Position numbers and translations under genes: made by a program. The notes beneath the pieces were generated by a model. That model was not told the DNA's origin. It ran no database searches and was given only the letters and a program-made list of their open reading frames with translations. From a virus (lineage: Duplodnaviria > Caudoviricetes): 59,059 nucleotides of DNA. Positions 1-59,059 of this stretch are shown here, piece after piece. Location of the stretch: the IMG/VR virus record IMGVR_UViG_3300036651_001467, positions 1-59,059 of that record; one strand, written 5' to 3'. Numbering within the stretch: the first letter of the stretch is position 1; every line of letters starts with the position of its first letter.

Positions 1-2
1 AG

Positions 3-128
3 ACCAACGGCATGGAGAACTACTGGAGCCTTGTGAAGCGCGGTTTGAACGGCACCTACGTTGCGGTCGAGCCGTTCCACCTGTTCCGCTACCTGGATGA
101 GCAGGCATTCCGCTACAACAATCGCAAG
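3..128. repeat. Terminal direct repeat, left copy (126 bp, identical to 58934-59059); circular assembly overlap
   Basis: Direct comparison: accaacggcatggagaac...aatcgcaag occurs at both ends. Position 2 (g) differs from 58933 (c). Confidence 0.97.
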
Positions 129-251
129 GCGGGTGATAGGAAGCTGACCGATTCCGAGCGGTTTGAACTCGGAATGAGCCAAGTATCCGGTAAGCGGCTC
201 ACGTTCGACACGCTTACGGGAAAGGGGGATAATCAGCGCGAGGTTTTTTGA
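3..251 (+). CDS. tnpA: IS1595/ISXO2-like DDE transposase, C-terminal part
   Basis: TNGMENYWSLVKRG...HLFRYLDEQAFRYN is the IS1595 catalytic-Glu region. It is in frame with the ORF starting at 58205. Confidence 0.93.
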   Translation, partial: TNGMENYWSLVKRGLNGTYVAVEPFHLFRYLDEQAFRYNNRKAGDRKLTDSERFELGMSQVSGKRLTFDTLTGKGDNQREVF

Positions 252-433
252 TCGGCCCCGGCAGGGACGCGGGAAGCGCGGCCACCTTTCGGCTTGGGTC
301 CGCGCCGCTTTGGATTCTGCGCAGAAGCGCGCTTGTGAGCCGCGTGCCGCTCGACCACTACCGAGCGTGGCACGGCAAATAGAGCTACCATTCCCTCGTT
401 GAAGGAAGCCGTGCACGCAGATTGGCGGTTCAT
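233..433 (-). CDS. Small basic protein convergent with and overlapping the transposase 3' end
   Basis: 66-aa ORF with a basic NPKRRGPKPK tail, inside the IS. Confidence 0.5.
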   Translation of the reverse strand: MNRQSACTASFNEGMVALFAVPRSVVVERHAAHKRASAQNPKRRGPKPKGGRASRVPAGADQKTSR

Positions 434-478
434 AGTTCAAATCTATCCCCCTATTGCTGAAAGCGCAAGCCAAGTCAT

Positions 479-1384
479 ATGCCAACCAATCAGAATCAAA
501 AACACCCCTCCCGGAACGGAGGCGATATTAAATGCCCTGGACTTCCAGAGTCCGGGAGAACACGCCAGGAAGAATCCACCAATTCCGAGAAAACATCCAA
601 GAAGAAGGAAGAAAAGTGGCCCCACCGAATACAAGCTGGCGCGGCGGCGGCCCTGGTGGTCATCACCTTCTTTTACACTTTCTACGCCGGTCAGCAGGCT
701 GGTGCGGCTATTAATGCCTCCAAAGCCGCCCAAGACGCTGCCAATGCCGCCAAAGACGCCAATACCAAAACCCAGTCCGCGATAGACCAAGGCGGGAGGG
801 AATTTGAGAATACTCTCGGGCAGATGAAATTGCAGACGGCGCAGCAGAAACGAACCGCCGACGCCGCTGGGCAGCAACTGAACGAGTTCAGGTCCTCTTC
901 TGAAACTGACCAGCGCGCCTGGGTCGGGATTGACGGCGTGGTCGTACCTGCTCAACTGATTAGCAGTCCGGGGGGCGAGGAGGGGACGAAATTTGGCTGG
1001 GTGATAAAAAACAGCGGCAAGACGCCGGCACTGGACATCCGTTATTGGATGGGAGGGAAAACCTTCCCCGCGACGCTCCAATACTTTCCAGGAATCGCAG
1101 GGCAAGTTATTCACGATGCCGGGGTATTGAGCCCAGGCCAAGCGCCCATTTTTCCATTCCACACTATCGCGCTCCCGCCAGAGTTTGCCTCGCTGGTTCT
1201 CAGTGGGCATGATATTTACTCCCTCCAGATTTGCCTCACCTATAAGGACATTTTTAGAGCGCCTCACTGGCTGACTGGATGTCTTCAATACAGCCCCTGG
1301 GACCAGGGCTACACAACCTGTCCCCAGCACAATGAGACAGATACCCAGGCGCGAAAGCCAATCCCTAAGTACTGCGCGCAATAA
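479..1384 (+). CDS. IS cargo: single-TM membrane-anchored hypothetical protein
   Basis: 301 aa. Hydrophobic helix (AGAAAALVVITFFYTFYA), Ala/Gln coiled coil, then a beta-rich domain. Ends just inside IRR. Confidence 0.75.
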   Translation: MPTNQNQKHPSRNGGDIKCPGLPESGRTRQEESTNSEKTSKKKEEKWPHRIQAGAAAALVVITFFYTFYAGQQAGAAINASKAAQDAANAAKDANTKTQSAIDQGGREFENTLGQMKLQTAQQKRTADAAGQQLNEFRSSSETDQRAWVGIDGVVVPAQLISSPGGEEGTKFGWVIKNSGKTPALDIRYWMGGKTFPATLQYFPGIAGQVIHDAGVLSPGQAPIFPFHTIALPPEFASLVLSGHDIYSLQICLTYKDIFRAPHWLTGCLQYSPWDQGYTTCPQHNETDTQARKPIPKYCAQ

Positions 1385-1433
1385 CGACCGCACGCTACCC
1401 CTTGGAGTGCAGTGCGTCAAGTAATTTATTACC

Positions 1434-1597
1434 ATCACAACGCCATCGCCGAACCGGAACATGTTGTCGTATTGGTAGTAACCAAGGGGACGTTCATCGT
1501 CCGTCCTTCGCTTGATCGGACGGCGGGCCTGCGTTTTCCGCCCGGCCAGAATCGCCCGCACCATGGGGCCATTAAAGAGGATGGGTCGGCTAGCCAT
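1434..1597 (-). pseudogene. ASCH-like phage protein, N-terminal fragment (split by the IS)
   Basis: MASRPILFNGPMVRAILAGRKTQARR is the typical N-terminus of this family. It joins in frame to 57698-58156 when the IS and one TSD are removed (...GDGVVM|DIACPFG...). Confidence 0.88.
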
Positions 1598-1952
1598 TGG
1601 CACGCACCTCCAGCTCCGTCCTCGGATTCGCCGCGTCACGGCTCTTTCGCATGAGCAGTTCCGTGATCTTGGCGTCGGAATCAATCACCTTTGCCCGCAC
1701 AATTGAATCCAAAAGACACTTCCAAAAATTGTCACAATCGCCACGCTGGCCCTTGGCAAGATAGACAGTCGCCGTGACCATGTACGAGTCCGCTCGCACT
1801 CGCTGGCCACGACAGTAAATCGCCACGGCCTCATCCCATGCCCTCGCCTCGGCTGTGCGGTAGTGCGTTCCGGCGCGAGTGTGGCGCACGTAGTTGTTGG
1901 CACTCGGTGGCACCAGCGGCACGGTGAAGCGGACTGCGGCGGCGGTGGTCAT
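1590..1952 (-). CDS. rusA: RusA-family Holliday junction resolvase
   Basis: PPSANNY and GDCDNFWKCLLDSI...IDSDAKI match the RusA DxDNxxKxxxD motif. Confidence 0.88.
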   Translation of the reverse strand: MTTAAAVRFTVPLVPPSANNYVRHTRAGTHYRTAEARAWDEAVAIYCRGQRVRADSYMVTATVYLAKGQRGDCDNFWKCLLDSIVRAKVIDSDAKITELLMRKSRDAANPRTELEVRANG

Positions 1953-2254
1953 TCGGGCTTAACCGCCCCGCAGAAAAGACACTCGGTCGTTTCGCCGTGA
2001 AAGTCGCCCCATGAGTGCTGGCATGCGATGGGCGGAGCCATCGTCGTCGCTCTCCCCTTCCGCGCCCTCACCGCATCGCCGATGGCCTTCCTTCCCTTAG
2101 GCGTCTGGCGAGCATCGAGAGCCTTGAGTGACGCCTGTAGCCGCGATATGTCGGCCTCCAGTTCGGGGACGGCCAGAGCAGCTTGCTTGGCTTCGGCAAG
2201 CTTCCCAGTCCGGTCCTTAATTTCCGCAGTGATTGCTTCGATTAGGTGTTGCAT
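1949..2254 (-). CDS. Hypothetical protein (coiled coil plus C-terminal Cys/His motif)
   Basis: RBS AGGAG; stop/start overlap with rusA. Confidence 0.7.
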   Translation of the reverse strand: MQHLIEAITAEIKDRTGKLAEAKQAALAVPELEADISRLQASLKALDARQTPKGRKAIGDAVRARKGRATTMAPPIACQHSWGDFHGETTECLFCGAVKPE

Positions 2255-2263
2255 GATTGGCTC

Positions 2264-3247
2264 CTAGAAATCGAGATGAATGCCCTTCGGTGCTGTGACC
2301 GTCTGGTTAATCGCCGCGATGGTTTCCGGTTCTTCGCCTATCTCACGCTGGCGGTCGTACTCGGCGGCGCTGGCGTGGAGCTGCGACCAGAACGATTCCC
2401 CGCCCAGCGCGGCCTGAATTGCCGATGGCGTCTTGGCCCATGCCGCCTCGACCGAGCGGACGCCCTGCTCGCAGACGGTCAGTAGGCGGTTGCGATACTT
2501 CTCGGCGTTCGGGTCAACCTGGCCACCGCCGTCTACCCATTGCCGGATCGCGTAGCCGGTGTCGGCGGTGATATACTTGTCGCCCGGGAAGTGGGGAAGC
2601 AGGTCGGCGGGAACCTTGGTGCGGGAATATGCTCGCCCTTCGTCGCCCAGCATCACGCTCAGCGTGGCCTCAAAGAGCAGGTTTTTTTCGGATACTGGCT
2701 GGAGTCCGAGCGGCGTTACCGCGCCGTTTGCGGCGATCTTCACCTTCTCGCGCGCCCTCACGCATAGAACAACGTGCATGGGGGACTGGAGCATGTAATT
2801 GACCATCCTGCGGTTTTCGCGCTTGGCAAGGTTCCAGCGTGGCATCCGAGGTTCTTTGCCATCGGCCCCAGGCGCGGTAGCTATGTCCTCGCAGCCGCCT
2901 ACGCCCTCCCAAGAGTGGGTAATCGAGTCCACAACAAGAACCTCGACGCCTACCTTCTCAAACTCCTTCATCGCATCTGTGTAGCGCGAAGGCGAGAATG
3001 GGGCGGCCAGGTCGCCAATAAGGAATCGCTCCTTAGTTGGCCTGGTGGCGTTCTCTAGGCACGCAAAATACAGGCTGCCCCTTCGATTCTCTGTGTCCAG
3101 CAGGCCGACCTTTCTTGCGTCGTATCCTGCGAGCCCGTAGGCGTACTGGAGCGCGGTGTATGTTTTCCCGCTCCCGGACACTCCGGCGAATGCGCTCACG
3201 GTTCTCGCGCCGGCGCGCCGCGCTTCGTGAATGTTAATTACCGACAT
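2264..3247 (-). CDS. Sak4-like / AAA_24 P-loop ATPase (recombination)
   Basis: Walker A GVSGSGKT, LDTENRR, Walker B VLVVDSITHSW. Lies next to the RecE-like nuclease. Confidence 0.85.
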   Translation of the reverse strand: MSVINIHEARRAGARTVSAFAGVSGSGKTYTALQYAYGLAGYDARKVGLLDTENRRGSLYFACLENATRPTKERFLIGDLAAPFSPSRYTDAMKEFEKVGVEVLVVDSITHSWEGVGGCEDIATAPGADGKEPRMPRWNLAKRENRRMVNYMLQSPMHVVLCVRAREKVKIAANGAVTPLGLQPVSEKNLLFEATLSVMLGDEGRAYSRTKVPADLLPHFPGDKYITADTGYAIRQWVDGGGQVDPNAEKYRNRLLTVCEQGVRSVEAAWAKTPSAIQAALGGESFWSQLHASAAEYDRQREIGEEPETIAAINQTVTAPKGIHLDF

Positions 3248-3792
3248 GCGTTTCCAACCCTCCCGTGATAGAAGTCAGTCGAATAGGCGCGGGCACATTG
3301 TCTGCACCGACGCCCATGCCGGTCTCTGTAGGTGTTTTCTTCGCTGAACGCGTGCCCACGCTTGCAGTGAGTTTTCCTGGCGTTTATGGCGCATACAGAC
3401 GCGGTGCGCATGATGTTCTCGCGCGGAGTGACCGCTTCCAAGTGCGCAGGGTTGATGCATTTCCGGTTCCGGCACAGATGGTCAATCTGAAACCCTTGCG
3501 GAATGTCTCCCACCAGAGCCTCGTACACCACGCGATGGCAAAGTGAGCGGCTCATGTTTCGGTCTAGGGACAACATGCCGTACCCCGTTGTGGTGCAAAG
3601 CATTTTTGTTAGCTCCCAGCAGCCCGTTTCTTCGCTTCGCTGAACGCATCGGAAGATGCGCACAAGCGGGTCGGCTACGGTATTGTGGCCAAGGGCGAAT
3701 CGTCGGTTGCTGCCTCCGTCCTTGCCGCGTCCACTGCTTCCCGCAGCCCTGCCGCATCCGCAAGCGCATAATTTTATGGTCGTTAGATTCAT
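3238..3792 (-). CDS. HNH homing endonuclease-like protein
   Basis: CACGCG, HRVVYE, IDHLCRNRKCINPAHL, KTHCKRGH. Confidence 0.88.
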   Translation of the reverse strand: MNLTTIKLCACGCGRAAGSSGRGKDGGSNRRFALGHNTVADPLVRIFRCVQRSEETGCWELTKMLCTTTGYGMLSLDRNMSRSLCHRVVYEALVGDIPQGFQIDHLCRNRKCINPAHLEAVTPRENIMRTASVCAINARKTHCKRGHAFSEENTYRDRHGRRCRQCARAYSTDFYHGRVGNACR

Positions 3793-3798
3793 TTCGAT

Positions 3799-4728
3799 TT
3801 ACCCTTTGTCCATCGCCCACGGAGGGCAGAAAAGCGGTTGCAGTTCATCGGGATAACCCGGCCACTCATCGGCGGCCAGGCACTTCGCGTAAATCTTCAA
3901 CAGTCGCCGGTACTCCACCCGTCCGGCTTCCAGCAGTTCATCGTCGGCGTAGAACCACGCGCAGGCGTGCGGCTCCTCCTTCTCGAAAGCTGCGAAAATG
4001 TAGTCGCGCTTCTCGCCGGTCGCAGCTCGCCAGCCATCCACGTACCAAGCTGCCGAGACGTGGTAGCCGAAGTCCCACGCGGAGTTTCGGAATTTCGTAT
4101 CGTCGGCGTTGGAGCAGCTTTTCAGGTCAATGAGAAATAGCTGCTTTGCTGGCACAGCGTCGGGCCGCATGCGGCAACGAACGCCGGTCGCCTTGTCCGT
4201 CCAGTAGGCCGACACCTCCGTTTGGTAGCCGTCGGAACTGAACAGGTGCCAGAGCTTCGATGAGCGCACCCGTTCGGCGATTCGCAGCGCGGTCTCCTGA
4301 TCGGCCACCGTGATCTCTTGCCGGTCGCCGAGCATCTCCATGAACTCGGCGTAAATCGCTTTGCCTTCCTTCGTTCGGCGGTCGCAGTCCGGGCGCACCA
4401 TGAAGTCGGTGGCGAATCGCTCCGGCTCCAGTACGGCGGCATGAATGGCCGTGCCGAGGCGCTGTGATGGCGTCGGTTCTGCCTGCTCACGGCCAGGTCG
4501 GCGATGCGCCCACCAATGGTGCAGCGGGCTTCTCGCCACGTCGCGGAGAGCGCCGCACCCAACGCTGTCAATGTCGGCGTGATATTCGGCGCCGGGACGG
4601 CCAGTGACCACTTCGGGCGGCACAATCACATGCGCGACTTTGGGAGTGGCGGCCACCGGCGCGTCAAACAGCATCGCCGCCGCATTGTCTACAATGTCTG
4701 CCTGAGAGATGTAAAGCGAATCGTTCAC
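3799..4728 (-). CDS. RecE/exonuclease VIII-like PD-(D/E)xK nuclease (DUF3799-like); probable GTG start at 4728
   Basis: GTAIHAAVLEP, DRRTKEGK, RCRMRPD...IDLKS, YHVSAAWY. Confidence 0.87.
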   Translation of the reverse strand: MNDSLYISQADIVDNAAAMLFDAPVAATPKVAHVIVPPEVVTGRPGAEYHADIDSVGCGALRDVARSPLHHWWAHRRPGREQAEPTPSQRLGTAIHAAVLEPERFATDFMVRPDCDRRTKEGKAIYAEFMEMLGDRQEITVADQETALRIAERVRSSKLWHLFSSDGYQTEVSAYWTDKATGVRCRMRPDAVPAKQLFLIDLKSCSNADDTKFRNSAWDFGYHVSAAWYVDGWRAATGEKRDYIFAAFEKEEPHACAWFYADDELLEAGRVEYRRLLKIYAKCLAADEWPGYPDELQPLFCPPWAMDKG

Positions 4729-5048
4729 TGGGTTATACCCGTTTGGGCGGCAAGGTTGGTTTGGGCCGCAACGGATGGTGCCGCGCATTGAGGACCGAGC
4801 CCGAGGAAGCGCAGCCAGACGCCTGCGCGCCGAGCGCAAACGCTGCACAGTGGATTGCGCGCCGTCGTGTCAGCATGGTCGGCGTACACGCGGTGCATCT
4901 CATTGGCCATCGCCCAAACGGCCTCCATGTCCAATTCGCAAGCGCCCCAATGACGCCTCCCGCAGAATCCGCACTGGCTAGCAAGGTGGTCGCCTGCGGC
5001 CTCGATCTCATCTACGGTCTGGCCGGTGGGGAAGGAGGGAGTGCTCAC
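4725..5048 (-). CDS. Hypothetical protein with Cys motifs
   Basis: Coupled stop/start overlaps within the leftward operon. Confidence 0.6.
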   Translation of the reverse strand: MSTPSFPTGQTVDEIEAAGDHLASQCGFCGRRHWGACELDMEAVWAMANEMHRVYADHADTTARNPLCSVCARRAGVWLRFLGLGPQCAAPSVAAQTNLAAQTGITQ

Positions 5049-5554
5049 AGCGTCACCTCCATCGGCCTCGGTGCCGAGATCATGGGATTGGGGAAGTCCA
5101 TAATCGCGGGTGCGGCCAACACCGGCTCAGGGAATGCGGTCGGATGGAGCGAGCCGATGGCAATTAGGATAGGCAGCACGACCACTGCTGTTTGGAGCAC
5201 CAATCGGGAATAGCCGGGGTGCTGCAAGAACCCGACCGCGATGCTGGCCCCGACACCGCATAGCAGCGCGGCTGAAAGCAGCATCTCCTGTGGGGAGCAT
5301 CCGGTGGTCACCCGCTCAAGGAACAGCAGGCCGTAGATCAGCCAGCCAGCGATGAATGCGGGTACAACCATCGTGGCGAAGTTGGCCCGGAATGCCTCTG
5401 ACCCGATGCCGATGACGGTTGCTAGGCAGTACGTCGAGCAGAACGCTCCATAGATTGTCGGCAGGTAGAGTCGTTCACGGAGCGCGACGAACGCCAGCGC
5501 AGCGTGCGCCGCGAGGCATAATCCGTCGCACAATAGAAAGAGCATTAACTTCAA
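5045..5554 (-). CDS. Multi-pass membrane protein
   Basis: About five hydrophobic segments; overlaps with neighbours. Confidence 0.65.
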   Translation of the reverse strand: MKLMLFLLCDGLCLAAHAALAFVALRERLYLPTIYGAFCSTYCLATVIGIGSEAFRANFATMVVPAFIAGWLIYGLLFLERVTTGCSPQEMLLSAALLCGVGASIAVGFLQHPGYSRLVLQTAVVVLPILIAIGSLHPTAFPEPVLAAPAIMDFPNPMISAPRPMEVTL

Positions 5555-5892
5555 GCGACACCTCGCCGAAAAAGGAGTGATTCGTATGCCGTGGTGGTGG
5601 TAGTCCGATAGCCAGAGGCGGCGCTCTGAACTGCTACGCCGCCCCCGTTTCCGCCACTGCCAGGCGACGGACTTTTTGCGGGACTGGTAGCCAGAGCTGG
5701 CCCAGCCCCGCGACGGTCAGCAGAAAAGTTCCCCCAGACTGCCGACCGAACTTGAACTTGATAGACGAGAGGTAGCGATGACCCGCAGTGGTGACACCGC
5801 TGACCGGGCAACGTCGTGAATTGGCCATCGCCCAGTAGAATTTGGGCGACGTGCTGACGACCGCACCAGTGGCAGGTGACTAGGGAGGTCAC
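5551..5892 (-). CDS. Hypothetical zinc-ribbon protein
   Basis: CHWC...CHHC; coupled to neighbours. Confidence 0.55.
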   Translation of the reverse strand: MTSLVTCHWCGRQHVAQILLGDGQFTTLPGQRCHHCGSSLPLVYQVQVRSAVWGNFSADRRGAGPALATSPAKSPSPGSGGNGGGVAVQSAASGYRTTTTTAYESLLFRRGVA

Positions 5893-6149
5893 TTCCCGCC
5901 TCCAGTTGCCGAGGCGATGGCGGCCTTCAGCATCGCATTCGTATCCTCGTTTGCCTTGGACATAGGCAAGCGCTCGAACGCTTTCTGGCAGGCCTCAAGA
6001 AGCTTAGGCGCGGCGCAGATCAACGTCTTGTTCGCCTGCACATCAAACGTGCCGCCATCCTGAGGAAGCGGACACTGGGCGATGATCCCGTTTGGGGAAA
6101 CGACCGACATCCCCTTGATTGACCACTCTGACTGTGTGTGTTTGTTCAT
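5889..6149 (-). CDS. Conserved small phage protein (KHT..W...ANxxLIxAAPxLLEA type)
   Basis: MNKHTQSEW...ANKTLICAAPKLLEAC. Confidence 0.75.
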   Translation of the reverse strand: MNKHTQSEWSIKGMSVVSPNGIIAQCPLPQDGGTFDVQANKTLICAAPKLLEACQKAFERLPMSKANEDTNAMLKAAIASATGGGK

Positions 6150-6288
6150 CGCACCCTCACCGGAACGCCATCACGGCGCACCCATCGTTGGCCATTCTGA
6201 AAAGTGGTGATTACGCCTTCCTCAAGGCTGTCGAGCACCGCTTGGGGCGGAAGGTCTGCGGATAGCGATGGCGGCGGGAGGGGCATCG

Positions 6289-6564
6289 TCATGCGGCACC
6301 GCCAGTTGACTTGCCAGCGTCTTTCCATCGCCACGGTGCCAGCCAGCCATGCGTGGCGAGCCCGGTAATCAGACAAAGAACCGGAAGACAAAGCGGCCAG
6401 AAGGCTGCCGTCAATAGGCCAATGACGACGGAGAAGCCAGCATCGCTGCGCGCCCGCTCGTCCGCAATGCTAGGGAACTCGCGCTGAAAATCAGCGAACG
6501 TCCAGCCAGCGGCGAGGAAAAACGAAATCAGCGCGCCGAGGATATAGATGACTGGCCAGGTCAT
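6289..6564 (-). CDS. Small two-TM membrane protein
   Basis: Two hydrophobic helices; ATGA coupling. Confidence 0.65.
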   Translation of the reverse strand: MTWPVIYILGALISFFLAAGWTFADFQREFPSIADERARSDAGFSVVIGLLTAAFWPLCLPVLCLITGLATHGWLAPWRWKDAGKSTGGAA

Positions 6565-6986
6565 GCCGCACCGCCTGCCACTGACGTACCTGGCTGCCTG
6601 TCCAACTCCAGCCAGCGAACGAGCTTGCCCAATAACCGAGCGTACGCAATCTCGCTCGCCGTGCTCTCGCCAACGTAACCGCCGACGTTCAGCACCAGGA
6701 TTTCATCGGCCAGATCAATTTTTCGTTTATGCAGTTCGTCGAGCGCCACCTTCTGCTCCGGCGTGCAGCCGACTCCCTCGCCATGGATTTCGCCGGCGCG
6801 GTGGCCGACAAAGCCGACGCTCAGCACAATGCGTCCGGCCATCGTCTCGCGGTAATTGGCATCTTGGAAGGCTTCATAAAACCGCGTAGAACCACAAAGG
6901 CACACGATCAACGGCCGCTCACCCTTGAAGTCCCGCACCAAGCCATGGTGTTCGGCGCAATCGTATCCGTAGTGCGGATAGCTCAC
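6561..6986 (-). CDS. Nucleoside 2-deoxyribosyltransferase-like (Rossmannoid) protein
   Basis: IVCLCGSTRF...LDELHKRKIDLADEILVLNVGGYVGESTASEIAYA. Confidence 0.7.
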   Translation of the reverse strand: MSYPHYGYDCAEHHGLVRDFKGERPLIVCLCGSTRFYEAFQDANYRETMAGRIVLSVGFVGHRAGEIHGEGVGCTPEQKVALDELHKRKIDLADEILVLNVGGYVGESTASEIAYARLLGKLVRWLELDRQPGTSVAGGAA

Positions 6987-7201
6987 AGCGCACCTCCCAG
7001 TCCACCGTGTAGACCCGGTAGACATTGACCGGAGCCAGTGAGCAAATCACGATTGCTCATGGCCCAACTCACAATCGCCTGCACGGCGCGACTCACGACC
7101 AGCCCGCTATCGGTCGGCAGGCTCAGCCGTGACGCGACGGATTCGAGGAACGATCTTTGGTCCTCGGTGATCCTCGCTGAAACTAGGGAGAGCTTTTTCA
7201 T
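6983..7201 (-). CDS. Putative ribbon-helix-helix DNA-binding protein
   Basis: LVSARITEDQRSFLESVA...VSRAVQAIVSW; RBS AAGGAGG. Confidence 0.55.
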   Translation of the reverse strand: MKKLSLVSARITEDQRSFLESVASRLSLPTDSGLVVSRAVQAIVSWAMSNRDLLTGSGQCLPGLHGGLGGAL

Positions 7202-7202
7202 G

Positions 7203-7580
7203 CTATCGGCCCTCCTTGGCGGCTTCCCGGCGCTCGACGGCATCAAGCAGGCCTTCCGCGATTTCCGCGCACGTATCGGGACCGACCGTTCCCGTCTCGT
7301 CACTTGGGTCGTCGGCCTCGGCACCGATCCGGAGCCACACAATCGCAGCCGCTTGGAGCAACGCGTGCCGCCGACGCTCGGCCTTCGCATCGTCGTACTG
7401 GCCGACCATCTGGAGGTAGTTGAGGGTGTTGGGTGCGGGCGCGGCGCTGGGCTCCGGCCGGGCGACAGCCTCGAAGCCCATGCAGCAGCAAAACCGATGG
7501 GTGCAGGTGCCAAGGTCGCCGAGCCGATTGCGGTGCCAGGGACCCCTGTGGCCGCATATGCAAAAGTCCGAGAGGATCAT
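7203..7580 (-). CDS. Hypothetical protein with N-terminal Cys/His cluster
   Basis: CICGH...H...C...CCC; coupled to the upstream gene. Confidence 0.6.
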   Translation of the reverse strand: MILSDFCICGHRGPWHRNRLGDLGTCTHRFCCCMGFEAVARPEPSAAPAPNTLNYLQMVGQYDDAKAERRRHALLQAAAIVWLRIGAEADDPSDETGTVGPDTCAEIAEGLLDAVERREAAKEGR

Positions 7581-7768
7581 GCTGCCGCCACTTCCTTCGT
7601 CCGCTGGAGCTTCTCGCGGATGGCGGCGCGTATCCAGGAGGCGATGGAAATGTCGAAGCCCTCCGCTTCGGCCTGTTGCTTGATAGCGCGGTATGTTTCC
7701 TGTTCGACGGTCAGGGTGACCGCGCGCTTGCTCCGCGTGAGTCGCTTGCGCTTTTGCTCATTGACCAT
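7577..7768 (-). CDS. Cro/Arc-like ribbon-helix-helix repressor (probably leaderless, ATG 7768)
   Basis: AVTLTVEQETYRAIKQQAEAEG..SIASWIRAAIREKL fits the RHH pattern. First gene of the leftward lytic operon. Confidence 0.72.
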   Translation of the reverse strand: MVNEQKRKRLTRSKRAVTLTVEQETYRAIKQQAEAEGFDISIASWIRAAIREKLQRTKEVAAA

Positions 7769-7774
7769 GGAGAG

Positions 7775-7850
7775 ACTGTAAATGCATAGATAATGCATTG
7801 TCAAGTAAAAAAGTGCAATATCTACAATAAAAATGCAACTTGCCTATTTT
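7775..7850. promoter_or_regulatory. Divergent genetic-switch region: leftward sigma70 promoter plus repeated AATGCA boxes
   Basis: Minus-strand TTGACA (7804-7799)-N18-TACAGT (7780-7775), 6 nt before ATG 7768. AT-rich, with four A(A/G)TGCA boxes. Confidence 0.7.
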
Positions 7851-7876
7851 CATGGGCTTGCGTAAGGTCAGCACAG

Positions 7877-8239
7877 GTGCCAAAGAAAAAGAACAAGCCA
7901 ATCAAGGTCCTGAATGCAAGACTTCACGCCGACGTTTATGCAGCCGCAGAGGCAGCGGCGGAGGAGCGCGGCCTCAGCCTCACGTCCCTGACGGAGCGCC
8001 TGCTCAGGAAGCATGTGAAGATGACTCTCGCCTCGACTCGGCCAGAGGAATCGTGGGCCCTCTTGGCATTGCGCGCAATCAAGGAGAAGCGGGGCGATGC
8101 CGCTTGGGCGAGCACGCTGCTCAGCATCGAGGCAAGCGCCAAAAAGGCAAATCATTCGATGGGACAGGAGATGCGGGATGACCTTGAAACTCTTAAAAAA
8201 GGCACGGAAAGTGTCGCCCGAACCGGAACAGATCGCTGA
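7877..8239 (+). CDS. Putative immunity repressor (RHH/HicB-like N-terminus)
   Basis: VLNARLHADVYAAAEAAAEERGLSLTSLTERLLRKH; divergent from the Cro-like gene. Confidence 0.68.
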   Translation: MPKKKNKPIKVLNARLHADVYAAAEAAAEERGLSLTSLTERLLRKHVKMTLASTRPEESWALLALRAIKEKRGDAAWASTLLSIEASAKKANHSMGQEMRDDLETLKKGTESVARTGTDR

Positions 8240-8372
8240 AATGTACGCTCGCCTCCGTGAGACATCGAACCGCCGCCACGTCATGCATGTGATAGAGGAT
8301 CACTTGGCAGAGGAGGCGCAGGATGCGGTGGACGGAGCGCGGAAGGGGCCGCAGGGGGAGAGTGGCAGATGA
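8178..8372 (+). CDS. Small hypothetical protein
   Basis: RBS AGGAG before ATG 8178; overlaps the repressor 3' end. Confidence 0.45.
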   Translation: MTLKLLKKARKVSPEPEQIAEMYARLRETSNRRHVMHVIEDHLAEEAQDAVDGARKGPQGESGR

Positions 8373-8829
8373 AGCGCCTCGCCCGCAACGCATGAGCGCG
8401 AGAACGCAGTACGAAAACAGGTCCGGCGAACCACTGATTGCGTGGGTTGTCGGCGCGGTGGCGCTCGGGTTTGCGTCCAGAGCGGTGGCGATGCCAGACT
8501 GGCTGATATTTGGCGTGGGGCCGGTGTTCATCGCAATCGGCTGGGCCGTGGCGCGCTGGGCCGACAATGAGTACGAAGTTGTTGAGCGCGCAGGTCGGCG
8601 CCTCGGGCTGATTCAGAGTGACGCACGCGCCCCTGCTCAGTATTGCGACAGCGCGGCCGCCACAGGCGTTCCATGCATAAAATGCGAGCGCGAATGGGAG
8701 TGCATGACGCTTCGGCAGCGACGCCGATGGAGAGCGTGGGCTTGCCACGCGACTGAACTTTTAAGTTCCGGCCCCACGGTCGGCCAACTTAAAAGGCTGC
8801 GCGACAAACTCAACGGGATGGGTTTGTGA
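8362..8829 (+). CDS. Two-TM membrane protein with Cys-rich C-terminus
   Basis: LIAWVVGAVALGF and WLIFGVGPVFIAIGWAV; CxxC downstream. Confidence 0.6.
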   Translation: MADEAPRPQRMSARTQYENRSGEPLIAWVVGAVALGFASRAVAMPDWLIFGVGPVFIAIGWAVARWADNEYEVVERAGRRLGLIQSDARAPAQYCDSAAATGVPCIKCEREWECMTLRQRRRWRAWACHATELLSSGPTVGQLKRLRDKLNGMGL

Positions 8830-8973
8830 GCGCAGCCATCGCCTGGGTCAGAGGGGGAGGGATTCACATGAGCGAGAATCGCCGGTCGGCTTCAGCGGCT
8901 CGGTGCGGGATACTCGTCGCTATCGGCGAGGCGGAACTAGCCGAGGCTTGTATGGCTACGGAAGGATAGCGGA

Positions 8974-9387
8974 ATGGCAAAATCCATCAACTGGAGGCGC
9001 GGTTTGGCGCGGGCATGGTGCGTCGCCGCGACATGTTGGTACGTGTTGGCAGCGGCTCTCTTGTGGCAGCCCTGGGGAGCTTCGCTTTCCGCGCGCCGGT
9101 CTCCCATGGCCATAAAGTCCGATGGAGTGCGGGACGCATCAACAATGGGCGCCGGCATTGATTGGGCTGCGGTGGCGAATGGTACCGATCCGACTGGAGG
9201 AGCGCGGCGAAACGACCATCGAGAATATCCCATCAGCAACGTTCCTGCGCACGCATTTCCAATTGCGGAAACGGTGTGCGCTGTGGCTATACCGTGGGGG
9301 GTTCTCGCGTTCGGGATTGCCACGCTTTGGGCTCTCCGTGGATTCGCTTCGTCTTCCGCTGCCGACACTGACCAACGCGCTCTTTAG
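8974..9387 (+). CDS. Two-TM inner-membrane protein carrying a copy of the ejection-protein GIDWxxVAxG motif; candidate superinfection exclusion protein
   Basis: WRRGLARAW-TM1...loop GAGIDWAAVANGTDPTG...TM2-WALRGF. The motif matches 17384-17428 and 17330-17368. Confidence 0.75.
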   Translation: MAKSINWRRGLARAWCVAATCWYVLAAALLWQPWGASLSARRSPMAIKSDGVRDASTMGAGIDWAAVANGTDPTGGARRNDHREYPISNVPAHAFPIAETVCAVAIPWGVLAFGIATLWALRGFASSSAADTDQRAL

Positions 9388-9797
9388 TTTATGAACGTCG
9401 CGTGGACCCAATCCGAGATCGCCCGCGCCTGCCATCTTCGCGCCTTGGAATGGCGCGCGCTTCCGGCGGTTGGCGCTATTGAGTTCGAATTCGCCAAACA
9501 GGCGGGCTTGATCGAAAAGGAAGAGAGATGCGAGGCGCATAGGGATAATCCAGGAGGAACAACATGAAAGATGAGGGCTGCGGGCCAACGCCCAAGACGC
9601 TAACGCTGAGATGCGAGCATGGCGACTGCGGGCACGCATTTGCGGCCCCCCTTTGCCGCATTGGAGGAGCGCCCTGGAATATACGCGCAAGTGGCTCGAT
9701 GCCCGCTTTGCAATCGCATATCGAGGTACGCCATCGGTCCAAACGGCGTTGTCAGATGGATTGGAGGGGCGACGTTCTCCGAGCCCAAGCCGGCCGG

Positions 9798-10124
9798 TTA
9801 GTCCCAGACTCCAGCCTTGACCGCGTCAGGAGAAAGCCGGTCCGGACTCGGCATCTCGTACTCAGGAATTAGTGAGCTGACGAAATAGACGTTGGTTTTG
9901 CAACTTGGGCAGGTGAATTTACCCTCAAGCCCCTCCGTCCAACCGTAGAGAAGACCAGACGGCGACTTCACATGGATTGGAGGTACGTCCACATGATAAA
10001 TAACGCCGCCGCATCTACAGCGAACCGTAACCTCCTTCGGCCTCGGTGTGACCATTGGGACTTGGCTAGGATCATATGGGAATGGTTCGGTGACGGTTGG
10101 GATTGTTGTTTTCTCGATCGCCAT
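9798..10124 (-). CDS. Zinc-ribbon hypothetical protein
   Basis: RBS GGAGG; CRCG...CPSC. Confidence 0.6.
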   Translation of the reverse strand: MAIEKTTIPTVTEPFPYDPSQVPMVTPRPKEVTVRCRCGGVIYHVDVPPIHVKSPSGLLYGWTEGLEGKFTCPSCKTNVYFVSSLIPEYEMPSPDRLSPDAVKAGVWD

Positions 10125-10221
10125 GACGTTCCTCCGGGGCGTCGGCTGGCCATGAGGGCGCGCCAACGACTGGCAGATATTATAATGCACAACGCCATAT
10201 TTATGCATATATACTGGTGGC

Positions 10222-10929
10222 ATGACCACGCAGCTTCAGGACAATGAATTACCGATGACAATGCAAATCGCCATGGTTGGCACTGACGGCATCGTCCTTG
10301 CCAGCGATACAAAATGGGCTTACGGAGGTGACATCAGGCACACTTCCGGCAGCTCAAAAATCCACGTTAATGACGCGGGTACGCTTGCCGTCTCGTTCGC
10401 GCGAAGCATGGAATACGCGGAGGCGGTAGCGCTCCAAATCATCCGCGAAATGACCACGGCGCAGGATTGGGAGCGGCCAATTCTGCGTCTGGAAGAGATT
10501 GCGCAAGCGCTCATTGACAAAGACGATGATCCGGCCCGCTTGCGGCGAGACGCGCAGTGCCTAGTAATTTCGAGACTGCCAGAGCCATGCCTCCACTTTA
10601 TTTTTGTCGGCACAATCAACAGCGCCCCTTGGCGTGCATGTTGCCGGCGCGTTGATGATAAGGCCGTGGCCGGAGACCAAGTCAATGCGGCGGTCTACTG
10701 GTCCGAGCGCTTTTATTCAAAGTACGCCGTTGCGGTCCTCTCGGAGCTGGCTGCCCAGGTGGTCGTATCGGCTGCATCGCTGAACCCGGCGGGGATTGGC
10801 GGCCTAGAGATGGTTGTTTGCCGCAATGACGGCATTGCGCGGCTGCCCGAGACGGAGTGCGCGGCAATGGAGCAACGAGCTCGCGACCGCGAGGCGGCAT
10901 TTTCCGGAGGCATTGCGGTTGGCAGGTAA
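10222..10929 (+). CDS. Proteasome-beta/HslV-like Ntn-hydrolase-fold protein
   Basis: (M)TMQIAMVGTDGIVLASDTK...SKI and C-terminal NPAGIGGLEMVV. -10 TATACT at 10210-10215. Confidence 0.7.
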   Translation: MTTQLQDNELPMTMQIAMVGTDGIVLASDTKWAYGGDIRHTSGSSKIHVNDAGTLAVSFARSMEYAEAVALQIIREMTTAQDWERPILRLEEIAQALIDKDDDPARLRRDAQCLVISRLPEPCLHFIFVGTINSAPWRACCRRVDDKAVAGDQVNAAVYWSERFYSKYAVAVLSELAAQVVVSAASLNPAGIGGLEMVVCRNDGIARLPETECAAMEQRARDREAAFSGGIAVGR

Positions 10930-10953
10930 AATCCATGGCTCTCGGACTTTCCG

Positions 10954-11448
10954 ATGGGCCGTACTTTGCGAAAGATGGCTCGGTCTATTTATGGCCAGCC
11001 AACAGTTTACTGCCCGAACTCACGGCAGCATTCGTCATTTGCCCCGTTGCCCATACCGCTCCCATTTCCCACATTGACAGGGCTAATGAAAGATCCACCC
11101 GACTTACCCATGGATACGTGGCAAGTAGCCGTTGGATGTCCTGCATGCGGCCTTGTGTCCGTTCACGAGTCTGGGGAGGTAGCTTGGTTGCCCCTGGGCA
11201 AGGCCACAGAAGGAAGCTACGCGAGTGAGGGCAGGATGGTGAGAGTAGAAGCCGAAGGCGCCCGAAGAGACTGCCGAATTCCCGTCGTATTTCATACGCC
11301 CGTTGATGTGGATGGGCAAAAAGATGAAAGCGAAGTGATCGCCAGACTTCGAGCCTGCTTTTTCGAGTTCGCGTGCGGTAATGGTCACCAGATCCAGCAG
11401 ATTCCCCAGGAACGCTATCGGTTGACGCGAATCGCTCGGGTGTGGTAG
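10954..11448 (+). CDS. Cys-rich hypothetical protein (start uncertain)
   Basis: CPACG and CGNGH motifs. Confidence 0.45.
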   Translation: MGRTLRKMARSIYGQPTVYCPNSRQHSSFAPLPIPLPFPTLTGLMKDPPDLPMDTWQVAVGCPACGLVSVHESGEVAWLPLGKATEGSYASEGRMVRVEAEGARRDCRIPVVFHTPVDVDGQKDESEVIARLRACFFEFACGNGHQIQQIPQERYRLTRIARVW

Positions 11449-11533
11449 CCATATAACCCCCAATTCTACTCTAAAACGTAACAACGCCCCCAGCGCGGGC
11501 CGGGGGCGAAGTGAACGAACGAACTGTTGACGT

Positions 11534-11857
11534 TTACGCGGTCTTGGTCGCCGGCGTCTTGCCGAACAGACCGCCGACGGTACCAACAAGGCGCTCGATC
11601 GCCGCGATTGCGGCCTCATCAAACACGATGTTGAGCCCGGATGCGCCGACCGCCGCTCCCGTTGCAGTAGCAGCGGCGAGCACGCTGCCCGCGACTGCTT
11701 CGATGTCGGCCTGCACCTGGGCACCCTTGCTTCCGATCAGGCCGGCGAGTGCGGTGCCCAGCGGCGATTCGATGATCGCCTGAGCCTCCTTGGCGACGGG
11801 GACGATGTGGGACAGAACCCATGCGAACGCATGGCCGATTGAGTTAAAAATCTTCAT
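11534..11857 (-). CDS. Small Ala-rich late protein
   Basis: RBS GAGGT; last gene of the late operon. Confidence 0.65.
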   Translation of the reverse strand: MKIFNSIGHAFAWVLSHIVPVAKEAQAIIESPLGTALAGLIGSKGAQVQADIEAVAGSVLAAATATGAAVGASGLNIVFDEAAIAAIERLVGTVGGLFGKTPATKTA

Positions 11858-11939
11858 AGTGACCTCGATTTTGCCGGCGTGACCGGCTGTTAGGGTTGAC
11901 GAATTGCCGGCTGCCCGGCGGGGAAGGGAACTCTGCCGG

Positions 11940-14900
11940 CTACCAGCCGGTCGTACGCGGCCGCTGCTTGCCGCGATTCAAATACTCGGAGAAACTGCGC
12001 GGCGCGGAACCGTCGCCCAATAGCGCCCGCGTCCGGGCCTGCTGGAGCATGGCGATCGTGGGGTCCGAGCTGCGCTGCGCTTCCGCCAGCAACTGCTCGG
12101 CGCTGCGCTTCGCCGGGCCAACGTGCGACATGACGGTGTAGCGGCAGTTGTGAACCAGAACGCCATTTGCGAAGTATTCCGGCTCGCCTTCAACTTCCAG
12201 GTTGTATACGTCCGCGCGGCCCCCGGCGCGCTTTCCCAGCACACGCACGGGAACAGTTTGTGGAATCGCTGTACCGATTGGAGCCGCGCCGGAAGGTGAT
12301 GCCGTTGAATTGCACGGACTCAGACTCAACCCTTGGTCTCCGCACATTACCTCCATTAGCGGCGCAAAGCCGCGACCCTCCACCCATAGCGGATGCTCTT
12401 CCGTTCCGCGCAGGAGCGCACCGTTTGCGAACGCGACAGTTACGGTGGGCGCATTGACGCGCGTGCGCCACGCACGCAATACGCGGCGCGGCCCTTTGCG
12501 GGTAAGCACCATGTCCCCACGGCAAACCATCTCAATCGGAACGTCCCGTCCGTCGCCCATGCGGATCAACGTGCCAGCGGTCAAACAGGAGTCAATTACG
12601 TCATCTAGAGGGTCGCCCTTGACCTTCAGCACGTCATCGTTTCGGTTCGGGTCGTGAATGCGCGTCTGCAGGGCTTCGGCCAACTGCGGGCACTTGTCCG
12701 ACAGCATCAGTTCGCCGCTGTTCAGCATCGTGTAGATCAGCATGGCCCCGGCCACGCGATCATCGGTCGCGCTCTGGAAGGCTATCCCGGATCCCTGATA
12801 CATCTGATCGGCGAGCGTGTTGCCGTCACCACGATTGCTGAACGAATCCGGCGAGAGATACCACGCCTGAATTCTCTGCGGCTCGGTCATCGTGCCGCGT
12901 TTCACGGCGAAGTTGCGCCACAATGACCGCGCGAAATCGGGCGCTGGCTCGTGCTTCGATGTGTATTCGTCAACCACGTACACCCGCCCGCGCGGGAAGC
13001 CGTCGCACGGCTCGCTGCGGCAGAGCAGGTGTGCGGATGCTTGGCTGATACTGAAACCGTAGTCCGCCCCCGCCCAATGCGGCCACCATGGCTGCACCGG
13101 GATCTCGTTGGCCGGGATCACCATGCGCGACTGGTTCCAGCACTCGAAGTACTGACCCTCGAATGCGCCCCAGCATCCCGCCAGCAACGCTTCGCGGAAC
13201 TTGGCGGAGAGGCCCTCTAGCTGTTTGGCGTACTCCGGCCCCAGTAGGTTGTGGTCAGTCAGGCGACCGGGAATGTAGCACGTCGAGAACCCGATCAGCC
13301 GCCCGTCCGATGGCCACCGTGCATCGTCGTAGATTCTGAATGGCTGCCGCGCCCCGGCCAGCGATTCGCCCTCCTGCTCCAAGCAGTGCAGGCACTTCGG
13401 CCCCTGAAATATCGAGCGGTGAAAGACGTGCCCAACGTTACCGGGGTTCGTCGCCAGCCGGATGCGGAGGAACAGCGACGGGTCGGTGGAGCGCAGCCGA
13501 CTAGTGAGGTAGCGGATTGGTTCCTCGGCGAAATGGGTTGATTCATCGAAACCGATGAATGTGTACTGCGCGCCCTGGTACTTGAAGATGTCTTTGTCGC
13601 GTTCGCAGTAACCGAACTCCACGATGCCACCCGAAGGGAATCGCCATGCGTGCTTCTGGTCGTTGTACTTCGCCCCCATCGCGGCATACAACTCATGGCT
13701 GCGCCGGATCAGGCTCTTGTCCAGCTCGGGGAAGGTTTTGCGAAACAGAATCGCGCGCAGATTGGGGTTGTCGCGCTCGAGGATCGCGTCCACCAGCATT
13801 GTCTCGGAATTGTGGGTGGGGATGAAGGCGCGTCCGGCGAGGTAGAGCCGCGACGGCGATGACACGCTGATGCAGCGCACCTCGCCACCCTCGACCAACT
13901 CGGCCGCGACGATGTACCGGCGCGTTGTAGTTGGGCGTGTCGCCAGCCGCAACCGGGACGCCTTGCGCGGCAGGCGGAAGACCTGCATGGGCGGCGTGAA
14001 ATGCAGCGCGAACGATGCGCCATGGTCCACGCCGTTCAGCACGGCGCGCCCCGTGCTCACCGCTGCCTTGATGCCGAGCGAGCACAGCATCTCCCGCATT
14101 CCCCATGCGAGCTCCGGCGCGCAGGTCGAGAAGTAACAAGCGCCGCTCTTCTGGGCGCATCCGTCGGTGTCCATCAACCCCTGAATCAATGCCAGCCGTT
14201 GCGCGATGCTGGCGCGGAAATAGGGCGCGGGAATCGCCTTCAGGCCCAGCAGGCCGCAGCGCCGCAGCATCGGGAGTAGCCCAAGAATGCCGTGCGACCA
14301 CGCCCCGGCGTGATTCGTGACCGTGAATCCATCCTTGCGGATTTCGTCGAACAGTTCGGCGTCAGGCTTGATGATGGTCGCTTGGCGGGAGTTGCCGTCC
14401 CCAAGCCATGCTCCCAGCGTGTAGGGCGGGATTGGGAGCGCCGCCTCCGGCAACTCGATCGGCTGCGCCATGGCGACGGAGTGATTGTTTGTCGCCCCGG
14501 CCTTGAGTGTTGCCGCTATTTCCGCCGTGGTCCGAACGGTGCCCGTTGGCGGCTGTAGGCATGTGGCGGGTCGCCAGCCTGCGGCCTTGGGGCGCTTGCC
14601 CCGCCCCGGCCGCTTCGCGCGCCGCCGAGCCTTCCATGCCTCATCCCGCCGCAGCGCGACGGTGCGCTCTAGCCGGGTCATCGTTTTCCAGTAATGACCC
14701 GCATCGGCGATGATTTCCTCGCCATCGTCAAATCGCAGACGGTACGCCACCGCCGGTTGGGTTATCGGCCCAACCGCCGTGACGGTGCATTGGTGGCCGC
14801 AATCGTCGAATACGATGTCGCCTACCGCTATATCGCGCATCGGCGTGAATCCACCGGGCGTCGGAATCGGTGTCTCCACGTCCAGTGCTTTGAGCGAACC

Positions 14901-15215
14901 GGCCGCGCCGCCCGCAAGCACAAGCTGCGCTGGACACTTCAGCAGCATTTCCTGCGGCTTTGACCTCGGCTCCCAGTTCGGAATGCCGACGCCCGCCGGT
15001 ATGACCAACGACCCCGGATCGCTGCGCTCGCTCGGCGGAGCCGCAGCATTCACGGCAACCCGTTCGCGCTCCAACTCATCCCGCAACTCTGGATCGCGGG
15101 CGAGGTATTCGGCGGGGCCGGGGAGGCCGGGGGCGAGCGGCTTACTTGCAATACTTTTAAGTTTCGCCAGCTTCTCCGCTGGTGTGTGGCGCCATTTCTC
15201 GCCGAACTTGCTCAT
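11940..15215 (-). CDS. terL: Terminase large subunit (Terminase_6 type) containing two inteins
   Basis: Walker A GGAAGSLK|S, Walker B FIGFDEST, coupling motif LATNPG, nuclease GADYG and DDVIDS|CRY. Confidence 0.95.
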   Translation of the reverse strand: MSKFGEKWRHTPAEKLAKLKSIASKPLAPGLPGPAEYLARDPELRDELERERVAVNAAAPPSERSDPGSLVIPAGVGIPNWEPRSKPQEMLLKCPAQLVLAGGAAGSLKALDVETPIPTPGGFTPMRDIAVGDIVFDDCGHQCTVTAVGPITQPAVAYRLRFDDGEEIIADAGHYWKTMTRLERTVALRRDEAWKARRRAKRPGRGKRPKAAGWRPATCLQPPTGTVRTTAEIAATLKAGATNNHSVAMAQPIELPEAALPIPPYTLGAWLGDGNSRQATIIKPDAELFDEIRKDGFTVTNHAGAWSHGILGLLPMLRRCGLLGLKAIPAPYFRASIAQRLALIQGLMDTDGCAQKSGACYFSTCAPELAWGMREMLCSLGIKAAVSTGRAVLNGVDHGASFALHFTPPMQVFRLPRKASRLRLATRPTTTRRYIVAAELVEGGEVRCISVSSPSRLYLAGRAFIPTHNSETMLVDAILERDNPNLRAILFRKTFPELDKSLIRRSHELYAAMGAKYNDQKHAWRFPSGGIVEFGYCERDKDIFKYQGAQYTFIGFDESTHFAEEPIRYLTSRLRSTDPSLFLRIRLATNPGNVGHVFHRSIFQGPKCLHCLEQEGESLAGARQPFRIYDDARWPSDGRLIGFSTCYIPGRLTDHNLLGPEYAKQLEGLSAKFREALLAGCWGAFEGQYFECWNQSRMVIPANEIPVQPWWPHWAGADYGFSISQASAHLLCRSEPCDGFPRGRVYVVDEYTSKHEPAPDFARSLWRNFAVKRGTMTEPQRIQAWYLSPDSFSNRGDGNTLADQMYQGSGIAFQSATDDRVAGAMLIYTMLNSGELMLSDKCPQLAEALQTRIHDPNRNDDVLKVKGDPLDDVIDSCLTAGTLIRMGDGRDVPIEMVCRGDMVLTRKGPRRVLRAWRTRVNAPTVTVAFANGALLRGTEEHPLWVEGRGFAPLMEVMCGDQGLSLSPCNSTASPSGAAPIGTAIPQTVPVRVLGKRAGGRADVYNLEVEGEPEYFANGVLVHNCRYTVMSHVGPAKRSAEQLLAEAQRSSDPTIAMLQQARTRALLGDGSAPRSFSEYLNRGKQRPRTTGW
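12147..12587 (-). mobile_element. Class 1 mini-intein, 147 aa, in the TerL nuclease domain
   Basis: CLTAGTLI...GTEEHP...DVYNLEV...NGVLVHN/C; no endonuclease domain. Confidence 0.9.
13809..14888 (-). mobile_element. Class 3 (Ala1) intein with LAGLIDADG homing endonuclease, 360 aa, in the TerL P-loop
   Basis: Starts ALDVETPIPT and ends IPTHN/S. WCT triad: GHYW, VRCIS, PTHN. LAGLIDADG motifs LGAWLGDG and LIQGLMDTDG. Confidence 0.9.
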
Positions 15216-15850
15216 GTCGTCCCGCCTGTGCCCAGCGCCGCCCGCCTCACCTCGCTATCCCAACTGGCGCGCGTAGCCCGCTCCGGCGCGATCACGTTGA
15301 GCTGCTGGCGATTATCCACATTGATGTTCGCCGGCTCGTTCCCCTTGACGTTGCGCAGGAAGCGCGACTTCATGTCGAGAATGCGGTGCTTGTCGGTGTA
15401 GCTCAGCTCGGCGAATTCGCTATCGTCCACCTGGGCTTGCAGGTTCAGCAGCGACTCGACCTGCCGCATGGCGATCAGGCTGAGGGCTTCCTTCTGCGTT
15501 TTCTCGAATTCCTCTTTGCCGCCGTGCTTCTCGAATTCCCGCAGCAAAATGGCTCGGATGTAGTGCGGGGTGGCCTGATGGCGGTCGGCGATCTCGGCAA
15601 CGCTCATGCCGGTGGCGTACTCGACCGTCGCCTGCTGCTTTTCCTTGGGGCCGAAGGGGCGGCGATGGCCACCCTTGGTCAACTTGCCGCGCGGCGAAAA
15701 GCGGTTCTTGCGCTTTTCCTCCTTCTCGGCGAAGCGGCGGGCGCGTTCCAGGTCGGTTACGGTGCGTGGCCGTCCGCGCCCGCGTTTAGGCGGGGCGGGG
15801 CTCTCCGGTCCTCCGGTTGGCGCCGGGACGGCAATGTGATCTTCTGGCAT
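15212..15850 (-). CDS. Probable terminase small subunit (HTH)
   Basis: HTH MSVAEIADRHQATPHYIRAIL; ATGA overlap with terL. Confidence 0.65.
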   Translation of the reverse strand: MPEDHIAVPAPTGGPESPAPPKRGRGRPRTVTDLERARRFAEKEEKRKNRFSPRGKLTKGGHRRPFGPKEKQQATVEYATGMSVAEIADRHQATPHYIRAILLREFEKHGGKEEFEKTQKEALSLIAMRQVESLLNLQAQVDDSEFAELSYTDKHRILDMKSRFLRNVKGNEPANINVDNRQQLNVIAPERATRASWDSEVRRAALGTGGTT

Positions 15851-15874
15851 AGATTACTGGCTTGTCGCTGGTGC

Positions 15875-17518
15875 TTATTGGTTGCGCGCGCCCTTCTGGC
15901 CAAACGTTCCGATTCCAGCCGCTCCCAAGCGCCCTAGCGATCGGAGCAGCTTGCCGCTATTGTTGGACGCCAACGCCTCGGCAATCTCGTTCTTGGTCAC
16001 TGCGGAAGCCGTGCGCCACAAAGGGGACTGAACAGCTTCGGCGAGAGCCATGACGGCTGCGCCTTCTCCAGCTCCGCGCGCTCCGCCGACAGCCAGTCCG
16101 GCGCCGGCCGTGAGCGGGTAGCCCAAGACCCTCTGTAATCCATTCTGGCCAATCCGGCGCGCATTAGTTGCTCGGATTACATCCTGAACCTGGCTCCAAA
16201 GGTGATACTCGGCGTTCAGTTTGGCGATGTCAGGCTGGTCGTTCGCAAGAACGCGGCGCATTGCATTGGCGGCAGCCCGCTGCGCGTCGAGAACGGAGCC
16301 CTCCGCAATCGAGGCCCCTTGGTACCCTTTAGCCGCCGACACGGATTTGTCAAGTATCTGCCTCGCCTTATTAAGGCTCTCGTACGACACGTCGGGGCCG
16401 ATCGCCTTTACGGTATCCTGCAAGTCCGTCGCCGCGTTCACGGCTTGCTGGTTCACCGGCACGCCATTCACGATGAATTCGTTCTTGTAGTTATCCAGCT
16501 CTTTGAGGATTGGCGATGTCGAAATGGTCGCGCTTGGCGGAATGGCACCCACGGCCTTCCCGATCTGTTCTCCGGTCGCGTCGGCCCTGTTGGCGGCCAT
16601 ATCTTCGAGAGACTGCCCGCTTGTGGTGACGACGCCACGGTCCAAAAGCTCAGGTATGACCTTCGCGGCCATGTATTTGTTCGCGTTCGTCGTTGGGTTC
16701 AGAAAGCGAGAATATTGCGTCTGTGCCGCTTGGCGGAGACGGTTGGCAACACTCGGCGCCACCTCCGCGAGCGCGGCACCACCAGCCCCTAACGCTGCGG
16801 CGGTTCGCGGATTCTGCCCATGCATGGCCGCATCGCCGCCAGCAATCGCGGCGTTGCCGGCAACGCGCCCGGAGATTCTCGCCGCGCCTTCCGCGAGAGC
16901 GTCTGCGCCGAGCTGTTCCGGTCCAACTGCTGCCAATTCCCCTGCCTGCTCCAAGCCAGCGCCCATTTGCGCCACCGCGCTGCCCGGATCTGGAGGTGCA
17001 GCTACATCGCGGACTCGGCGGTAGAGCGGCCCGACCAGATGCGCAGTCGGGTCATGCGCGTTGATTTGCTTTAACCCAGGCAGCGCCGCGAGATGGGCAG
17101 GAATATCGAGCGCGCTCGTGGCCGCGCCGCCAACCAGGTTGTTCGCCGCCCGCGCCGTAGAATTGTAGCCGGCCTTGATGGCGTTTCCAGCCGCCGCCGC
17201 ATCTCCATAGGCAGTTCCGAGCGCAGAGGTCTGCATATCAACCTTCGGTGCCGGCGCGGCAGGAGGCACGTAAAACGGGGAGGCGGGGTCTTTGGACGGA
17301 TCGGGGGCGGCGGTCGAAGCCTTACCGTCCCCACCCGCAGCCACGGCGTGCCAATCAATGCCTGCCCCGGTGGCTTTCTGCGCGCCGGTCGGGTTGCTGC
17401 CGTTCGCCACCCCCGACCAGTCAATGCCGGTAGCGGCTGGCGCGGCTGGCTTGACAGGCGCTGGCGCGCCGGGACCAGGCGCTTGTGGATCGTCGGGTTG
17501 GTTCGGGTCTCCGTTCAT
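15875..17518 (-). CDS. Internal virion / DNA ejection protein (547 aa) with two N-terminal GIDW repeats
   Basis: Ala/Gly-rich and helical; third of three tandem genes after the nozzle and GNAT genes, the podovirus ejectosome position. Confidence 0.7.
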   Translation of the reverse strand: MNGDPNQPDDPQAPGPGAPAPVKPAAPAATGIDWSGVANGSNPTGAQKATGAGIDWHAVAAGGDGKASTAAPDPSKDPASPFYVPPAAPAPKVDMQTSALGTAYGDAAAAGNAIKAGYNSTARAANNLVGGAATSALDIPAHLAALPGLKQINAHDPTAHLVGPLYRRVRDVAAPPDPGSAVAQMGAGLEQAGELAAVGPEQLGADALAEGAARISGRVAGNAAIAGGDAAMHGQNPRTAAALGAGGAALAEVAPSVANRLRQAAQTQYSRFLNPTTNANKYMAAKVIPELLDRGVVTTSGQSLEDMAANRADATGEQIGKAVGAIPPSATISTSPILKELDNYKNEFIVNGVPVNQQAVNAATDLQDTVKAIGPDVSYESLNKARQILDKSVSAAKGYQGASIAEGSVLDAQRAAANAMRRVLANDQPDIAKLNAEYHLWSQVQDVIRATNARRIGQNGLQRVLGYPLTAGAGLAVGGARGAGEGAAVMALAEAVQSPLWRTASAVTKNEIAEALASNNSGKLLRSLGRLGAAGIGTFGQKGARNQ

Positions 17519-19854
17519 TTCTTCACCTTGAAGCCGTGCTCAAGCGCATCGGCCAGGGCATCGCCATGGCTGATCCCATGCGCGTCGGCCGCCTTGTAGA
17601 TTTGGTCCAGTGTCAACTCCCCACCGCCGGTTGGGCCGCCCACCGGCCGCTTGTCCGGATTCCCCTCGCCGATCGCCTTGTAACGTTTGAGCACGTCTTG
17701 CGCCGGCCCAAGTGCGGCGAGCAGGTTTGGCCCTGTGGATTTGGCGCCGCCCAGTGCGTTCTCGAACTCGGCGATGCCCTTTTCTGTGTTGAGATGGGCC
17801 TTGGCAAGTCCGGTCACGAAAGTGGCGAAGTTGGAGCGGAATGCCGCAACGTCGGGATCGTTTCCGCCGACCTGTCCGGTCAGGAATTCGTTCCATCGCC
17901 CCGCAATCGGCCCCAGCTTCCCGGCGGCGTCGAGCTGCGAGATTTGGGATTGCAGGCTCGGCAACTGCTCGAGCAACGCCTGTGCCTGCTGACCGCGCGT
18001 CCGGGTCGTCGCGGTCGGCGCGAGGACCGAATGCATGCCCACCGGTGCACCCGTTTCCGGGTTTCGGGGAAGTCCGGCCTCAAGATCGGAGATCTCATGA
18101 GGCGAGAGTCCCAGTCCCGGCAGTTCCATAATGGCCGGGTTGATTTCGGAGGCGCTGATGATGCCCCGGATCTGGGCGTAGGTGAGACCCTGGAGTTTGG
18201 ATTGGGCGTTTTTCGCTGCGGTCTGAGCCTGCTGCAGCTTTAGCTGAAATTGGGGAGAATTCGGGTTGGCCACGGCTTGCTGCTGGGCGTCCATGAGCGC
18301 GGAATGCGCCTGCTGCGCTTCGGTCTGCGCGGCCATAAGCGCGGCATGGCCCTCGGTTACCTTTCGAGTGGCTAGTTCCTGCGGGGTGAGTTGTTCGTCC
18401 GGCAGCGGGTTCCCCTCCGCATCAAGTCCCTGCTTGCGGTAGGCGGCCGCAATCTTGGCCGCGTCGTTTTTCTGCGTTTCGCTCAGTTTGTCCTGGGCAT
18501 CCTGGGCGCGCTGATCCGCATTCTGGCCGGATTGTTCAAGTGTCGCCGGTCCCTTCTCCGCTTCCACAGCGTTCTTGAGCGCGTCGGCATTCTCCGCATA
18601 CTGCTGATTCGCCTGCCGGTACTTCTGGCCGGCGAGCGCCTTGTACGTGTCCACGCCCACCAGCGGATTCATACTCAGCGCGCCAGTCCCGATGCCCGCC
18701 AACACGTCGAGCGCCTTCTGCCAGCCATGCGCCTTCAGGTTCGGATCGTTCTGGTCAGGCGGCGTTAGTCCCGCCAGCTTCGCCACGTCCGCGTTGTAGC
18801 GATCGCGGGCGGGCTGGGGCGGTGGAGTGAGCGACGTGAGATCGGGCGTCGGCTTGAGCGCCCCCAGCACATCCTTGTTGTAGGTCTGGCTGCCGGGCGG
18901 CGTCAGCGTCGTGGGCGGCGCGGCTGGTGTCGCCGGCAGTCCCGCCAGCGCGTCCATCGGGTTCGGCTTCGCCGGGGCCGGGGCTTGTGCATTCGGCGGC
19001 GCTATGGTTGCATCCGCCAATGATGGGGATGGCGCGGCGACAGTCTGCGGCGTTGCAGCGGCCGAGGCGTCTGGCGGCGCTCCCGCCGGGTCCAGCTCGC
19101 CACCTTGATTGAAGTGCCGCATTTTGGTGGTGCGAATCGCCTGCTTCGCCGCCTTACCATGCAGCGGCGTCACCTGCACCCCGCCTCCGGGCAGCGCCAA
19201 CAGTTCCTCGGGCCCCTTCTCGCCGACAATGCCCATGCCCGCGTTCAGCCGGCCACCGCGCGCGAAATGCGGCAACTGCGCGAGGCCCGTCAGGATGTCG
19301 TTGTCGGCGGGCGCTCCGGCATTGGCTCCTGCTGCTGCCTCTGGCACAAAGCCCGTAGGCGCGCCTGCCGGCGATCCGTTGGGCGATGCGCCGGGGTTCG
19401 CGCTCGACATCTGGAGTTCCTTGGCCGCTGCGCCCAGCCCTTTGCCGCCGCGCTGGCGACTGGCCTGCAATTGCCCCGGCGGCTGGTTACCGGCGCTCAC
19501 CACGCCGGAGTTCGGCGGCTGCGCGGGGGAGTGAAACTCGGGGTTGCCCTCGCCCACTTCGCCGGTGGATGCCATCTCGCCCGACATCCGCTGCAGCACG
19601 TTGGGCACGCGCACGTCGCCCAGCGCATCCTTCACCTCCGGGGCGGTTGACAGGCCGCCCGGAGTGAGCTGCGAGGTGCGGATTTTCCGCAGTGCGAGCG
19701 ACATCCAGCCCTTCGCCGCGCCCCCTCCCGGCGTCGGCGTAGCTTTCGCGCCCAGCAGGTAGGGGTGGCGGTCGCTGGTCATGTCGGCGGGGTCTTGGCC
19801 CAATCCAGCCAGCCCGACGTTGCCCTTGGGTTGATTTGTGCGTTTGCCGATCAT
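17515..19854 (-). CDS. Internal virion / DNA ejection protein (779 aa)
   Basis: FARGG...IVGEKGPE motif, Pro/Ala/Gln-rich linkers, one hydrophobic segment; position. Confidence 0.7.
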   Translation of the reverse strand: MIGKRTNQPKGNVGLAGLGQDPADMTSDRHPYLLGAKATPTPGGGAAKGWMSLALRKIRTSQLTPGGLSTAPEVKDALGDVRVPNVLQRMSGEMASTGEVGEGNPEFHSPAQPPNSGVVSAGNQPPGQLQASRQRGGKGLGAAAKELQMSSANPGASPNGSPAGAPTGFVPEAAAGANAGAPADNDILTGLAQLPHFARGGRLNAGMGIVGEKGPEELLALPGGGVQVTPLHGKAAKQAIRTTKMRHFNQGGELDPAGAPPDASAAATPQTVAAPSPSLADATIAPPNAQAPAPAKPNPMDALAGLPATPAAPPTTLTPPGSQTYNKDVLGALKPTPDLTSLTPPPQPARDRYNADVAKLAGLTPPDQNDPNLKAHGWQKALDVLAGIGTGALSMNPLVGVDTYKALAGQKYRQANQQYAENADALKNAVEAEKGPATLEQSGQNADQRAQDAQDKLSETQKNDAAKIAAAYRKQGLDAEGNPLPDEQLTPQELATRKVTEGHAALMAAQTEAQQAHSALMDAQQQAVANPNSPQFQLKLQQAQTAAKNAQSKLQGLTYAQIRGIISASEINPAIMELPGLGLSPHEISDLEAGLPRNPETGAPVGMHSVLAPTATTRTRGQQAQALLEQLPSLQSQISQLDAAGKLGPIAGRWNEFLTGQVGGNDPDVAAFRSNFATFVTGLAKAHLNTEKGIAEFENALGGAKSTGPNLLAALGPAQDVLKRYKAIGEGNPDKRPVGGPTGGGELTLDQIYKAADAHGISHGDALADALEHGFKVKK

Positions 19855-20400
19855 TTAGCCTCCCGCCCCGGATTGCCCGCTCTTACCTTTATTCGACAGG
19901 TAGTTGCCCGCCGCTTGTGCGCCAACCAGCGCCAGCTTCTGCCAGAACGTCGGTTGCGTTGAAATCTGCCCCGCCGTCGCGTTCTCCGCATTGGCCGCGT
20001 TGTTACCCTCGCCGTACAGCCCCGCCTCTCCCGCCGCCGCATTCTGCCGACCCGCGATGGCCTTGTTGGCGAAGGCTTCCTGCAAGCCGCCCAGCGCCTG
20101 CGACTCATCTTGTCCCTCGGTACGCGAAATCGTTTTGGCCGTGTCATTCGCCCCCGCGCCGTTCCCGGTGGCCGCCGCCCGGTTGCGCAGCGACGTAATC
20201 GCGGAGTTGGCCGCACCCGCAAGGCCGCCCACCGTCGCCTGTGTAATGGCGGTCTTGTCGGCGTTGCTGTAGCCGGGATTCAGCGCCTCATCGCCGTACA
20301 GGCCCGAGGCGGTGCCATAGCTCCCTTGGGCGTTATTCTCGTTCTGGTTGGCGTTGGCCGCCGATTGTTTGTAGATACTCGATGCGTTTCCGTTCGACAT
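19855..20400 (-). CDS. Small DNA ejection/pilot protein (181 aa)
   Basis: Ala/Asn/Gly/Gln-rich with an amphipathic C-terminus. Confidence 0.65.
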   Translation of the reverse strand: MSNGNASSIYKQSAANANQNENNAQGSYGTASGLYGDEALNPGYSNADKTAITQATVGGLAGAANSAITSLRNRAAATGNGAGANDTAKTISRTEGQDESQALGGLQEAFANKAIAGRQNAAAGEAGLYGEGNNAANAENATAGQISTQPTFWQKLALVGAQAAGNYLSNKGKSGQSGAGG

Positions 20401-20819
20401 TAATCGCCTCCATCCTTCGCCCGTGACTCAGTAGACGCGCACAGAAGCCGATACCGCGGATCAGCCGCATGGAATCCGAGCCGCCGCAACAGCGGCTCTA
20501 GCTTGCTGAGCGTTGATTCCAGTTCGAACAGCCGCACCTCGTCAATTCCCGCCGCCGCCAGTTCCGCCCGGATGACGTCATGCTCCCGCCACGCTGCCCG
20601 GAGCGCCATGGCGTCCGCCGCTATGTAGTACAACTCGATGGCGGCGTGCGCAACCACCGCTCCCACCACGCGCCCATTCTCTTCGAAAACGGCCATGGCG
20701 AAGGTCTGGGTATCGTTCGCCGGATATGGCGTCTGCGCCCCTATCGCCTCGCACTGCCGCGCATGAATCGCCCGCAGCGCCGCTTCATCCGACGACTGGT
20801 ATGCGCGCCGGGTTATCAA
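20400..20819 (-). CDS. GNAT-like virion-assembly protein (probable TTG start at 20819)
   Basis: AVFEENGRVVGAVV...LLRRLGF; TTGA overlap with the nozzle gene stop. Confidence 0.6.
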   Translation of the reverse strand: MITRRAYQSSDEAALRAIHARQCEAIGAQTPYPANDTQTFAMAVFEENGRVVGAVVAHAAIELYYIAADAMALRAAWREHDVIRAELAAAGIDEVRLFELESTLSKLEPLLRRLGFHAADPRYRLLCASTESRAKDGGD

Positions 20820-23176
20820 CCGATCCCCGGACGCATCGCCCAGAAAGGCTTGGCGAACAAGTACAGCGCCGACAAGTCCATCGTCGCGGGGCCGACGTTG
20901 CTGATGCGCAGCCCGCTGGCCTCGCTCGTCACCAGCGCCAGGCCCGTCAGGTCGCCGCGCGTGGGCGTGGTCAACGCGAAATTGGCGATGTTCACGGGTG
21001 CGCTGGCGTTGGGCAGGGCGTCCACCGCGATATTGCCAGTGCCGCTCGCCCTGATCTGCACGATCCCCAAAGTCTCCATCCCTTGCCGCATCTGCTTTGC
21101 CACCTCCGCCGCCGATACCGCGCCGGTGGACAATGCCCAATTGAACGGCTGGCCAAAGTCGGTGACCGCGCTCGGGTCAACGTAGCCGACATAGCCCGCG
21201 CCCTGAGCCGCCAGCAGAAGCTGCGACTGCCCCAACCGCCGATCCGGTGGCACCGCCGAAAGCGGCAGCGGGCGGTACACGCGAACCGCCTGCGCCGCCG
21301 GGATCTCGTCGAGCGACCACCTGCGCCCCGGCGCGTAATGGTAGCGCCCGGAAATGGCGCTGAACCGAAGGCTTGAATCCCAACCGTCTTTGTAGTCCAC
21401 CTTGAGGATGTGGCTGCACGCGGTCGCGCCATCCAGCGGCACGCCAATCCGCACCACTTTCTGCTCCTCATCAAGCTGCACCCAAATCAGATGGTCGTAG
21501 GCCCAGTTGATCCGCTCCCACAGGCCGGGCTTGTCGGGTGCGGATGCGATCAATTCATTGCTGATCCAGGTCGGCGATCCTCCGTCGAATATGTACGCGC
21601 CGGTGCGATGAACGATGATTGCCACGTCGCGCCCCACCGCAATGCTCCGCGCCCCCGGCGTCCCAACGGTCGGAGCTACGCACTGGATATTCCAACTGTC
21701 CGGGTCGCCCTGCGTCGGCGTCACCAGGTACAGGCCGTTCTCCTTGACCACGAACAACTGGTTGCGATACTCGAAGCAGTTCGTGCATCGCTGGCCGTCG
21801 TTGACGTTGACCTGAAAGAAGCCGGTATCGCCGTAGTAATTGCCGGGCAGCGCCGTGTCCGATACCCGGAAGATGCTCTGACCCTCGCCCCACCATATCA
21901 ATCGGTCAGTGGTGACCGAGTATGCTACCCCCACCTCGTTCGGTAACTGAATGCAGCGAAATTGGTTCTCGACGTTGGTGGCGACTTGTGAGCCGAGAAA
22001 GGCGTCGTCGAAGTTGAACGACGCGGTGGTGGTCACGTTGTCGTTGATGATCGTCGCCGTTTCGTTGACGCCATTGACCGTCTGCGAGGCGCCGATGTAG
22101 AAATAGGGGCCGTTCTGGCCGGCTCCCGCCACGGTGAATGCAAGGATGCGCTTCGCCACCTGGGCCGGCCCGGTGGGCACGCTCGATACGGTCAACTCCA
22201 GACCGCCCGTGCCAGTGCCCGGCGGCGCTGCGCCCGAAGTTGTGATCGGGGTGGAGAGGAATACGCCGCTCGATCCAACCGCGAAATACGACTGTAGCTT
22301 TTCCGCGCCGCTCGCCAATGAAACATATACGCCCCAGTCGGTGACACCTGGCGGGGCGACGTTGGGCCAGATGACGCCCAGCATGTAGGCATCGCCCGTC
22401 GGGGCGGGAGGAACCACGATCTGCGCTTCCGGCGATGCCACAGTCTCCCCGGCGGCGCTCTTGTATGTCAGCACGGCATAGTAGGTTCCAGCGGGCAGCG
22501 TCGAGGAACCGCTGCCGGTCAGTTCTGTGGTGAGTTGCGGGGCCGGCGGCGGCGTACTGAGGCCGGCACCGTTGAAGCTGAAGGGCTGTGACGGGGCCGT
22601 GATCGTTCCCGCCGTATCCTGAAACAGCACCACGCCCCAGCGCACGCCGGCGGCGATGTTTCCCGGCGTCACCGCGTTGGCCATGGTCGTGCCGGCGGGT
22701 GGCGCGGCAATCGTGATCGCCTGAAAGGTACGAGTGCCGCCGTCATACAATCCCGGCTGCCCCGATGGAGTCTTGCCGTCGCTGAAGCCGAGATAGGCGC
22801 GCCCGTAGACGGCCGCGCCGTTCATTTGCGCTCCGACGGTTGCGACAAGTGGCGCGGTCGGCACAACCGTTTTCAGGTTTCCGCTTCCCGCCGGCGTTTC
22901 CACCATCAGGTTGCCAGCGATGTCGAACAGCAGCGGGGCTTGCGTGCCGGAGAGCGAGAGGTAGTCGAGAATGCCGGTGAAGCCATACGGCACTTGGTTC
23001 AGCGCGTTCGGGTTGGCAAAGGCCCGCGTAATGCCTTCGCGCTGCGATACCGACGCCAGGTTGAACCGGATGTTCAATGCCTGCGTCATCAGTGACGCAT
23101 CCAGCATCTCCGGCGGCCACATTGTGATGAGGCCGCCGAAGTGCTCGATGGGAATAGGGGTGTAGCCTTCCAGCAT
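20816..23176 (-). CDS. Tail nozzle / packaged-DNA stabilization protein (P22 gp10-like beta-propeller) with an inserted beta-sandwich module
   Basis: 786 aa, beta-rich; FGGL N-terminus, LFVVKENGLY, VGTPGARSIA; podovirus position. Confidence 0.7.
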   Translation of the reverse strand: MLEGYTPIPIEHFGGLITMWPPEMLDASLMTQALNIRFNLASVSQREGITRAFANPNALNQVPYGFTGILDYLSLSGTQAPLLFDIAGNLMVETPAGSGNLKTVVPTAPLVATVGAQMNGAAVYGRAYLGFSDGKTPSGQPGLYDGGTRTFQAITIAAPPAGTTMANAVTPGNIAAGVRWGVVLFQDTAGTITAPSQPFSFNGAGLSTPPPAPQLTTELTGSGSSTLPAGTYYAVLTYKSAAGETVASPEAQIVVPPAPTGDAYMLGVIWPNVAPPGVTDWGVYVSLASGAEKLQSYFAVGSSGVFLSTPITTSGAAPPGTGTGGLELTVSSVPTGPAQVAKRILAFTVAGAGQNGPYFYIGASQTVNGVNETATIINDNVTTTASFNFDDAFLGSQVATNVENQFRCIQLPNEVGVAYSVTTDRLIWWGEGQSIFRVSDTALPGNYYGDTGFFQVNVNDGQRCTNCFEYRNQLFVVKENGLYLVTPTQGDPDSWNIQCVAPTVGTPGARSIAVGRDVAIIVHRTGAYIFDGGSPTWISNELIASAPDKPGLWERINWAYDHLIWVQLDEEQKVVRIGVPLDGATACSHILKVDYKDGWDSSLRFSAISGRYHYAPGRRWSLDEIPAAQAVRVYRPLPLSAVPPDRRLGQSQLLLAAQGAGYVGYVDPSAVTDFGQPFNWALSTGAVSAAEVAKQMRQGMETLGIVQIRASGTGNIAVDALPNASAPVNIANFALTTPTRGDLTGLALVTSEASGLRISNVGPATMDLSALYLFAKPFWAMRPGIG

Positions 23177-23181
23177 GGCGC

Positions 23182-23565
23182 TTAGATTGACTTGTTGGTC
23201 TTAACCGAAACCTCGATCAGCAGGTCGGTCGCGCCACTCACCGCCGCCGGGATCGCACTGCCGTTGGCCAGCTCCGATCCGGCGGTCGAAATCTTCAGGC
23301 CCCAGTTGTTCAAGGCGCTGCCCTTGATGAGTTCGAATTCGTAGATCACCGGGCCGTTCTTCACGGAGTAATCGGTGACCGCGCCCGGCTGCCACGCCAG
23401 CGCCGCCGGCAGGAAACTCGGATTCAGGGTCGTGGTGAAGTCGAGCGTCAGCGGCGACTGGTAAGTGGCCGGCGATGCCGACACCGCCAGACTGAAGCTC
23501 CGGGTTTGTTCGTTGCGCCCCGCCTTGACGGCGAGAAGCGTGGGGGTAATAGTGGCTTGCGCCAT
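23182..23565 (-). CDS. Putative virion protein
   Basis: RBS AGGAG; beta-rich, 127 aa. Confidence 0.65.
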   Translation of the reverse strand: MAQATITPTLLAVKAGRNEQTRSFSLAVSASPATYQSPLTLDFTTTLNPSFLPAALAWQPGAVTDYSVKNGPVIYEFELIKGSALNNWGLKISTAGSELANGSAIPAAVSGATDLLIEVSVKTNKSI

Positions 23566-23577
23566 AGTAGGTTCTCC

Positions 23578-24186
23578 TTAGTGATTGATCGGAAACATGA
23601 TTCGCTTGGGCGTAGCCGCCTTGGGCGGATGCGCCATGGCCGAACGCGCGTCGTGCCTGTCCTTATCGCCCGCGCCATTCGCCACGGCAAGAATCGAGCC
23701 GATGACGTTGGAGTGGCTTACCACCGCCGGCGTTCTGCCGCCAGTTGCCTTGGCCGCCACACGCGCCATGAAGCCCAAGTGCCGCTTCTGCCAATCGGCG
23801 ACTCGCTCACCGCCCGGAATTGCGCGGTTGGGGTTGTCGAAATATGGCTTGAGCTGCTCTGCGACTTCTTTCTCCTTGCCCCCCGCGAAGCGTCCAATGG
23901 CCAGCGGCGCAAGCGCCGCCTCGACCTTGACGGGTATTCCCGCGATTCGGCCCGCGATGGTCGCAGTTTCAACCGCTCGCTGGCGCGGGCTGGTAAACAG
24001 TCGAAATGGGGGTCGCGCCATGGCCTTGAGCCGTTTGCCGAGCGTTGCCGCCTCCGACCTCCCGGCTTCCGTCAGCGGCACGTCTTTGTCGCCGTGGACC
24101 CGATGGGCGCGGTCCATCGCGGTCTGGCCGTGCTCGATGAGCAGGACGGCTGCCTGCCCGCTGGACGCTCCGCGTGGCGCGGCCAT
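23578..24186 (-). CDS. Histidine phosphatase superfamily protein (RHG motif altered to EHG)
   Basis: LLIEHGQT, DVPLTEAGR, TSPRQRAVETA, PGGE, VVSHSNVI. Confidence 0.85.
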   Translation of the reverse strand: MAAPRGASSGQAAVLLIEHGQTAMDRAHRVHGDKDVPLTEAGRSEAATLGKRLKAMARPPFRLFTSPRQRAVETATIAGRIAGIPVKVEAALAPLAIGRFAGGKEKEVAEQLKPYFDNPNRAIPGGERVADWQKRHLGFMARVAAKATGGRTPAVVSHSNVIGSILAVANGAGDKDRHDARSAMAHPPKAATPKRIMFPINH

Positions 24187-24377
24187 TACGAGATGGTCTT
24201 GCTGCGCGAGCCGATATATTGCGAAAGGTCACCCACGAGCGCATGGGAGAAGTGATAAAACCATGCGTAACCAGCGCGGCTGGCGGAAGTCGGTTCTGAC
24301 ATCGAACTTACTGCGGCGCTGAGCACGTAGTAGGCGGCCAGCAGCTCGAAGCCATGGGAGTTGATGAAGTTCAGCAT
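24186..24377 (-). CDS. Putative holin
   Basis: 63-aa hydrophobic protein directly after the endolysin; RBS AGGAG. Confidence 0.55.
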   Translation of the reverse strand: MLNFINSHGFELLAAYYVLSAAVSSMSEPTSASRAGYAWFYHFSHALVGDLSQYIGSRSKTIS

Positions 24378-24410
24378 GGAGTCTCCTTTCGTTGTTGCCA
24401 CGGGGCGGAG

Positions 24411-24929
24411 TCAGGAACGAGCGCGGGCCAGCCAGCCATCGAGGTACTGCGCATCCTCGGGCTTGCGTGCGGCCAAGTCGCGGTAGAACTGGCAAGCGAG
24501 CGAGCGGAGGGCGTTGAGCACCAGAACGCCCGATGCCGCGTTGGCTGCTTCGATGGTCAGCGGTCCGATCTTCCCATCCACGGTCAACTTGCCACCACTG
24601 GCATTGATCGCACGCTGGAAAAGGAACGGCGCCTCGCCGGTGCCCATGTTGACCGCAATGTCGAGCACCTTCCCCGCTACGCCTTGGTCCTGTACCTGGT
24701 CGAGCAGCAGCGGCGTCCAGTAGTTCGCCTCGTAGCAGGCTTTGGCGGCGGCGAGCGCGGCATCGTTCGGCAACGTGCCATCGTAGAAACCATCCGGCAT
24801 GTTCGGATTGGAGGCCCGGTTGACGCCGTAGCGAACCGCCGCTCCATTGCTGTCCGTCTCGACCGTGCCGGTTAGGCCGGGATCTTCATGCTGGAGGACT
24901 GGTCCGATTGCTTTATCGAAGTCAGCCAT
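24411..24929 (-). CDS. Endolysin, glycoside hydrolase family 108 with peptidoglycan-binding domain
   Basis: MADFDKAIGPVLQHE...YGV...YEANYW...DIAVNMG...VDGKIGPLT...YLDGWLAR. Confidence 0.88.
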   Translation of the reverse strand: MADFDKAIGPVLQHEDPGLTGTVETDSNGAAVRYGVNRASNPNMPDGFYDGTLPNDAALAAAKACYEANYWTPLLLDQVQDQGVAGKVLDIAVNMGTGEAPFLFQRAINASGGKLTVDGKIGPLTIEAANAASGVLVLNALRSLACQFYRDLAARKPEDAQYLDGWLARARS

Positions 24930-25132
24930 CACCGGCCTCCAAGAAAGGTGTGCTTGATTACCGCTCCCAACGCGGTAGCCGATGCCGCCACGGCACCGAA
25001 GTTGACCCACTGCCGCCGCTCCAGCGATCGCATGCGGCGTTCGTGGTCGTCGGTGATTTTGTAGAGTCCGGCTTCCATGCGGGCAAGCCGTTCGTCAATT
25101 CGGATTAGACGGTCATGGTCCTGCTCTGGCAT
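24929..25132 (-). CDS. Small coiled-coil plus C-terminal TM lysis protein (holin/XhlA-like)
   Basis: RLIRIDERLARME...DHERRMRSLE followed by a TM helix; directly upstream of the endolysin. Confidence 0.6.
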   Translation of the reverse strand: MPEQDHDRLIRIDERLARMEAGLYKITDDHERRMRSLERRQWVNFGAVAASATALGAVIKHTFLGGR

Positions 25133-25142
25133 CAGTTCATCC

Positions 25143-27029
25143 TCATTGGATAACCCGGATATTCCACGCGACCGCGCTGGGCGTCAGCGGCCCGGTGGTG
25201 ACGTTGCAAACGCGCCAATTGACGTTGCCCGCCGTAGGCCACGGAGTGCCGATGGAAAGCCCGGTGCCGATATCCGAAACCGGTGCAACGCTTGGAACCA
25301 TCGCCGTGGTCACGCCGGACACAGCGACCGTGATCGTGGCCGAACACGCATTAGCCGCGACAGCCCCAATGGTTTCCGTACCACTCGTCGCACTTAGTGG
25401 CAGTTGCGACGTGAGCGCCACCGTGCCCCCGGCGTCCGGCAGGTTCCACGCTCTGTTGCCACTCAGCCCAACACCACCCATGGAAAGGACGCCAGTGAAT
25501 CCATTGTTGGCCCAGTGAATGCCGTGCGATGTGTCGGGGAATGCAACGCTACCATTGCAGCCGAACCCCGAATCCACCATGCCGCCGACAACGGAGTCGG
25601 CAAAGAGACAATCGAAAGTTGGCGGCGTCCCTTCGACCATGCCGACGTGTCCGCTTACGTCTGGCAACCCCCATGTTCGGTTCGCGGTTAATGATCCACT
25701 CAAAAGGCCAAGAGCCCCGCTGTTAGCGCCGTTCACGAACGACACGAATTTCGTGTTTGTTTTCAGCGTGAGGTTTCCAGAAGCGCCGCCGACGCCGGAG
25801 TCTGTTGCCACCCCCCATTCATCGGATGACTCTATCAGGTCGCCGCTTATCAGTGCGCCACCCTTAGCCCCCAAGAGCCAACCAGCCGTATTCGTAGTTG
25901 TCTGCTGCGCCAAATCCGGCAAAGTAAAAACGCTTTGCGCCAGCCGCTTGAAAGGGTTTGTGCCAAATGTTCCGCACGTCACCTGTCCGGTCCCGCCACA
26001 AGGGCCGCCGCCTCCCTGCACAAATACTGGCTGGGTGTTATCTACCCACTGAATGTAGCCGCCGTCGCTATTCAGAACTTCAGATGACTGAAATCCATTT
26101 CCGGCGAACGCCCCTAACGCTGGATACGCTCCTACCGAACCCAGCGAAAAGCCCCCATTGCTAATGTTGATTCCGTTTCGCAGGTCTATGTATACGTGTG
26201 TAAGACTGCCTGTTGCTGGCAAGCCTGCCGCCATTGCTGCCGAGACAATCAAGATGCAATTTACCGAGCAACTGCTGTCGGTATCAGCAGCGATCAATTT
26301 TGCACCCGTACTCGCGCCCGCAAACTGCGCAGCAAAGGTGAGGCCTTGCAACGATACAGGGCTTACCGCTCCGCCCATAACGGTGCCGGTATTGGTCGTG
26401 GTGCCAGCGAGAGTGGTGCCAGTGAGCGTGACGCCGCTCAATCCCGGCGGTGGATTATTGATCGAGAAGGCGGACTGGTAAACACTCCCGGTCCATCCGT
26501 ACCACGTCGTCTGGCCAAGCCGCTGGTCAATGATCTCCACCTTCGTCGAACCAGACGCCCCGGTAATCATCGAAGTCTGGCCGGTCCACGATGCGTCAAC
26601 CACCACCGCGCCGCCCTGCGATGCGATGAAGTTCATGGCCTCCTGCAGCCCAGCGGTGCCGCTCTGCACGTTGTACAGGTAGTTGTGCGCCTTGGCCAGC
26701 GTGATCGTGATGGTGCAGAAGCCCTGCCCGAAGGAACACGATACCGCGCTCGGTGTCGCCGTCTCCTGATTTGCGCCGGAGTCAATGACCAAGGGCGCAT
26801 TCGTGGCGAACGGCTGAAACTGCTGGCCACCAGGCAGGATCGGCGGCGCGGCGGTCGAGAGTTTGAGCGTGTACGTTCCCGCCGATGGTATCGGGGTCAG
26901 GCTCTGCACCGACCACTGCGAGAAGGCCGACGCCCACACCTGCCCCCACAGACTCCACGGCTTAGCGGGGCCGCTCTGTGCCGAAGCGGAGACGGTCAGC
27001 AGCGCCGCCAGTAAAACCAGCTTCTTCAT
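25143..27029 (-). CDS. Fibre/spike-like protein with a Sec signal peptide (628 aa)
   Basis: MKKLVLLAALLTVSASA|Q; NRTWGLPD/NRAWNLPDAGGTVAL fibre repeats; several Cys pairs. Confidence 0.7.
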   Translation of the reverse strand: MKKLVLLAALLTVSASAQSGPAKPWSLWGQVWASAFSQWSVQSLTPIPSAGTYTLKLSTAAPPILPGGQQFQPFATNAPLVIDSGANQETATPSAVSCSFGQGFCTITITLAKAHNYLYNVQSGTAGLQEAMNFIASQGGAVVVDASWTGQTSMITGASGSTKVEIIDQRLGQTTWYGWTGSVYQSAFSINNPPPGLSGVTLTGTTLAGTTTNTGTVMGGAVSPVSLQGLTFAAQFAGASTGAKLIAADTDSSCSVNCILIVSAAMAAGLPATGSLTHVYIDLRNGINISNGGFSLGSVGAYPALGAFAGNGFQSSEVLNSDGGYIQWVDNTQPVFVQGGGGPCGGTGQVTCGTFGTNPFKRLAQSVFTLPDLAQQTTTNTAGWLLGAKGGALISGDLIESSDEWGVATDSGVGGASGNLTLKTNTKFVSFVNGANSGALGLLSGSLTANRTWGLPDVSGHVGMVEGTPPTFDCLFADSVVGGMVDSGFGCNGSVAFPDTSHGIHWANNGFTGVLSMGGVGLSGNRAWNLPDAGGTVALTSQLPLSATSGTETIGAVAANACSATITVAVSGVTTAMVPSVAPVSDIGTGLSIGTPWPTAGNVNWRVCNVTTGPLTPSAVAWNIRVIQ

Positions 27030-27736
27030 TACAGCGTTCCTCCGTCTCCCGCCCCGTTGAGTCCGTTGCCGCTTAGTGCGCCAGAAGGGCGGAACCGTTG
27101 CGGCCTGCGTGTGATCGCCTGCGAATCGAGCACCTGCCGAACCTTCCAGAGGAAGATCAGGTGCTTTGCTTCAGCGATGTAACCAGCCGAAAGCGTCTGC
27201 TCGCGCATCGCCGCGCACATCAATCCAGCCGTCCAGTAACCTAGAATGTTGGCGATGCCCACCGCACTCAGCGCCTGATCCGGCGTGGCAATGGACGGCC
27301 ACAACTGCTCATAGCGAATCTGCAGGTCGAGGTTTTGCGTGGCACCAATGAAAAAGATGTTGCCCCCGCGCCATTCATAGGTCAGGTTGTACGACTCCTG
27401 AATCCTCGGGATTAACTCGGTGACCCGCGCGACTTCCTGATAGTTGTCGTCGTCCGTCCCCGCAGGCTTTTCCATGATGGCGATGGGATTGGCCAGATTC
27501 TGAAGCGTGCCACCCGGCTTGACGTACTGCCCAAGGTCAGTGGTGCCCGCCGCCACATTGGCCAGCACCAGCACGGCCTCAGCGGCCGTGATCTCGCGCT
27601 GGCTGATTCCTTCATCCCGCATCGAGGAATAGGCGATGTTCAGATACGGCATCAACCGCGCGGTTGAGAACAAGCCATTGCCGGTTGGGTCCAGCAATGC
27701 CTGAGCGCGCCCGAGGGCGGTTGATGCCGCTTCCAT
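27029..27736 (-). CDS. Head-tail adaptor (tail tubular A-like)
   Basis: Helical N-terminus LMPYLNIAY, YEWRGGNIFF; position. Confidence 0.6.
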   Translation of the reverse strand: MEAASTALGRAQALLDPTGNGLFSTARLMPYLNIAYSSMRDEGISQREITAAEAVLVLANVAAGTTDLGQYVKPGGTLQNLANPIAIMEKPAGTDDDNYQEVARVTELIPRIQESYNLTYEWRGGNIFFIGATQNLDLQIRYEQLWPSIATPDQALSAVGIANILGYWTAGLMCAAMREQTLSAGYIAEAKHLIFLWKVRQVLDSQAITRRPQRFRPSGALSGNGLNGAGDGGTL

Positions 27737-27739
27737 TGG

Positions 27740-28597
27740 TTATCTCCCCTGCTGCCGCAACGGCTGGCCGGGTACCGGGCCGCGTCCCTGCCCCTGATTG
27801 CTTGCGGACGATTGGGTGGTCGCAGCGGCCTCCTGCACTTCCGGTTTCGCGGCCTGCACCTCGGGCTTCGAGTTCTGCGCCGGAGCCGACTTTCCATCCG
27901 CCCAGCCCTCATGCAGCGGCGAACGGCATTCCTTGCATACCTTGGCCGCGCGCTTGATTGACTCGCCGCACATCGGGCACTCGGAACGGTCCGACATGGC
28001 GCGGGTCAACGTCACCCACTCCGGCAATTGCGCAATCTCGCCGGTCGCGTGGAGGATGGTCGCCGCATCGCGCTGGCGATCGGTGATCATCTTATGCTGG
28101 TGGTACCGTGACCAGGCATCAACCGCTTTCCCGAATTCACGCTTGTACCAGGCGAGTTGTTTTGCCCGAGCTTCGGCCAGCATCTCGGCCGATGGCTCGC
28201 CCGCGCCCCGGTACCAGAACACGCCGCCAGTCTCGGCGTACTCGCGCTCGAACTCGGCCGCAATCTGCACCGGCAGTACCGCTTCCGGCACAAACCGGGC
28301 ATCGCCCAGGTCGCGCATGGTGCGGAAGTGCTGGTTCAACACGTGCTTGATAACCGGCTCGGCGACGGTCGCCGCCGGCACCGCAAAGGGGGTCGGCAGG
28401 TCGGCGATGGCAACCGCCAGCGGGAACCGATTCAGGTTCACGACGGTGGCGCATTCGTAGCCCTGCCGCGATAGGTTGGTTTCGAACTCCTGCACCATCA
28501 AGGTGCGGCGACGGTCGGAATCACCGCCGTTCTTCTGGTTGGTGCCGAACGTGTCGGCATACTGCGCACCTGCTGGGCTTGCAACATGAGTAGACAT
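27740..28597 (-). CDS. Hypothetical late protein with a C-terminal double-CxxC zinc ribbon
   Basis: CPMCGESIKRAAKVCKEC; RBS AGGAG; paralogous to 43904-44908. Confidence 0.75.
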   Translation of the reverse strand: MSTHVASPAGAQYADTFGTNQKNGGDSDRRRTLMVQEFETNLSRQGYECATVVNLNRFPLAVAIADLPTPFAVPAATVAEPVIKHVLNQHFRTMRDLGDARFVPEAVLPVQIAAEFEREYAETGGVFWYRGAGEPSAEMLAEARAKQLAWYKREFGKAVDAWSRYHQHKMITDRQRDAATILHATGEIAQLPEWVTLTRAMSDRSECPMCGESIKRAAKVCKECRSPLHEGWADGKSAPAQNSKPEVQAAKPEVQEAAATTQSSASNQGQGRGPVPGQPLRQQGR

Positions 28598-28630
28598 GGA
28601 TTCTCCTTTGAACAGACACTGTGGACTGAA

Positions 28631-29338
28631 CTAGTACGGATGGCTGCTAATGCCGATGCGTTCGGCCAGAGACACCAGCGATCCGCGAGTCTTGGGGCCG
28701 TAACCCGACATGGGCGCGCCCCCGAAGGCAACGTCGTTTTCACTGAGCAGATCGAGCGCCGCCGCCTCGAATTTCGCCTCGCGGGCATCCTGCTCCCGCT
28801 TGGCCGTCCAAATGCGCCGTCGCGTGCGCGCCGCTTCGCTCGTCGGCAGCTTGTCGCGCAGCATTCGAAGCGCATCTATCGCCTTGGTAACATGGCGCTC
28901 GGTCGGAAGCCAGTGCATCTCCGCGCCGATGTCCTCGTAATCGCCTTCGGTCGGATAGGCTCCGAGCGCTGGGATCAGCCCGCTCTCGGTGAAGGTCATC
29001 GTCCCGCCCTCGGTGATGGGCCTGTACCATGCCTCCGGCGTCCCGTAGGCCGCCGACGCCGGCATCCAGCGCTCAATGATCCAGCACTGTAACGCCGGGT
29101 ACTTCGGCACCCACCGCACCTCGGCCACGCGCCGGATAATGGCCGCGCTGCCGGAGCGCCGCGACTCGATGGTCGAGCCCTGCCGCCAATCGTTGAACGT
29201 GCCGCCGCTGCGCTCCATGCGCGCCGGTGCCCATACCAGGCGAAACAGCGGCTCCCCAAAAGGGCTTGAGCCGTAGCGGTCATGAATCAGGCTTTGCAGC
29301 CAACCTGGGGCTTCGCGCCCCTGAATGTCATCACGCAT
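28631..29338 (-). CDS. Hypothetical late protein
   Basis: 235-aa ORF in the operon orientation. Confidence 0.7.
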   Translation of the reverse strand: MRDDIQGREAPGWLQSLIHDRYGSSPFGEPLFRLVWAPARMERSGGTFNDWRQGSTIESRRSGSAAIIRRVAEVRWVPKYPALQCWIIERWMPASAAYGTPEAWYRPITEGGTMTFTESGLIPALGAYPTEGDYEDIGAEMHWLPTERHVTKAIDALRMLRDKLPTSEAARTRRRIWTAKREQDAREAKFEAAALDLLSENDVAFGGAPMSGYGPKTRGSLVSLAERIGISSHPY

Positions 29339-29358
29339 GGGCGGAACCTTTCTGTGAA

Positions 29359-29670
29359 CTATTCCGCGCTTTCCGGCGCGTCGGGGGCGGATGTTTCAGC
29401 GTCGGGGGCAGAGGCCTCGGCGACGGGGGCTTCAATCGCGGGAGCGGCGGGCGGCGCTACCTCGGCGACGGGAGCGGCAATCACAGTGGCGACGGGCGCA
29501 GACGCCTCGCCGACCGGATGCGCAAACCGCACATGTCCGTCATAGTGGCCGGAGCAAAGCGGCACCCTGCACTGATCGCATTCGGCGAACACAGGCTCGG
29601 GACATGGCGCGGGCGCACTGGCCTTGGGATGAGATCCAATTTCGTGGTTGAGGCACTTGAGGACTGGCAT
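29359..29670 (-). CDS. Small zinc-finger protein with an Ala/Pro/Glu tail
   Basis: C..H...C...CDQC...LCSGH...H; RBS AAGGAG. Confidence 0.6.
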   Translation of the reverse strand: MPVLKCLNHEIGSHPKASAPAPCPEPVFAECDQCRVPLCSGHYDGHVRFAHPVGEASAPVATVIAAPVAEVAPPAAPAIEAPVAEASAPDAETSAPDAPESAE

Positions 29671-29689
29671 GATGACTCCTTATCTCGAT

Positions 29690-29727
29690 AAAAACGGGGG
29701 CTGCGGCCGTTGCCGGTACAGCCCCCG
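29690..29727 (-). terminator. Intrinsic terminator after the major capsid gene
   Basis: cgggggctg...cagcccccg hairpin followed by TTTTT on the minus strand. Confidence 0.75.
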
Positions 29728-29752
29728 GCTCTCACTCAGTGAATCCCGCCGA

Positions 29753-30991
29753 CTAGTAGCCGGCAGGGATGGCGAGGCTGGAAACAGTGCTCAGTGCTCG
29801 AGGATTGTCCACGAAGAACTGCACGCCGGTGACCAGGTAGAACAGGTAGCTGGCCGCGATACCGCCAGACGCCCCGTACACCGGGAACACCGTGTTGCCG
29901 CCGACTTCGTAGTAGTCCATCGGCAGCCACTCCACCCGGCCCCAAGTTTCGAGGTTGATCAGATCCAGCCGCGTGGTGTCGGCGTGGATGTTCTCCTTGA
30001 TCTTGACGCCGCCCACCGTCTTGTTCTTGAACAGCAGGTCCAGGTCTTGATCGCCGCCGGTTTTCTCGATTTCGCTGATGACGAAGCCGAGTTCCTCGTA
30101 GGCCGCGACCTGCGAGGGGTGACCGTGCCACATCACGTTGCCCAAACCGTCCGCGCCAACCGCCTGCCGCACCTGGTTGTAAGCCAGTCGCAGCGGGGGC
30201 AGCGTCAACGCCGCGCTGGCGGCATTCACGCCGTTGGCCACGGCATAGGGATTGGTCCGGCTGATCCCCATCCAGGTACCTGCGGTCGAGGTGTTCTGGT
30301 GATAAGGGATGCCGTAGATAAAGGTCGGCGAGGCGCCGGATACGCCATCAACCACAACCAGGTCGGTGGCGACGGTGCCTCCGGGAAGCGCACTCAGCGT
30401 GATGGTCTGGGTAGTGCCCAGGCCCTTGCTGATGGCGCTGATCGTCGCCCCGCCACGGTTCGTGGTCAGGGTGGCGTCGTAAATCTGCACCGGCTGGTTC
30501 TGCATCAGCAACCGCGCCCCGAAGGGAGTGTTGCTGAGCGTCAAGGTGGTCCCGGTGACGACGGTTACCGTGCCGAACACGCCGTTGCCGGCGGTTTGCA
30601 GCGAGGCGTCCATCATCACACGGAACTGCTTCATGGCGTTCACGACTTCGCGCTTGGCCGCGTCCTCGATCGCCTTGTCGCTGGCGTCGGTGGCGTACTC
30701 GACCAACTTGGTGATTTCCACCGCGAAGCGAATGCCGATCGGAGTGATCTGCGCGAAGTCGTACAAGGTGCCAGAGCCGCGACCCAGGTCGCCGCCGTCG
30801 AAACTGGCGGCACCGAACGCGCCTCCCGGTTCGACTTGGAGGGGAATGCGGGCGGTGCGGGTCGAAACCCGTTCCACGTCGCGTTTCTGAATCAGACTGA
30901 AAAAGGTGTCGTCGCGCTCGTAAAGGATCGGGAGTTTGTCCCGTACCTTTTCGAGCTGCAGGGCGACCACCTGAGAATTTTGCAATGCCAT
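29753..30991 (-). CDS. Major capsid protein (HK97 fold)
   Basis: 412 aa after the scaffold gene; RBS AGGAGG; downstream terminator. Confidence 0.85.
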   Translation of the reverse strand: MALQNSQVVALQLEKVRDKLPILYERDDTFFSLIQKRDVERVSTRTARIPLQVEPGGAFGAASFDGGDLGRGSGTLYDFAQITPIGIRFAVEITKLVEYATDASDKAIEDAAKREVVNAMKQFRVMMDASLQTAGNGVFGTVTVVTGTTLTLSNTPFGARLLMQNQPVQIYDATLTTNRGGATISAISKGLGTTQTITLSALPGGTVATDLVVVDGVSGASPTFIYGIPYHQNTSTAGTWMGISRTNPYAVANGVNAASAALTLPPLRLAYNQVRQAVGADGLGNVMWHGHPSQVAAYEELGFVISEIEKTGGDQDLDLLFKNKTVGGVKIKENIHADTTRLDLINLETWGRVEWLPMDYYEVGGNTVFPVYGASGGIAASYLFYLVTGVQFFVDNPRALSTVSSLAIPAGY

Positions 30992-31043
30992 GTTCGCCTC
31001 CTGACGCATCCGCGCCAGCGTTCGAGCGTTGTTCGATAGACGA

Positions 31044-32402
31044 CTATGCCAGTTCGAGGATTTCGCGGTCGCTCAGTCGGCGTCCCAGCTTCTGCTGCGC
31101 CGCCTTCACTACCTCACGCGCATTCGGTAGAGCTGCGCGCGCCGGCGCTCCCGATGACTTGGGGTCGGAACGGTTGCGCGTGGCGAGCTTGTTATCGCGT
31201 TCCGCCTGGCGCTGCTTCATGCTGGCCCCGGCCTTGGTCAAGATCGGCTCCAGAATGTCGCGCCCGTTCAGCCGCGCCCACTGCATAACCTGCCGCACCA
31301 CCCGCTGCTGCGCCTCCTGGCTGTTATTGCCAGCCCGCAGCATTTCCGCGATGGCCGCCGAATGCACCTTGTCACGATCCGCGTGTTCCGCCACCGCGTC
31401 AATGAAGTCGCGGGCGATGTGCTCCTTGTCGTAGTCCGACAGCCGCGTATTGCTGAGCAGGCTATTTACAAACCCGCTCAACTCCGCCGCTGCCTTGCTG
31501 GCCGTATCGTCGTTGAATTGTTCGGTCGCGCGCGCCTCTTCCTGTGCCCGCCGGGTTCGGGATTGCTCTTGTTCGGCAAGCGCACGCTTGCCGGCTTCGA
31601 GCTGCTGCCGGAGTTGAGGTGGCAACGACTGTTCGTCGAAGTTCGTGCCGGCCGCTCCATCTTTCGCCGAGGATGACGGCGACGTACCAAGCGCATCCTT
31701 GATGGTGGCGACGGCTTCCGCAAGTTGTTCGTTGTTGCTGGTCTTTGCCGTATCCGCGATCCGGTCGAGGATCGTGTTTCGCAGCCAGCCAACATGGCGC
31801 TCGTATGCGCCGCTCGATGTCTTTTCCCCCGTAGCGGGGTCCGTTCTCGTCTGGCCGTCATAGATCATCTGCCAGAACGATTGCGAATCGTTGCCCCCGA
31901 GGATCGCCTCGACGTGGCCCAACGATTCGGCGAGGCCAACTACTTCCCGCGCCCTGGCCGTTGTCGGCAGAATCTCCTGAAACTCGGCCAACTCGCCCGA
32001 GCGCCGCGCCATCTGGTAGAGCTGCGCCTTGATGCGCGGGTTGGCCTCAAGCAACGCGCTCAACTCCGGCGTCTCTTTGATCGTGTTGGTCAAAGCTGCC
32101 GGGCCCACCTTGGCGGCTACACCGGTGCGGGCGTTGGCGGCTTCGTCCGGCGCTTTATCCGCGTCCGGCGCTGGCTCGACGGCTGCGGCCGGTTCTTCCG
32201 GCTCCTCGCCGTCCGGCCACTCGATCTCGTTGGTCGGCTCGGCTGCTGCCGGCTCGGAGGCTGCGGCGGATGCCGGGGTTGCTGCGTCCGGCGCTGCGCT
32301 GGTTTCGGGACTGGCAACCGGCTCGGCCGCTGGCGCGGCACCGGCATCGGGGGCTGGGGCGGAGGATGGCGAACCCTCCAGTACGGCCATATCGCTGTCC
32401 AT
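31044..32402 (-). CDS. Scaffolding protein
   Basis: Acidic Pro/Ala N-terminus and coiled coils; between portal and capsid. Confidence 0.75.
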   Translation of the reverse strand: MDSDMAVLEGSPSSAPAPDAGAAPAAEPVASPETSAAPDAATPASAAASEPAAAEPTNEIEWPDGEEPEEPAAAVEPAPDADKAPDEAANARTGVAAKVGPAALTNTIKETPELSALLEANPRIKAQLYQMARRSGELAEFQEILPTTARAREVVGLAESLGHVEAILGGNDSQSFWQMIYDGQTRTDPATGEKTSSGAYERHVGWLRNTILDRIADTAKTSNNEQLAEAVATIKDALGTSPSSSAKDGAAGTNFDEQSLPPQLRQQLEAGKRALAEQEQSRTRRAQEEARATEQFNDDTASKAAAELSGFVNSLLSNTRLSDYDKEHIARDFIDAVAEHADRDKVHSAAIAEMLRAGNNSQEAQQRVVRQVMQWARLNGRDILEPILTKAGASMKQRQAERDNKLATRNRSDPKSSGAPARAALPNAREVVKAAQQKLGRRLSDREILELA

Positions 32403-32419
32403 GGACTGTCTCCTTTACG

Positions 32420-34921
32420 CTACGCAGTGGTCTGAGTCGGTGCCGACGCGTCGGCTGATGGTGCCGCGCCCGGTGCGTTGGGCGGTTGCGGGCCTTGATC
32501 CGGCTGCGCTGGCTGCTGGTTCGGTGGCGCTCCGGCGGCTGCTACCGCCGCCTGCTGCTGCGCCTGCTGCGCGGCCTGCGCCGTCCGGTTGGCCTCGTGC
32601 ATCAGCCGGTGCAGTTGCACATTCTGATAGCCGTCCGGGTTGCGCGCCTTGCAATCGAGTCCCGTCGAGCCCTTGCTCCACGTCCTGATCGTCTCGATGT
32701 GAATGTCGTCGTCGTCAATCCCAGCTTCCGGCTGGATGGACGGTTGCGGGTTACCATCCGGTCCGATGATCGGGGTCGAGCCAATCAAGGCCTCGATCTC
32801 GATGAATTGCTTCTGCACGTCCTCCTCGTCCGGGTTGGTCAGCCCGTCGAGGCCAATGTAGTGCGTGAGGATGGGGAAGTTTACCGGGTCCGCCACGCCC
32901 AACGCCTTGATGATGGCCGGGTCTTTCGTTTGCAGAATCTGTTGCAGTGCGCCCTGTATCTCGGCGAAGGTCTGCGGGAAGTCCTCATCCGCCGATGGCG
33001 CCGCGATGACGTTGCCCTGAATCTCGTTCAGCCGGATAAACTGGCTGCGGAATTGGCCGCTCTTGCCCTCGACCACCAGTTCTTCATCGTCCGTCCGGTT
33101 GCGCTGGTAGCAGACGATGGCCTTGGTCATCTCGTTGGCTTCGGCCTCCCGCATCTGCTTCCATACAAGCGTCAGCCGGCCCATGGCCTGATCCTTGGCC
33201 TGCTTGTAGGCGCTGGCCGTTTTAACATCAGGTATGCCGCCGCCGAACAGCGATGGCAGCGCACCGGTGAAGAATTGCCCGCACTCGGCGAGCCGCTGCT
33301 CCTCCTGCCAGATGTTCGCGTCCATCGTAAACTTCGGCTGCCAGATGGCCTGCTCGATGGGGTACTGCTGCCCCACGTTCTCCAGCAGGAACGGCACGAA
33401 CGATGCCGGCTCCATCTTCCGCTTCTGGAGCGCCTCGCCATTCACCACCCGCGCGTCATAGAAAACCGGCGGGCATGAGGCAAGGTTCCTGAACTCGTCC
33501 TTCAGGTTCGCCGTATCGTTGATTTCCTCTTGCACCGATACCGCGTCGAGTCCCAGCGGATCCCGGTAGATGCCGATGCCCGGAAGGCCCGTGCAAATCT
33601 CCCAGTAGTCGTCCAGCTTCTCCGGTACCGCCTGTAGAAATACGTCGCCGGCGAACTCCACCCGACAGCCATCCGGGTACAGCCCAAGCAGCTTCTTCCG
33701 CATCTCCGGTTCAGCGTGCGCCCAAAACGATTCCGGCCGCAGCCATGCCCGCTTGTAGGTCACAAGCGATGACATGGGCAGCGTATTCCACGATCCCTGC
33801 GCGTCGGCCAGACTCAGGCGCACGATGCGCTCGTAGGTGTCCTCGCCCCCCGAGCCCACGTCCTCGATCCTGTTTGCCTTCTGCGGATAAGCCGCCCGCA
33901 GAACCGCCTTGTGCTGCTCCTCGACCTGAATCAGGTAGTAGCAGTCGCGCTGCCCCTGAGCCTGCGGTGGCAGCTTGATGAACAGCGGGCCGTATGTGGT
34001 CAGCTTCTCGGCGCCATTCGGAACTCGCCGCGTGTCCACCGGCATTGTCGCGGTGATGTTTTCCGCCGGCGAGAAACTCTCCGGCCCCATCAACGCGCCG
34101 CAGGTGTTGCAGCCAACCGGGGCGCCCGGCATTCCGCTTGACTCATCGGAGTCCGCCGGCTGATAGCCGCCGCATTCCTGGCACTCGTAGCGATCGGGCA
34201 GCACTTGGAAAGTCTGCTCGCCCATCACGTCCTCGCTGTGATAGCCGAACTGGCCGCCATCCACCACGAATCGAATGAACGTGGCGAAGATGCCCTGCGT
34301 CCAGAGGTAGTAGCCCTTCTTCACCCGCAGCGTTTGCAGGTTGTTGTTGCGCGCGACCAGCTCCGCGATTTTCTGCGCCGCCTTGGCCGTCGCAATGTCC
34401 TCCTGCGATTCCGCGCTCACCGGCAGGTAATTCAGCTTCACCGGAGCCGACGTGAGCGCCGCAATGACGCTCAGCCCCCAAGGCCGGAAGTAGTTGTGAA
34501 CGCGCTCGCTCCGGCCGCCATCCGTATCGCCGCGCCCCGGCGACTCGAACGGCGTGTGCCATGCGCCATCGCGTTCCGAGTACCAGCCGTTTGGCGAGCC
34601 CTTCCAAAATTCCTCGGCCTTGCGCCAAATCCGCACCTTGTGGCGGCGCACTGAATCCGATTCCAGTTCATAGCCGCGCACCAGCGATCGCAGCGCCTCC
34701 TGCACTGCCTGTTCCGGGTCGGCGGCGATGTATGGCGCTTCGGCGTTCGGCTGCTCGCCCTTGTTCACCGAGCCCTGATTGGCGGCGGTGGCGTCCTGCA
34801 CGGCGCTGGCATCGCCGCCCTGCGCGGCGACCTGCTGCGCCTGGTCCGCGCCATTAGAGAGCGCGTCCAGGCCATCGTGTCCGTCGCTAAGTTGGGCGAG
34901 GCCCGACGCGAGTAATCCCAT
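32420..34921 (-). CDS. Portal protein (podovirus type)
   Basis: 833 aa; HNYFRP, EDIATAKAA, QEEIND, TASAY, DDDIH motifs; Gln/Pro tail. Confidence 0.85.
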   Translation of the reverse strand: MGLLASGLAQLSDGHDGLDALSNGADQAQQVAAQGGDASAVQDATAANQGSVNKGEQPNAEAPYIAADPEQAVQEALRSLVRGYELESDSVRRHKVRIWRKAEEFWKGSPNGWYSERDGAWHTPFESPGRGDTDGGRSERVHNYFRPWGLSVIAALTSAPVKLNYLPVSAESQEDIATAKAAQKIAELVARNNNLQTLRVKKGYYLWTQGIFATFIRFVVDGGQFGYHSEDVMGEQTFQVLPDRYECQECGGYQPADSDESSGMPGAPVGCNTCGALMGPESFSPAENITATMPVDTRRVPNGAEKLTTYGPLFIKLPPQAQGQRDCYYLIQVEEQHKAVLRAAYPQKANRIEDVGSGGEDTYERIVRLSLADAQGSWNTLPMSSLVTYKRAWLRPESFWAHAEPEMRKKLLGLYPDGCRVEFAGDVFLQAVPEKLDDYWEICTGLPGIGIYRDPLGLDAVSVQEEINDTANLKDEFRNLASCPPVFYDARVVNGEALQKRKMEPASFVPFLLENVGQQYPIEQAIWQPKFTMDANIWQEEQRLAECGQFFTGALPSLFGGGIPDVKTASAYKQAKDQAMGRLTLVWKQMREAEANEMTKAIVCYQRNRTDDEELVVEGKSGQFRSQFIRLNEIQGNVIAAPSADEDFPQTFAEIQGALQQILQTKDPAIIKALGVADPVNFPILTHYIGLDGLTNPDEEDVQKQFIEIEALIGSTPIIGPDGNPQPSIQPEAGIDDDDIHIETIRTWSKGSTGLDCKARNPDGYQNVQLHRLMHEANRTAQAAQQAQQQAAVAAAGAPPNQQPAQPDQGPQPPNAPGAAPSADASAPTQTTA

Positions 34922-34946
34922 GGTTAAGGTCTGTCTGCGATTGCTT

Positions 34947-35429
34947 CTACGATGTCTTTAGCGCGCCCGATGTGAACGCGCCGCTCAACGGTCCCGATAT
35001 CAGCGCCCAAGCGTTCCATGTGGAACCTTGCAATTGGCTCCGCAATGCCCAGTACTTCGTGACGCCGGGGTCAACCACGTCCAAGGTCAGTTGGCCGAAA
35101 CCGAGCGTGTAGATGGTCACGTTCTGACCAAACCCAGAATCGGTCGCGCTCCTGAGCTGGTGCTGCACCATCGGCGTGTTGCTGCCCGGAGCTGCGATCT
35201 GCACCAGAAAATGTCCGCTGCCAGCGGTCACCTTCGCGCTCGACGCCGGCGGCGCGGTTACCGCCGCATTGGCTGCCGTTGCCTTGCCGCCCACCTGAAT
35301 GGACAGCCCCGACGCCTTCTCTATTGCATCGCTCTGGTTGGCGAGCGTCTGAGCCGCTTGGCCGATGTTCCGCACCTCCGGGTCCGCCGAAGTGAGCAGC
35401 GGGGAGATGTAGGCGCGATCCACCGGCAT
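34947..35429 (-). CDS. Putative virion protein (FN3-like C-terminus)
   Basis: Beta-rich; KYWALRSQLQGSTWNAW. Confidence 0.6.
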   Translation of the reverse strand: MPVDRAYISPLLTSADPEVRNIGQAAQTLANQSDAIEKASGLSIQVGGKATAANAAVTAPPASSAKVTAGSGHFLVQIAAPGSNTPMVQHQLRSATDSGFGQNVTIYTLGFGQLTLDVVDPGVTKYWALRSQLQGSTWNAWALISGPLSGAFTSGALKTS

Positions 35430-35632
35430 TACTTGCCGCCGATTCTGATACTGGGGTAGAGGCGGTGTGCCTTTGCGTCAATCCGCTTCTCGTCCTTCGG
35501 CCCCGCATGTGAGGCCATCTGCACCGCTAGCCGAGCGTGTTTCAGGTCCTCCATCGGATATTGCCGCGTCTCGGGCAATCCGAATCTACCTTTAGGCAGC
35601 CGGTTGCGCTGCTTGGCCGTCAGGTTCGCCAT
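35429..35632 (-). CDS. DUF6582-like small basic phage protein
   Basis: LTAKQRNRLPKGRFGLPETRQYPMEDLKHARLA; RBS AGGAGG. Confidence 0.75.
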   Translation of the reverse strand: MANLTAKQRNRLPKGRFGLPETRQYPMEDLKHARLAVQMASHAGPKDEKRIDAKAHRLYPSIRIGGK

Positions 35633-35987
35633 TGCCCGCCTCCTGATTTTCGTCGCTCGCGCCGCCGCTGAAGTGCTCGCAGGTTCCGCAAGAGAACTGC
35701 TGCGCGCCTGATTGCGGCTCGAACAGGTTGCAGCAGCCCATCTCGCCCGACACGCCGCCGGGGGCCGCCACCAGGTCGCAATCGCCGTCCTTCTGCGCTC
35801 CGTCCAGTTCCATGTAGCCAGCCGCCTGCGGGCTGACACGTCCAGCGCCGGAGTCGGCGTCGAAACTGCCGAACGGTTGTGGCCGGCCAGTCATGGACGC
35901 TTCCACGTCGCGCGACATCCGACTCTTGGATTGCGGGTCGAGTGTGGCGAAGTCCGCCGCTCGATTACGCTTGGTTTGATCTGCCAT
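35592..35987 (-). CDS. Hypothetical Cys-rich protein
   Basis: RBS AGGAG; GCCNLF...CGTCEHF. Confidence 0.6.
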   Translation of the reverse strand: MADQTKRNRAADFATLDPQSKSRMSRDVEASMTGRPQPFGSFDADSGAGRVSPQAAGYMELDGAQKDGDCDLVAAPGGVSGEMGCCNLFEPQSGAQQFSCGTCEHFSGGASDENQEAGNGEPDGQAAQPAA

Positions 35988-36432
35988 CGGATGTCTCCTT
36001 TTTCTTCTTCTCTTTTTCCTGCTCGGCCAACACCTTCAGTTGCGCCGCCAGTACCGCCTTGCGGTCGCGCTCGGCGAACTCCATGTCGGCCTTCTCTTTG
36101 CTCCGCCGCATCTCCGCCGGGTTTTCCACCTTCGCCCGCTGCGCTGCTGAAACCGTGACTTCCTCCGCCGTCTTTCGCCGGAAGCGCTCATCGCCCGGAT
36201 CGAAAATAGGCCGCTGGCCGTTTGCCCACAGGATGTTATCCATGAGCGATTCGACCTTGCCCTGAAGCCGTCCGCATTCCGCACGCCATTGGCCCGCTTC
36301 CGCTTCCGCCGTGCGACACTGCTGCTCTCGCTCGGCCAATTTGAGCCGCTCTTGCGCCAGCGCCGTTTCCGCCTTCGCCGCCTGATGAATGGCCGACTGG
36401 TAGCGGAGCCGCGATACGAAGGGCAGCCGCAT
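35965..36432 (-). CDS. Coiled-coil hypothetical protein
   Basis: MRLPFVSR N-terminus; TGATG coupling. Confidence 0.65.
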   Translation of the reverse strand: MRLPFVSRLRYQSAIHQAAKAETALAQERLKLAEREQQCRTAEAEAGQWRAECGRLQGKVESLMDNILWANGQRPIFDPGDERFRRKTAEEVTVSAAQRAKVENPAEMRRSKEKADMEFAERDRKAVLAAQLKVLAEQEKEKKKKETSDGRSNQA

Positions 36433-36803
36433 CAGAGTGGGCTCGTTTCCTGTTCGACCACCCGCACCGTGGTTGCGGTGGCCGTGGCCGAGGTGACGCG
36501 GCAATAATTATCAGCCGCGCGATAGTTGAAGGCGTTCACGCCGTTGGCCGCGTTCTGTGCGGGGTAGCCAAGCACTCCATCGTGGCCGTGGCCAACCATT
36601 TCAATCGGCTGGTTGGCGAGGTAACTGCACGACGGCCCCCATGTCTGCGTGCCCCGATTCCAGAACTGGACGATCAATCCCTGCGCGCCGCCCGCAGCGC
36701 TGCCGTCCTCGACCATCTCGACGTTGTGCGCCGGGATGGTCGCTGGGATATTGGCCCATGTGCCACCTGATGCGGCCGCTGCGTAAAGCGTTTGTGCTGA
36801 CAT
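36432..36803 (-). CDS. Putative virion protein
   Basis: 123 aa, beta-rich; RBS AGGA. Confidence 0.65.
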   Translation of the reverse strand: MSAQTLYAAAASGGTWANIPATIPAHNVEMVEDGSAAGGAQGLIVQFWNRGTQTWGPSCSYLANQPIEMVGHGHDGVLGYPAQNAANGVNAFNYRAADNYCRVTSATATATTVRVVEQETSPL

Positions 36804-36816
36804 TTGTTTTGTCCTT

Positions 36817-37758
36817 CTAGTTCTTCTGGATGTTGATGAGCACGTTCGCCGTGCCGCTGGCTACGGTCGCAAGTGCGCGGCCAACGCTTTCGCCTGCCAG
36901 TACGGTTGCGCCGCCGTCCGCGCAGTCGCCAGCCGTGGTGGTCGAGATGATGACGTAATCGCCCGCCGTGACGCCGCCCGCGTCGAATATGCAAGAGGCG
37001 ATACCAGATACGGCAATAATCGCGTTCCCACTCTTGCCAGCACCGGAAACCACGATGCCGATTACGCCGGACGTGTCTCCGGTGCCGGTAATGATCGCGG
37101 TAGACGGTGCGCCAGTGAGCTTCGCCAGTGCGCCAACAGTGGTGCCGGTGCCGGTTTCGTTGGCAATTCCGACCGCAAAGTTGCCAGAGCTAAACGTCCC
37201 ACTCGGGCTGGCGATAGTGCCCATCGCCGCGTTACCAGATGCGTTCCATTCAATTACCGGCGTACACGCTGCACCGCCGTTCGTGGCGTACCCGACAGAA
37301 AACAAATTACTCCCCTGCGGAGTATAACAGCCAGCGTCAGTAGCGGAGTTTATATATACGCCGAAAGTGTTCGTTGTACCAAGCGTGATGGAATAGCTTG
37401 CGATATTTGCCTGTGCGAAGTTAAGCGTTCCACTTTTATTGCCCGCCGTCCCATTCCCAACATCCACAACGCCAGCGGAGTCGCGCAATAGGCCGGTGTC
37501 GCCATTCCACGACAACACCTTCCCGGTCGCCAGCGCAAGATTCTCCGTCGTGCTCACCGTCGTTCCGTTGTCGGTGACGGAACTGTCGCCGATTGTTCCC
37601 GCCCCGGTTGCCTTGGGGATGACACCGGTGGTCAACGTGCTGGACGTGGTGACCGTTTTCGGCGAAGGCGGCATGGGGCCGACGGTCTGGCCCCACGCGA
37701 TCAAGACGACGATGCAAGCAAGGATCGGAACGGCGGCAAGCCGCATTCTCATCGTCAT
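36817..37758 (-). CDS. Fibre/decoration-like protein with a signal peptide (313 aa)
   Basis: MTMRMRLAAVPILACIVVLIAWG|Q; IGDSSVTDNGT fibre motif; C-terminal cement-like domain (VIGIV...AGDYV...VGRAL). Confidence 0.65.
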   Translation of the reverse strand: MTMRMRLAAVPILACIVVLIAWGQTVGPMPPSPKTVTTSSTLTTGVIPKATGAGTIGDSSVTDNGTTVSTTENLALATGKVLSWNGDTGLLRDSAGVVDVGNGTAGNKSGTLNFAQANIASYSITLGTTNTFGVYINSATDAGCYTPQGSNLFSVGYATNGGAACTPVIEWNASGNAAMGTIASPSGTFSSGNFAVGIANETGTGTTVGALAKLTGAPSTAIITGTGDTSGVIGIVVSGAGKSGNAIIAVSGIASCIFDAGGVTAGDYVIISTTTAGDCADGGATVLAGESVGRALATVASGTANVLINIQKN

Positions 37759-37761
37759 GGC

Positions 37762-39309
37762 TTAGTTCCCATTCACCGGGACGATGGACAGCGCGTTGAT
37801 AATCGGCGCGGTGATGTTGTTCGCCGTGCCGCTCGCCAGATTCACCGATAGGTAAATGCCCTGCGTCAGGTCAATCGCCGAACTGGCGGCGGTCGTGACA
37901 TCCACCCCGTTGACAATGGTGGTCGCAGCCGCGTTGGCCACGTTGTACCAGGGCAGCGGAGTGACCGACCAGAACTTACCGCTGGTGCCGGTCACATTGG
38001 TCGTGATGCGGAAACAGCCGCCGAATGTGCCAGCCGCCGCCTGCGTCTGCGTCGGGAAGCTGATCGTCGATAGAGTGACCGGCGATTGGCCGTACTGATT
38101 CGCCACCTGCAACTTAACCACCAGCGTCGAACTCGCAACTTGCGTGGCCGTCGCGCCCTTTACGCACACATCCCACGTTTTGCCCAAGTAGTTGAAGTAC
38201 CCGGCAGGAACGTACATCTGCGCGCCGTCCGCGTTCGAACTGTTCAACGTGCCGGTGGCGACGAACGGCCCGAACTGCGTCTGGAAGGCCGGGGGCAGCG
38301 CACTGAACGCCTGCAACTGGATGATGGTATGCGCGGTGGACTCGGCCACCTCCTTCGCGGTGCTCGACGGATTGGCGGCGATGGTGGCCGTGGCGCCGAT
38401 CGCGCATACCGGCTTGCCAGTGGATACCAGAGCCGTGGCCAGCGTGCAAACCGAGGAGGTGACGGGAACCTCGATCTCTGTTCCGGCGCTCCCGGCGGAC
38501 GCGGTGATAAGCGGAATAAAGCCAACCGCTCCGGTCGTCGCGGCCACGGCGGACGTGGTTACCGTCTGCTGCGAGCCGCTCAGTGTAATTTGCGAACTGT
38601 CAGTCGCGGGCAGCGAGATTCCACCCAGCGCATCCACGTACTCGTAGCTAACGTAATAGGTGCCGGTCGAAGTCAGCGCGCCACCGTTCACGCCGGTCAG
38701 CGTCACCGCCGAACCCGCAGGAATCAGCGATAGGGTCGTCGGTCGCGGTGCCCAGAACAGCGGAGACAGGCCGCGCAAGTCCTCGACCATGATATTGCCG
38801 GTGACCAGGCTGAACGGAGTGTTGCTCGATCCGAACACCGGGCCAACCACCACGAATCCGGGCAGGCCGGATCCGCGCGCCAGCAGCCAGCTCGCCGCCT
38901 CCTGCACGCCGCCCGTGGCCGTCGAGATCAAAGTGCGGTTGCCGGGATGGGTATTGGCAAATGTCGCAGTGCCCGTGCATTGGCTGGGCGCGCCGTTGCT
39001 ACAGGTGACCGAGGTTACCTGCAACGTCTCGGCTGTGCTGCCCGTGTCGAAGGTGACGTAGCCGTTGTTGGTCAGAACCGGCACCGGCGTCTCGCCCCTC
39101 GAGCCCGAGAAGAATCCGGGGGTGACCGTGAAGCTCGCGCTGCCCGTCGCCGCAATCGGCGTGGTCATGTAGGCCGTGAACCCCGAGAAGTCGCTGGCGT
39201 TCACCGGCGGCGTCGTCTGGGCGTTGAGGAAGCACACCATGGCCAGGCAGGCCAAGGCGAGGGGTGCCGACTTGATGGCACGGCGGACGTATTGAATAAA
39301 GCGCTTCAT
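37762..39309 (-). CDS. Secreted-type structural protein with a signal peptide (515 aa)
   Basis: KSAPLALACLAMVCFLNA|Q; shares a domain with the 628-aa protein; Cys pairs. Confidence 0.7.
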   Translation of the reverse strand: MKRFIQYVRRAIKSAPLALACLAMVCFLNAQTTPPVNASDFSGFTAYMTTPIAATGSASFTVTPGFFSGSRGETPVPVLTNNGYVTFDTGSTAETLQVTSVTCSNGAPSQCTGTATFANTHPGNRTLISTATGGVQEAASWLLARGSGLPGFVVVGPVFGSSNTPFSLVTGNIMVEDLRGLSPLFWAPRPTTLSLIPAGSAVTLTGVNGGALTSTGTYYVSYEYVDALGGISLPATDSSQITLSGSQQTVTTSAVAATTGAVGFIPLITASAGSAGTEIEVPVTSSVCTLATALVSTGKPVCAIGATATIAANPSSTAKEVAESTAHTIIQLQAFSALPPAFQTQFGPFVATGTLNSSNADGAQMYVPAGYFNYLGKTWDVCVKGATATQVASSTLVVKLQVANQYGQSPVTLSTISFPTQTQAAAGTFGGCFRITTNVTGTSGKFWSVTPLPWYNVANAAATTIVNGVDVTTAASSAIDLTQGIYLSVNLASGTANNITAPIINALSIVPVNGN

Positions 39310-39351
39310 GGAATCTCCTTGGCCGGGGCTGCCGGCGTGTACGCGGTTGGC

Positions 39352-40536
39352 CTAGCGGCCAGTAGTCTCGACCGTGAACTGGATGTTGCCGGGTCTGGAT
39401 GATGCGTGCGTATCCGCCGTGACTTGAAGGCTCAACTGCGTGCCGGCGTTGAAATTGCATGTGCCGGTCGGCGCGTTCGATGATCCGTAGATCGCCGTTC
39501 CGCTCAACATCGCGGGGAATGTGCAAACGCTTGTGCCGTCGGTCACCGCGAAGGTCGAAGCTCCCGCGCCCACGCCCGCCGATTGAACAAAGGCACTCAG
39601 CGCCCGCACCGTGATCGGGACATTCGGCGTCCACGCATACAGCGTGGCTGTCGGCGCAGTAATGGTGCCGGCGAAGAACCCGGAGGCATACCCCGGCCCC
39701 AGGTTCGACGTATTCGATACTGCGTACCCGTTCAGGTTGAGCGGGCTGGCGATGCTCTGCGGATAGGGCTGCGCGGGATTCGTGAGAACCGGGGCAGGGA
39801 AGCTCACGCTCGGCGGATAGCCCAACGGCAGAAGCGTAGAAACGTCGAGGGTCGCGCTGGTCAGATACCAGTTCTTCGGGAAGCCGGTGACAACATTCTG
39901 GTTTACATCGGTCAGCGTGGCCGAGTAGTAGGTGGCCGACGGGATCCCGGCGTCGTTTCCGAAGTAGACACAGGCGGTGTTATTGCTCGCAGGCAGCGCC
40001 GCGCCCGATGTCAGCGCCACTGACTGCGTGAAATTCACGTTGTTCAGCGCCGAGCCTTGCAGCGTCTCGGTGCCGGAGCTGGTCCCGATGTACACCCGGT
40101 AGCCGGTGACGCCGCTCGGAATCACGGTGGGCGCATTGATGACGATCTGGCCAGTGCTGTTCAGCGTGAACTGCGCTTCCGGGCCGGCCAGAGTTTCAGT
40201 GCTCGCTGTCGAATTGTAGTTCGTCAGTTTGACGAAATACACGCCGGCGGCGAGCGATCCGGTTCCCGTCTGCGCGGTGCCCGTGGGCGTCGTCAGCGGG
40301 TTAGCCGAGCCCACGACTGACCCATCGGTCGAGGTATAGCAGGTGACAAGCTGCGGGATGACTGCATAGTTTCCCGGCGACACCACCAACTGACTGAGCT
40401 GCAATTGCAGCGTGCCGTTGACCACCGGGCCGATCAGCGGCGTGACAAACTTGCCGGTCAGCGTTCCGGTGGTCGCGCCGAACATCGGCAGCGCCATGGC
40501 CAGCAACGCAGCGGCGAGAACGATGTGGCGTCTCAT
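39352..40536 (-). CDS. Secreted-type structural protein with a signal peptide (394 aa)
   Basis: MRRHIVLAAALLAMALPMFG; contains the LxAGxY...GxE.LQ module also present in the nozzle. Confidence 0.7.
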   Translation of the reverse strand: MRRHIVLAAALLAMALPMFGATTGTLTGKFVTPLIGPVVNGTLQLQLSQLVVSPGNYAVIPQLVTCYTSTDGSVVGSANPLTTPTGTAQTGTGSLAAGVYFVKLTNYNSTASTETLAGPEAQFTLNSTGQIVINAPTVIPSGVTGYRVYIGTSSGTETLQGSALNNVNFTQSVALTSGAALPASNNTACVYFGNDAGIPSATYYSATLTDVNQNVVTGFPKNWYLTSATLDVSTLLPLGYPPSVSFPAPVLTNPAQPYPQSIASPLNLNGYAVSNTSNLGPGYASGFFAGTITAPTATLYAWTPNVPITVRALSAFVQSAGVGAGASTFAVTDGTSVCTFPAMLSGTAIYGSSNAPTGTCNFNAGTQLSLQVTADTHASSRPGNIQFTVETTGR

Positions 40537-40826
40537 TGGGCTGGTTCCACCAACGTGCATTCGCACTCCCTGAGAATCACCACATCCTCGCCGTCCTGTG
40601 TAATGTCAATCCCCGCGTACTCGCCGAAATGCACGGTGTCGCCGGGCTTCACATCCAGCGGGACCAGCGCGCCGCTTGGCAGTCTGCGGCCCGCACCAAC
40701 CGCCAGCACCACGCCCGACGCCTTCTTCTTCTCGGCCAGGACGGGCGCAATCAGCCCGGCGGGCATTGGAGCGACGGAAGAGTCGCGGCGCACAACCAGC
40801 CTGTCGTGAACGGGGCGGATGCTCAT
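40533..40826 (-). CDS. groES: Co-chaperonin GroES (Cpn10)
   Basis: IRPVHDRLVVRR...GVVLAVGAG...PLDVKPGDTVHFGEYAG...ILRE. Confidence 0.93.
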   Translation of the reverse strand: MSIRPVHDRLVVRRDSSVAPMPAGLIAPVLAEKKKASGVVLAVGAGRRLPSGALVPLDVKPGDTVHFGEYAGIDITQDGEDVVILRECECTLVEPAQ

Positions 40827-41086
40827 GCCCGCTCCGCGCGCGACTTTCGCGGTCGCGCCTCATTCACGTTCAGCGCCCGGCCGCCCATGCGCTCCCCTTG
40901 GAGTCCGGCAATGGCCTCGTCGGCTTCGATATCAACGGGCATGTCCACGAAGCCGTAGCCACGCGAGCGCCCGCTCTCGTCCTTGATGACCGTGACGCGC
41001 TGGACTTCGCCGAACGCATCGAACAGGCCGCGAACTTCATCATCGGTCGCCGCGAACGGCAGGTTGCCCACAAATATGCTTTTCAC
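40823..41086 (-). CDS. RRM (RNP-1) RNA-binding protein
   Basis: RNP2 IFVGNLP, RNP1 RGYGFVDM, GRALNVNEARP; GTG start after AGGAGG. Confidence 0.93.
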   Translation of the reverse strand: MKSIFVGNLPFAATDDEVRGLFDAFGEVQRVTVIKDESGRSRGYGFVDMPVDIEADEAIAGLQGERMGGRALNVNEARPRKSRAERA

Positions 41087-41253
41087 GCTTCCACCCTCCT
41101 GAACAAAGACTTCCACCGCTCCCGCGCCCGGTCGGCTTCGGTCGGCGGTCGCAAACCCAACTGCTCGGCGCAAAACGATGGCGTCCACAAGCGCGCCATC
41201 TGAAGGATCGCCCGCTGCTCGATGAACTTGAATTGGCGCGTGGGTCGCTTCAC
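41083..41253 (-). CDS. Small hypothetical protein (56 aa, absent from the ORF track)
   Basis: VKRPTRQFKFIEQ...RVEA*, with GTGA overlaps at both ends. Confidence 0.55.
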   Translation of the reverse strand: MKRPTRQFKFIEQRAILQMARLWTPSFCAEQLGLRPPTEADRARERWKSLFRRVEA

Positions 41254-41519
41254 TGTTTCGGCATCCCCTCAATCACCTTCACCATGTCGCGTCGAATGTC
41301 GAGGCAGGGCAGCTTGCCGCATACTCCAGCCGGAGCAACATGCCCGACGCCCGCGTGAACCGTCTCAAGGTCGCGCTTGAGCGAGTGCAGCGCCGCCTCA
41401 TGACTGTCGAAATCTTCAAGCTCTGAAACCAGCGTGCCCCCAGGCACGGTGCGCACTCCGTCGCCAGAGATGACCTGCTGTTCGGCCAACGTAAAGCGGT
41501 AATGCCGCGCCTGGATCAT
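41250..41519 (-). CDS. Hypothetical protein
   Basis: Coupled ORF MIQARHY... Confidence 0.55.
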   Translation of the reverse strand: MIQARHYRFTLAEQQVISGDGVRTVPGGTLVSELEDFDSHEAALHSLKRDLETVHAGVGHVAPAGVCGKLPCLDIRRDMVKVIEGMPKQ

Positions 41520-41758
41520 GCTGCTACCTTCGCTCCCCAAACGAAATTGAACTCCGACGGCCCAACCTGCACCAGCCGGTAGAGATGGCTGGGCAACTTG
41601 CGCTCCAGCTCTTCGCAGAACGAGGCGAGGTTGTCGTCAACGCCCTTGGGCGTGAACCTCTTGCCCTTGGGCGCGGCGATAACAATCCGCCGCACCACGC
41701 GCTTATTGGCCGAGTCGAAAACCTTGAGAATGATTCTGCGCATATGCAAACAGGCCAA
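41516..41758 (-). CDS. Small basic hypothetical protein
   Basis: Directly downstream of the tmRNA; coupled to the next gene. Confidence 0.6.
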   Translation of the reverse strand: MACLHMRRIILKVFDSANKRVVRRIVIAAPKGKRFTPKGVDDNLASFCEELERKLPSHLYRLVQVGPSEFNFVWGAKVAA

Positions 41759-41848
41759 GGCGCTAATCCGCCCCGACCGCCTCCACCACCGGCTTTTACG
41801 AAGCCGGAAACGGGCGGGGGCCAGGACGCGATGCCTAGCCCCAAGCCG

Positions 41849-42076
41849 TTAGGCTGCCAGCGCCAGAGGCGCCGGAGCCGCAAACGCAATCACGTTGGAT
41901 TTGGCGTTTATGGTTTTGAACTGTTGCGGCCATGTCTCGCCGGCCTGCCGCGTCCTCTTTGGTGCCCCGTCGAAACCATTGCACGCCCTCAAGTTGGTGG
42001 ACGTGGCCGGGATCGAACCGGCGTCCGAAGTACCGCCAAGCAACGCATCTACAGGCTTATTCGGCCATCGCTGGCC
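41849..42076 (-). ncRNA. ssrA: Circularly permuted (two-piece) tmRNA; outer ends approximate
   Basis: Acceptor piece TAAGCCTGTAGA...GGAC-GCCGG TTCGATC CCGGC-CACGTCC-ACCA ends at 41995. After 6 nt (ACTTGA), the coding piece GGGCGTG-CAATGGTTTCGAC starts at 41988. 7-bp acceptor stem with G3.U70. Tag ORF 41905-41849 AKSNVIAFAAPAPLALAA* follows ATAAAC. Confidence 0.93.
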
Positions 42077-42257
42077 AAACTGTGAAAACGCATTGGGGCG
42101 CGCCGGCCAACGGGCCGAGTGGCGGGCAACTCAACCGCCAAACGCTGCGCCCCAAACTGATGGCACCTGTTTCATGACCCAACCCCGACAAGGGCGTGCG
42201 CACATCTCGTGCGCCACCATGGGTGCCGTAAACGAATAAATTCCGGCCACAGCTTCG

Positions 42258-42596
42258 TTACAGATTCAGGTCCGCCACCAGCGCGAGGTTGTCGCAATCA
42301 TCCTCGTAATCAATCTCCAGCGGAATGGCGGCCATGGTCTCGGCCGACGACGGCGGCGACGGAATATCGCAAGACATCGGCCCTGGCGCGTGCTCACACA
42401 CCACCCTGACGCAAGTTGCGTAATACCACTTTACGAATGCGCGAGACGCGAGCCATCGCCCGGAAGGAAGAGCCCCGCCGTTAGCCGCCGTTGCGGCGGC
42501 AGTTGCAGCTTTGATTGTCTCGACGGCCCAACGATCACGCGGAATGCTGATTACGAGGCGCAAGCGGCCTTCGGGCTGTTTGGTCTGGTCATCCAT
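42258..42596 (-). CDS. Hypothetical protein
   Basis: RBS GGGAG; operon orientation. Confidence 0.55.
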   Translation of the reverse strand: MDDQTKQPEGRLRLVISIPRDRWAVETIKAATAAATAANGGALPSGRWLASRAFVKWYYATCVRVVCEHAPGPMSCDIPSPPSSAETMAAIPLEIDYEDDCDNLALVADLNL

Positions 42597-42628
42597 GGTC
42601 AACTCCCACTGATAAATCTCGGCCGCCG

Positions 42629-42991
42629 TTACCAGAGCCGCGCGAATGCGCCGGCCTTGGCCAGTCGCAGCATCTCACGCTGCCATCGCGGCCCGTGTTG
42701 GGCTCCCAATCCGGTCGAGATGTGCGCCATTTCGTGTAGCAGTACCCGCACCACCAACCGCGAGGAAAACCGGATCCGATTCGAAACCGAAATCTTGAAG
42801 TTCGTAATTGGCCGATGCTGCTTTCTCGTGCCCCACACCTCCGCCAGGTGTCCCGACCTGTTCGCCATCCGCGCCGGCATCCAATACAACCGCGTATCCG
42901 CCGGCAACCGCCCGCCAAACCACTCACGGTTAAACTCGCGGTAGAACTCAGCCAACTGCGGGCTTGGCTCCAGGCGAGCCCTCAACCTCAT
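42629..42991 (-). CDS. SprT-like zinc metalloprotease domain protein
   Basis: FNREWFGGRLP...VLLHEMAH...HGPRW. Confidence 0.85.
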   Translation of the reverse strand: MRLRARLEPSPQLAEFYREFNREWFGGRLPADTRLYWMPARMANRSGHLAEVWGTRKQHRPITNFKISVSNRIRFSSRLVVRVLLHEMAHISTGLGAQHGPRWQREMLRLAKAGAFARLW

Positions 42992-43200
42992 ACGTCCTTG
43001 CGGCTGCGTGCCTTACGCCCGACCCGCTGCATCATGCTCTCGTGCTTCCGCTCCATCTCGCGGCCCTTGGCGGTTTCCTTGTTGCCCTTCACGGCACCGA
43101 CGCTGTTCATGACTTCGAACACGCGGGCATCCAGTTCTTTGCCGCGCAGCCCCTTCTTCCCGTACTCATGGCGCAATGCGGATTCGAGGAATGCAGGCAT
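42988..43200 (-). CDS. Small basic conserved phage protein
   Basis: MPAFLESALRHEYG...MNSVGAVKGNKETAKG. Confidence 0.65.
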   Translation of the reverse strand: MPAFLESALRHEYGKKGLRGKELDARVFEVMNSVGAVKGNKETAKGREMERKHESMMQRVGRKARSRKDV

Positions 43201-43394
43201 GGTGTCGTTTTCCTTCCTACCTCGCTGCCAGCCGCTCCTGCGTGCAGGGCAGGCAGTGGCAGTCGTGGCGATGCGGACTGATCCCAAGCCCATAGGCTCT
43301 CTGTTCAGCCATCCTGCGCCGGTCTGCCGCTATCTGGGCCTGCATGCGGGCGGCATCCTGCCTACGCAGGTCAGCAAAGGCGCACCAATCAACT

Positions 43395-43613
43395 TCATTG
43401 AGGCATGACATTGTTGGCCCTTTCGAAGTTCACCCTCGCCAATCCCTTGATCCGGTAGACGCGCTTCACTCCATCCACGTCCACGGACAAGACCAGCTCG
43501 CAATTGCTCAGCCTGCGCATCTCGACGCGCCCTGCGACCAGCGGGAAATCTCCAATCGCGTCCGCTCCGTCCGGCGTTGGTTCAGGGCTCCAGGAGATTG
43601 ACTCGATGCTCAT
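43395..43613 (-). CDS. Hypothetical protein
   Basis: MSIESISW...; operon context. Confidence 0.5.
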   Translation of the reverse strand: MSIESISWSPEPTPDGADAIGDFPLVAGRVEMRRLSNCELVLSVDVDGVKRVYRIKGLARVNFERANNVMPQ

Positions 43614-43623
43614 GGTTCGCCTG

Positions 43624-43920
43624 TTATGCCCACGCATTGACCAGCGACCGCGCATAGGCATCGCCCGCCGCGAACGCGATCATGACGCCTTTCGAAATCT
43701 TGCAGGACGCATCCCGCAGGCCGATCGGCCGCTTGAACGTGAGCCGCATCTGGTTGATCGGCAGTCCCTTGTCGTCCGCGAAGCCCTCGCGCAGCATCGC
43801 CGTCGCCTCGGACTCACGCAGGAAGAAGCGTGGAGAAGTGCCGTGGTCATCGTTCGGGTAAATCACCCCGATCATCACCCGGCCCGCATGTCGAATTCGC
43901 CCGCTACGTTTTCGCGCCAT
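43624..43920 (-). CDS. Hypothetical protein
   Basis: RBS GGAGG before ATG 43920. Confidence 0.6.
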   Translation of the reverse strand: MARKRSGRIRHAGRVMIGVIYPNDDHGTSPRFFLRESEATAMLREGFADDKGLPINQMRLTFKRPIGLRDASCKISKGVMIAFAAGDAYARSLVNAWA

Positions 43921-44908
43921 GGCTATCCTCCCCGTGAAAAGACTGGCCTTCTGGCCATAACCCCATGCCATCCGTGTTGATGGCGGCATCCAGATCGCGT
44001 CTGAACTGCTTCATGGCCTCGGCCACGTTGCGCTTGGCGGCGTTCTCGATCGCTGCCACCTGAGCCTTGCGCGCCTCGGCCACGCGCTCGGCGCGCACCT
44101 TCCGCCAGTGCCGCTGAGCGCTCAGCACGGCCGGCGGCAATTCCCATCCCTCGATTCGCGCCATCAGAACAGCGGCGAACACCTGCCGTTCTCCGATGAC
44201 AGTCCACGCGGCCGCAGTACTCGCAATTGCGGCGTCCGTGCGATCCCATCTATCTCCGAGCCACACCGAAGAGCCTGGCGCACACAGCGCGCTGACGTGC
44301 ATTGCTTCTTCCCGCATCCAGCGCCGAAACGCCGCCCGCGCCTTGTCCTCGTGGTGCCCGTCCGGCCTTAACGGCTGCACCATGCCAAACCCTTGCGCCA
44401 CCAGGTCGGCGGCAATTTGAGCCGGCGTGACTCCAGCGAAACCATCGCCGCAAGCCTCCACGCGCAGGCCCTCAATCGTCAGCCGCCCAAATCCAGCCTT
44501 CGAGTACGGCGGAATCTCGAAGTAGCCAACCGTCGTATGCACCGACACTGGAAATGGCGAGGCGTTGATCAGATCCGCCGACGGGGGCTCTCCATAGGCC
44601 GCGCGAAATCTGGCTACCTGCCGATCCCGCAGCACCCCGGAGGCCCACGCGTTGCCAATTAGCTCGTCGAACATTGCGCCCGGCCGCTTCTTGGCGGGCT
44701 CAAGGCGATCAGGCGGCTTGGAAGCCGCAGGAGCTACAGAAGTCTCTTGCTTCCCTCCAAGCGCCATGAACGCGCCCGTTGTTGAAGTGCGCGCCGGGTA
44801 CTTGAAGCCTTCTCCCGCTGCCGCTTGGTCAGCGCCAGCATGATCAGCCTGCGCCGGCACGCGCCGCCCCAACAATCGCTTGGCGAATTCAACAATACGC
44901 ATAGACAC
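43904..44908 (-). CDS. Chimeric protein: paralog of the 285-aa late protein fused to a major-capsid-like C-terminal peptide
   Basis: AIENAAKRNVAEAMKQFRRDLDAAINTDGMG versus MCP AIEDAAKREVVNAMKQFRVMMDASLQTAGNG. Confidence 0.7.
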   Translation of the reverse strand: MSMRIVEFAKRLLGRRVPAQADHAGADQAAAGEGFKYPARTSTTGAFMALGGKQETSVAPAASKPPDRLEPAKKRPGAMFDELIGNAWASGVLRDRQVARFRAAYGEPPSADLINASPFPVSVHTTVGYFEIPPYSKAGFGRLTIEGLRVEACGDGFAGVTPAQIAADLVAQGFGMVQPLRPDGHHEDKARAAFRRWMREEAMHVSALCAPGSSVWLGDRWDRTDAAIASTAAAWTVIGERQVFAAVLMARIEGWELPPAVLSAQRHWRKVRAERVAEARKAQVAAIENAAKRNVAEAMKQFRRDLDAAINTDGMGLWPEGQSFHGEDSHGAKT

Positions 44909-45081
44909 CTGTGACTTTGGAAACGTGCCGTCTAACGGGCAGCAATGCGGTCAAGCCGCACCCGATGGCAGTCCTTACCGAGTCACGCGCCAAGCCCGGG
45001 GCATCACCGCCCCCGGCCTCAGCTCACTCATCTGTGATCCAACCCAACCTGCCATGTATGGAGTCTCTCAAAACTAAAATA

Positions 45082-45113
45082 GGTTTTCGCGCGAAAACCC
45101 CTTGTTTTTTTTT
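45082..45113. promoter_or_regulatory. Perfect 18-bp palindrome followed by a T-tract (operator or terminator)
   Basis: GGTTTTCGCGCGAAAACC at 45082-45099, then ccttgttttttttt. Confidence 0.45.
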
Positions 45114-46170
45114 GCAGTCGGCGTAACGTTGATCTTGACCCGCTTCCAGCAGGCCCACTGAGGACAACGAATGGTAACAACCATCGCGGCATCGGGACGC
45201 ATCGGATCAAGCAATACCCGGCGCCTGACTCGACTACGGACCCACTGACCTGCTGAGATGAACCGTTGATCGCAGCGACCGGCGAGACAGTTTTCGCAAA
45301 GAGAGTGCTGCTAAAGATTTTTCAACGGCGCGAACCGGATACCACTTTAGCGAAGCTGCGTCCAAAAACACCTGCGCCCAATAATTCTCGGGCGTAGGCA
45401 CTTTTCAGCGGGAGGGCCTATACGGAGGCCGATCACCGGCGAGGATGGTATGCCCCCCCCTGACGGCCGGCAGCAGTGGCAGTCACCCACGAGCACCTGG
45501 CGGGCCCCATCACCACACCGATCGCGGCGTAACCGGCACAATAACCGGCACAGGGCGATGGACGAATCGAGCCAACCCATTGATAACATTGAGCCGAGAG
45601 CGTGTAGCGACACTGCTGGGCCAGCAGGCAGGCAGTGATGGCGGCGGCGGCGCGGGCTCAATGATGGATGACGGCTCAACAGCGCGGCCAGCCGGCTCCG
45701 ACTCGCGGCAGCGCGCGGCATCCTTGGGTCAGGTCGGGACTGTAGACTAGCCAATCACCGGCAGAGAGCCCCATAGATAAAGTCATCCGACTGACCACTG
45801 CCCCAGTCGCACCGGCGCCCGTTCAGCCCGGCTTTGACCGCCGATCCCTCCCGCCGCGCCGACGCCGCTCGACCTTACTACAGTCAATCTATAGGAGTGC
45901 GGAGCCATCCTGTAGGTTATGGGGTTGCTGCGAATTGCGCGAGTCCCGGCCCTGCGAAAGAATCGCACCGCGATTGATTCTCCCGGCCCCCGCGTGACGT
46001 TTGCGCGGTTGCGGTGCCGTAGCGCGAATATCGCCGCATTTTGCGATTTTGCCGAGTTTCCGCGAAATAAACCGCGCTAGGATGCGATGTGCGGAGTCGC
46101 GGAGCCTGCCGGCAGGTCCTAGCATGGGGGATTTTGGGCCGTGGCGACCGAATATGCTATCCTTGCCCGC

Positions 46171-46362
46171 ATGGGTAGAAAACTGACCATTGAAGAAATG
46201 AACAGGCTGTTTGCCTCACGCGGCGGCAAGGCGCGAGCTGCGAAGCTCAACCCGGCGCGGCGCTTGGAAATTGCGACAAAGGCGAGCGCGGCCGCGAAGG
46301 CGAAGCGGGAGACGCTGGAAGGCGGCGAATTGCCCGTAGAACCTGATCTTGACACCCCCTAA
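46171..46362 (+). CDS. Small basic nucleic-acid-binding protein (GGKARAAKL..RR.EIA type)
   Basis: Leaderless-type ATG after the extended -10 TGCTATCCT. Confidence 0.7.
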   Translation: MGRKLTIEEMNRLFASRGGKARAAKLNPARRLEIATKASAAAKAKRETLEGGELPVEPDLDTP

Positions 46363-46382
46363 AAATAAATCTTGCAAACCCC

Positions 46383-46417
46383 TTGACACACCTTGCCCGC
46401 AAGGATAGTATGTAGAC
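46383..46417 (+). promoter_or_regulatory. Strong sigma70 early promoter with a palindromic operator in the spacer
   Basis: TTGACA-N17-TAGTAT, ATG 6 nt downstream. Spacer contains CCTTGCccGCAAGG. Confidence 0.8.
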
Positions 46418-46792
46418 ATGGCCGGGGAAACCGGCAATGCCGCTGGGAGGCGGCACAACATGCAAACACTCGAAATCGACAACGCGCTGATCGCGGAACT
46501 TAAAGATAAAACGTACACGGCCATGGCCCAAGGCTGGGGCCAAGAGTACGCTCAACCCCATGAGGGGCTAGGTGGCGGAGCCATCCTCTATCGTGGCACC
46601 GACCTCGCCGCCGCGTATGATGCCCTGCGACGACACGAGAAGGAGGTTGATGTCCTGCGGCGACAGGCGTCGATGCGAGACGCCTCCTACGGGAGCACTG
46701 TCATCGTGCAGGGCACGGCTATCGACGAGCATGGGCGCGAGAGCTATTGCGGTTACCGCCTCACGCTACCGCCCAAGCTAAATCGCCGCTAG
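46418..46792 (+). CDS. Early hypothetical protein
   Basis: Directly after the promoter; alternative ATG at 46460 after GGGAGG. Confidence 0.7.
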   Translation: MAGETGNAAGRRHNMQTLEIDNALIAELKDKTYTAMAQGWGQEYAQPHEGLGGGAILYRGTDLAAAYDALRRHEKEVDVLRRQASMRDASYGSTVIVQGTAIDEHGRESYCGYRLTLPPKLNRR

Positions 46793-46804
46793 GAGGGAAA
46801 TGAA

Positions 46805-47032
46805 ATGCAATACACGCACAAGGGTTTGGGTGTCAAGTTTGGCGGCCGCTGCCTGATTTGCGGTAAGGATACCGGCTCCCGTGACTGGGAGAGGGCTCTA
46901 ACCGCCCTGTACAAATCGGAGGCCGGGAAGTTCGCCCCCGTGCATCCTGAGTGCGCTGGAGGCCGAACCAAGAACGCAGTGGGTGGCGGCGCAAAATACA
47001 GCACGGAGCCAGCGGAAACGCTGGACATCTAA
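46805..47032 (+). CDS. Small zinc-binding protein
   Basis: KFGGRCLICG...HPEC; RBS GGAGGG. Confidence 0.7.
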   Translation: MQYTHKGLGVKFGGRCLICGKDTGSRDWERALTALYKSEAGKFAPVHPECAGGRTKNAVGGGAKYSTEPAETLDI

Positions 47033-47198
47033 CCAGCCCCCTCGTCGCCTCCCGCGATCCCGGCCTAGGCCGAGGCCAGCGGCGGCGGGGCGCAAGGCCG
47101 GCGCGATAGACCGGCCACCTAATGCAGCCACGCGACAACGCGCGCCCGTCCAAAGCCGGGGCAAATGCAGATGGGGAGGGCTGGGAGGCCCCGCGACA

Positions 47199-48425
47199 AT
47201 GGAAGATACCGAAACCATCACCGAACCGCAAACCGCCGCCGACCTGATCGGCACGGCAACCTACGATCCAGCCGACAATAAGCTGCGGCTGTATCCATTC
47301 CGCCGCCTCGACGCCGAGGTATACGCCAAGATCAAGGCCGCCGGCTTTAGCTGGGCACCAAAGCAAGAGCTTTTCGTCGCTCCGTCATGGTCCCCCGGTA
47401 GAGAGGATTTACTTGTGGCCCTCTGCGGCGAGATCGGAGACGAGGACAGTAGCCTGGTTGACCGTGCCGAACAGCGCGCGGACCGATTCACCGACTACAG
47501 CGCCAACCGCCAAGCGGACGGCGACAGCGCCGACGCTACCGCGAAAGGGATCATGGAGCATATCCCGATGGGGCAGCCGATCCTTGTCGGGCACCACTCC
47601 GAACGGCATGCGCGCCGCGACCAGGAGCGCATTCGGCAGAATATCGGCAAAGCAGTGCAGATGTGGAAGCAGTCCGATTATTGGACCCGCCGCGCCGACG
47701 CCGCTCGCTCACATGCCCGCTACAAAGAACTTCCCGCCGTGCGGGCGCGCCGGATTAAAACGCTCGAAGCAGAGCAGCGCAAAATGCAGAAGAACTCCGA
47801 CGTTAACGCAGTGGAGTTGGCCGCATGGGGCCGCGTTCAAGCCATCCCAAACGTAGCCGATCAACTCGCGGCGGCCCTCGCCCTGGCGAACACGGGCGGC
47901 TATAGGAGCTATTCTTTCCCGCTGGCGAAATACCCGCGCAACCCGCCAGCCAGCCAGTACGAGGGGCCCATGGGCATCTGGAGCGCGCTGGATGGTGGGG
48001 TTATTACCGCCGCGCAAGCGGCCGCGCTGGTTACCGCTTCCGCCCAGGAATACGCTCCCCGCTGCGCCCGCTGGCTCGAGCACCTGAATAACCGCCTTGC
48101 CTACGAGCGGGCAATGCTTGCCGCATCCGGGGGAACTGATGCCGACAAGACGAAGCCGGAGAAGGGCGGGGCCTGCAAGTGCTGGGCGTTCCGTGACGGC
48201 TACTCCTATATTCAGAAAGTGAACAAGGTTTCCGTAACCGTGCTCGACAACTGGGGGAACGGCGGCGCCAACTTCACCCGCACGATCCCATTCGACAAAC
48301 TGACTCGCCTCATGACGCGCGCCCAGGTCGAGGAACTGCGGGCCGCAGGACGCCTAGCGGATAATCCGACCAAGACGGGATTTTATGTCTCGGCCGAGCT
48401 CGCGGGCCAGGCGATCGCAGTATAG
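47199..48425 (+). CDS. DUF3560-domain protein
   Basis: ATYDPADNKLRLY, IPMGQPILVGHHSERHARRD, RRIKTLEAE. Confidence 0.88.
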   Translation: MEDTETITEPQTAADLIGTATYDPADNKLRLYPFRRLDAEVYAKIKAAGFSWAPKQELFVAPSWSPGREDLLVALCGEIGDEDSSLVDRAEQRADRFTDYSANRQADGDSADATAKGIMEHIPMGQPILVGHHSERHARRDQERIRQNIGKAVQMWKQSDYWTRRADAARSHARYKELPAVRARRIKTLEAEQRKMQKNSDVNAVELAAWGRVQAIPNVADQLAAALALANTGGYRSYSFPLAKYPRNPPASQYEGPMGIWSALDGGVITAAQAAALVTASAQEYAPRCARWLEHLNNRLAYERAMLAASGGTDADKTKPEKGGACKCWAFRDGYSYIQKVNKVSVTVLDNWGNGGANFTRTIPFDKLTRLMTRAQVEELRAAGRLADNPTKTGFYVSAELAGQAIAV

Positions 48426-48489
48426 CGGGCGCGCTGGCGATGCCGCCCACGCCAACGCGGCGTGCATCGCCAGCCAGCGACAGGACGGC

Positions 48490-48538
48490 AAAAATAGCGA
48501 CGGCCCCGAGACACGCTCCGGGGCCGTCGCTGCATTTT
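48490..48538. terminator. Bidirectional intrinsic terminator between convergent units
   Basis: AAAAAT-agcgacggccccg...cggggccgtcgct-GCATTTT. Confidence 0.7.
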
Positions 48539-48629
48539 GCGCCATTCAGGCCTGTTCCGGGCCGCTTTTTTCACCGACTGGAACCCTCCCGGCGCTTCCG
48601 CGTCCGCCGGTGCCATGAGAACGGCTGCG

Positions 48630-51206
48630 TCACGCTCCCACTCCTAGCGCGCTCTCCTCCTCCACGAAGTCGAACAGCGCCGGTGCCTTCCGCTTCGCCT
48701 CCGCCTGGTCGAGGTAATAGACGGCGTCGGCATGGTAGCGCGCGCTCAACTCAATTCCCATCCCTCGCCGGCCCAGCAGCACAGCACGGTAGGCCACTGT
48801 GCCGATGCCAGAGAACGGATCCAGTACCATCTCCCCCGGCATGGTGTACTGCGTGATCGCCCGGTCCGCCAAGTCGAACTGTAGCGGGCACAGGTGCATC
48901 TCCCGCCCCTTCGCCGCCTGCGCCCCGTTCAATGTCAACATCCGCGTAATATCCGTCCAAACATCCGGGTGCCACGATTGCGGCTGTAACAGCATGAACG
49001 TCACCGGCAGCCTGCCGCCCGATCGCGGGCAGTCACATTTCCCGCACTGCCGGTCGCCGACGTGGATATGCCCACAGCCGTCGCAGCGCTCCAACGATTC
49101 GCAGAGCGAAACGTGATGCTCGAAGTCGTAGGCGCTGAGCAGCGAGTGGCGCCGGTAAGCGCGGAAGATGTCGGCGTGGGTCATCCCCACCAGGTCGCGC
49201 GCGTCCAGTAGCCGGTTGCCGCTCGACCGCGCGAACCCATGCGCGTCCAACTGCCAGCGCGATCGCGTGTAATCGGCCTTGCTCTTGACCACTGGCACAT
49301 CGGCGTAGCCGCGTGTGGGGTCAGTCACCGGCTTGCGGAACAGTAGCAAGTACTCCGGCATTCCCACGCCCATCCGCGAGCCGTCCTTGCATTGCTCCGT
49401 CCAGCCCAGCCGATAAGTCTGGTTATTCTCGCGCACCACATCCGTCACGATGGTTTTCATGCCGAGGTAGGCGAACCCGTGCCGGGTGAAATGGGTAATG
49501 CAGTCGGCGTGGAACGGGTACACCGTCTGGAAGCCGAGGCCTGTCATGCCGCCCGGCGTGATCCGGTCCTTGACGTGGATGGCCGCGACCCGCCCCGGCG
49601 CGAGAGCCCGCAGCAGCTCCGGAGTCAGGTAGTCCATCTGCTCAAAAAAATGGGCGTTCGAGTCCGAGTGCCCGAAGTCGTTATAGCTGGGCGAGTACTC
49701 GTATTGGGTCGAGAACGGTATCGAAGTCAGGATCAGGTGGACGCTATCACTCTCCAGCCGCCGCGCCTCGACCACGCTGTCGTTATGCACGAGTACTCCA
49801 TGCTCGCTCCGGTACTCGCTGCGCTCGACCCCGATCGCTCGCCCCATCTCCCGCTGGACGCTGGTCGCCAGCCCATACTCACGGATTACCTCTGACATAC
49901 GCGCCACCAACTCCTTGTGCTGTTCCCATTTGCGCTCCAAAATCGCTCGAATCGGCCGCTCCGACTCGGCGTAGATCAAGTCAATCCGGACCCGGCGCCG
50001 CTGCAAAAAGCGCTGAATGCGGTGGATCGCCTGAATGAAATCGTTGAACTTGAACCCAATGCCCAGAAAAATCGCCCACGAGCAATGCCGCTGAAAGTTG
50101 CACCCCGAGCCGGCAATCACCGGCTTGCCCGCCAGCTCGGCGATTTCGCCATCGCTGAACGCCATCACCGCCCGCTCTCGTGCCTCCATGTCCAGCGACC
50201 CGTAGAGCGTGGTGCAGCCAGGAAGCGCGCGCTCGATCGCGTGCCGCTCGGCCTCGAGATCGTGCCAGATGATGCGGTGCGCGGTCGGGTCCAGCGATCG
50301 CAGCTCCAACAGCTTGGCCATGCGCGCCGGCAGGCTGTCGCGCTTTGCCGCTGCCGCCGCTTGCACTCCGATCGCCGCCTGCGACAACAGCCGCCGCTGC
50401 CCGCTGGGGTCGCTGCCGCAGTCCTCGCTCTCGCTCGAAACTTCGTGCCAGTAGATGTCAGCCTCGGGCAGGGCATAGCCCTCATCGCTATATCCCAGGT
50501 CGCTCGGCCGCTGCAGAAACACGGCCCAGGTTTGCAGCCACAGCCAGAACTCGCGCTCCTTGTGGGGATGCAGTGTCAGCGTGTCGGCCTTGGTCGAGTC
50601 GCGCTTGAAGAACCGCGTTTTCATCAGGCCGACATCGCCCGCGTCGAGAAACGCGCTGTACGCCAGCAGCTCGATGTAATCATTGGGCGAAGGCGTGGCC
50701 GTGGCCACGAATTTGTACCGGCCCCAGCCCTCGAACTGGGCCATGAAGGCGCGAAATGTCTTGGTCCCGCCCAGGCCGCGCAGAATCGAGGCCTCGTCCA
50801 GACTGACGCCGGCGAAAGCTCGTGGATTCAGCTTGCCGTCGCGGATGGTCTCGTAATTCGTGAGATAGATCCCGTCGGCAGCGCACTCCTCGATCCGCCG
50901 GCAGTAGCGCACCTCGAGTCCGAGCAGCGCGCCGTCGCGCTTAAACTCCTGCCGCACCCCCAGTGGCGCGACGATGAGGAAACGGCCACCCTCGCGGGCT
51001 AGAATGAGCCGGGCGATCTCGAGCTGGATCAGAGTCTTTCCCAGCCCGAAGGCGGCGAAGATGGCGGCGCGGCCCTTGGCCACCGCCCAGCGCACGATGT
51101 CCGCCTGATGCGGTTTGAGCACCGCGCTGACGTCACCTGGTTCGACGACAAACCCATGGCTACCTGCTCCTACCACCTTTGCCGCCAGAAATTCCTCGTA
51201 GGTCAT
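48630..51206 (-). CDS. SNF2-like helicase fused to an N4/N6 DNA methyltransferase
   Basis: FGLGKT, LDEAS, TATP and QAIHRIQRF helicase motifs; TSIPF catalytic motif and VLDPFSGIGT SAM motif (beta order). Confidence 0.9.
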   Translation of the reverse strand: MTYEEFLAAKVVGAGSHGFVVEPGDVSAVLKPHQADIVRWAVAKGRAAIFAAFGLGKTLIQLEIARLILAREGGRFLIVAPLGVRQEFKRDGALLGLEVRYCRRIEECAADGIYLTNYETIRDGKLNPRAFAGVSLDEASILRGLGGTKTFRAFMAQFEGWGRYKFVATATPSPNDYIELLAYSAFLDAGDVGLMKTRFFKRDSTKADTLTLHPHKEREFWLWLQTWAVFLQRPSDLGYSDEGYALPEADIYWHEVSSESEDCGSDPSGQRRLLSQAAIGVQAAAAAKRDSLPARMAKLLELRSLDPTAHRIIWHDLEAERHAIERALPGCTTLYGSLDMEARERAVMAFSDGEIAELAGKPVIAGSGCNFQRHCSWAIFLGIGFKFNDFIQAIHRIQRFLQRRRVRIDLIYAESERPIRAILERKWEQHKELVARMSEVIREYGLATSVQREMGRAIGVERSEYRSEHGVLVHNDSVVEARRLESDSVHLILTSIPFSTQYEYSPSYNDFGHSDSNAHFFEQMDYLTPELLRALAPGRVAAIHVKDRITPGGMTGLGFQTVYPFHADCITHFTRHGFAYLGMKTIVTDVVRENNQTYRLGWTEQCKDGSRMGVGMPEYLLLFRKPVTDPTRGYADVPVVKSKADYTRSRWQLDAHGFARSSGNRLLDARDLVGMTHADIFRAYRRHSLLSAYDFEHHVSLCESLERCDGCGHIHVGDRQCGKCDCPRSGGRLPVTFMLLQPQSWHPDVWTDITRMLTLNGAQAAKGREMHLCPLQFDLADRAITQYTMPGEMVLDPFSGIGTVAYRAVLLGRRGMGIELSARYHADAVYYLDQAEAKRKAPALFDFVEEESALGVGA

Positions 51207-51532
51207 ATCCCTCCCTCTAGCCGGCAATGCCGGCGCGTACCAAACAAGCGGCTGACGGTCGAATGGTGCAGTTCGAGCGCCCGCGCTATTTCCTTCACGG
51301 ACGCGCCGGCCTCGCGCGCCGCTGTCGCCGCCACCCTCCGAATCTGCACCCGTCGCGGCTCGTTGCCCGTCCGCCACCAGATCCCAACGGGTTCGCCGCG
51401 CCTGGTGCATTCATCGGCCGCCGCCTGCTCGATGATCGCGGCTACGCGCAGCTCGTCCGCCAGCGCCGGCCTTGGATCCATACCCTCGATCGTGTCCGCC
51501 GCCGCCCGGAGTAATCGCACCAGGTCGGTCAT
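51203..51532 (-). CDS. HTH DNA-binding protein
   Basis: GASVKEIARALELHHSTVSRL. Confidence 0.7.
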   Translation of the reverse strand: MTDLVRLLRAAADTIEGMDPRPALADELRVAAIIEQAAADECTRRGEPVGIWWRTGNEPRRVQIRRVAATAAREAGASVKEIARALELHHSTVSRLFGTRRHCRLEGGI

Positions 51533-51969
51533 CGTTCGCTCTCCGTGTGGGTAGCCAGCGCCAGCCGTCCGCGATTCGTGAGTTTGATCACGATGCCAAC
51601 GTGGCAGCGCCAAGTCGTGATCCAGCGGTATTTGCGCAACTTGGCTTGCATCGGCGTTCCTCGCCAAGAGATGACCCGGCCACTTGCCACCGCCTCCAGC
51701 ACGCGCCGCTCGTCGGGGCTCGGCGGGACCCGCACCATGGTTTCTTCCATGTTGCGTGGTCGCCCGCCACGCTTGACGGCCGTGGGCGGCACCAGCGAAG
51801 ATAGTTCATGGCGCTGAATCCGCCGGTATGCCGACGACACCGTAAGGCCAAGCATCTCCGCCATCGTGGCGACGTTGCCCGAGGCGGCGGTGATAGCGTT
51901 GCGTGTTGTCTCCAGATCATCCGGTGCCTTCCCGGCGTGAATGCTCACCGGCCGGCCTCGCGCCCACAA
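51529..51969 (-). CDS. Fis-like HTH protein (start uncertain)
   Basis: ASGNVATMAEMLGLTVSSAYRRIQRH. Confidence 0.65.
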   Translation of the reverse strand: MWARGRPVSIHAGKAPDDLETTRNAITAASGNVATMAEMLGLTVSSAYRRIQRHELSSLVPPTAVKRGGRPRNMEETMVRVPPSPDERRVLEAVASGRVISWRGTPMQAKLRKYRWITTWRCHVGIVIKLTNRGRLALATHTESER

Positions 51970-52125
51970 TGTTTACGCGCGCCGTTTGTGCCGGATTTTG
52001 TACCAAGAGCGAACCCAGCGGAACCAAAAAGAACCGACGGCGCTCCGGGCGTTGATACCTCTTTCGACCGCGTATTTCGCGGCCTTTTGTCGGCTTCGTG
52101 AGGTTCTCTGCCAACCGGGGCTACT

Positions 52126-52172
52126 GCTTCCCAAGCTGGATGTCGCCGGTTCGATCCCGGTCTCCCGCTCCA
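52126..52172 (+). other. attP: attP core: 3' half of tRNA-Gly(CCC)
   Basis: GCTTCCCAAGCTGGATGTCGCCGGTTCGATCCCGGTCTCCCGCTCCA, no 5' half. Adjacent IHF consensus AATCAAGCACTTA (52178-52190) and paired TGT(G/A)CC arm repeats (51986-52005, 52221-52240). Confidence 0.9.
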
Positions 52173-52187
52173 ATTAGAATCAAGCAC

Positions 52188-53330
52188 TTAGGCTTTCCTC
52201 CCCTTTGCGGTTTTGGCTGACTGTGCCGTCTTTTGTGCCGACTCCGTTCCTCCAGTCGGCTTGCGCCGCTCGACGGCCGCGATCGCATCGCGCTTGGCCT
52301 CGCTCCGAATGTGGCCGTAACGTTCAAGCATCCGCTGCGAGACGTGGCCGGCCAGTGCTTTTACCGTCGCCTCGCTCACCTCGGCGTTTTCGAGCAGCCG
52401 CGACACGAACGTATGGCGCAGGTCGTGCCATCGGCAGTTCACCTTCGCCTTGCGGCGCGCCGCTCCCCAGGCCTTCGCAAACGACCCCATGGGCCGGCTC
52501 AGGTCGAGATCCCATAGCCGCGTGACCTCGTCGCCGGCCCCGAGCCGGTAGGCTGGAAAAACGAAACTCTCCGGCTTGCGACCAGGGAAGTACGGCAGCC
52601 AAGCGGTAAGCGCCACACACGCTGCCTGCGATAGCGGAACAGTGCGACCCTCGCCGGCCTCGGTCTTGGCTTGCGCTACGGTCAGTTCGCCGCTGACGAT
52701 GGCGCCCGCGCACCACTCCAGCCGCAGATCGCGCCCGCGTAATCGCCGCAGCTCACCGCGCCGCAAGCCGGAATGGAGAGAGAGCACGAAAGCCGGATAG
52801 AGCGACGGGGATTTGGACGCACGGCAAGCCGCAAGTAGCGCCTCCTCCTCCGCGTCGGAGATGGCCCGTCCCACGTCCGCGCGCTCCCGGAGCTGGCTAA
52901 CGTGATCGGCTAGTTGCGCCCAGATTCCCAGCGGCTTCAATGCCCCGCGCAGAACGCCAATCTCCATGTTGACCGTGCGCGCGGCAAGTCCGCTGGCGGC
53001 GCGCCGGCGCTGGTATACCGCAATGTCGGCGGCGGATACGTCAACAACCAGGCGCGCGCCGAACGCGGCCAGCAGGGGCTTCGACCGCCCAGCCTGCTCC
53101 GTGCCCCATCGCCCACCTTGCCCCGCCAGGTAGTTTTCTACCGCCTGCCGCACCAGCATCGGTTTTGCGGCGGCGCGGATGCCGTTGACGCCGCGCTCGA
53201 GCTGGGCGCGCAGTTCGCGCTCCGCAGCTTCCGCGATCTTACGGTTTGAAGTCCGCGCGGATTTGCGAATTTCCGAGCCGCAGAATTGAAATCGAATCCA
53301 CCAGATTTTTCCACGCGGATACACCATCAC
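52188..53330 (-). CDS. int: Tyrosine integrase
   Basis: GLRRGE, QAKT, HDLRHTF, LAGH, RYGH; abuts attP. Confidence 0.95.
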   Translation of the reverse strand: MMVYPRGKIWWIRFQFCGSEIRKSARTSNRKIAEAAERELRAQLERGVNGIRAAAKPMLVRQAVENYLAGQGGRWGTEQAGRSKPLLAAFGARLVVDVSAADIAVYQRRRAASGLAARTVNMEIGVLRGALKPLGIWAQLADHVSQLRERADVGRAISDAEEEALLAACRASKSPSLYPAFVLSLHSGLRRGELRRLRGRDLRLEWCAGAIVSGELTVAQAKTEAGEGRTVPLSQAACVALTAWLPYFPGRKPESFVFPAYRLGAGDEVTRLWDLDLSRPMGSFAKAWGAARRKAKVNCRWHDLRHTFVSRLLENAEVSEATVKALAGHVSQRMLERYGHIRSEAKRDAIAAVERRKPTGGTESAQKTAQSAKTAKGRKA

Positions 53331-53599
53331 GCCCTCCTTGCCGGCAGCGCCGGTATTTTCGTTTCGTCCTTCAATCGCTGGATCTCCGATCGCGGCACCA
53401 GTATCTTGCCGAAAGGCTTCGACACCTCCAGCCTTCGGCGGTTGATCTGCTCGCGCATGGTCGCCACGCTGCAACGCATTTCGGCGGCGGCCTCCTTGAT
53501 GGTTAGGCTCTCGCCCGGTTCGCCCAACGGCTTGGCATCGCCAGGCTGGCGGCGGTGAACACGCTTCGGCATTTTAAGCACTCGTTCGTCGGTTGTCAT
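53327..53599 (-). CDS. xis: Excisionase-like winged-HTH protein
   Basis: LTIKEAAAEMRCSVATMREQI...GKILVPRSEI; overlaps the int start. Confidence 0.75.
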   Translation of the reverse strand: MTTDERVLKMPKRVHRRQPGDAKPLGEPGESLTIKEAAAEMRCSVATMREQINRRRLEVSKPFGKILVPRSEIQRLKDETKIPALPARRA

Positions 53600-53826
53600 G
53601 CGCGTCCCACCTCCGCAGCGATCGCCAGCTTGGTACTCAGCGGCATCAAGTCCCAATTGGTCGCCTTGAGCATTGCCGTCACCACCCGGTCAAGCTCCTC
53701 CGGTGTGGCCGCGCAGCTAACGCACCGTTTGTTTCGCGCGTCGAAGTTTCGTCTAGCGAGGAGAGTTGGAACGCGCACCTGTTCGCCGCAAGTGGCGCAT
53801 GGTTCGATGGGTGATTGGTCGGTCAT
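53596..53826 (-). CDS. Small zinc-finger protein
   Basis: CATCG...CVSC; RBS AGGAG. Confidence 0.6.
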   Translation of the reverse strand: MTDQSPIEPCATCGEQVRVPTLLARRNFDARNKRCVSCAATPEELDRVVTAMLKATNWDLMPLSTKLAIAAEVGRA

Positions 53827-54026
53827 CGCGTTTCTCCTATTGCCACAGCCAGCCCGTTTGAATTAAAAGTTGCCGCGCTCGCACCGCAACATAAGGACGC
53901 ACCTTATTTCCGTCGCGCCCCGTTCCGAAGTGAAGCCCCCACTCGGGCCTTTCGTTTATCCCAATCGAGAGCACCGTGAAGCGCAGCGAAAGACCAGCGG
54001 CAACTTCGGAGACATCTTCACCGTCA

Positions 54027-54689
54027 TTAAATTTCTGCTGCATTGCCCTCCACCTTCCCGCCCTTCGCTTCCAGCGCGGCGAATGCGGCGCGGATGTATC
54101 TAATGATTGGTCCGGGCTTGAACTCCCCAGGGCAGTCATCGACAGCCTTACACGCCCGCTCCAAGTCCTCCGCCCGCTGCCGCTTCAGCGCGTCGGCGTG
54201 CTCGGCCTTGAGACGCTCGGTAGTCTGCGCCGTTGCGTCAGCGTAGGTCGTGCAAACCGGAACCATCGGCGCCTCGGCCACGGCTGCCGCCAGTCTCAAT
54301 ACGGCTACCTCCGCTCGCAGCGCGTCAATCTCGGCCTTCAGTTCGGCGTTATCGTTGGCGAATGCCGTTATGTCACTCTTGCAAAAGCAGTACCGAAAGT
54401 GAGTGCCGCCATGGGCAAAGGTCCAGCCTTCAGCCGTGCAATGCAGCCCCGGATGACACGCTGTGCGGTCGCACTTGGGGCTATCCGGGTCCGCGTCGTT
54501 GTAAGCCGTGCCGCATCTTTGCCGTGAGTTAACCTCGGCCTTGAGCCGCTCGATCTCGGCATGTGCCCCAATGAGCAATCGCCCATAGGCGTCACCACGC
54601 GCACGCTCGCTCATCTTGTCCTTTGCGAGCCGATCAAACTCCATCAGAATCTCAGCCGCACGTTCAGTCGTTGTTTTACTTTCCATCAC
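54027..54689 (-). CDS. Hypothetical coiled-coil/Cys protein
   Basis: Operon coupling; AEIERLKAE motifs. Confidence 0.55.
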   Translation of the reverse strand: MMESKTTTERAAEILMEFDRLAKDKMSERARGDAYGRLLIGAHAEIERLKAEVNSRQRCGTAYNDADPDSPKCDRTACHPGLHCTAEGWTFAHGGTHFRYCFCKSDITAFANDNAELKAEIDALRAEVAVLRLAAAVAEAPMVPVCTTYADATAQTTERLKAEHADALKRQRAEDLERACKAVDDCPGEFKPGPIIRYIRAAFAALEAKGGKVEGNAAEI

Positions 54690-55086
54690 TCACCCCCTCC
54701 GCGTGGGCATTGTTTACCTCGGGCAACGGCGGCAGTTCGCGCCAGTGGGTGACCGCCATCGTTTCGTTGTCCCCATGCACGTCAAACCACGCCCACCCAT
54801 CCACGACTTCGCTCCGATGCAGCACCGCGTACGCTACCCCATTGGCATCCCGTTGGGCGCAGTTGACGGGCTGCAAAAATTCCGGCAGCCCATCCTCGAC
54901 CCGCGTCCAACCGTTCAGCGGGTCAACGCGTTTGGCTTCGGCGATGGCTTCCTCCACCAAATCAATCGCGGGCTGTGTGCCGCAAGAACAAACAGCGGCG
55001 GTGAACGGTTGGCAGTAAATCGAATGCTTTACAGAACTCCGCACCACGTACAGTTGCTCCAGCGTCAGTGTCGCCGTTCTGTTCAT
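54676..55086 (-). CDS. DUF551-like protein
   Basis: WTRVEDGLPE...VTHWRELPPLP. Confidence 0.7.
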   Translation of the reverse strand: MNRTATLTLEQLYVVRSSVKHSIYCQPFTAAVCSCGTQPAIDLVEEAIAEAKRVDPLNGWTRVEDGLPEFLQPVNCAQRDANGVAYAVLHRSEVVDGWAWFDVHGDNETMAVTHWRELPPLPEVNNAHAEGVSDGK

Positions 55087-55367
55087 ACAGCCTCCCCGCG
55101 CTCGATAGCCTTGGCGCGACGGTGGTGTAGTTTCGCCACCTCAACATCGCCCCGCAATATTGCAATCCCGCTTGGCGATGCCTTCAGGCGTTCAAATTCA
55201 GCCATACCGCGCGCGGTTAGGGAATAGCGAAACTTAGGGCTCTTTGTGTCGGTTTCGATCAGTCCGTGACGTATCAGGGCCTTCAGTGTCATCCCGTTCA
55301 CTGATAACCCCTCCCACTGCCGCCCCATCCCCCAGATTGCATTTTCTTCAGCGTTTGTCAGGTTCAT
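55083..55367 (-). CDS. Small winged-helix protein
   Basis: TLKALIRHGLIE...YSLTARG. Confidence 0.6.
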   Translation of the reverse strand: MNLTNAEENAIWGMGRQWEGLSVNGMTLKALIRHGLIETDTKSPKFRYSLTARGMAEFERLKASPSGIAILRGDVEVAKLHHRRAKAIERGEAV

Positions 55368-56011
55368 CGCGCCTCCTTCAGCATTCGCTCCATGCCCATC
55401 CCCACCGCAAGTTCGCCCGTCATGTCACTCGCAGCACCCAGGGCAAGCTGGGCATCGCCAATCGCGTCCGAGAGCCGGTACGCCTCGCAGAAGCTCTTTT
55501 GCAGCCACGTCTCGCTGTCGGAGCCCCAAGCCGACTGGATCGCGTCAGGGCCACCCACGCGGCGCAAGGCGTCATTCGCTCGCGCTGGCAATGGCTCGAT
55601 ATGCTGCTCGGGCAACGGCCAGCCCAAGTGGCCCGTCTGGACACAGCGCAACTTGTCGCGGTGCCGCTTGACCCACCGTTGCACTTGCTCCCAGGCTGCC
55701 AGTTCTTCGGCGCGGTGGGCGTCCTCGGGCTTGACCGAAACAGCCCCCGAAAGCGCCCTTAACTCGGCCACCGTGGGGAAGAATTTACAGGTGTCGCGGG
55801 CCAGTCCGGCACCCCTCCGCAGGTCATCCGCAGGTAGGTTTACAAGCCCCTCAGCCATGAACTCCAGGGCCTCCGGGGACAGTGCTTGCGCCCCGTTTTG
55901 ACGTGGCAAACACTCACTCAGCGCCCCCAAGATTTGCAGCGCGAGCCTCATGCCGCTCAAGGGCGATGGCGGCATTACGGCGAGTTTGTTCGGCGATTGT
56001 TGGTTTTCCAT
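55364..56011 (-). CDS. Putative helicase loader (lambda P-like position)
   Basis: CKFFPTVAELR motif; follows the initiator gene. Confidence 0.6.
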   Translation of the reverse strand: MENQQSPNKLAVMPPSPLSGMRLALQILGALSECLPRQNGAQALSPEALEFMAEGLVNLPADDLRRGAGLARDTCKFFPTVAELRALSGAVSVKPEDAHRAEELAAWEQVQRWVKRHRDKLRCVQTGHLGWPLPEQHIEPLPARANDALRRVGGPDAIQSAWGSDSETWLQKSFCEAYRLSDAIGDAQLALGAASDMTGELAVGMGMERMLKEAR

Positions 56012-57014
56012 TGGCGTTTTTCTCCTGTGAAACGGGGAATAATCCGGTCCATCCGTTTGCGATTGACTGCGCTAACACCTCGGCGGGATCGTGGCCTAAG
56101 TCGCGCAGTTTCTTTAGTTTGGCGATGCAATACTGCGCCTGAGATGGCGATTTTATCGGCGCTCGCTTTGCCAACCTGGCCAACACGTAGTCCAGCCATG
56201 GCTCCATCGGCACCCAGTCGGGAATCGAGAACTCCGGTTCCACTCTTCCTGATTTAATTTCTTTCTTTCTTTCTTCTTCTTCTTCCTCTTCCTCTTCTAC
56301 CGATTGGTTTGGTGACACCTTGTCATTCACCTTTACTGTCTCCTTGTAGTTCCCCTTAAGGGGAGCCGCAAGGCGACCCCATGCGCCTAAAAGGGCGTCA
56401 TTCCCTTCCACGTCCAAGCTGAACCACTCACCCTGCGCCCACCGGGAAAGCGCTTGATGAATTTCCGCCTCCCGCGATCCCATGTCGGGGACGTAGGCCG
56501 TCTCCGCTAAAGTGATCGTGTCGCATGGAAACTGCTGGCGCACCTTCCATAGCCGTTTTGACGGATTCGCGCTAATGCCGATTTTCACGGCACCATCACT
56601 CGACCTAAGCATTTTGTAGATGAAGCCAGGCTTGTTGTAGCCACTCTTCAGCTTCGGGCTTCCACCCAGGCTGCCAACCTCCGAGCGAATCGCCCGCAGG
56701 CGCTCATCGCGCACCATCCGCCGGCTGTAGATGGTTCCGTCCTCCGTCCGGCTGAATACCGTCGCTGACTCAAGCTCGACCAGTAGCCGCTTAACCTCGC
56801 CCAATTGCGCCGCCACCATCAGCGCCAGCCGGTCAACTGGAACCGGCTTGCCGCCGACGCGCAGGTGGCCGTAGGGCGTCATACCGTGCATGAGACAGCA
56901 CATTTCGTGCCAGAGCCCACGCGCCGCAAGGGAGCACGATTGCAGATCGGTGTCACCGCGCCAGTCGCTTGGATACCATTGCAAGCTCGGCCTCTTGGTC
57001 TTGGCTGTAATCAT
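55914..57014 (-). CDS. Replication initiator with an inserted GIY-YIG (T5orf172-like) domain
   Basis: LQWYPSDW...SLAARGLW N-terminus; GFIY...VKIGIS.NP.KRL...EAEIH...GEWF; C-terminal QSIANGWTGLF. Confidence 0.78.
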   Translation of the reverse strand: MITAKTKRPSLQWYPSDWRGDTDLQSCSLAARGLWHEMCCLMHGMTPYGHLRVGGKPVPVDRLALMVAAQLGEVKRLLVELESATVFSRTEDGTIYSRRMVRDERLRAIRSEVGSLGGSPKLKSGYNKPGFIYKMLRSSDGAVKIGISANPSKRLWKVRQQFPCDTITLAETAYVPDMGSREAEIHQALSRWAQGEWFSLDVEGNDALLGAWGRLAAPLKGNYKETVKVNDKVSPNQSVEEEEEEEEERKKEIKSGRVEPEFSIPDWVPMEPWLDYVLARLAKRAPIKSPSQAQYCIAKLKKLRDLGHDPAEVLAQSIANGWTGLFPVSQEKNANGKPTIAEQTRRNAAIALERHEARAANLGGAE

Positions 57015-57340
57015 CGGTATTTGCCCCTAACCGCATCGCTGGCCCGCTCCCACTTCTCCCGGCTCTCCATGCGAGCCAGGCAATCACCGACGGATCGCGA
57101 TTCGGACAGTGCCTCGGCCTGCTGTCGCTCGATACCAGTTTTCAGCCGCTCCGTGGACCGTGGCGCGTCCGCTGGATTCGCCCACGGGTGCAACCTCTCC
57201 GCGCCACAATCCGGGCACCGTAGGCCCATTGCACCATTGATTCGATAGGCAACTTCGCGGGGGTGGCGGCAACGGAAGGCGACGGCCAGACCGTAGAGCA
57301 GTAGGCCGCCGGGGAGGATGAGAAGGATTAGGCGTGGCAT
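57011..57340 (-). CDS. Membrane-anchored hypothetical protein
   Basis: RBS AGGAGG; TM helix plus CPDCG. Confidence 0.55.
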   Translation of the reverse strand: MPRLILLILPGGLLLYGLAVAFRCRHPREVAYRINGAMGLRCPDCGAERLHPWANPADAPRSTERLKTGIERQQAEALSESRSVGDCLARMESREKWERASDAVRGKYR

Positions 57341-57383
57341 GATGCCTCCTGGTTTAGCGGGCGGTCCACGGCGCGGATGGTCC

Positions 57384-57701
57384 TCATGCCCCGCCCTCCG
57401 TCGTCGCGGCTGACTGCTCCAATGCTTCACGGCGTCCAGCGCGGTAACCCATCGCCAGCCCGCTAGATAACGCTCGGTCCACGGCTTCACGCGCATTGGC
57501 ACTTGTGGCGGCGATGCGGATCACGGTCACCCGTAAAACCGGGTGCAACATCGCGGCGGCAATCAAATCGACTTCTTCATTCGCGTTGTCATTGGCGATA
57601 TCGCGCATAGCTGCCTCAATGCCGCGTATCGCGTCTCGCACTAGTTGTGGCGCATCGGTGTGCAGCAGGGCGTTTATCTCAGCCTGTTGAGCCTCGGTCA
57701 T
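57384..57701 (-). CDS. Hypothetical protein
   Basis: ATGA overlap with the ASCH-like gene stop. Confidence 0.6.
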   Translation of the reverse strand: MTEAQQAEINALLHTDAPQLVRDAIRGIEAAMRDIANDNANEEVDLIAAAMLHPVLRVTVIRIAATSANAREAVDRALSSGLAMGYRAGRREALEQSAATTEGGA

Positions 57702-58156
57702 GCCTGCACCCGTTTGAACGCAATCACCCAAACCCACTGGTTGCTCCGCCAGGCGTTGGGACCGTGAATGGTGTTCCAGAGATTCATAAAAGCGTGTCGC
57801 AAACTATGCGTCGTCATATACCCAGGTCCAGGAGGGTCGGTCAGGCGACATCCTTCGGCAGCCGCATCCGCCTCGCTTATGTCCTGCAACTGCTCGACGC
57901 GCACCTGCTCGATCTCCAGCGTGATTCGACTGGCGTGGCGGGGCATCTGGACGGAAGGACGCCACTTAAACACGCCGCCCCCGGCGCTCGGGTCGGTGGC
58001 GCGGTAGAAATAGTGAGGCTTTGCCCCGAGCATAAATTCGGAATCTGTGCCGATGTATTTCTCGCGGGAGTCGGCCCCCTTGGAGAACATGAAAGTCTCG
58101 CGCACCCAAAGTCGATCTCCGGCCACGCCGAAGGGGCAAGCAATATCCATCACAAC
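57698..58156 (-). pseudogene. ASCH-like phage protein, C-terminal fragment
   Basis: CPFGVAGDRLWVRETF...WRPSVQMPRHASRITLEI...LQDISEADAAAEG...NQWVWVIAF. Confidence 0.88.
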
Positions 58157-58204
58157 GGTAAAAATATACTTGACACACTGGCCCACAAGGGGTAGTCTGG
58201 ATTC

Positions 58205-59059
58205 ATGGTGAACATGAAAGCCCCGAAAACCTTGCAGCAAGCGGTGGTCATGTTCTCGAATCCCGATGATGCCTTGGCTTACGCCATCAAGTTGCGGTGG
58301 CCGGAAGGCGTGACGTGTCCGCGTTGCGGCTCGAAAGAAAGCCGCTTCGTCAAGACGCGCCGTCTGTGGTTCTGCAAGGGCTGCCAGAAGCAATTCACCA
58401 TCAAGGTGGGTACGATCTTCGAGGATTCCGCCGTGGACATCGGCAAGTGGATGATCGCTTACTGGATGCTGCTGAACTGCAAGAATGGCGTCTCCAGCTA
58501 TGAGGTCGCCAAAGCGATTGGCGTTACCCAGAAGACGGCGTGGTTCATCCTGCATCGGCTCCGGCTGGCGATGCAGGACACCGCCCACGGCGGCGGCAAG
58601 CTCGGTGGCCCCGGCAGCCGCGTAGAAGTGGACGAAACCTTTATCGGCGGCAAGGCTCGCAACATGCACGTCCGCAAGCGCATGGCGTTGGGTAAGATGA
58701 CTGGCGGCGAAGGCAAAACTGTTGTGCTTGGGATGCTCGAACGTGGCGGCAAGGTTCGCACGCGGGTTGTTCCCAACCGCGAAGGCGTAACGCTTCAGCC
58801 CATCATCCGTGAGCACGTCAAGGGCGGCGCAAAGATCATGTCCGATGAGCACGCGGGCTACAACGGTTTGGAGGATGAGTTTTTGCGGGGCGTGGTCAAC
58901 CACGCCGTTACCTACGTAGACGGGCAGGTTCACACCAACGGCATGGAGAACTACTGGAGCCTTGTGAAGCGCGGTTTGAACGGCACCTACGTTGCGGTCG
59001 AGCCGTTCCACCTGTTCCGCTACCTGGATGAGCAGGCATTCCGCTACAACAATCGCAAG
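58205..59059 (+). CDS. tnpA: IS1595/ISXO2-like transposase (continues to 251 across the junction; absent from the ORF track)
   Basis: LRWPEGVTCPRCGS...CKGC zinc ribbon, HTH GVTQKTAWFILHRLR, EVDETFIGG, IMSDE, VNH. Confidence 0.93.
   Translation, partial: MVNMKAPKTLQQAVVMFSNPDDALAYAIKLRWPEGVTCPRCGSKESRFVKTRRLWFCKGCQKQFTIKVGTIFEDSAVDIGKWMIAYWMLLNCKNGVSSYEVAKAIGVTQKTAWFILHRLRLAMQDTAHGGGKLGGPGSRVEVDETFIGGKARNMHVRKRMALGKMTGGEGKTVVLGMLERGGKVRTRVVPNREGVTLQPIIREHVKGGAKIMSDEHAGYNGLEDEFLRGVVNHAVTYVDGQVHTNGMENYWSLVKRGLNGTYVAVEPFHLFRYLDEQAFRYNNRK
58934..59059. repeat. Terminal direct repeat, right copy
   Basis: Identical to 3-128. Confidence 0.97.

Follow-up and report, generated by a model that had tools for sequence, protein, structure and literature searches.

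ORF 8974-9387 of a temperate, uncultured soil phage encodes a predicted two-helix membrane protein of 137 aa, and the loop between the two helices carries a copy of a peptide that occurs twice, in tandem, in the N-terminal region of p547, a probable virion protein of the same genome. The best single reading of this arrangement, which we put forward tentatively, is mimicry-based superinfection exclusion: since the loop carries a copy of the p547 peptide, the membrane protein may block related phages by mimicry. The window, by which we mean the whole stretch of 59,059 nucleotides that was analysed, belongs to a phage whose genome also contains an integrase (PF00589, E 1e-15). The stretch is present in 6 sequencing runs, all of them of soil metagenome DNA, with no RNA runs listed.

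The loop peptide, GAGIDWAAVANGTDPTG (9148..9198, plus strand), stands in the context ...STMGAGIDWAAVANGTDPTGGARR... and resembles two segments of p547 (547 aa; 15875..17518, minus strand). It is identical to the first p547 repeat, GIDWSGVANGSNPTG (17384..17428, minus strand; residues 31-45), at 11 of 15 positions and to the second, GAGIDWHAVAAGGD (17327..17368, minus strand; residues 51-64), at 11 of 14, while by a hand count the loop agrees with one or the other repeat at 14 of 17 positions. The identical residues include W, D, I, N, P and T besides G and A. In each of the two comparisons, the codons differ for 5 of the 11 identical residues, and the DNA has 11 differences in 45 positions to repeat 1 and 14 in 42 to repeat 2. 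The preliminary description had noted both the resemblance and the differing codons, from which it took the match to be kept at the protein level, and these counts confirm the two observations. Among the nucleotide differences between the loop and repeat 1, 7 of 11 are synonymous (hand count; binomial P 0.008 against a neutral 25%), in a test that is biased because the region was chosen by its protein identity.

The motif is confined to these three places in the record. A scan of the six frames of the 59,059 bp found 4 sites for G[IVL]DW and 3 for the longer pattern [IVL]DW..[IVL]A.G, the latter being the loop and the two p547 repeats, with none besides. Within the membrane protein, the part of the loop that carries the motif is an insertion specific to its lineage, absent from the relatives P0001-P0003 and from the profile of the family. 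The loop has a raw score of 77 against p547 of its own genome and of at most 30 against the N-termini of 18 other members of the p547 family. In a collection of 5.8 billion proteins, we found no further small protein with the loop motif and no further protein with the N-terminal motif.

The strength of the match depends on the set of ORFs in which it is considered. As a single query against 1,013 six-frame ORFs, ORF 8974-9387 gave two matches to p547, one of 38.7 bits (E 1.6e-5) and one of 30.3 bits, and its best match to a reversed ORF reached 24.7 bits. In the six-frame all-against-all comparison without composition correction, the pair ranked third at 38.7 bits, the maximum of the reversed null being 36.5; with composition correction and SEG, it ranked fourth at 30.4 bits against a null maximum of 31.2, and in this corrected comparison the match is borderline with respect to chance. 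We also defined a gene-like set of 81 non-overlapping longest ORFs, into which ORF 8974-9387 was forced. In this set, the pair ranked top in the ungapped comparison (38.7 bits against a null maximum of 30.6) and third in the corrected one, after two true paralogue pairs (30.4 bits against 25.0). Among gene-like ORFs, the match between the loop and p547 is therefore above chance.

As judged from its relatives, ORF 8974-9387 (8974..9387, plus strand) is a genuine gene, and its product a two-helix membrane protein. It belongs to an unnamed family, which we designate NWRRGLFRLW...WALRGF after its conserved ends. Against a profile of 65 relatives built without it, ORF 8974-9387 scored 68.3 bits (E 3.3e-20), and the runner-up among the 1,013 six-frame ORFs was found at E 0.048. 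Besides this profile score, it has the motif NWRRGLARAW (8989..9018; residues 6-15) at the conserved N-terminal end, two hydrophobic helices predicted at 9010..9072 (approximately residues 13-33) and 9262..9336 (approximately residues 97-121), and the motif LWALRGF (9325-9345; residues 118-124) after helix 2. The Kyte-Doolittle hydropathy peaks are 1.53 at residues ~11-30 and 1.95 at ~100-118. AlphaFold2 places helices at residues 7-41 and 97-124, with a pLDDT of ~78-86 over residues 1-30 and of ~85 for helix 97-124, and a low-confidence loop in between. Codon usage gave no coding signal (GC3 0.60, log-likelihood ratio -13.8), a negative that we override because of the match to the family profile. 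Searches of Pfam, PHROGs and PADLOC at E 0.1 or 0.01, and of NCBIfam, returned zero matches for ORF 8974-9387.

The family comprises 365 cluster representatives at E 1e-3 or better and has no Pfam or NCBIfam model. Its members have a basic N-terminus (NWRRGLFRLW), two membrane helices, a C-terminal WALRGF and a hypervariable inter-helix loop. In a 66-sequence alignment, the columns G10, R13, W15, P107, W119 and G123 are invariant; the N-terminal columns N6, R9, G10, R13 and W15 are invariant or nearly so, and F124 is nearly invariant. Loop lengths range from ~15 to 170 residues, and the loops are unrelated between members. There are loop subfamilies with conserved Cys pairs, which argues that the loops are under selection and are not junk.

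The topology predicted for ORF 8974-9387 is N-in/C-in, in which case the loop would face the periplasm, as had been proposed earlier from the distribution of charges. This placement is favoured by the N-tail, with 4 K/R in 13 residues, by the family-wide K+R density (0.28 in the N-tail, 0.117 in the loop and 0.26 in the C-tail) and by the Cys parity of the family loops, since among the 37 Cys-containing loops the number of Cys is even in 31 and odd in 6. Against it, helix 1 is followed at once by R41 and R42 and there are 7 K/R in the loop, which leaves the topology insecure.

ORF 8974-9387 sits in a tightly chained run of plus-strand ORFs (7793-9872), on the strand opposite to the virion genes, in agreement with the earlier description of the locus. 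That description also placed the gene downstream of a putative repressor; the run does begin at a regulator candidate (7793..8239, plus strand), a weak ribbon-helix-helix or Arc-like candidate whose matches (phrog_24318 at E 3.8e-4, an Arc-like repressor at E 0.017 and HicB at E 0.034) all lie below curated cut-offs. A divergent ribbon-helix-helix candidate of 75 aa (7577..7804, minus strand; RHH_1 at E 0.0015, phrog_13890 at E 5e-6) has a promoter-like site at 7804-7775 on the minus strand. The upstream ORF of the same run (8323..8829, plus strand) has hydrophobic stretches, as seen by eye, and no family match, and its stop overlaps the following start (GTGA). PADLOC found nothing in 10 ORFs around ORF 8974-9387. 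The contigs from the sequencing runs that cover positions 7500-17600 are identical to the window and thus offer zero variants for a test of selection.

The partner of the loop peptide, p547, lies in the virion gene block and is plausibly, on modest evidence, an internal virion protein ejected in infection. It had been labelled an ejection protein in the preliminary description, and several features are consistent with that label. The N-terminal half of p547 is disordered and the C-terminal domain is helical and conserved; the AlphaFold2 model has a pLDDT below 50 over residues 39-246 and of ~90 over residues ~250-460. A structure search of BFVD gave 5 matches at E 1e-3 or better (best 7.5e-6), two of which are LT_GEWL-domain proteins, followed by weaker ones named "DNA transfer protein", "Injection protein" and "Large polyvalent protein associated domain", the first two of these at only E 6e-3 to 7e-3. 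Homologues of p547 were found as proteins P0004-P0008, with P0005-P0007 among the closer relatives, and in loci L001-L022, and the one in L001 (1,374 aa) has a Zeta_toxin domain at residues 1224-1304 (E 8.9e-13). Fusions to enzymatic or toxin domains are known to mark injected (polyvalent) proteins. The label finds no support in Pfam or PHROGs, with zero matches, nor in the PDB, where Foldseek returned nothing at E 1e-3 or better; VIA-align gave only generic helix bundles (Z at most 9.6). A tblastn search of a phage collection with p547 and with the capsid-like ORF of the window gave no match, and a single-sequence search of viral contigs for related loci gave none.

The surroundings of p547 are those of the virion gene block. 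Upstream are an ORF with a weak match to a "virion structural protein" (phrog_3287, E 1.3e-6) and a 779-aa ORF, and downstream are an HTH small-terminase-like ORF and a large intein-bearing ORF, the latter a putative TerL by its position and the preliminary description, with zero matches to terminase families. The 779-aa protein, p779 (17515..19854, minus strand), is the positional partner of p547, whose start is overlapped by the p779 stop. A comparable order is found in 12 of 13 loci with p547 relatives, where an ORF of ~400-850 aa ends at most ~30 nt, and in most cases at most 10 nt, from the start of the p547 homologue; p779 itself has no BLASTP similarity at E 1e-3 or better in these loci. 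The p547 homologues also carry short, tandem, lineage-specific motifs at their N-termini, namely IDLSAGLIP twice, LDFSDLGAK twice, PLFDMSKAEP twice, and the series NDWSDV/SDWQDV/NDWQDT.

In the exclusion that we propose, ORF 8974-9387 would be a small inner-membrane protein whose loop presents to the periplasm a peptide of 15-17 residues, of which the disordered p547 N-terminus has two tandem copies. The p547 repeats would serve as a short docking peptide for ejected proteins that cross the envelope, and this peptide might bind a host or virion partner or associate with itself. The membrane-tethered copy would then compete for the docking interaction, or co-assemble with it, and the DNA entry of sibling phages would be jammed, which would amount to superinfection exclusion by peptide mimicry. 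A complex prediction of p547 residues 240-547 with loop residues 36-100 had a score of 0.00, which weighs neither way on binding. If the proposal is right, a membrane protein that visibly bears an ejection-protein peptide would give a concrete model of the exclusion contact that can be tested by mutation, and the case would mark the disordered N-terminal tandem peptides of the p547 family as functional docking elements. Within the titles and abstracts of the literature searched, we found no description of exclusion by a copied ejection-protein peptide.

The proposed protein would work in the manner of P22 SieA, but with the specificity determinant visible. According to the available part of a report on SieA (Leavitt et al., mBio 2024, PMC10883804), this protein blocks DNA injection and acts on the ejection-protein conduit, and mutations that escape it map to gp16 and gp20; the contact between inner-membrane exclusion proteins such as SieA and the ejection proteins is given there as unknown, and the authors call the upkeep of this contact despite great sequence diversity hard to understand. 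Like SieA, ORF 8974-9387 is a small protein encoded by a temperate phage, with a predicted inner-membrane location. Unlike it, ORF 8974-9387 shows no sequence relation to SieA, as judged by PHROG, Pfam and PADLOC family searches, and the same part of the SieA report describes no ejection-protein peptide copy for SieA (PMC10883804). The SieA escape sites described there are C-terminal, whereas the shared peptide of p547 is N-terminal. On these family searches, we would not file ORF 8974-9387 as a SieA member.

Other exclusion factors share parts of this picture. HK97 gp15, TP-J34 Ltp and Tuc2009 Sie2009 are described in the same portion of that report as membrane proteins or lipoproteins that act on tape measure proteins (PMC10883804). 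They resemble the proposed protein in being prophage-encoded envelope proteins that stop DNA entry, with a specificity that comes from the incoming conduit protein, and differ from it in belonging to other families, in targeting long-tailed phages and in having no peptide copy reported in that source. The HXS defence acts through an effector in the periplasm that stops the entry of phage DNA (Nat Commun 2026, PMC13128918); as far as the available part of that article goes, it differs in being a host system, matured by radical-SAM enzymes and proposed to bind DNA electrostatically, with no mimicry of a virion peptide. SNIPE is a membrane nuclease that, at the inner membrane, engages the injection machinery in the form of the tape measure protein (Nature 2026, PMC13190303), and in the accessible text it is distinguished by cleaving the DNA that comes in; it resembles ORF 8974-9387 in neither sequence nor size.

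A reading of ORF 8974-9387 as a holin was set aside on gene position only. Class II holins, like other small two-helix phage membrane proteins, form an N-in/C-in hairpin with charged ends, and ORF 8974-9387 is like them in its size, its two helices and its predicted hairpin. It differs in its position, which is on the other strand and apart from the late genes, and no adjacent lysis gene was identified. To our knowledge, a long hypervariable loop and conserved NWRRG and RGF ends are not features of holins.

The pairing of loop and p547 does not generalise to the relatives. In 13 non-redundant loci with p547 relatives, the locus's own N-terminal motif was repeated elsewhere in none, and the best self matches (at most 27 bits) were background. 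This set was obtained by dropping the duplicates L004, L011, L014, L017, L018 and L019, and also leaves outside L009, which overlaps L010, L008, which has no flank, and L016, which lacks the N-terminus. The scaffold profile found a homologue in 0 of the 22 loci L001-L022, ORF 8974-9387 being its sole match. The three other phage-borne members of the scaffold family likewise showed no copy when compared with their own records (21.9-22.9 bits against a null of 22.0-22.4), two of these records being only 39% and 60% complete. When 61 other family loops were compared with 19 p547-type N-termini, none stood clearly above reversed and shuffled controls; these loops are those of at least 25 aa among 101 parsed members, with 48 of 149 listed representatives unparsed by the motif patterns and P0037 left out as a repeat protein. 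In the course of this comparison, the loop motifs FDDLxP, FDPxxPY and DWKAV were considered as p547-type motifs and rejected, as most of the top scores fell within the range of the controls. We find it quite doubtful that the NWRRG...RGF proteins serve in general as display scaffolds, each a conserved helical hairpin whose hypervariable periplasmic loop is a decoy copy of ejection-protein docking peptides. If it were, each loop would record the phage that is excluded, peptide and copy would co-evolve in pairs as a readable mimicry immunity, and the window would be the first case with both partners in one genome.

The reading of ORF 8974-9387 as an excluder by mimicry has to be weighed against others. 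A rather unlikely one is that ORF 8974-9387 and p547 share a common ligand or targeting motif whose role is not exclusion, and that by it each of them binds one and the same host envelope factor or phage assembly factor in the phage's own life cycle; possible variants include membrane-anchored assembly, lysis timing and control of p547 before packaging. Since short tandem N-terminal motifs are general in the p547 family, the peptide is probably a binding element, which suits this explanation. The gene, however, does not belong to the virion operon but stands on the other strand, behind the regulator candidate, which fits an accessory gene expressed from the prophage better than a late assembly function, and no p547 relative keeps the partner gene, so ORF 8974-9387 would not be an essential assembly factor. 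A common ligand is also consistent with a second accessory ORF in the record that shares a segment with a virion protein: ORF 43907-44950 (minus strand) is identical at 22 of 43 positions to the capsid-like ORF 29756-31072 (minus strand), scoring 45.7 bits where the null reaches at most 36.5.

We regard as similarly improbable the neutral capture of a fragment, in which the loop acquired a piece of the 5' end of a p547-type gene from its own or a related phage, as a historical event without function. The loop would then evolve by arbitrary DNA insertions while the protein kept the normal role of its family, an extension that we consider unlikely too. What the loop shares with p547 is the repeated unit and not a random piece of it, which speaks against such a capture; moreover, the peptide is 73% identical at 24% DNA divergence with mostly synonymous differences (by hand count, and with the biased choice of region), and the loop subfamilies with conserved Cys pairs argue for selection on loops. 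In favour of capture are the unrelated loops of very different length in the family, the position of the motif in an insert, the mostly non-phage distribution of the scaffold and the finding that 0 of the 3 other phage-borne members copy their own record.

Chance similarity of two Gly/Ala-rich, low-complexity stretches is very improbable: one reversed-sequence pair does exceed the match in the corrected six-frame comparison, and spurious pairs were seen with similar E-values, but the pair lies 5-8 bits over the null maximum among the 81 gene-like ORFs, both tandem repeats are matched by residues well beyond G and A, and the motif is missing from all other frames of the record.

Independently of the question of mimicry, the analysis delimits a large family of small, unannotated membrane proteins whose loop is hypervariable. 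Its strict N-terminal pattern had 0 matches in 2.9 million viral contigs, and two looser patterns recovered 4 true family members from the viral contigs. The scaffold is absent from 3 of 3 genomes that hold p547 relatives and was found in 2 of 301 Acidobacteriota genomes, one of these matches being weak. Given this rarity in phage collections, the normal role of the family may be unrelated to phages. In the ESM Atlas, the clusters nearest to the scaffold are unnamed and come from Pseudomonadota.

The loop between the two helices of the predicted 137-residue membrane protein encoded by the small ORF 8974-9387 (+) contains the peptide GAGIDWAAVANGTDPTG (9148-9198), which recurs twice at the N-terminus of p547, a 547-residue protein of the virion gene block (ORF 15875-17518, -). 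The first repeat, GIDWSGVANGSNPTG (residues 31-45, 17384-17428), is identical to the loop at 11 of 15 positions, and the second, GAGIDWHAVAAGGD (residues 51-64, 17327-17368), at 11 of 14; in each comparison, different codons are used for five of the 11 identical residues. When coordinates and codons were rechecked, the preliminary description of the loop motif, both repeats, the identities and the codon differences proved correct in every particular. Counted from the sequences, the loop agrees with one or other of the tandem repeats at 14 of its 17 positions, and these are the only three sites of the extended motif in the six frames of the record.

The label of ejection protein, previously given to p547, finds modest support. 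BFVD returned five matches at E <=1e-3 (best 7.5e-6), two of which are LT_GEWL-domain proteins, while its weaker rows include a DNA transfer protein, an Injection protein, a Large polyvalent protein associated domain, a tape measure protein and a Peptidase M15B. An AlphaFold2 model (18 alignment rows) shows a confident helical domain at residues ~250-460 and disorder at 39-246. Five homologues (34-52% identity) and 22 related loci were found, including prophages in two Acidobacteriota MAGs and one Patescibacteria contig, with conservation in the C-terminal half. One relative (L001:9521-13642, +; 1,374 aa) has a C-terminal Zeta_toxin match (residues 1224-1304, E 8.9e-13) and is a possible injected toxin fusion, and the large gene that follows at locus L020 has a weak match to head maturation proteases. 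Taken together, the BFVD names, the disorder, the Zeta_toxin fusion and the L020 neighbour modestly support a protein housed inside the virion and released from it at infection; on the other side, p547 has no match in Pfam or PHROGs, and PDB searches gave only generic helix bundles.

Nearly all homologues of p547 begin with a short motif of their own, often in tandem. Two copies each are present of IDLSAGLIP (P0005), LDFSDLGAK (P0007), KGQY.LSDI (P0006), PLFDMSKAEP (L020) and ARQSGATDEQI..YL (L010, L022), while.FPD....EI is found in P0004, L001, L021 and L007; the motifs NDWSDV, SDWQDV and NDWQDT of L013 resemble IDWSGV and IDWHAV of the window. Since almost every homologue has its own, the N-terminal repeats resemble short linear motifs that differ from lineage to lineage, a pattern that would suit a specificity determinant.

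Codon statistics give the small ORF no support as a gene: its GC3 is 0.60, compared with 0.68-0.83 in long genes, its codon log-likelihood ratio is -13.8, and a longer ORF lies antisense to it. Word-indexed searching recovered just three weak relatives (P0001-P0003, E 3.7e-3 to 1.6), all of which match the protein at both termini; when the search was made exhaustive with a profile, it returned 365 cluster representatives at E <=1e-3 and 33 at <=1e-10. A profile of 65 family members, built without the small ORF, matches it at 68.3 bits (E 3.3e-20), with the runner-up six-frame ORF at E 0.048. It is this homology, and not the codon statistics, that settles, as judged from sequence, that the small ORF is a real gene, which adds a new member to an undescribed family. 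Overlapping or 4-5-nt junctions link the + strand ORFs between 7793 and 9872 into a chain.

The family consensus is MNWRRGLFRLWlv.S..W, followed by helix 1, the loop, helix 2 and G.A..WA.RGF. Neither Pfam nor NCBIfam has a model for it, and the ESM Atlas clusters closest to it are unnamed ones from Pseudomonadota. Among 101 parsed members, the span between the N-terminal and C-terminal motifs varies from 46 to 204 residues, and the loops are mostly unrelated, with some subfamilies (P0054, P0146, P0153 and P0091; P0073, P0131 and P0147; P0069, P0114 and P0143). Because there are subfamilies with conserved Cys pairs, such as ..EI..C..K.PG.WC.. and NPFDCF...F.DL.P, the loops are evidently not random sequence. 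In some proteins (P0035, P0047 and P0116), two scaffold units stand in tandem, giving four helices, each unit with its own loop.

Across the family, K+R density falls from 0.28 in the N-tail to 0.117 in the loop and rises again to 0.26 in the C-tail. Loops contain no Cys in 64 members, two in 29, four in two and one in six; this even-number excess suggests disulfides and so fits an extracytoplasmic loop, with caution due for R41 and R42 of the small ORF, directly after helix 1. AlphaFold2 (66-row alignment, mean pLDDT 69.6) places the helices of the small-ORF protein at 7-41 and 97-124, and its loop, of low confidence, includes a short helix formed by DWAAV (64-68).

We consider it plausible, and the best single reading, at somewhat short of an even chance, that the loop is a decoy of the docking peptide of the ejected protein. 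As a membrane-tethered copy of that peptide, it would hinder envelope crossing by sibling phages; in a variant, the tandem peptide would self-associate, the copy would bind the peptide, and a third partner would be unneeded. The closest studied system to the proposed exclusion is P22 SieA, for which escape mutations are located in the ejection proteins gp16 and gp20 and whose contact with them is not understood (PMC10883804). Decoy exclusion would be notable if true and is directly testable.

In raw, ungapped BLOSUM62 comparisons, the loop scores 77 against its own p547 and <=30 against 18 other N-termini, and word-indexed searches found no other protein of 300-958 aa with the N-terminal motif and no other small protein with the loop. 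The two proteins genuinely share the peptide, and do so specifically in this genome. One rival reading is that the loop and the p547 repeats have a common ligand and a role other than exclusion. Another is neutral capture of a fragment into a hypervariable loop: compared with P0001-P0003 and with the profile, the small-ORF loop is extended by an insert that includes the motif. On the other side, the 11 nucleotide differences between the loop and the first repeat, counted from the codon table, are seven synonymous and four other, an excess that argues for constraint on the peptide, in a test biased because protein identity guided the choice of region.

Chance is a quite improbable source of the match, whose significance, measured against reversed sequences, varies with the search space. 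As a single query against 1,013 six-frame ORFs, the small ORF gave p547 as its top match (38.7 bits, E 1.6e-5, and 30.3 bits; null maximum 24.7). In the six-frame all-against-all comparison, the match ranked third without composition correction (38.7 bits; null maximum 36.5) and fourth with correction and SEG (30.4 bits; null maximum 31.2), where a score of this size is about as likely as not to arise by chance. Among 81 non-overlapping longest ORFs, into which the small ORF was forced because of the family-profile evidence for a gene, it ranked first ungapped (38.7 bits; null maximum 30.6) and third with correction, after two true paralogue pairs (30.4 bits; null maximum 25.0). Outside the virion block, an ORF of 334 aa (43907-44950, -) has a 43-residue segment in common with a capsid-like ORF (29756-31072, -), with 22/43 identical (45.7 bits ungapped, all-against-all; null maximum 36.5); by this alignment, it is the record's second instance of an accessory ORF that repeats part of a virion protein.

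The decoy reading is supported by a single pair from a single uncultured phage, and generalisation failed wherever tried. Near the p547 relatives examined there was no scaffold gene, the N-terminal motif of p547 relatives has no second copy in 13 loci, and 61 other loops show no excess similarity to 19 N-termini. Among 2.9 million viral contigs, two scans with degenerate patterns yielded only four true phage-borne scaffold members, and a stricter pattern yielded none. The three of these four that have long loops, from records that are 100%, 60% and 39% complete, have no match in their own record (21.9-22.9 bits versus a null of 22.0-22.4). The gene of one of these three lies downstream of an XRE-type HTH ORF and beside ORFs with signal-peptide-like starts, as judged by eye, an accessory context similar to that of the small ORF.

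Bases 3-128 of the 59,059-bp virus record are identical to 58934-59059 (126/126), and from this 126-nt terminal overlap the record looks like a circular assembly of ~58.9 kb, with its junction inside a transposase reading frame (ORF 58205-59059, +) that we take, from its motif, to be IS1595-like. The record or a near-identical one is contained in six soil metagenome DNA runs. It also encodes a tyrosine integrase (52188-53474; PF00589, E 1e-15), an AAA_24 protein, a PDDEXK nuclease and a DNA methylase. A permuted, phage-borne tmRNA (41849-42100, -; Rfam tmRNA_permuted, 114.7 bits) has a betaproteobacterial best clade model (beta_tmRNA, 84.7 bits; gathering score, 84), which hints weakly at a Gram-negative host; its tag, according to ARAGORN, is AKSNVIAFAAPAPLALAA. 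A 235-aa ORF (10222-10929, +) has a very weak Proteasome-family match (E 0.049, below cut-off). The - strand genes form a long run from ~11.5 to 40.5 kb, with weak PHROG matches to a major head protein (E 9.7e-5) and a virion structural protein (E 1.3e-6). In the terminase position of this run, a 1,091-aa ORF (11940-15215, -) has Hint_2, LAGLIDADG_3 and Intein_splicing matches, which are consistent with inteins. Paralogy over stretches of 70-150 residues links two pairs of large late ORFs, 39355-40605 (-) with 20819-23200 (-) and 25146-27170 (-) with 37765-39351 (-), at composition-corrected scores of 40.8 and 35.4 bits; they are possibly fibre or decoration proteins.
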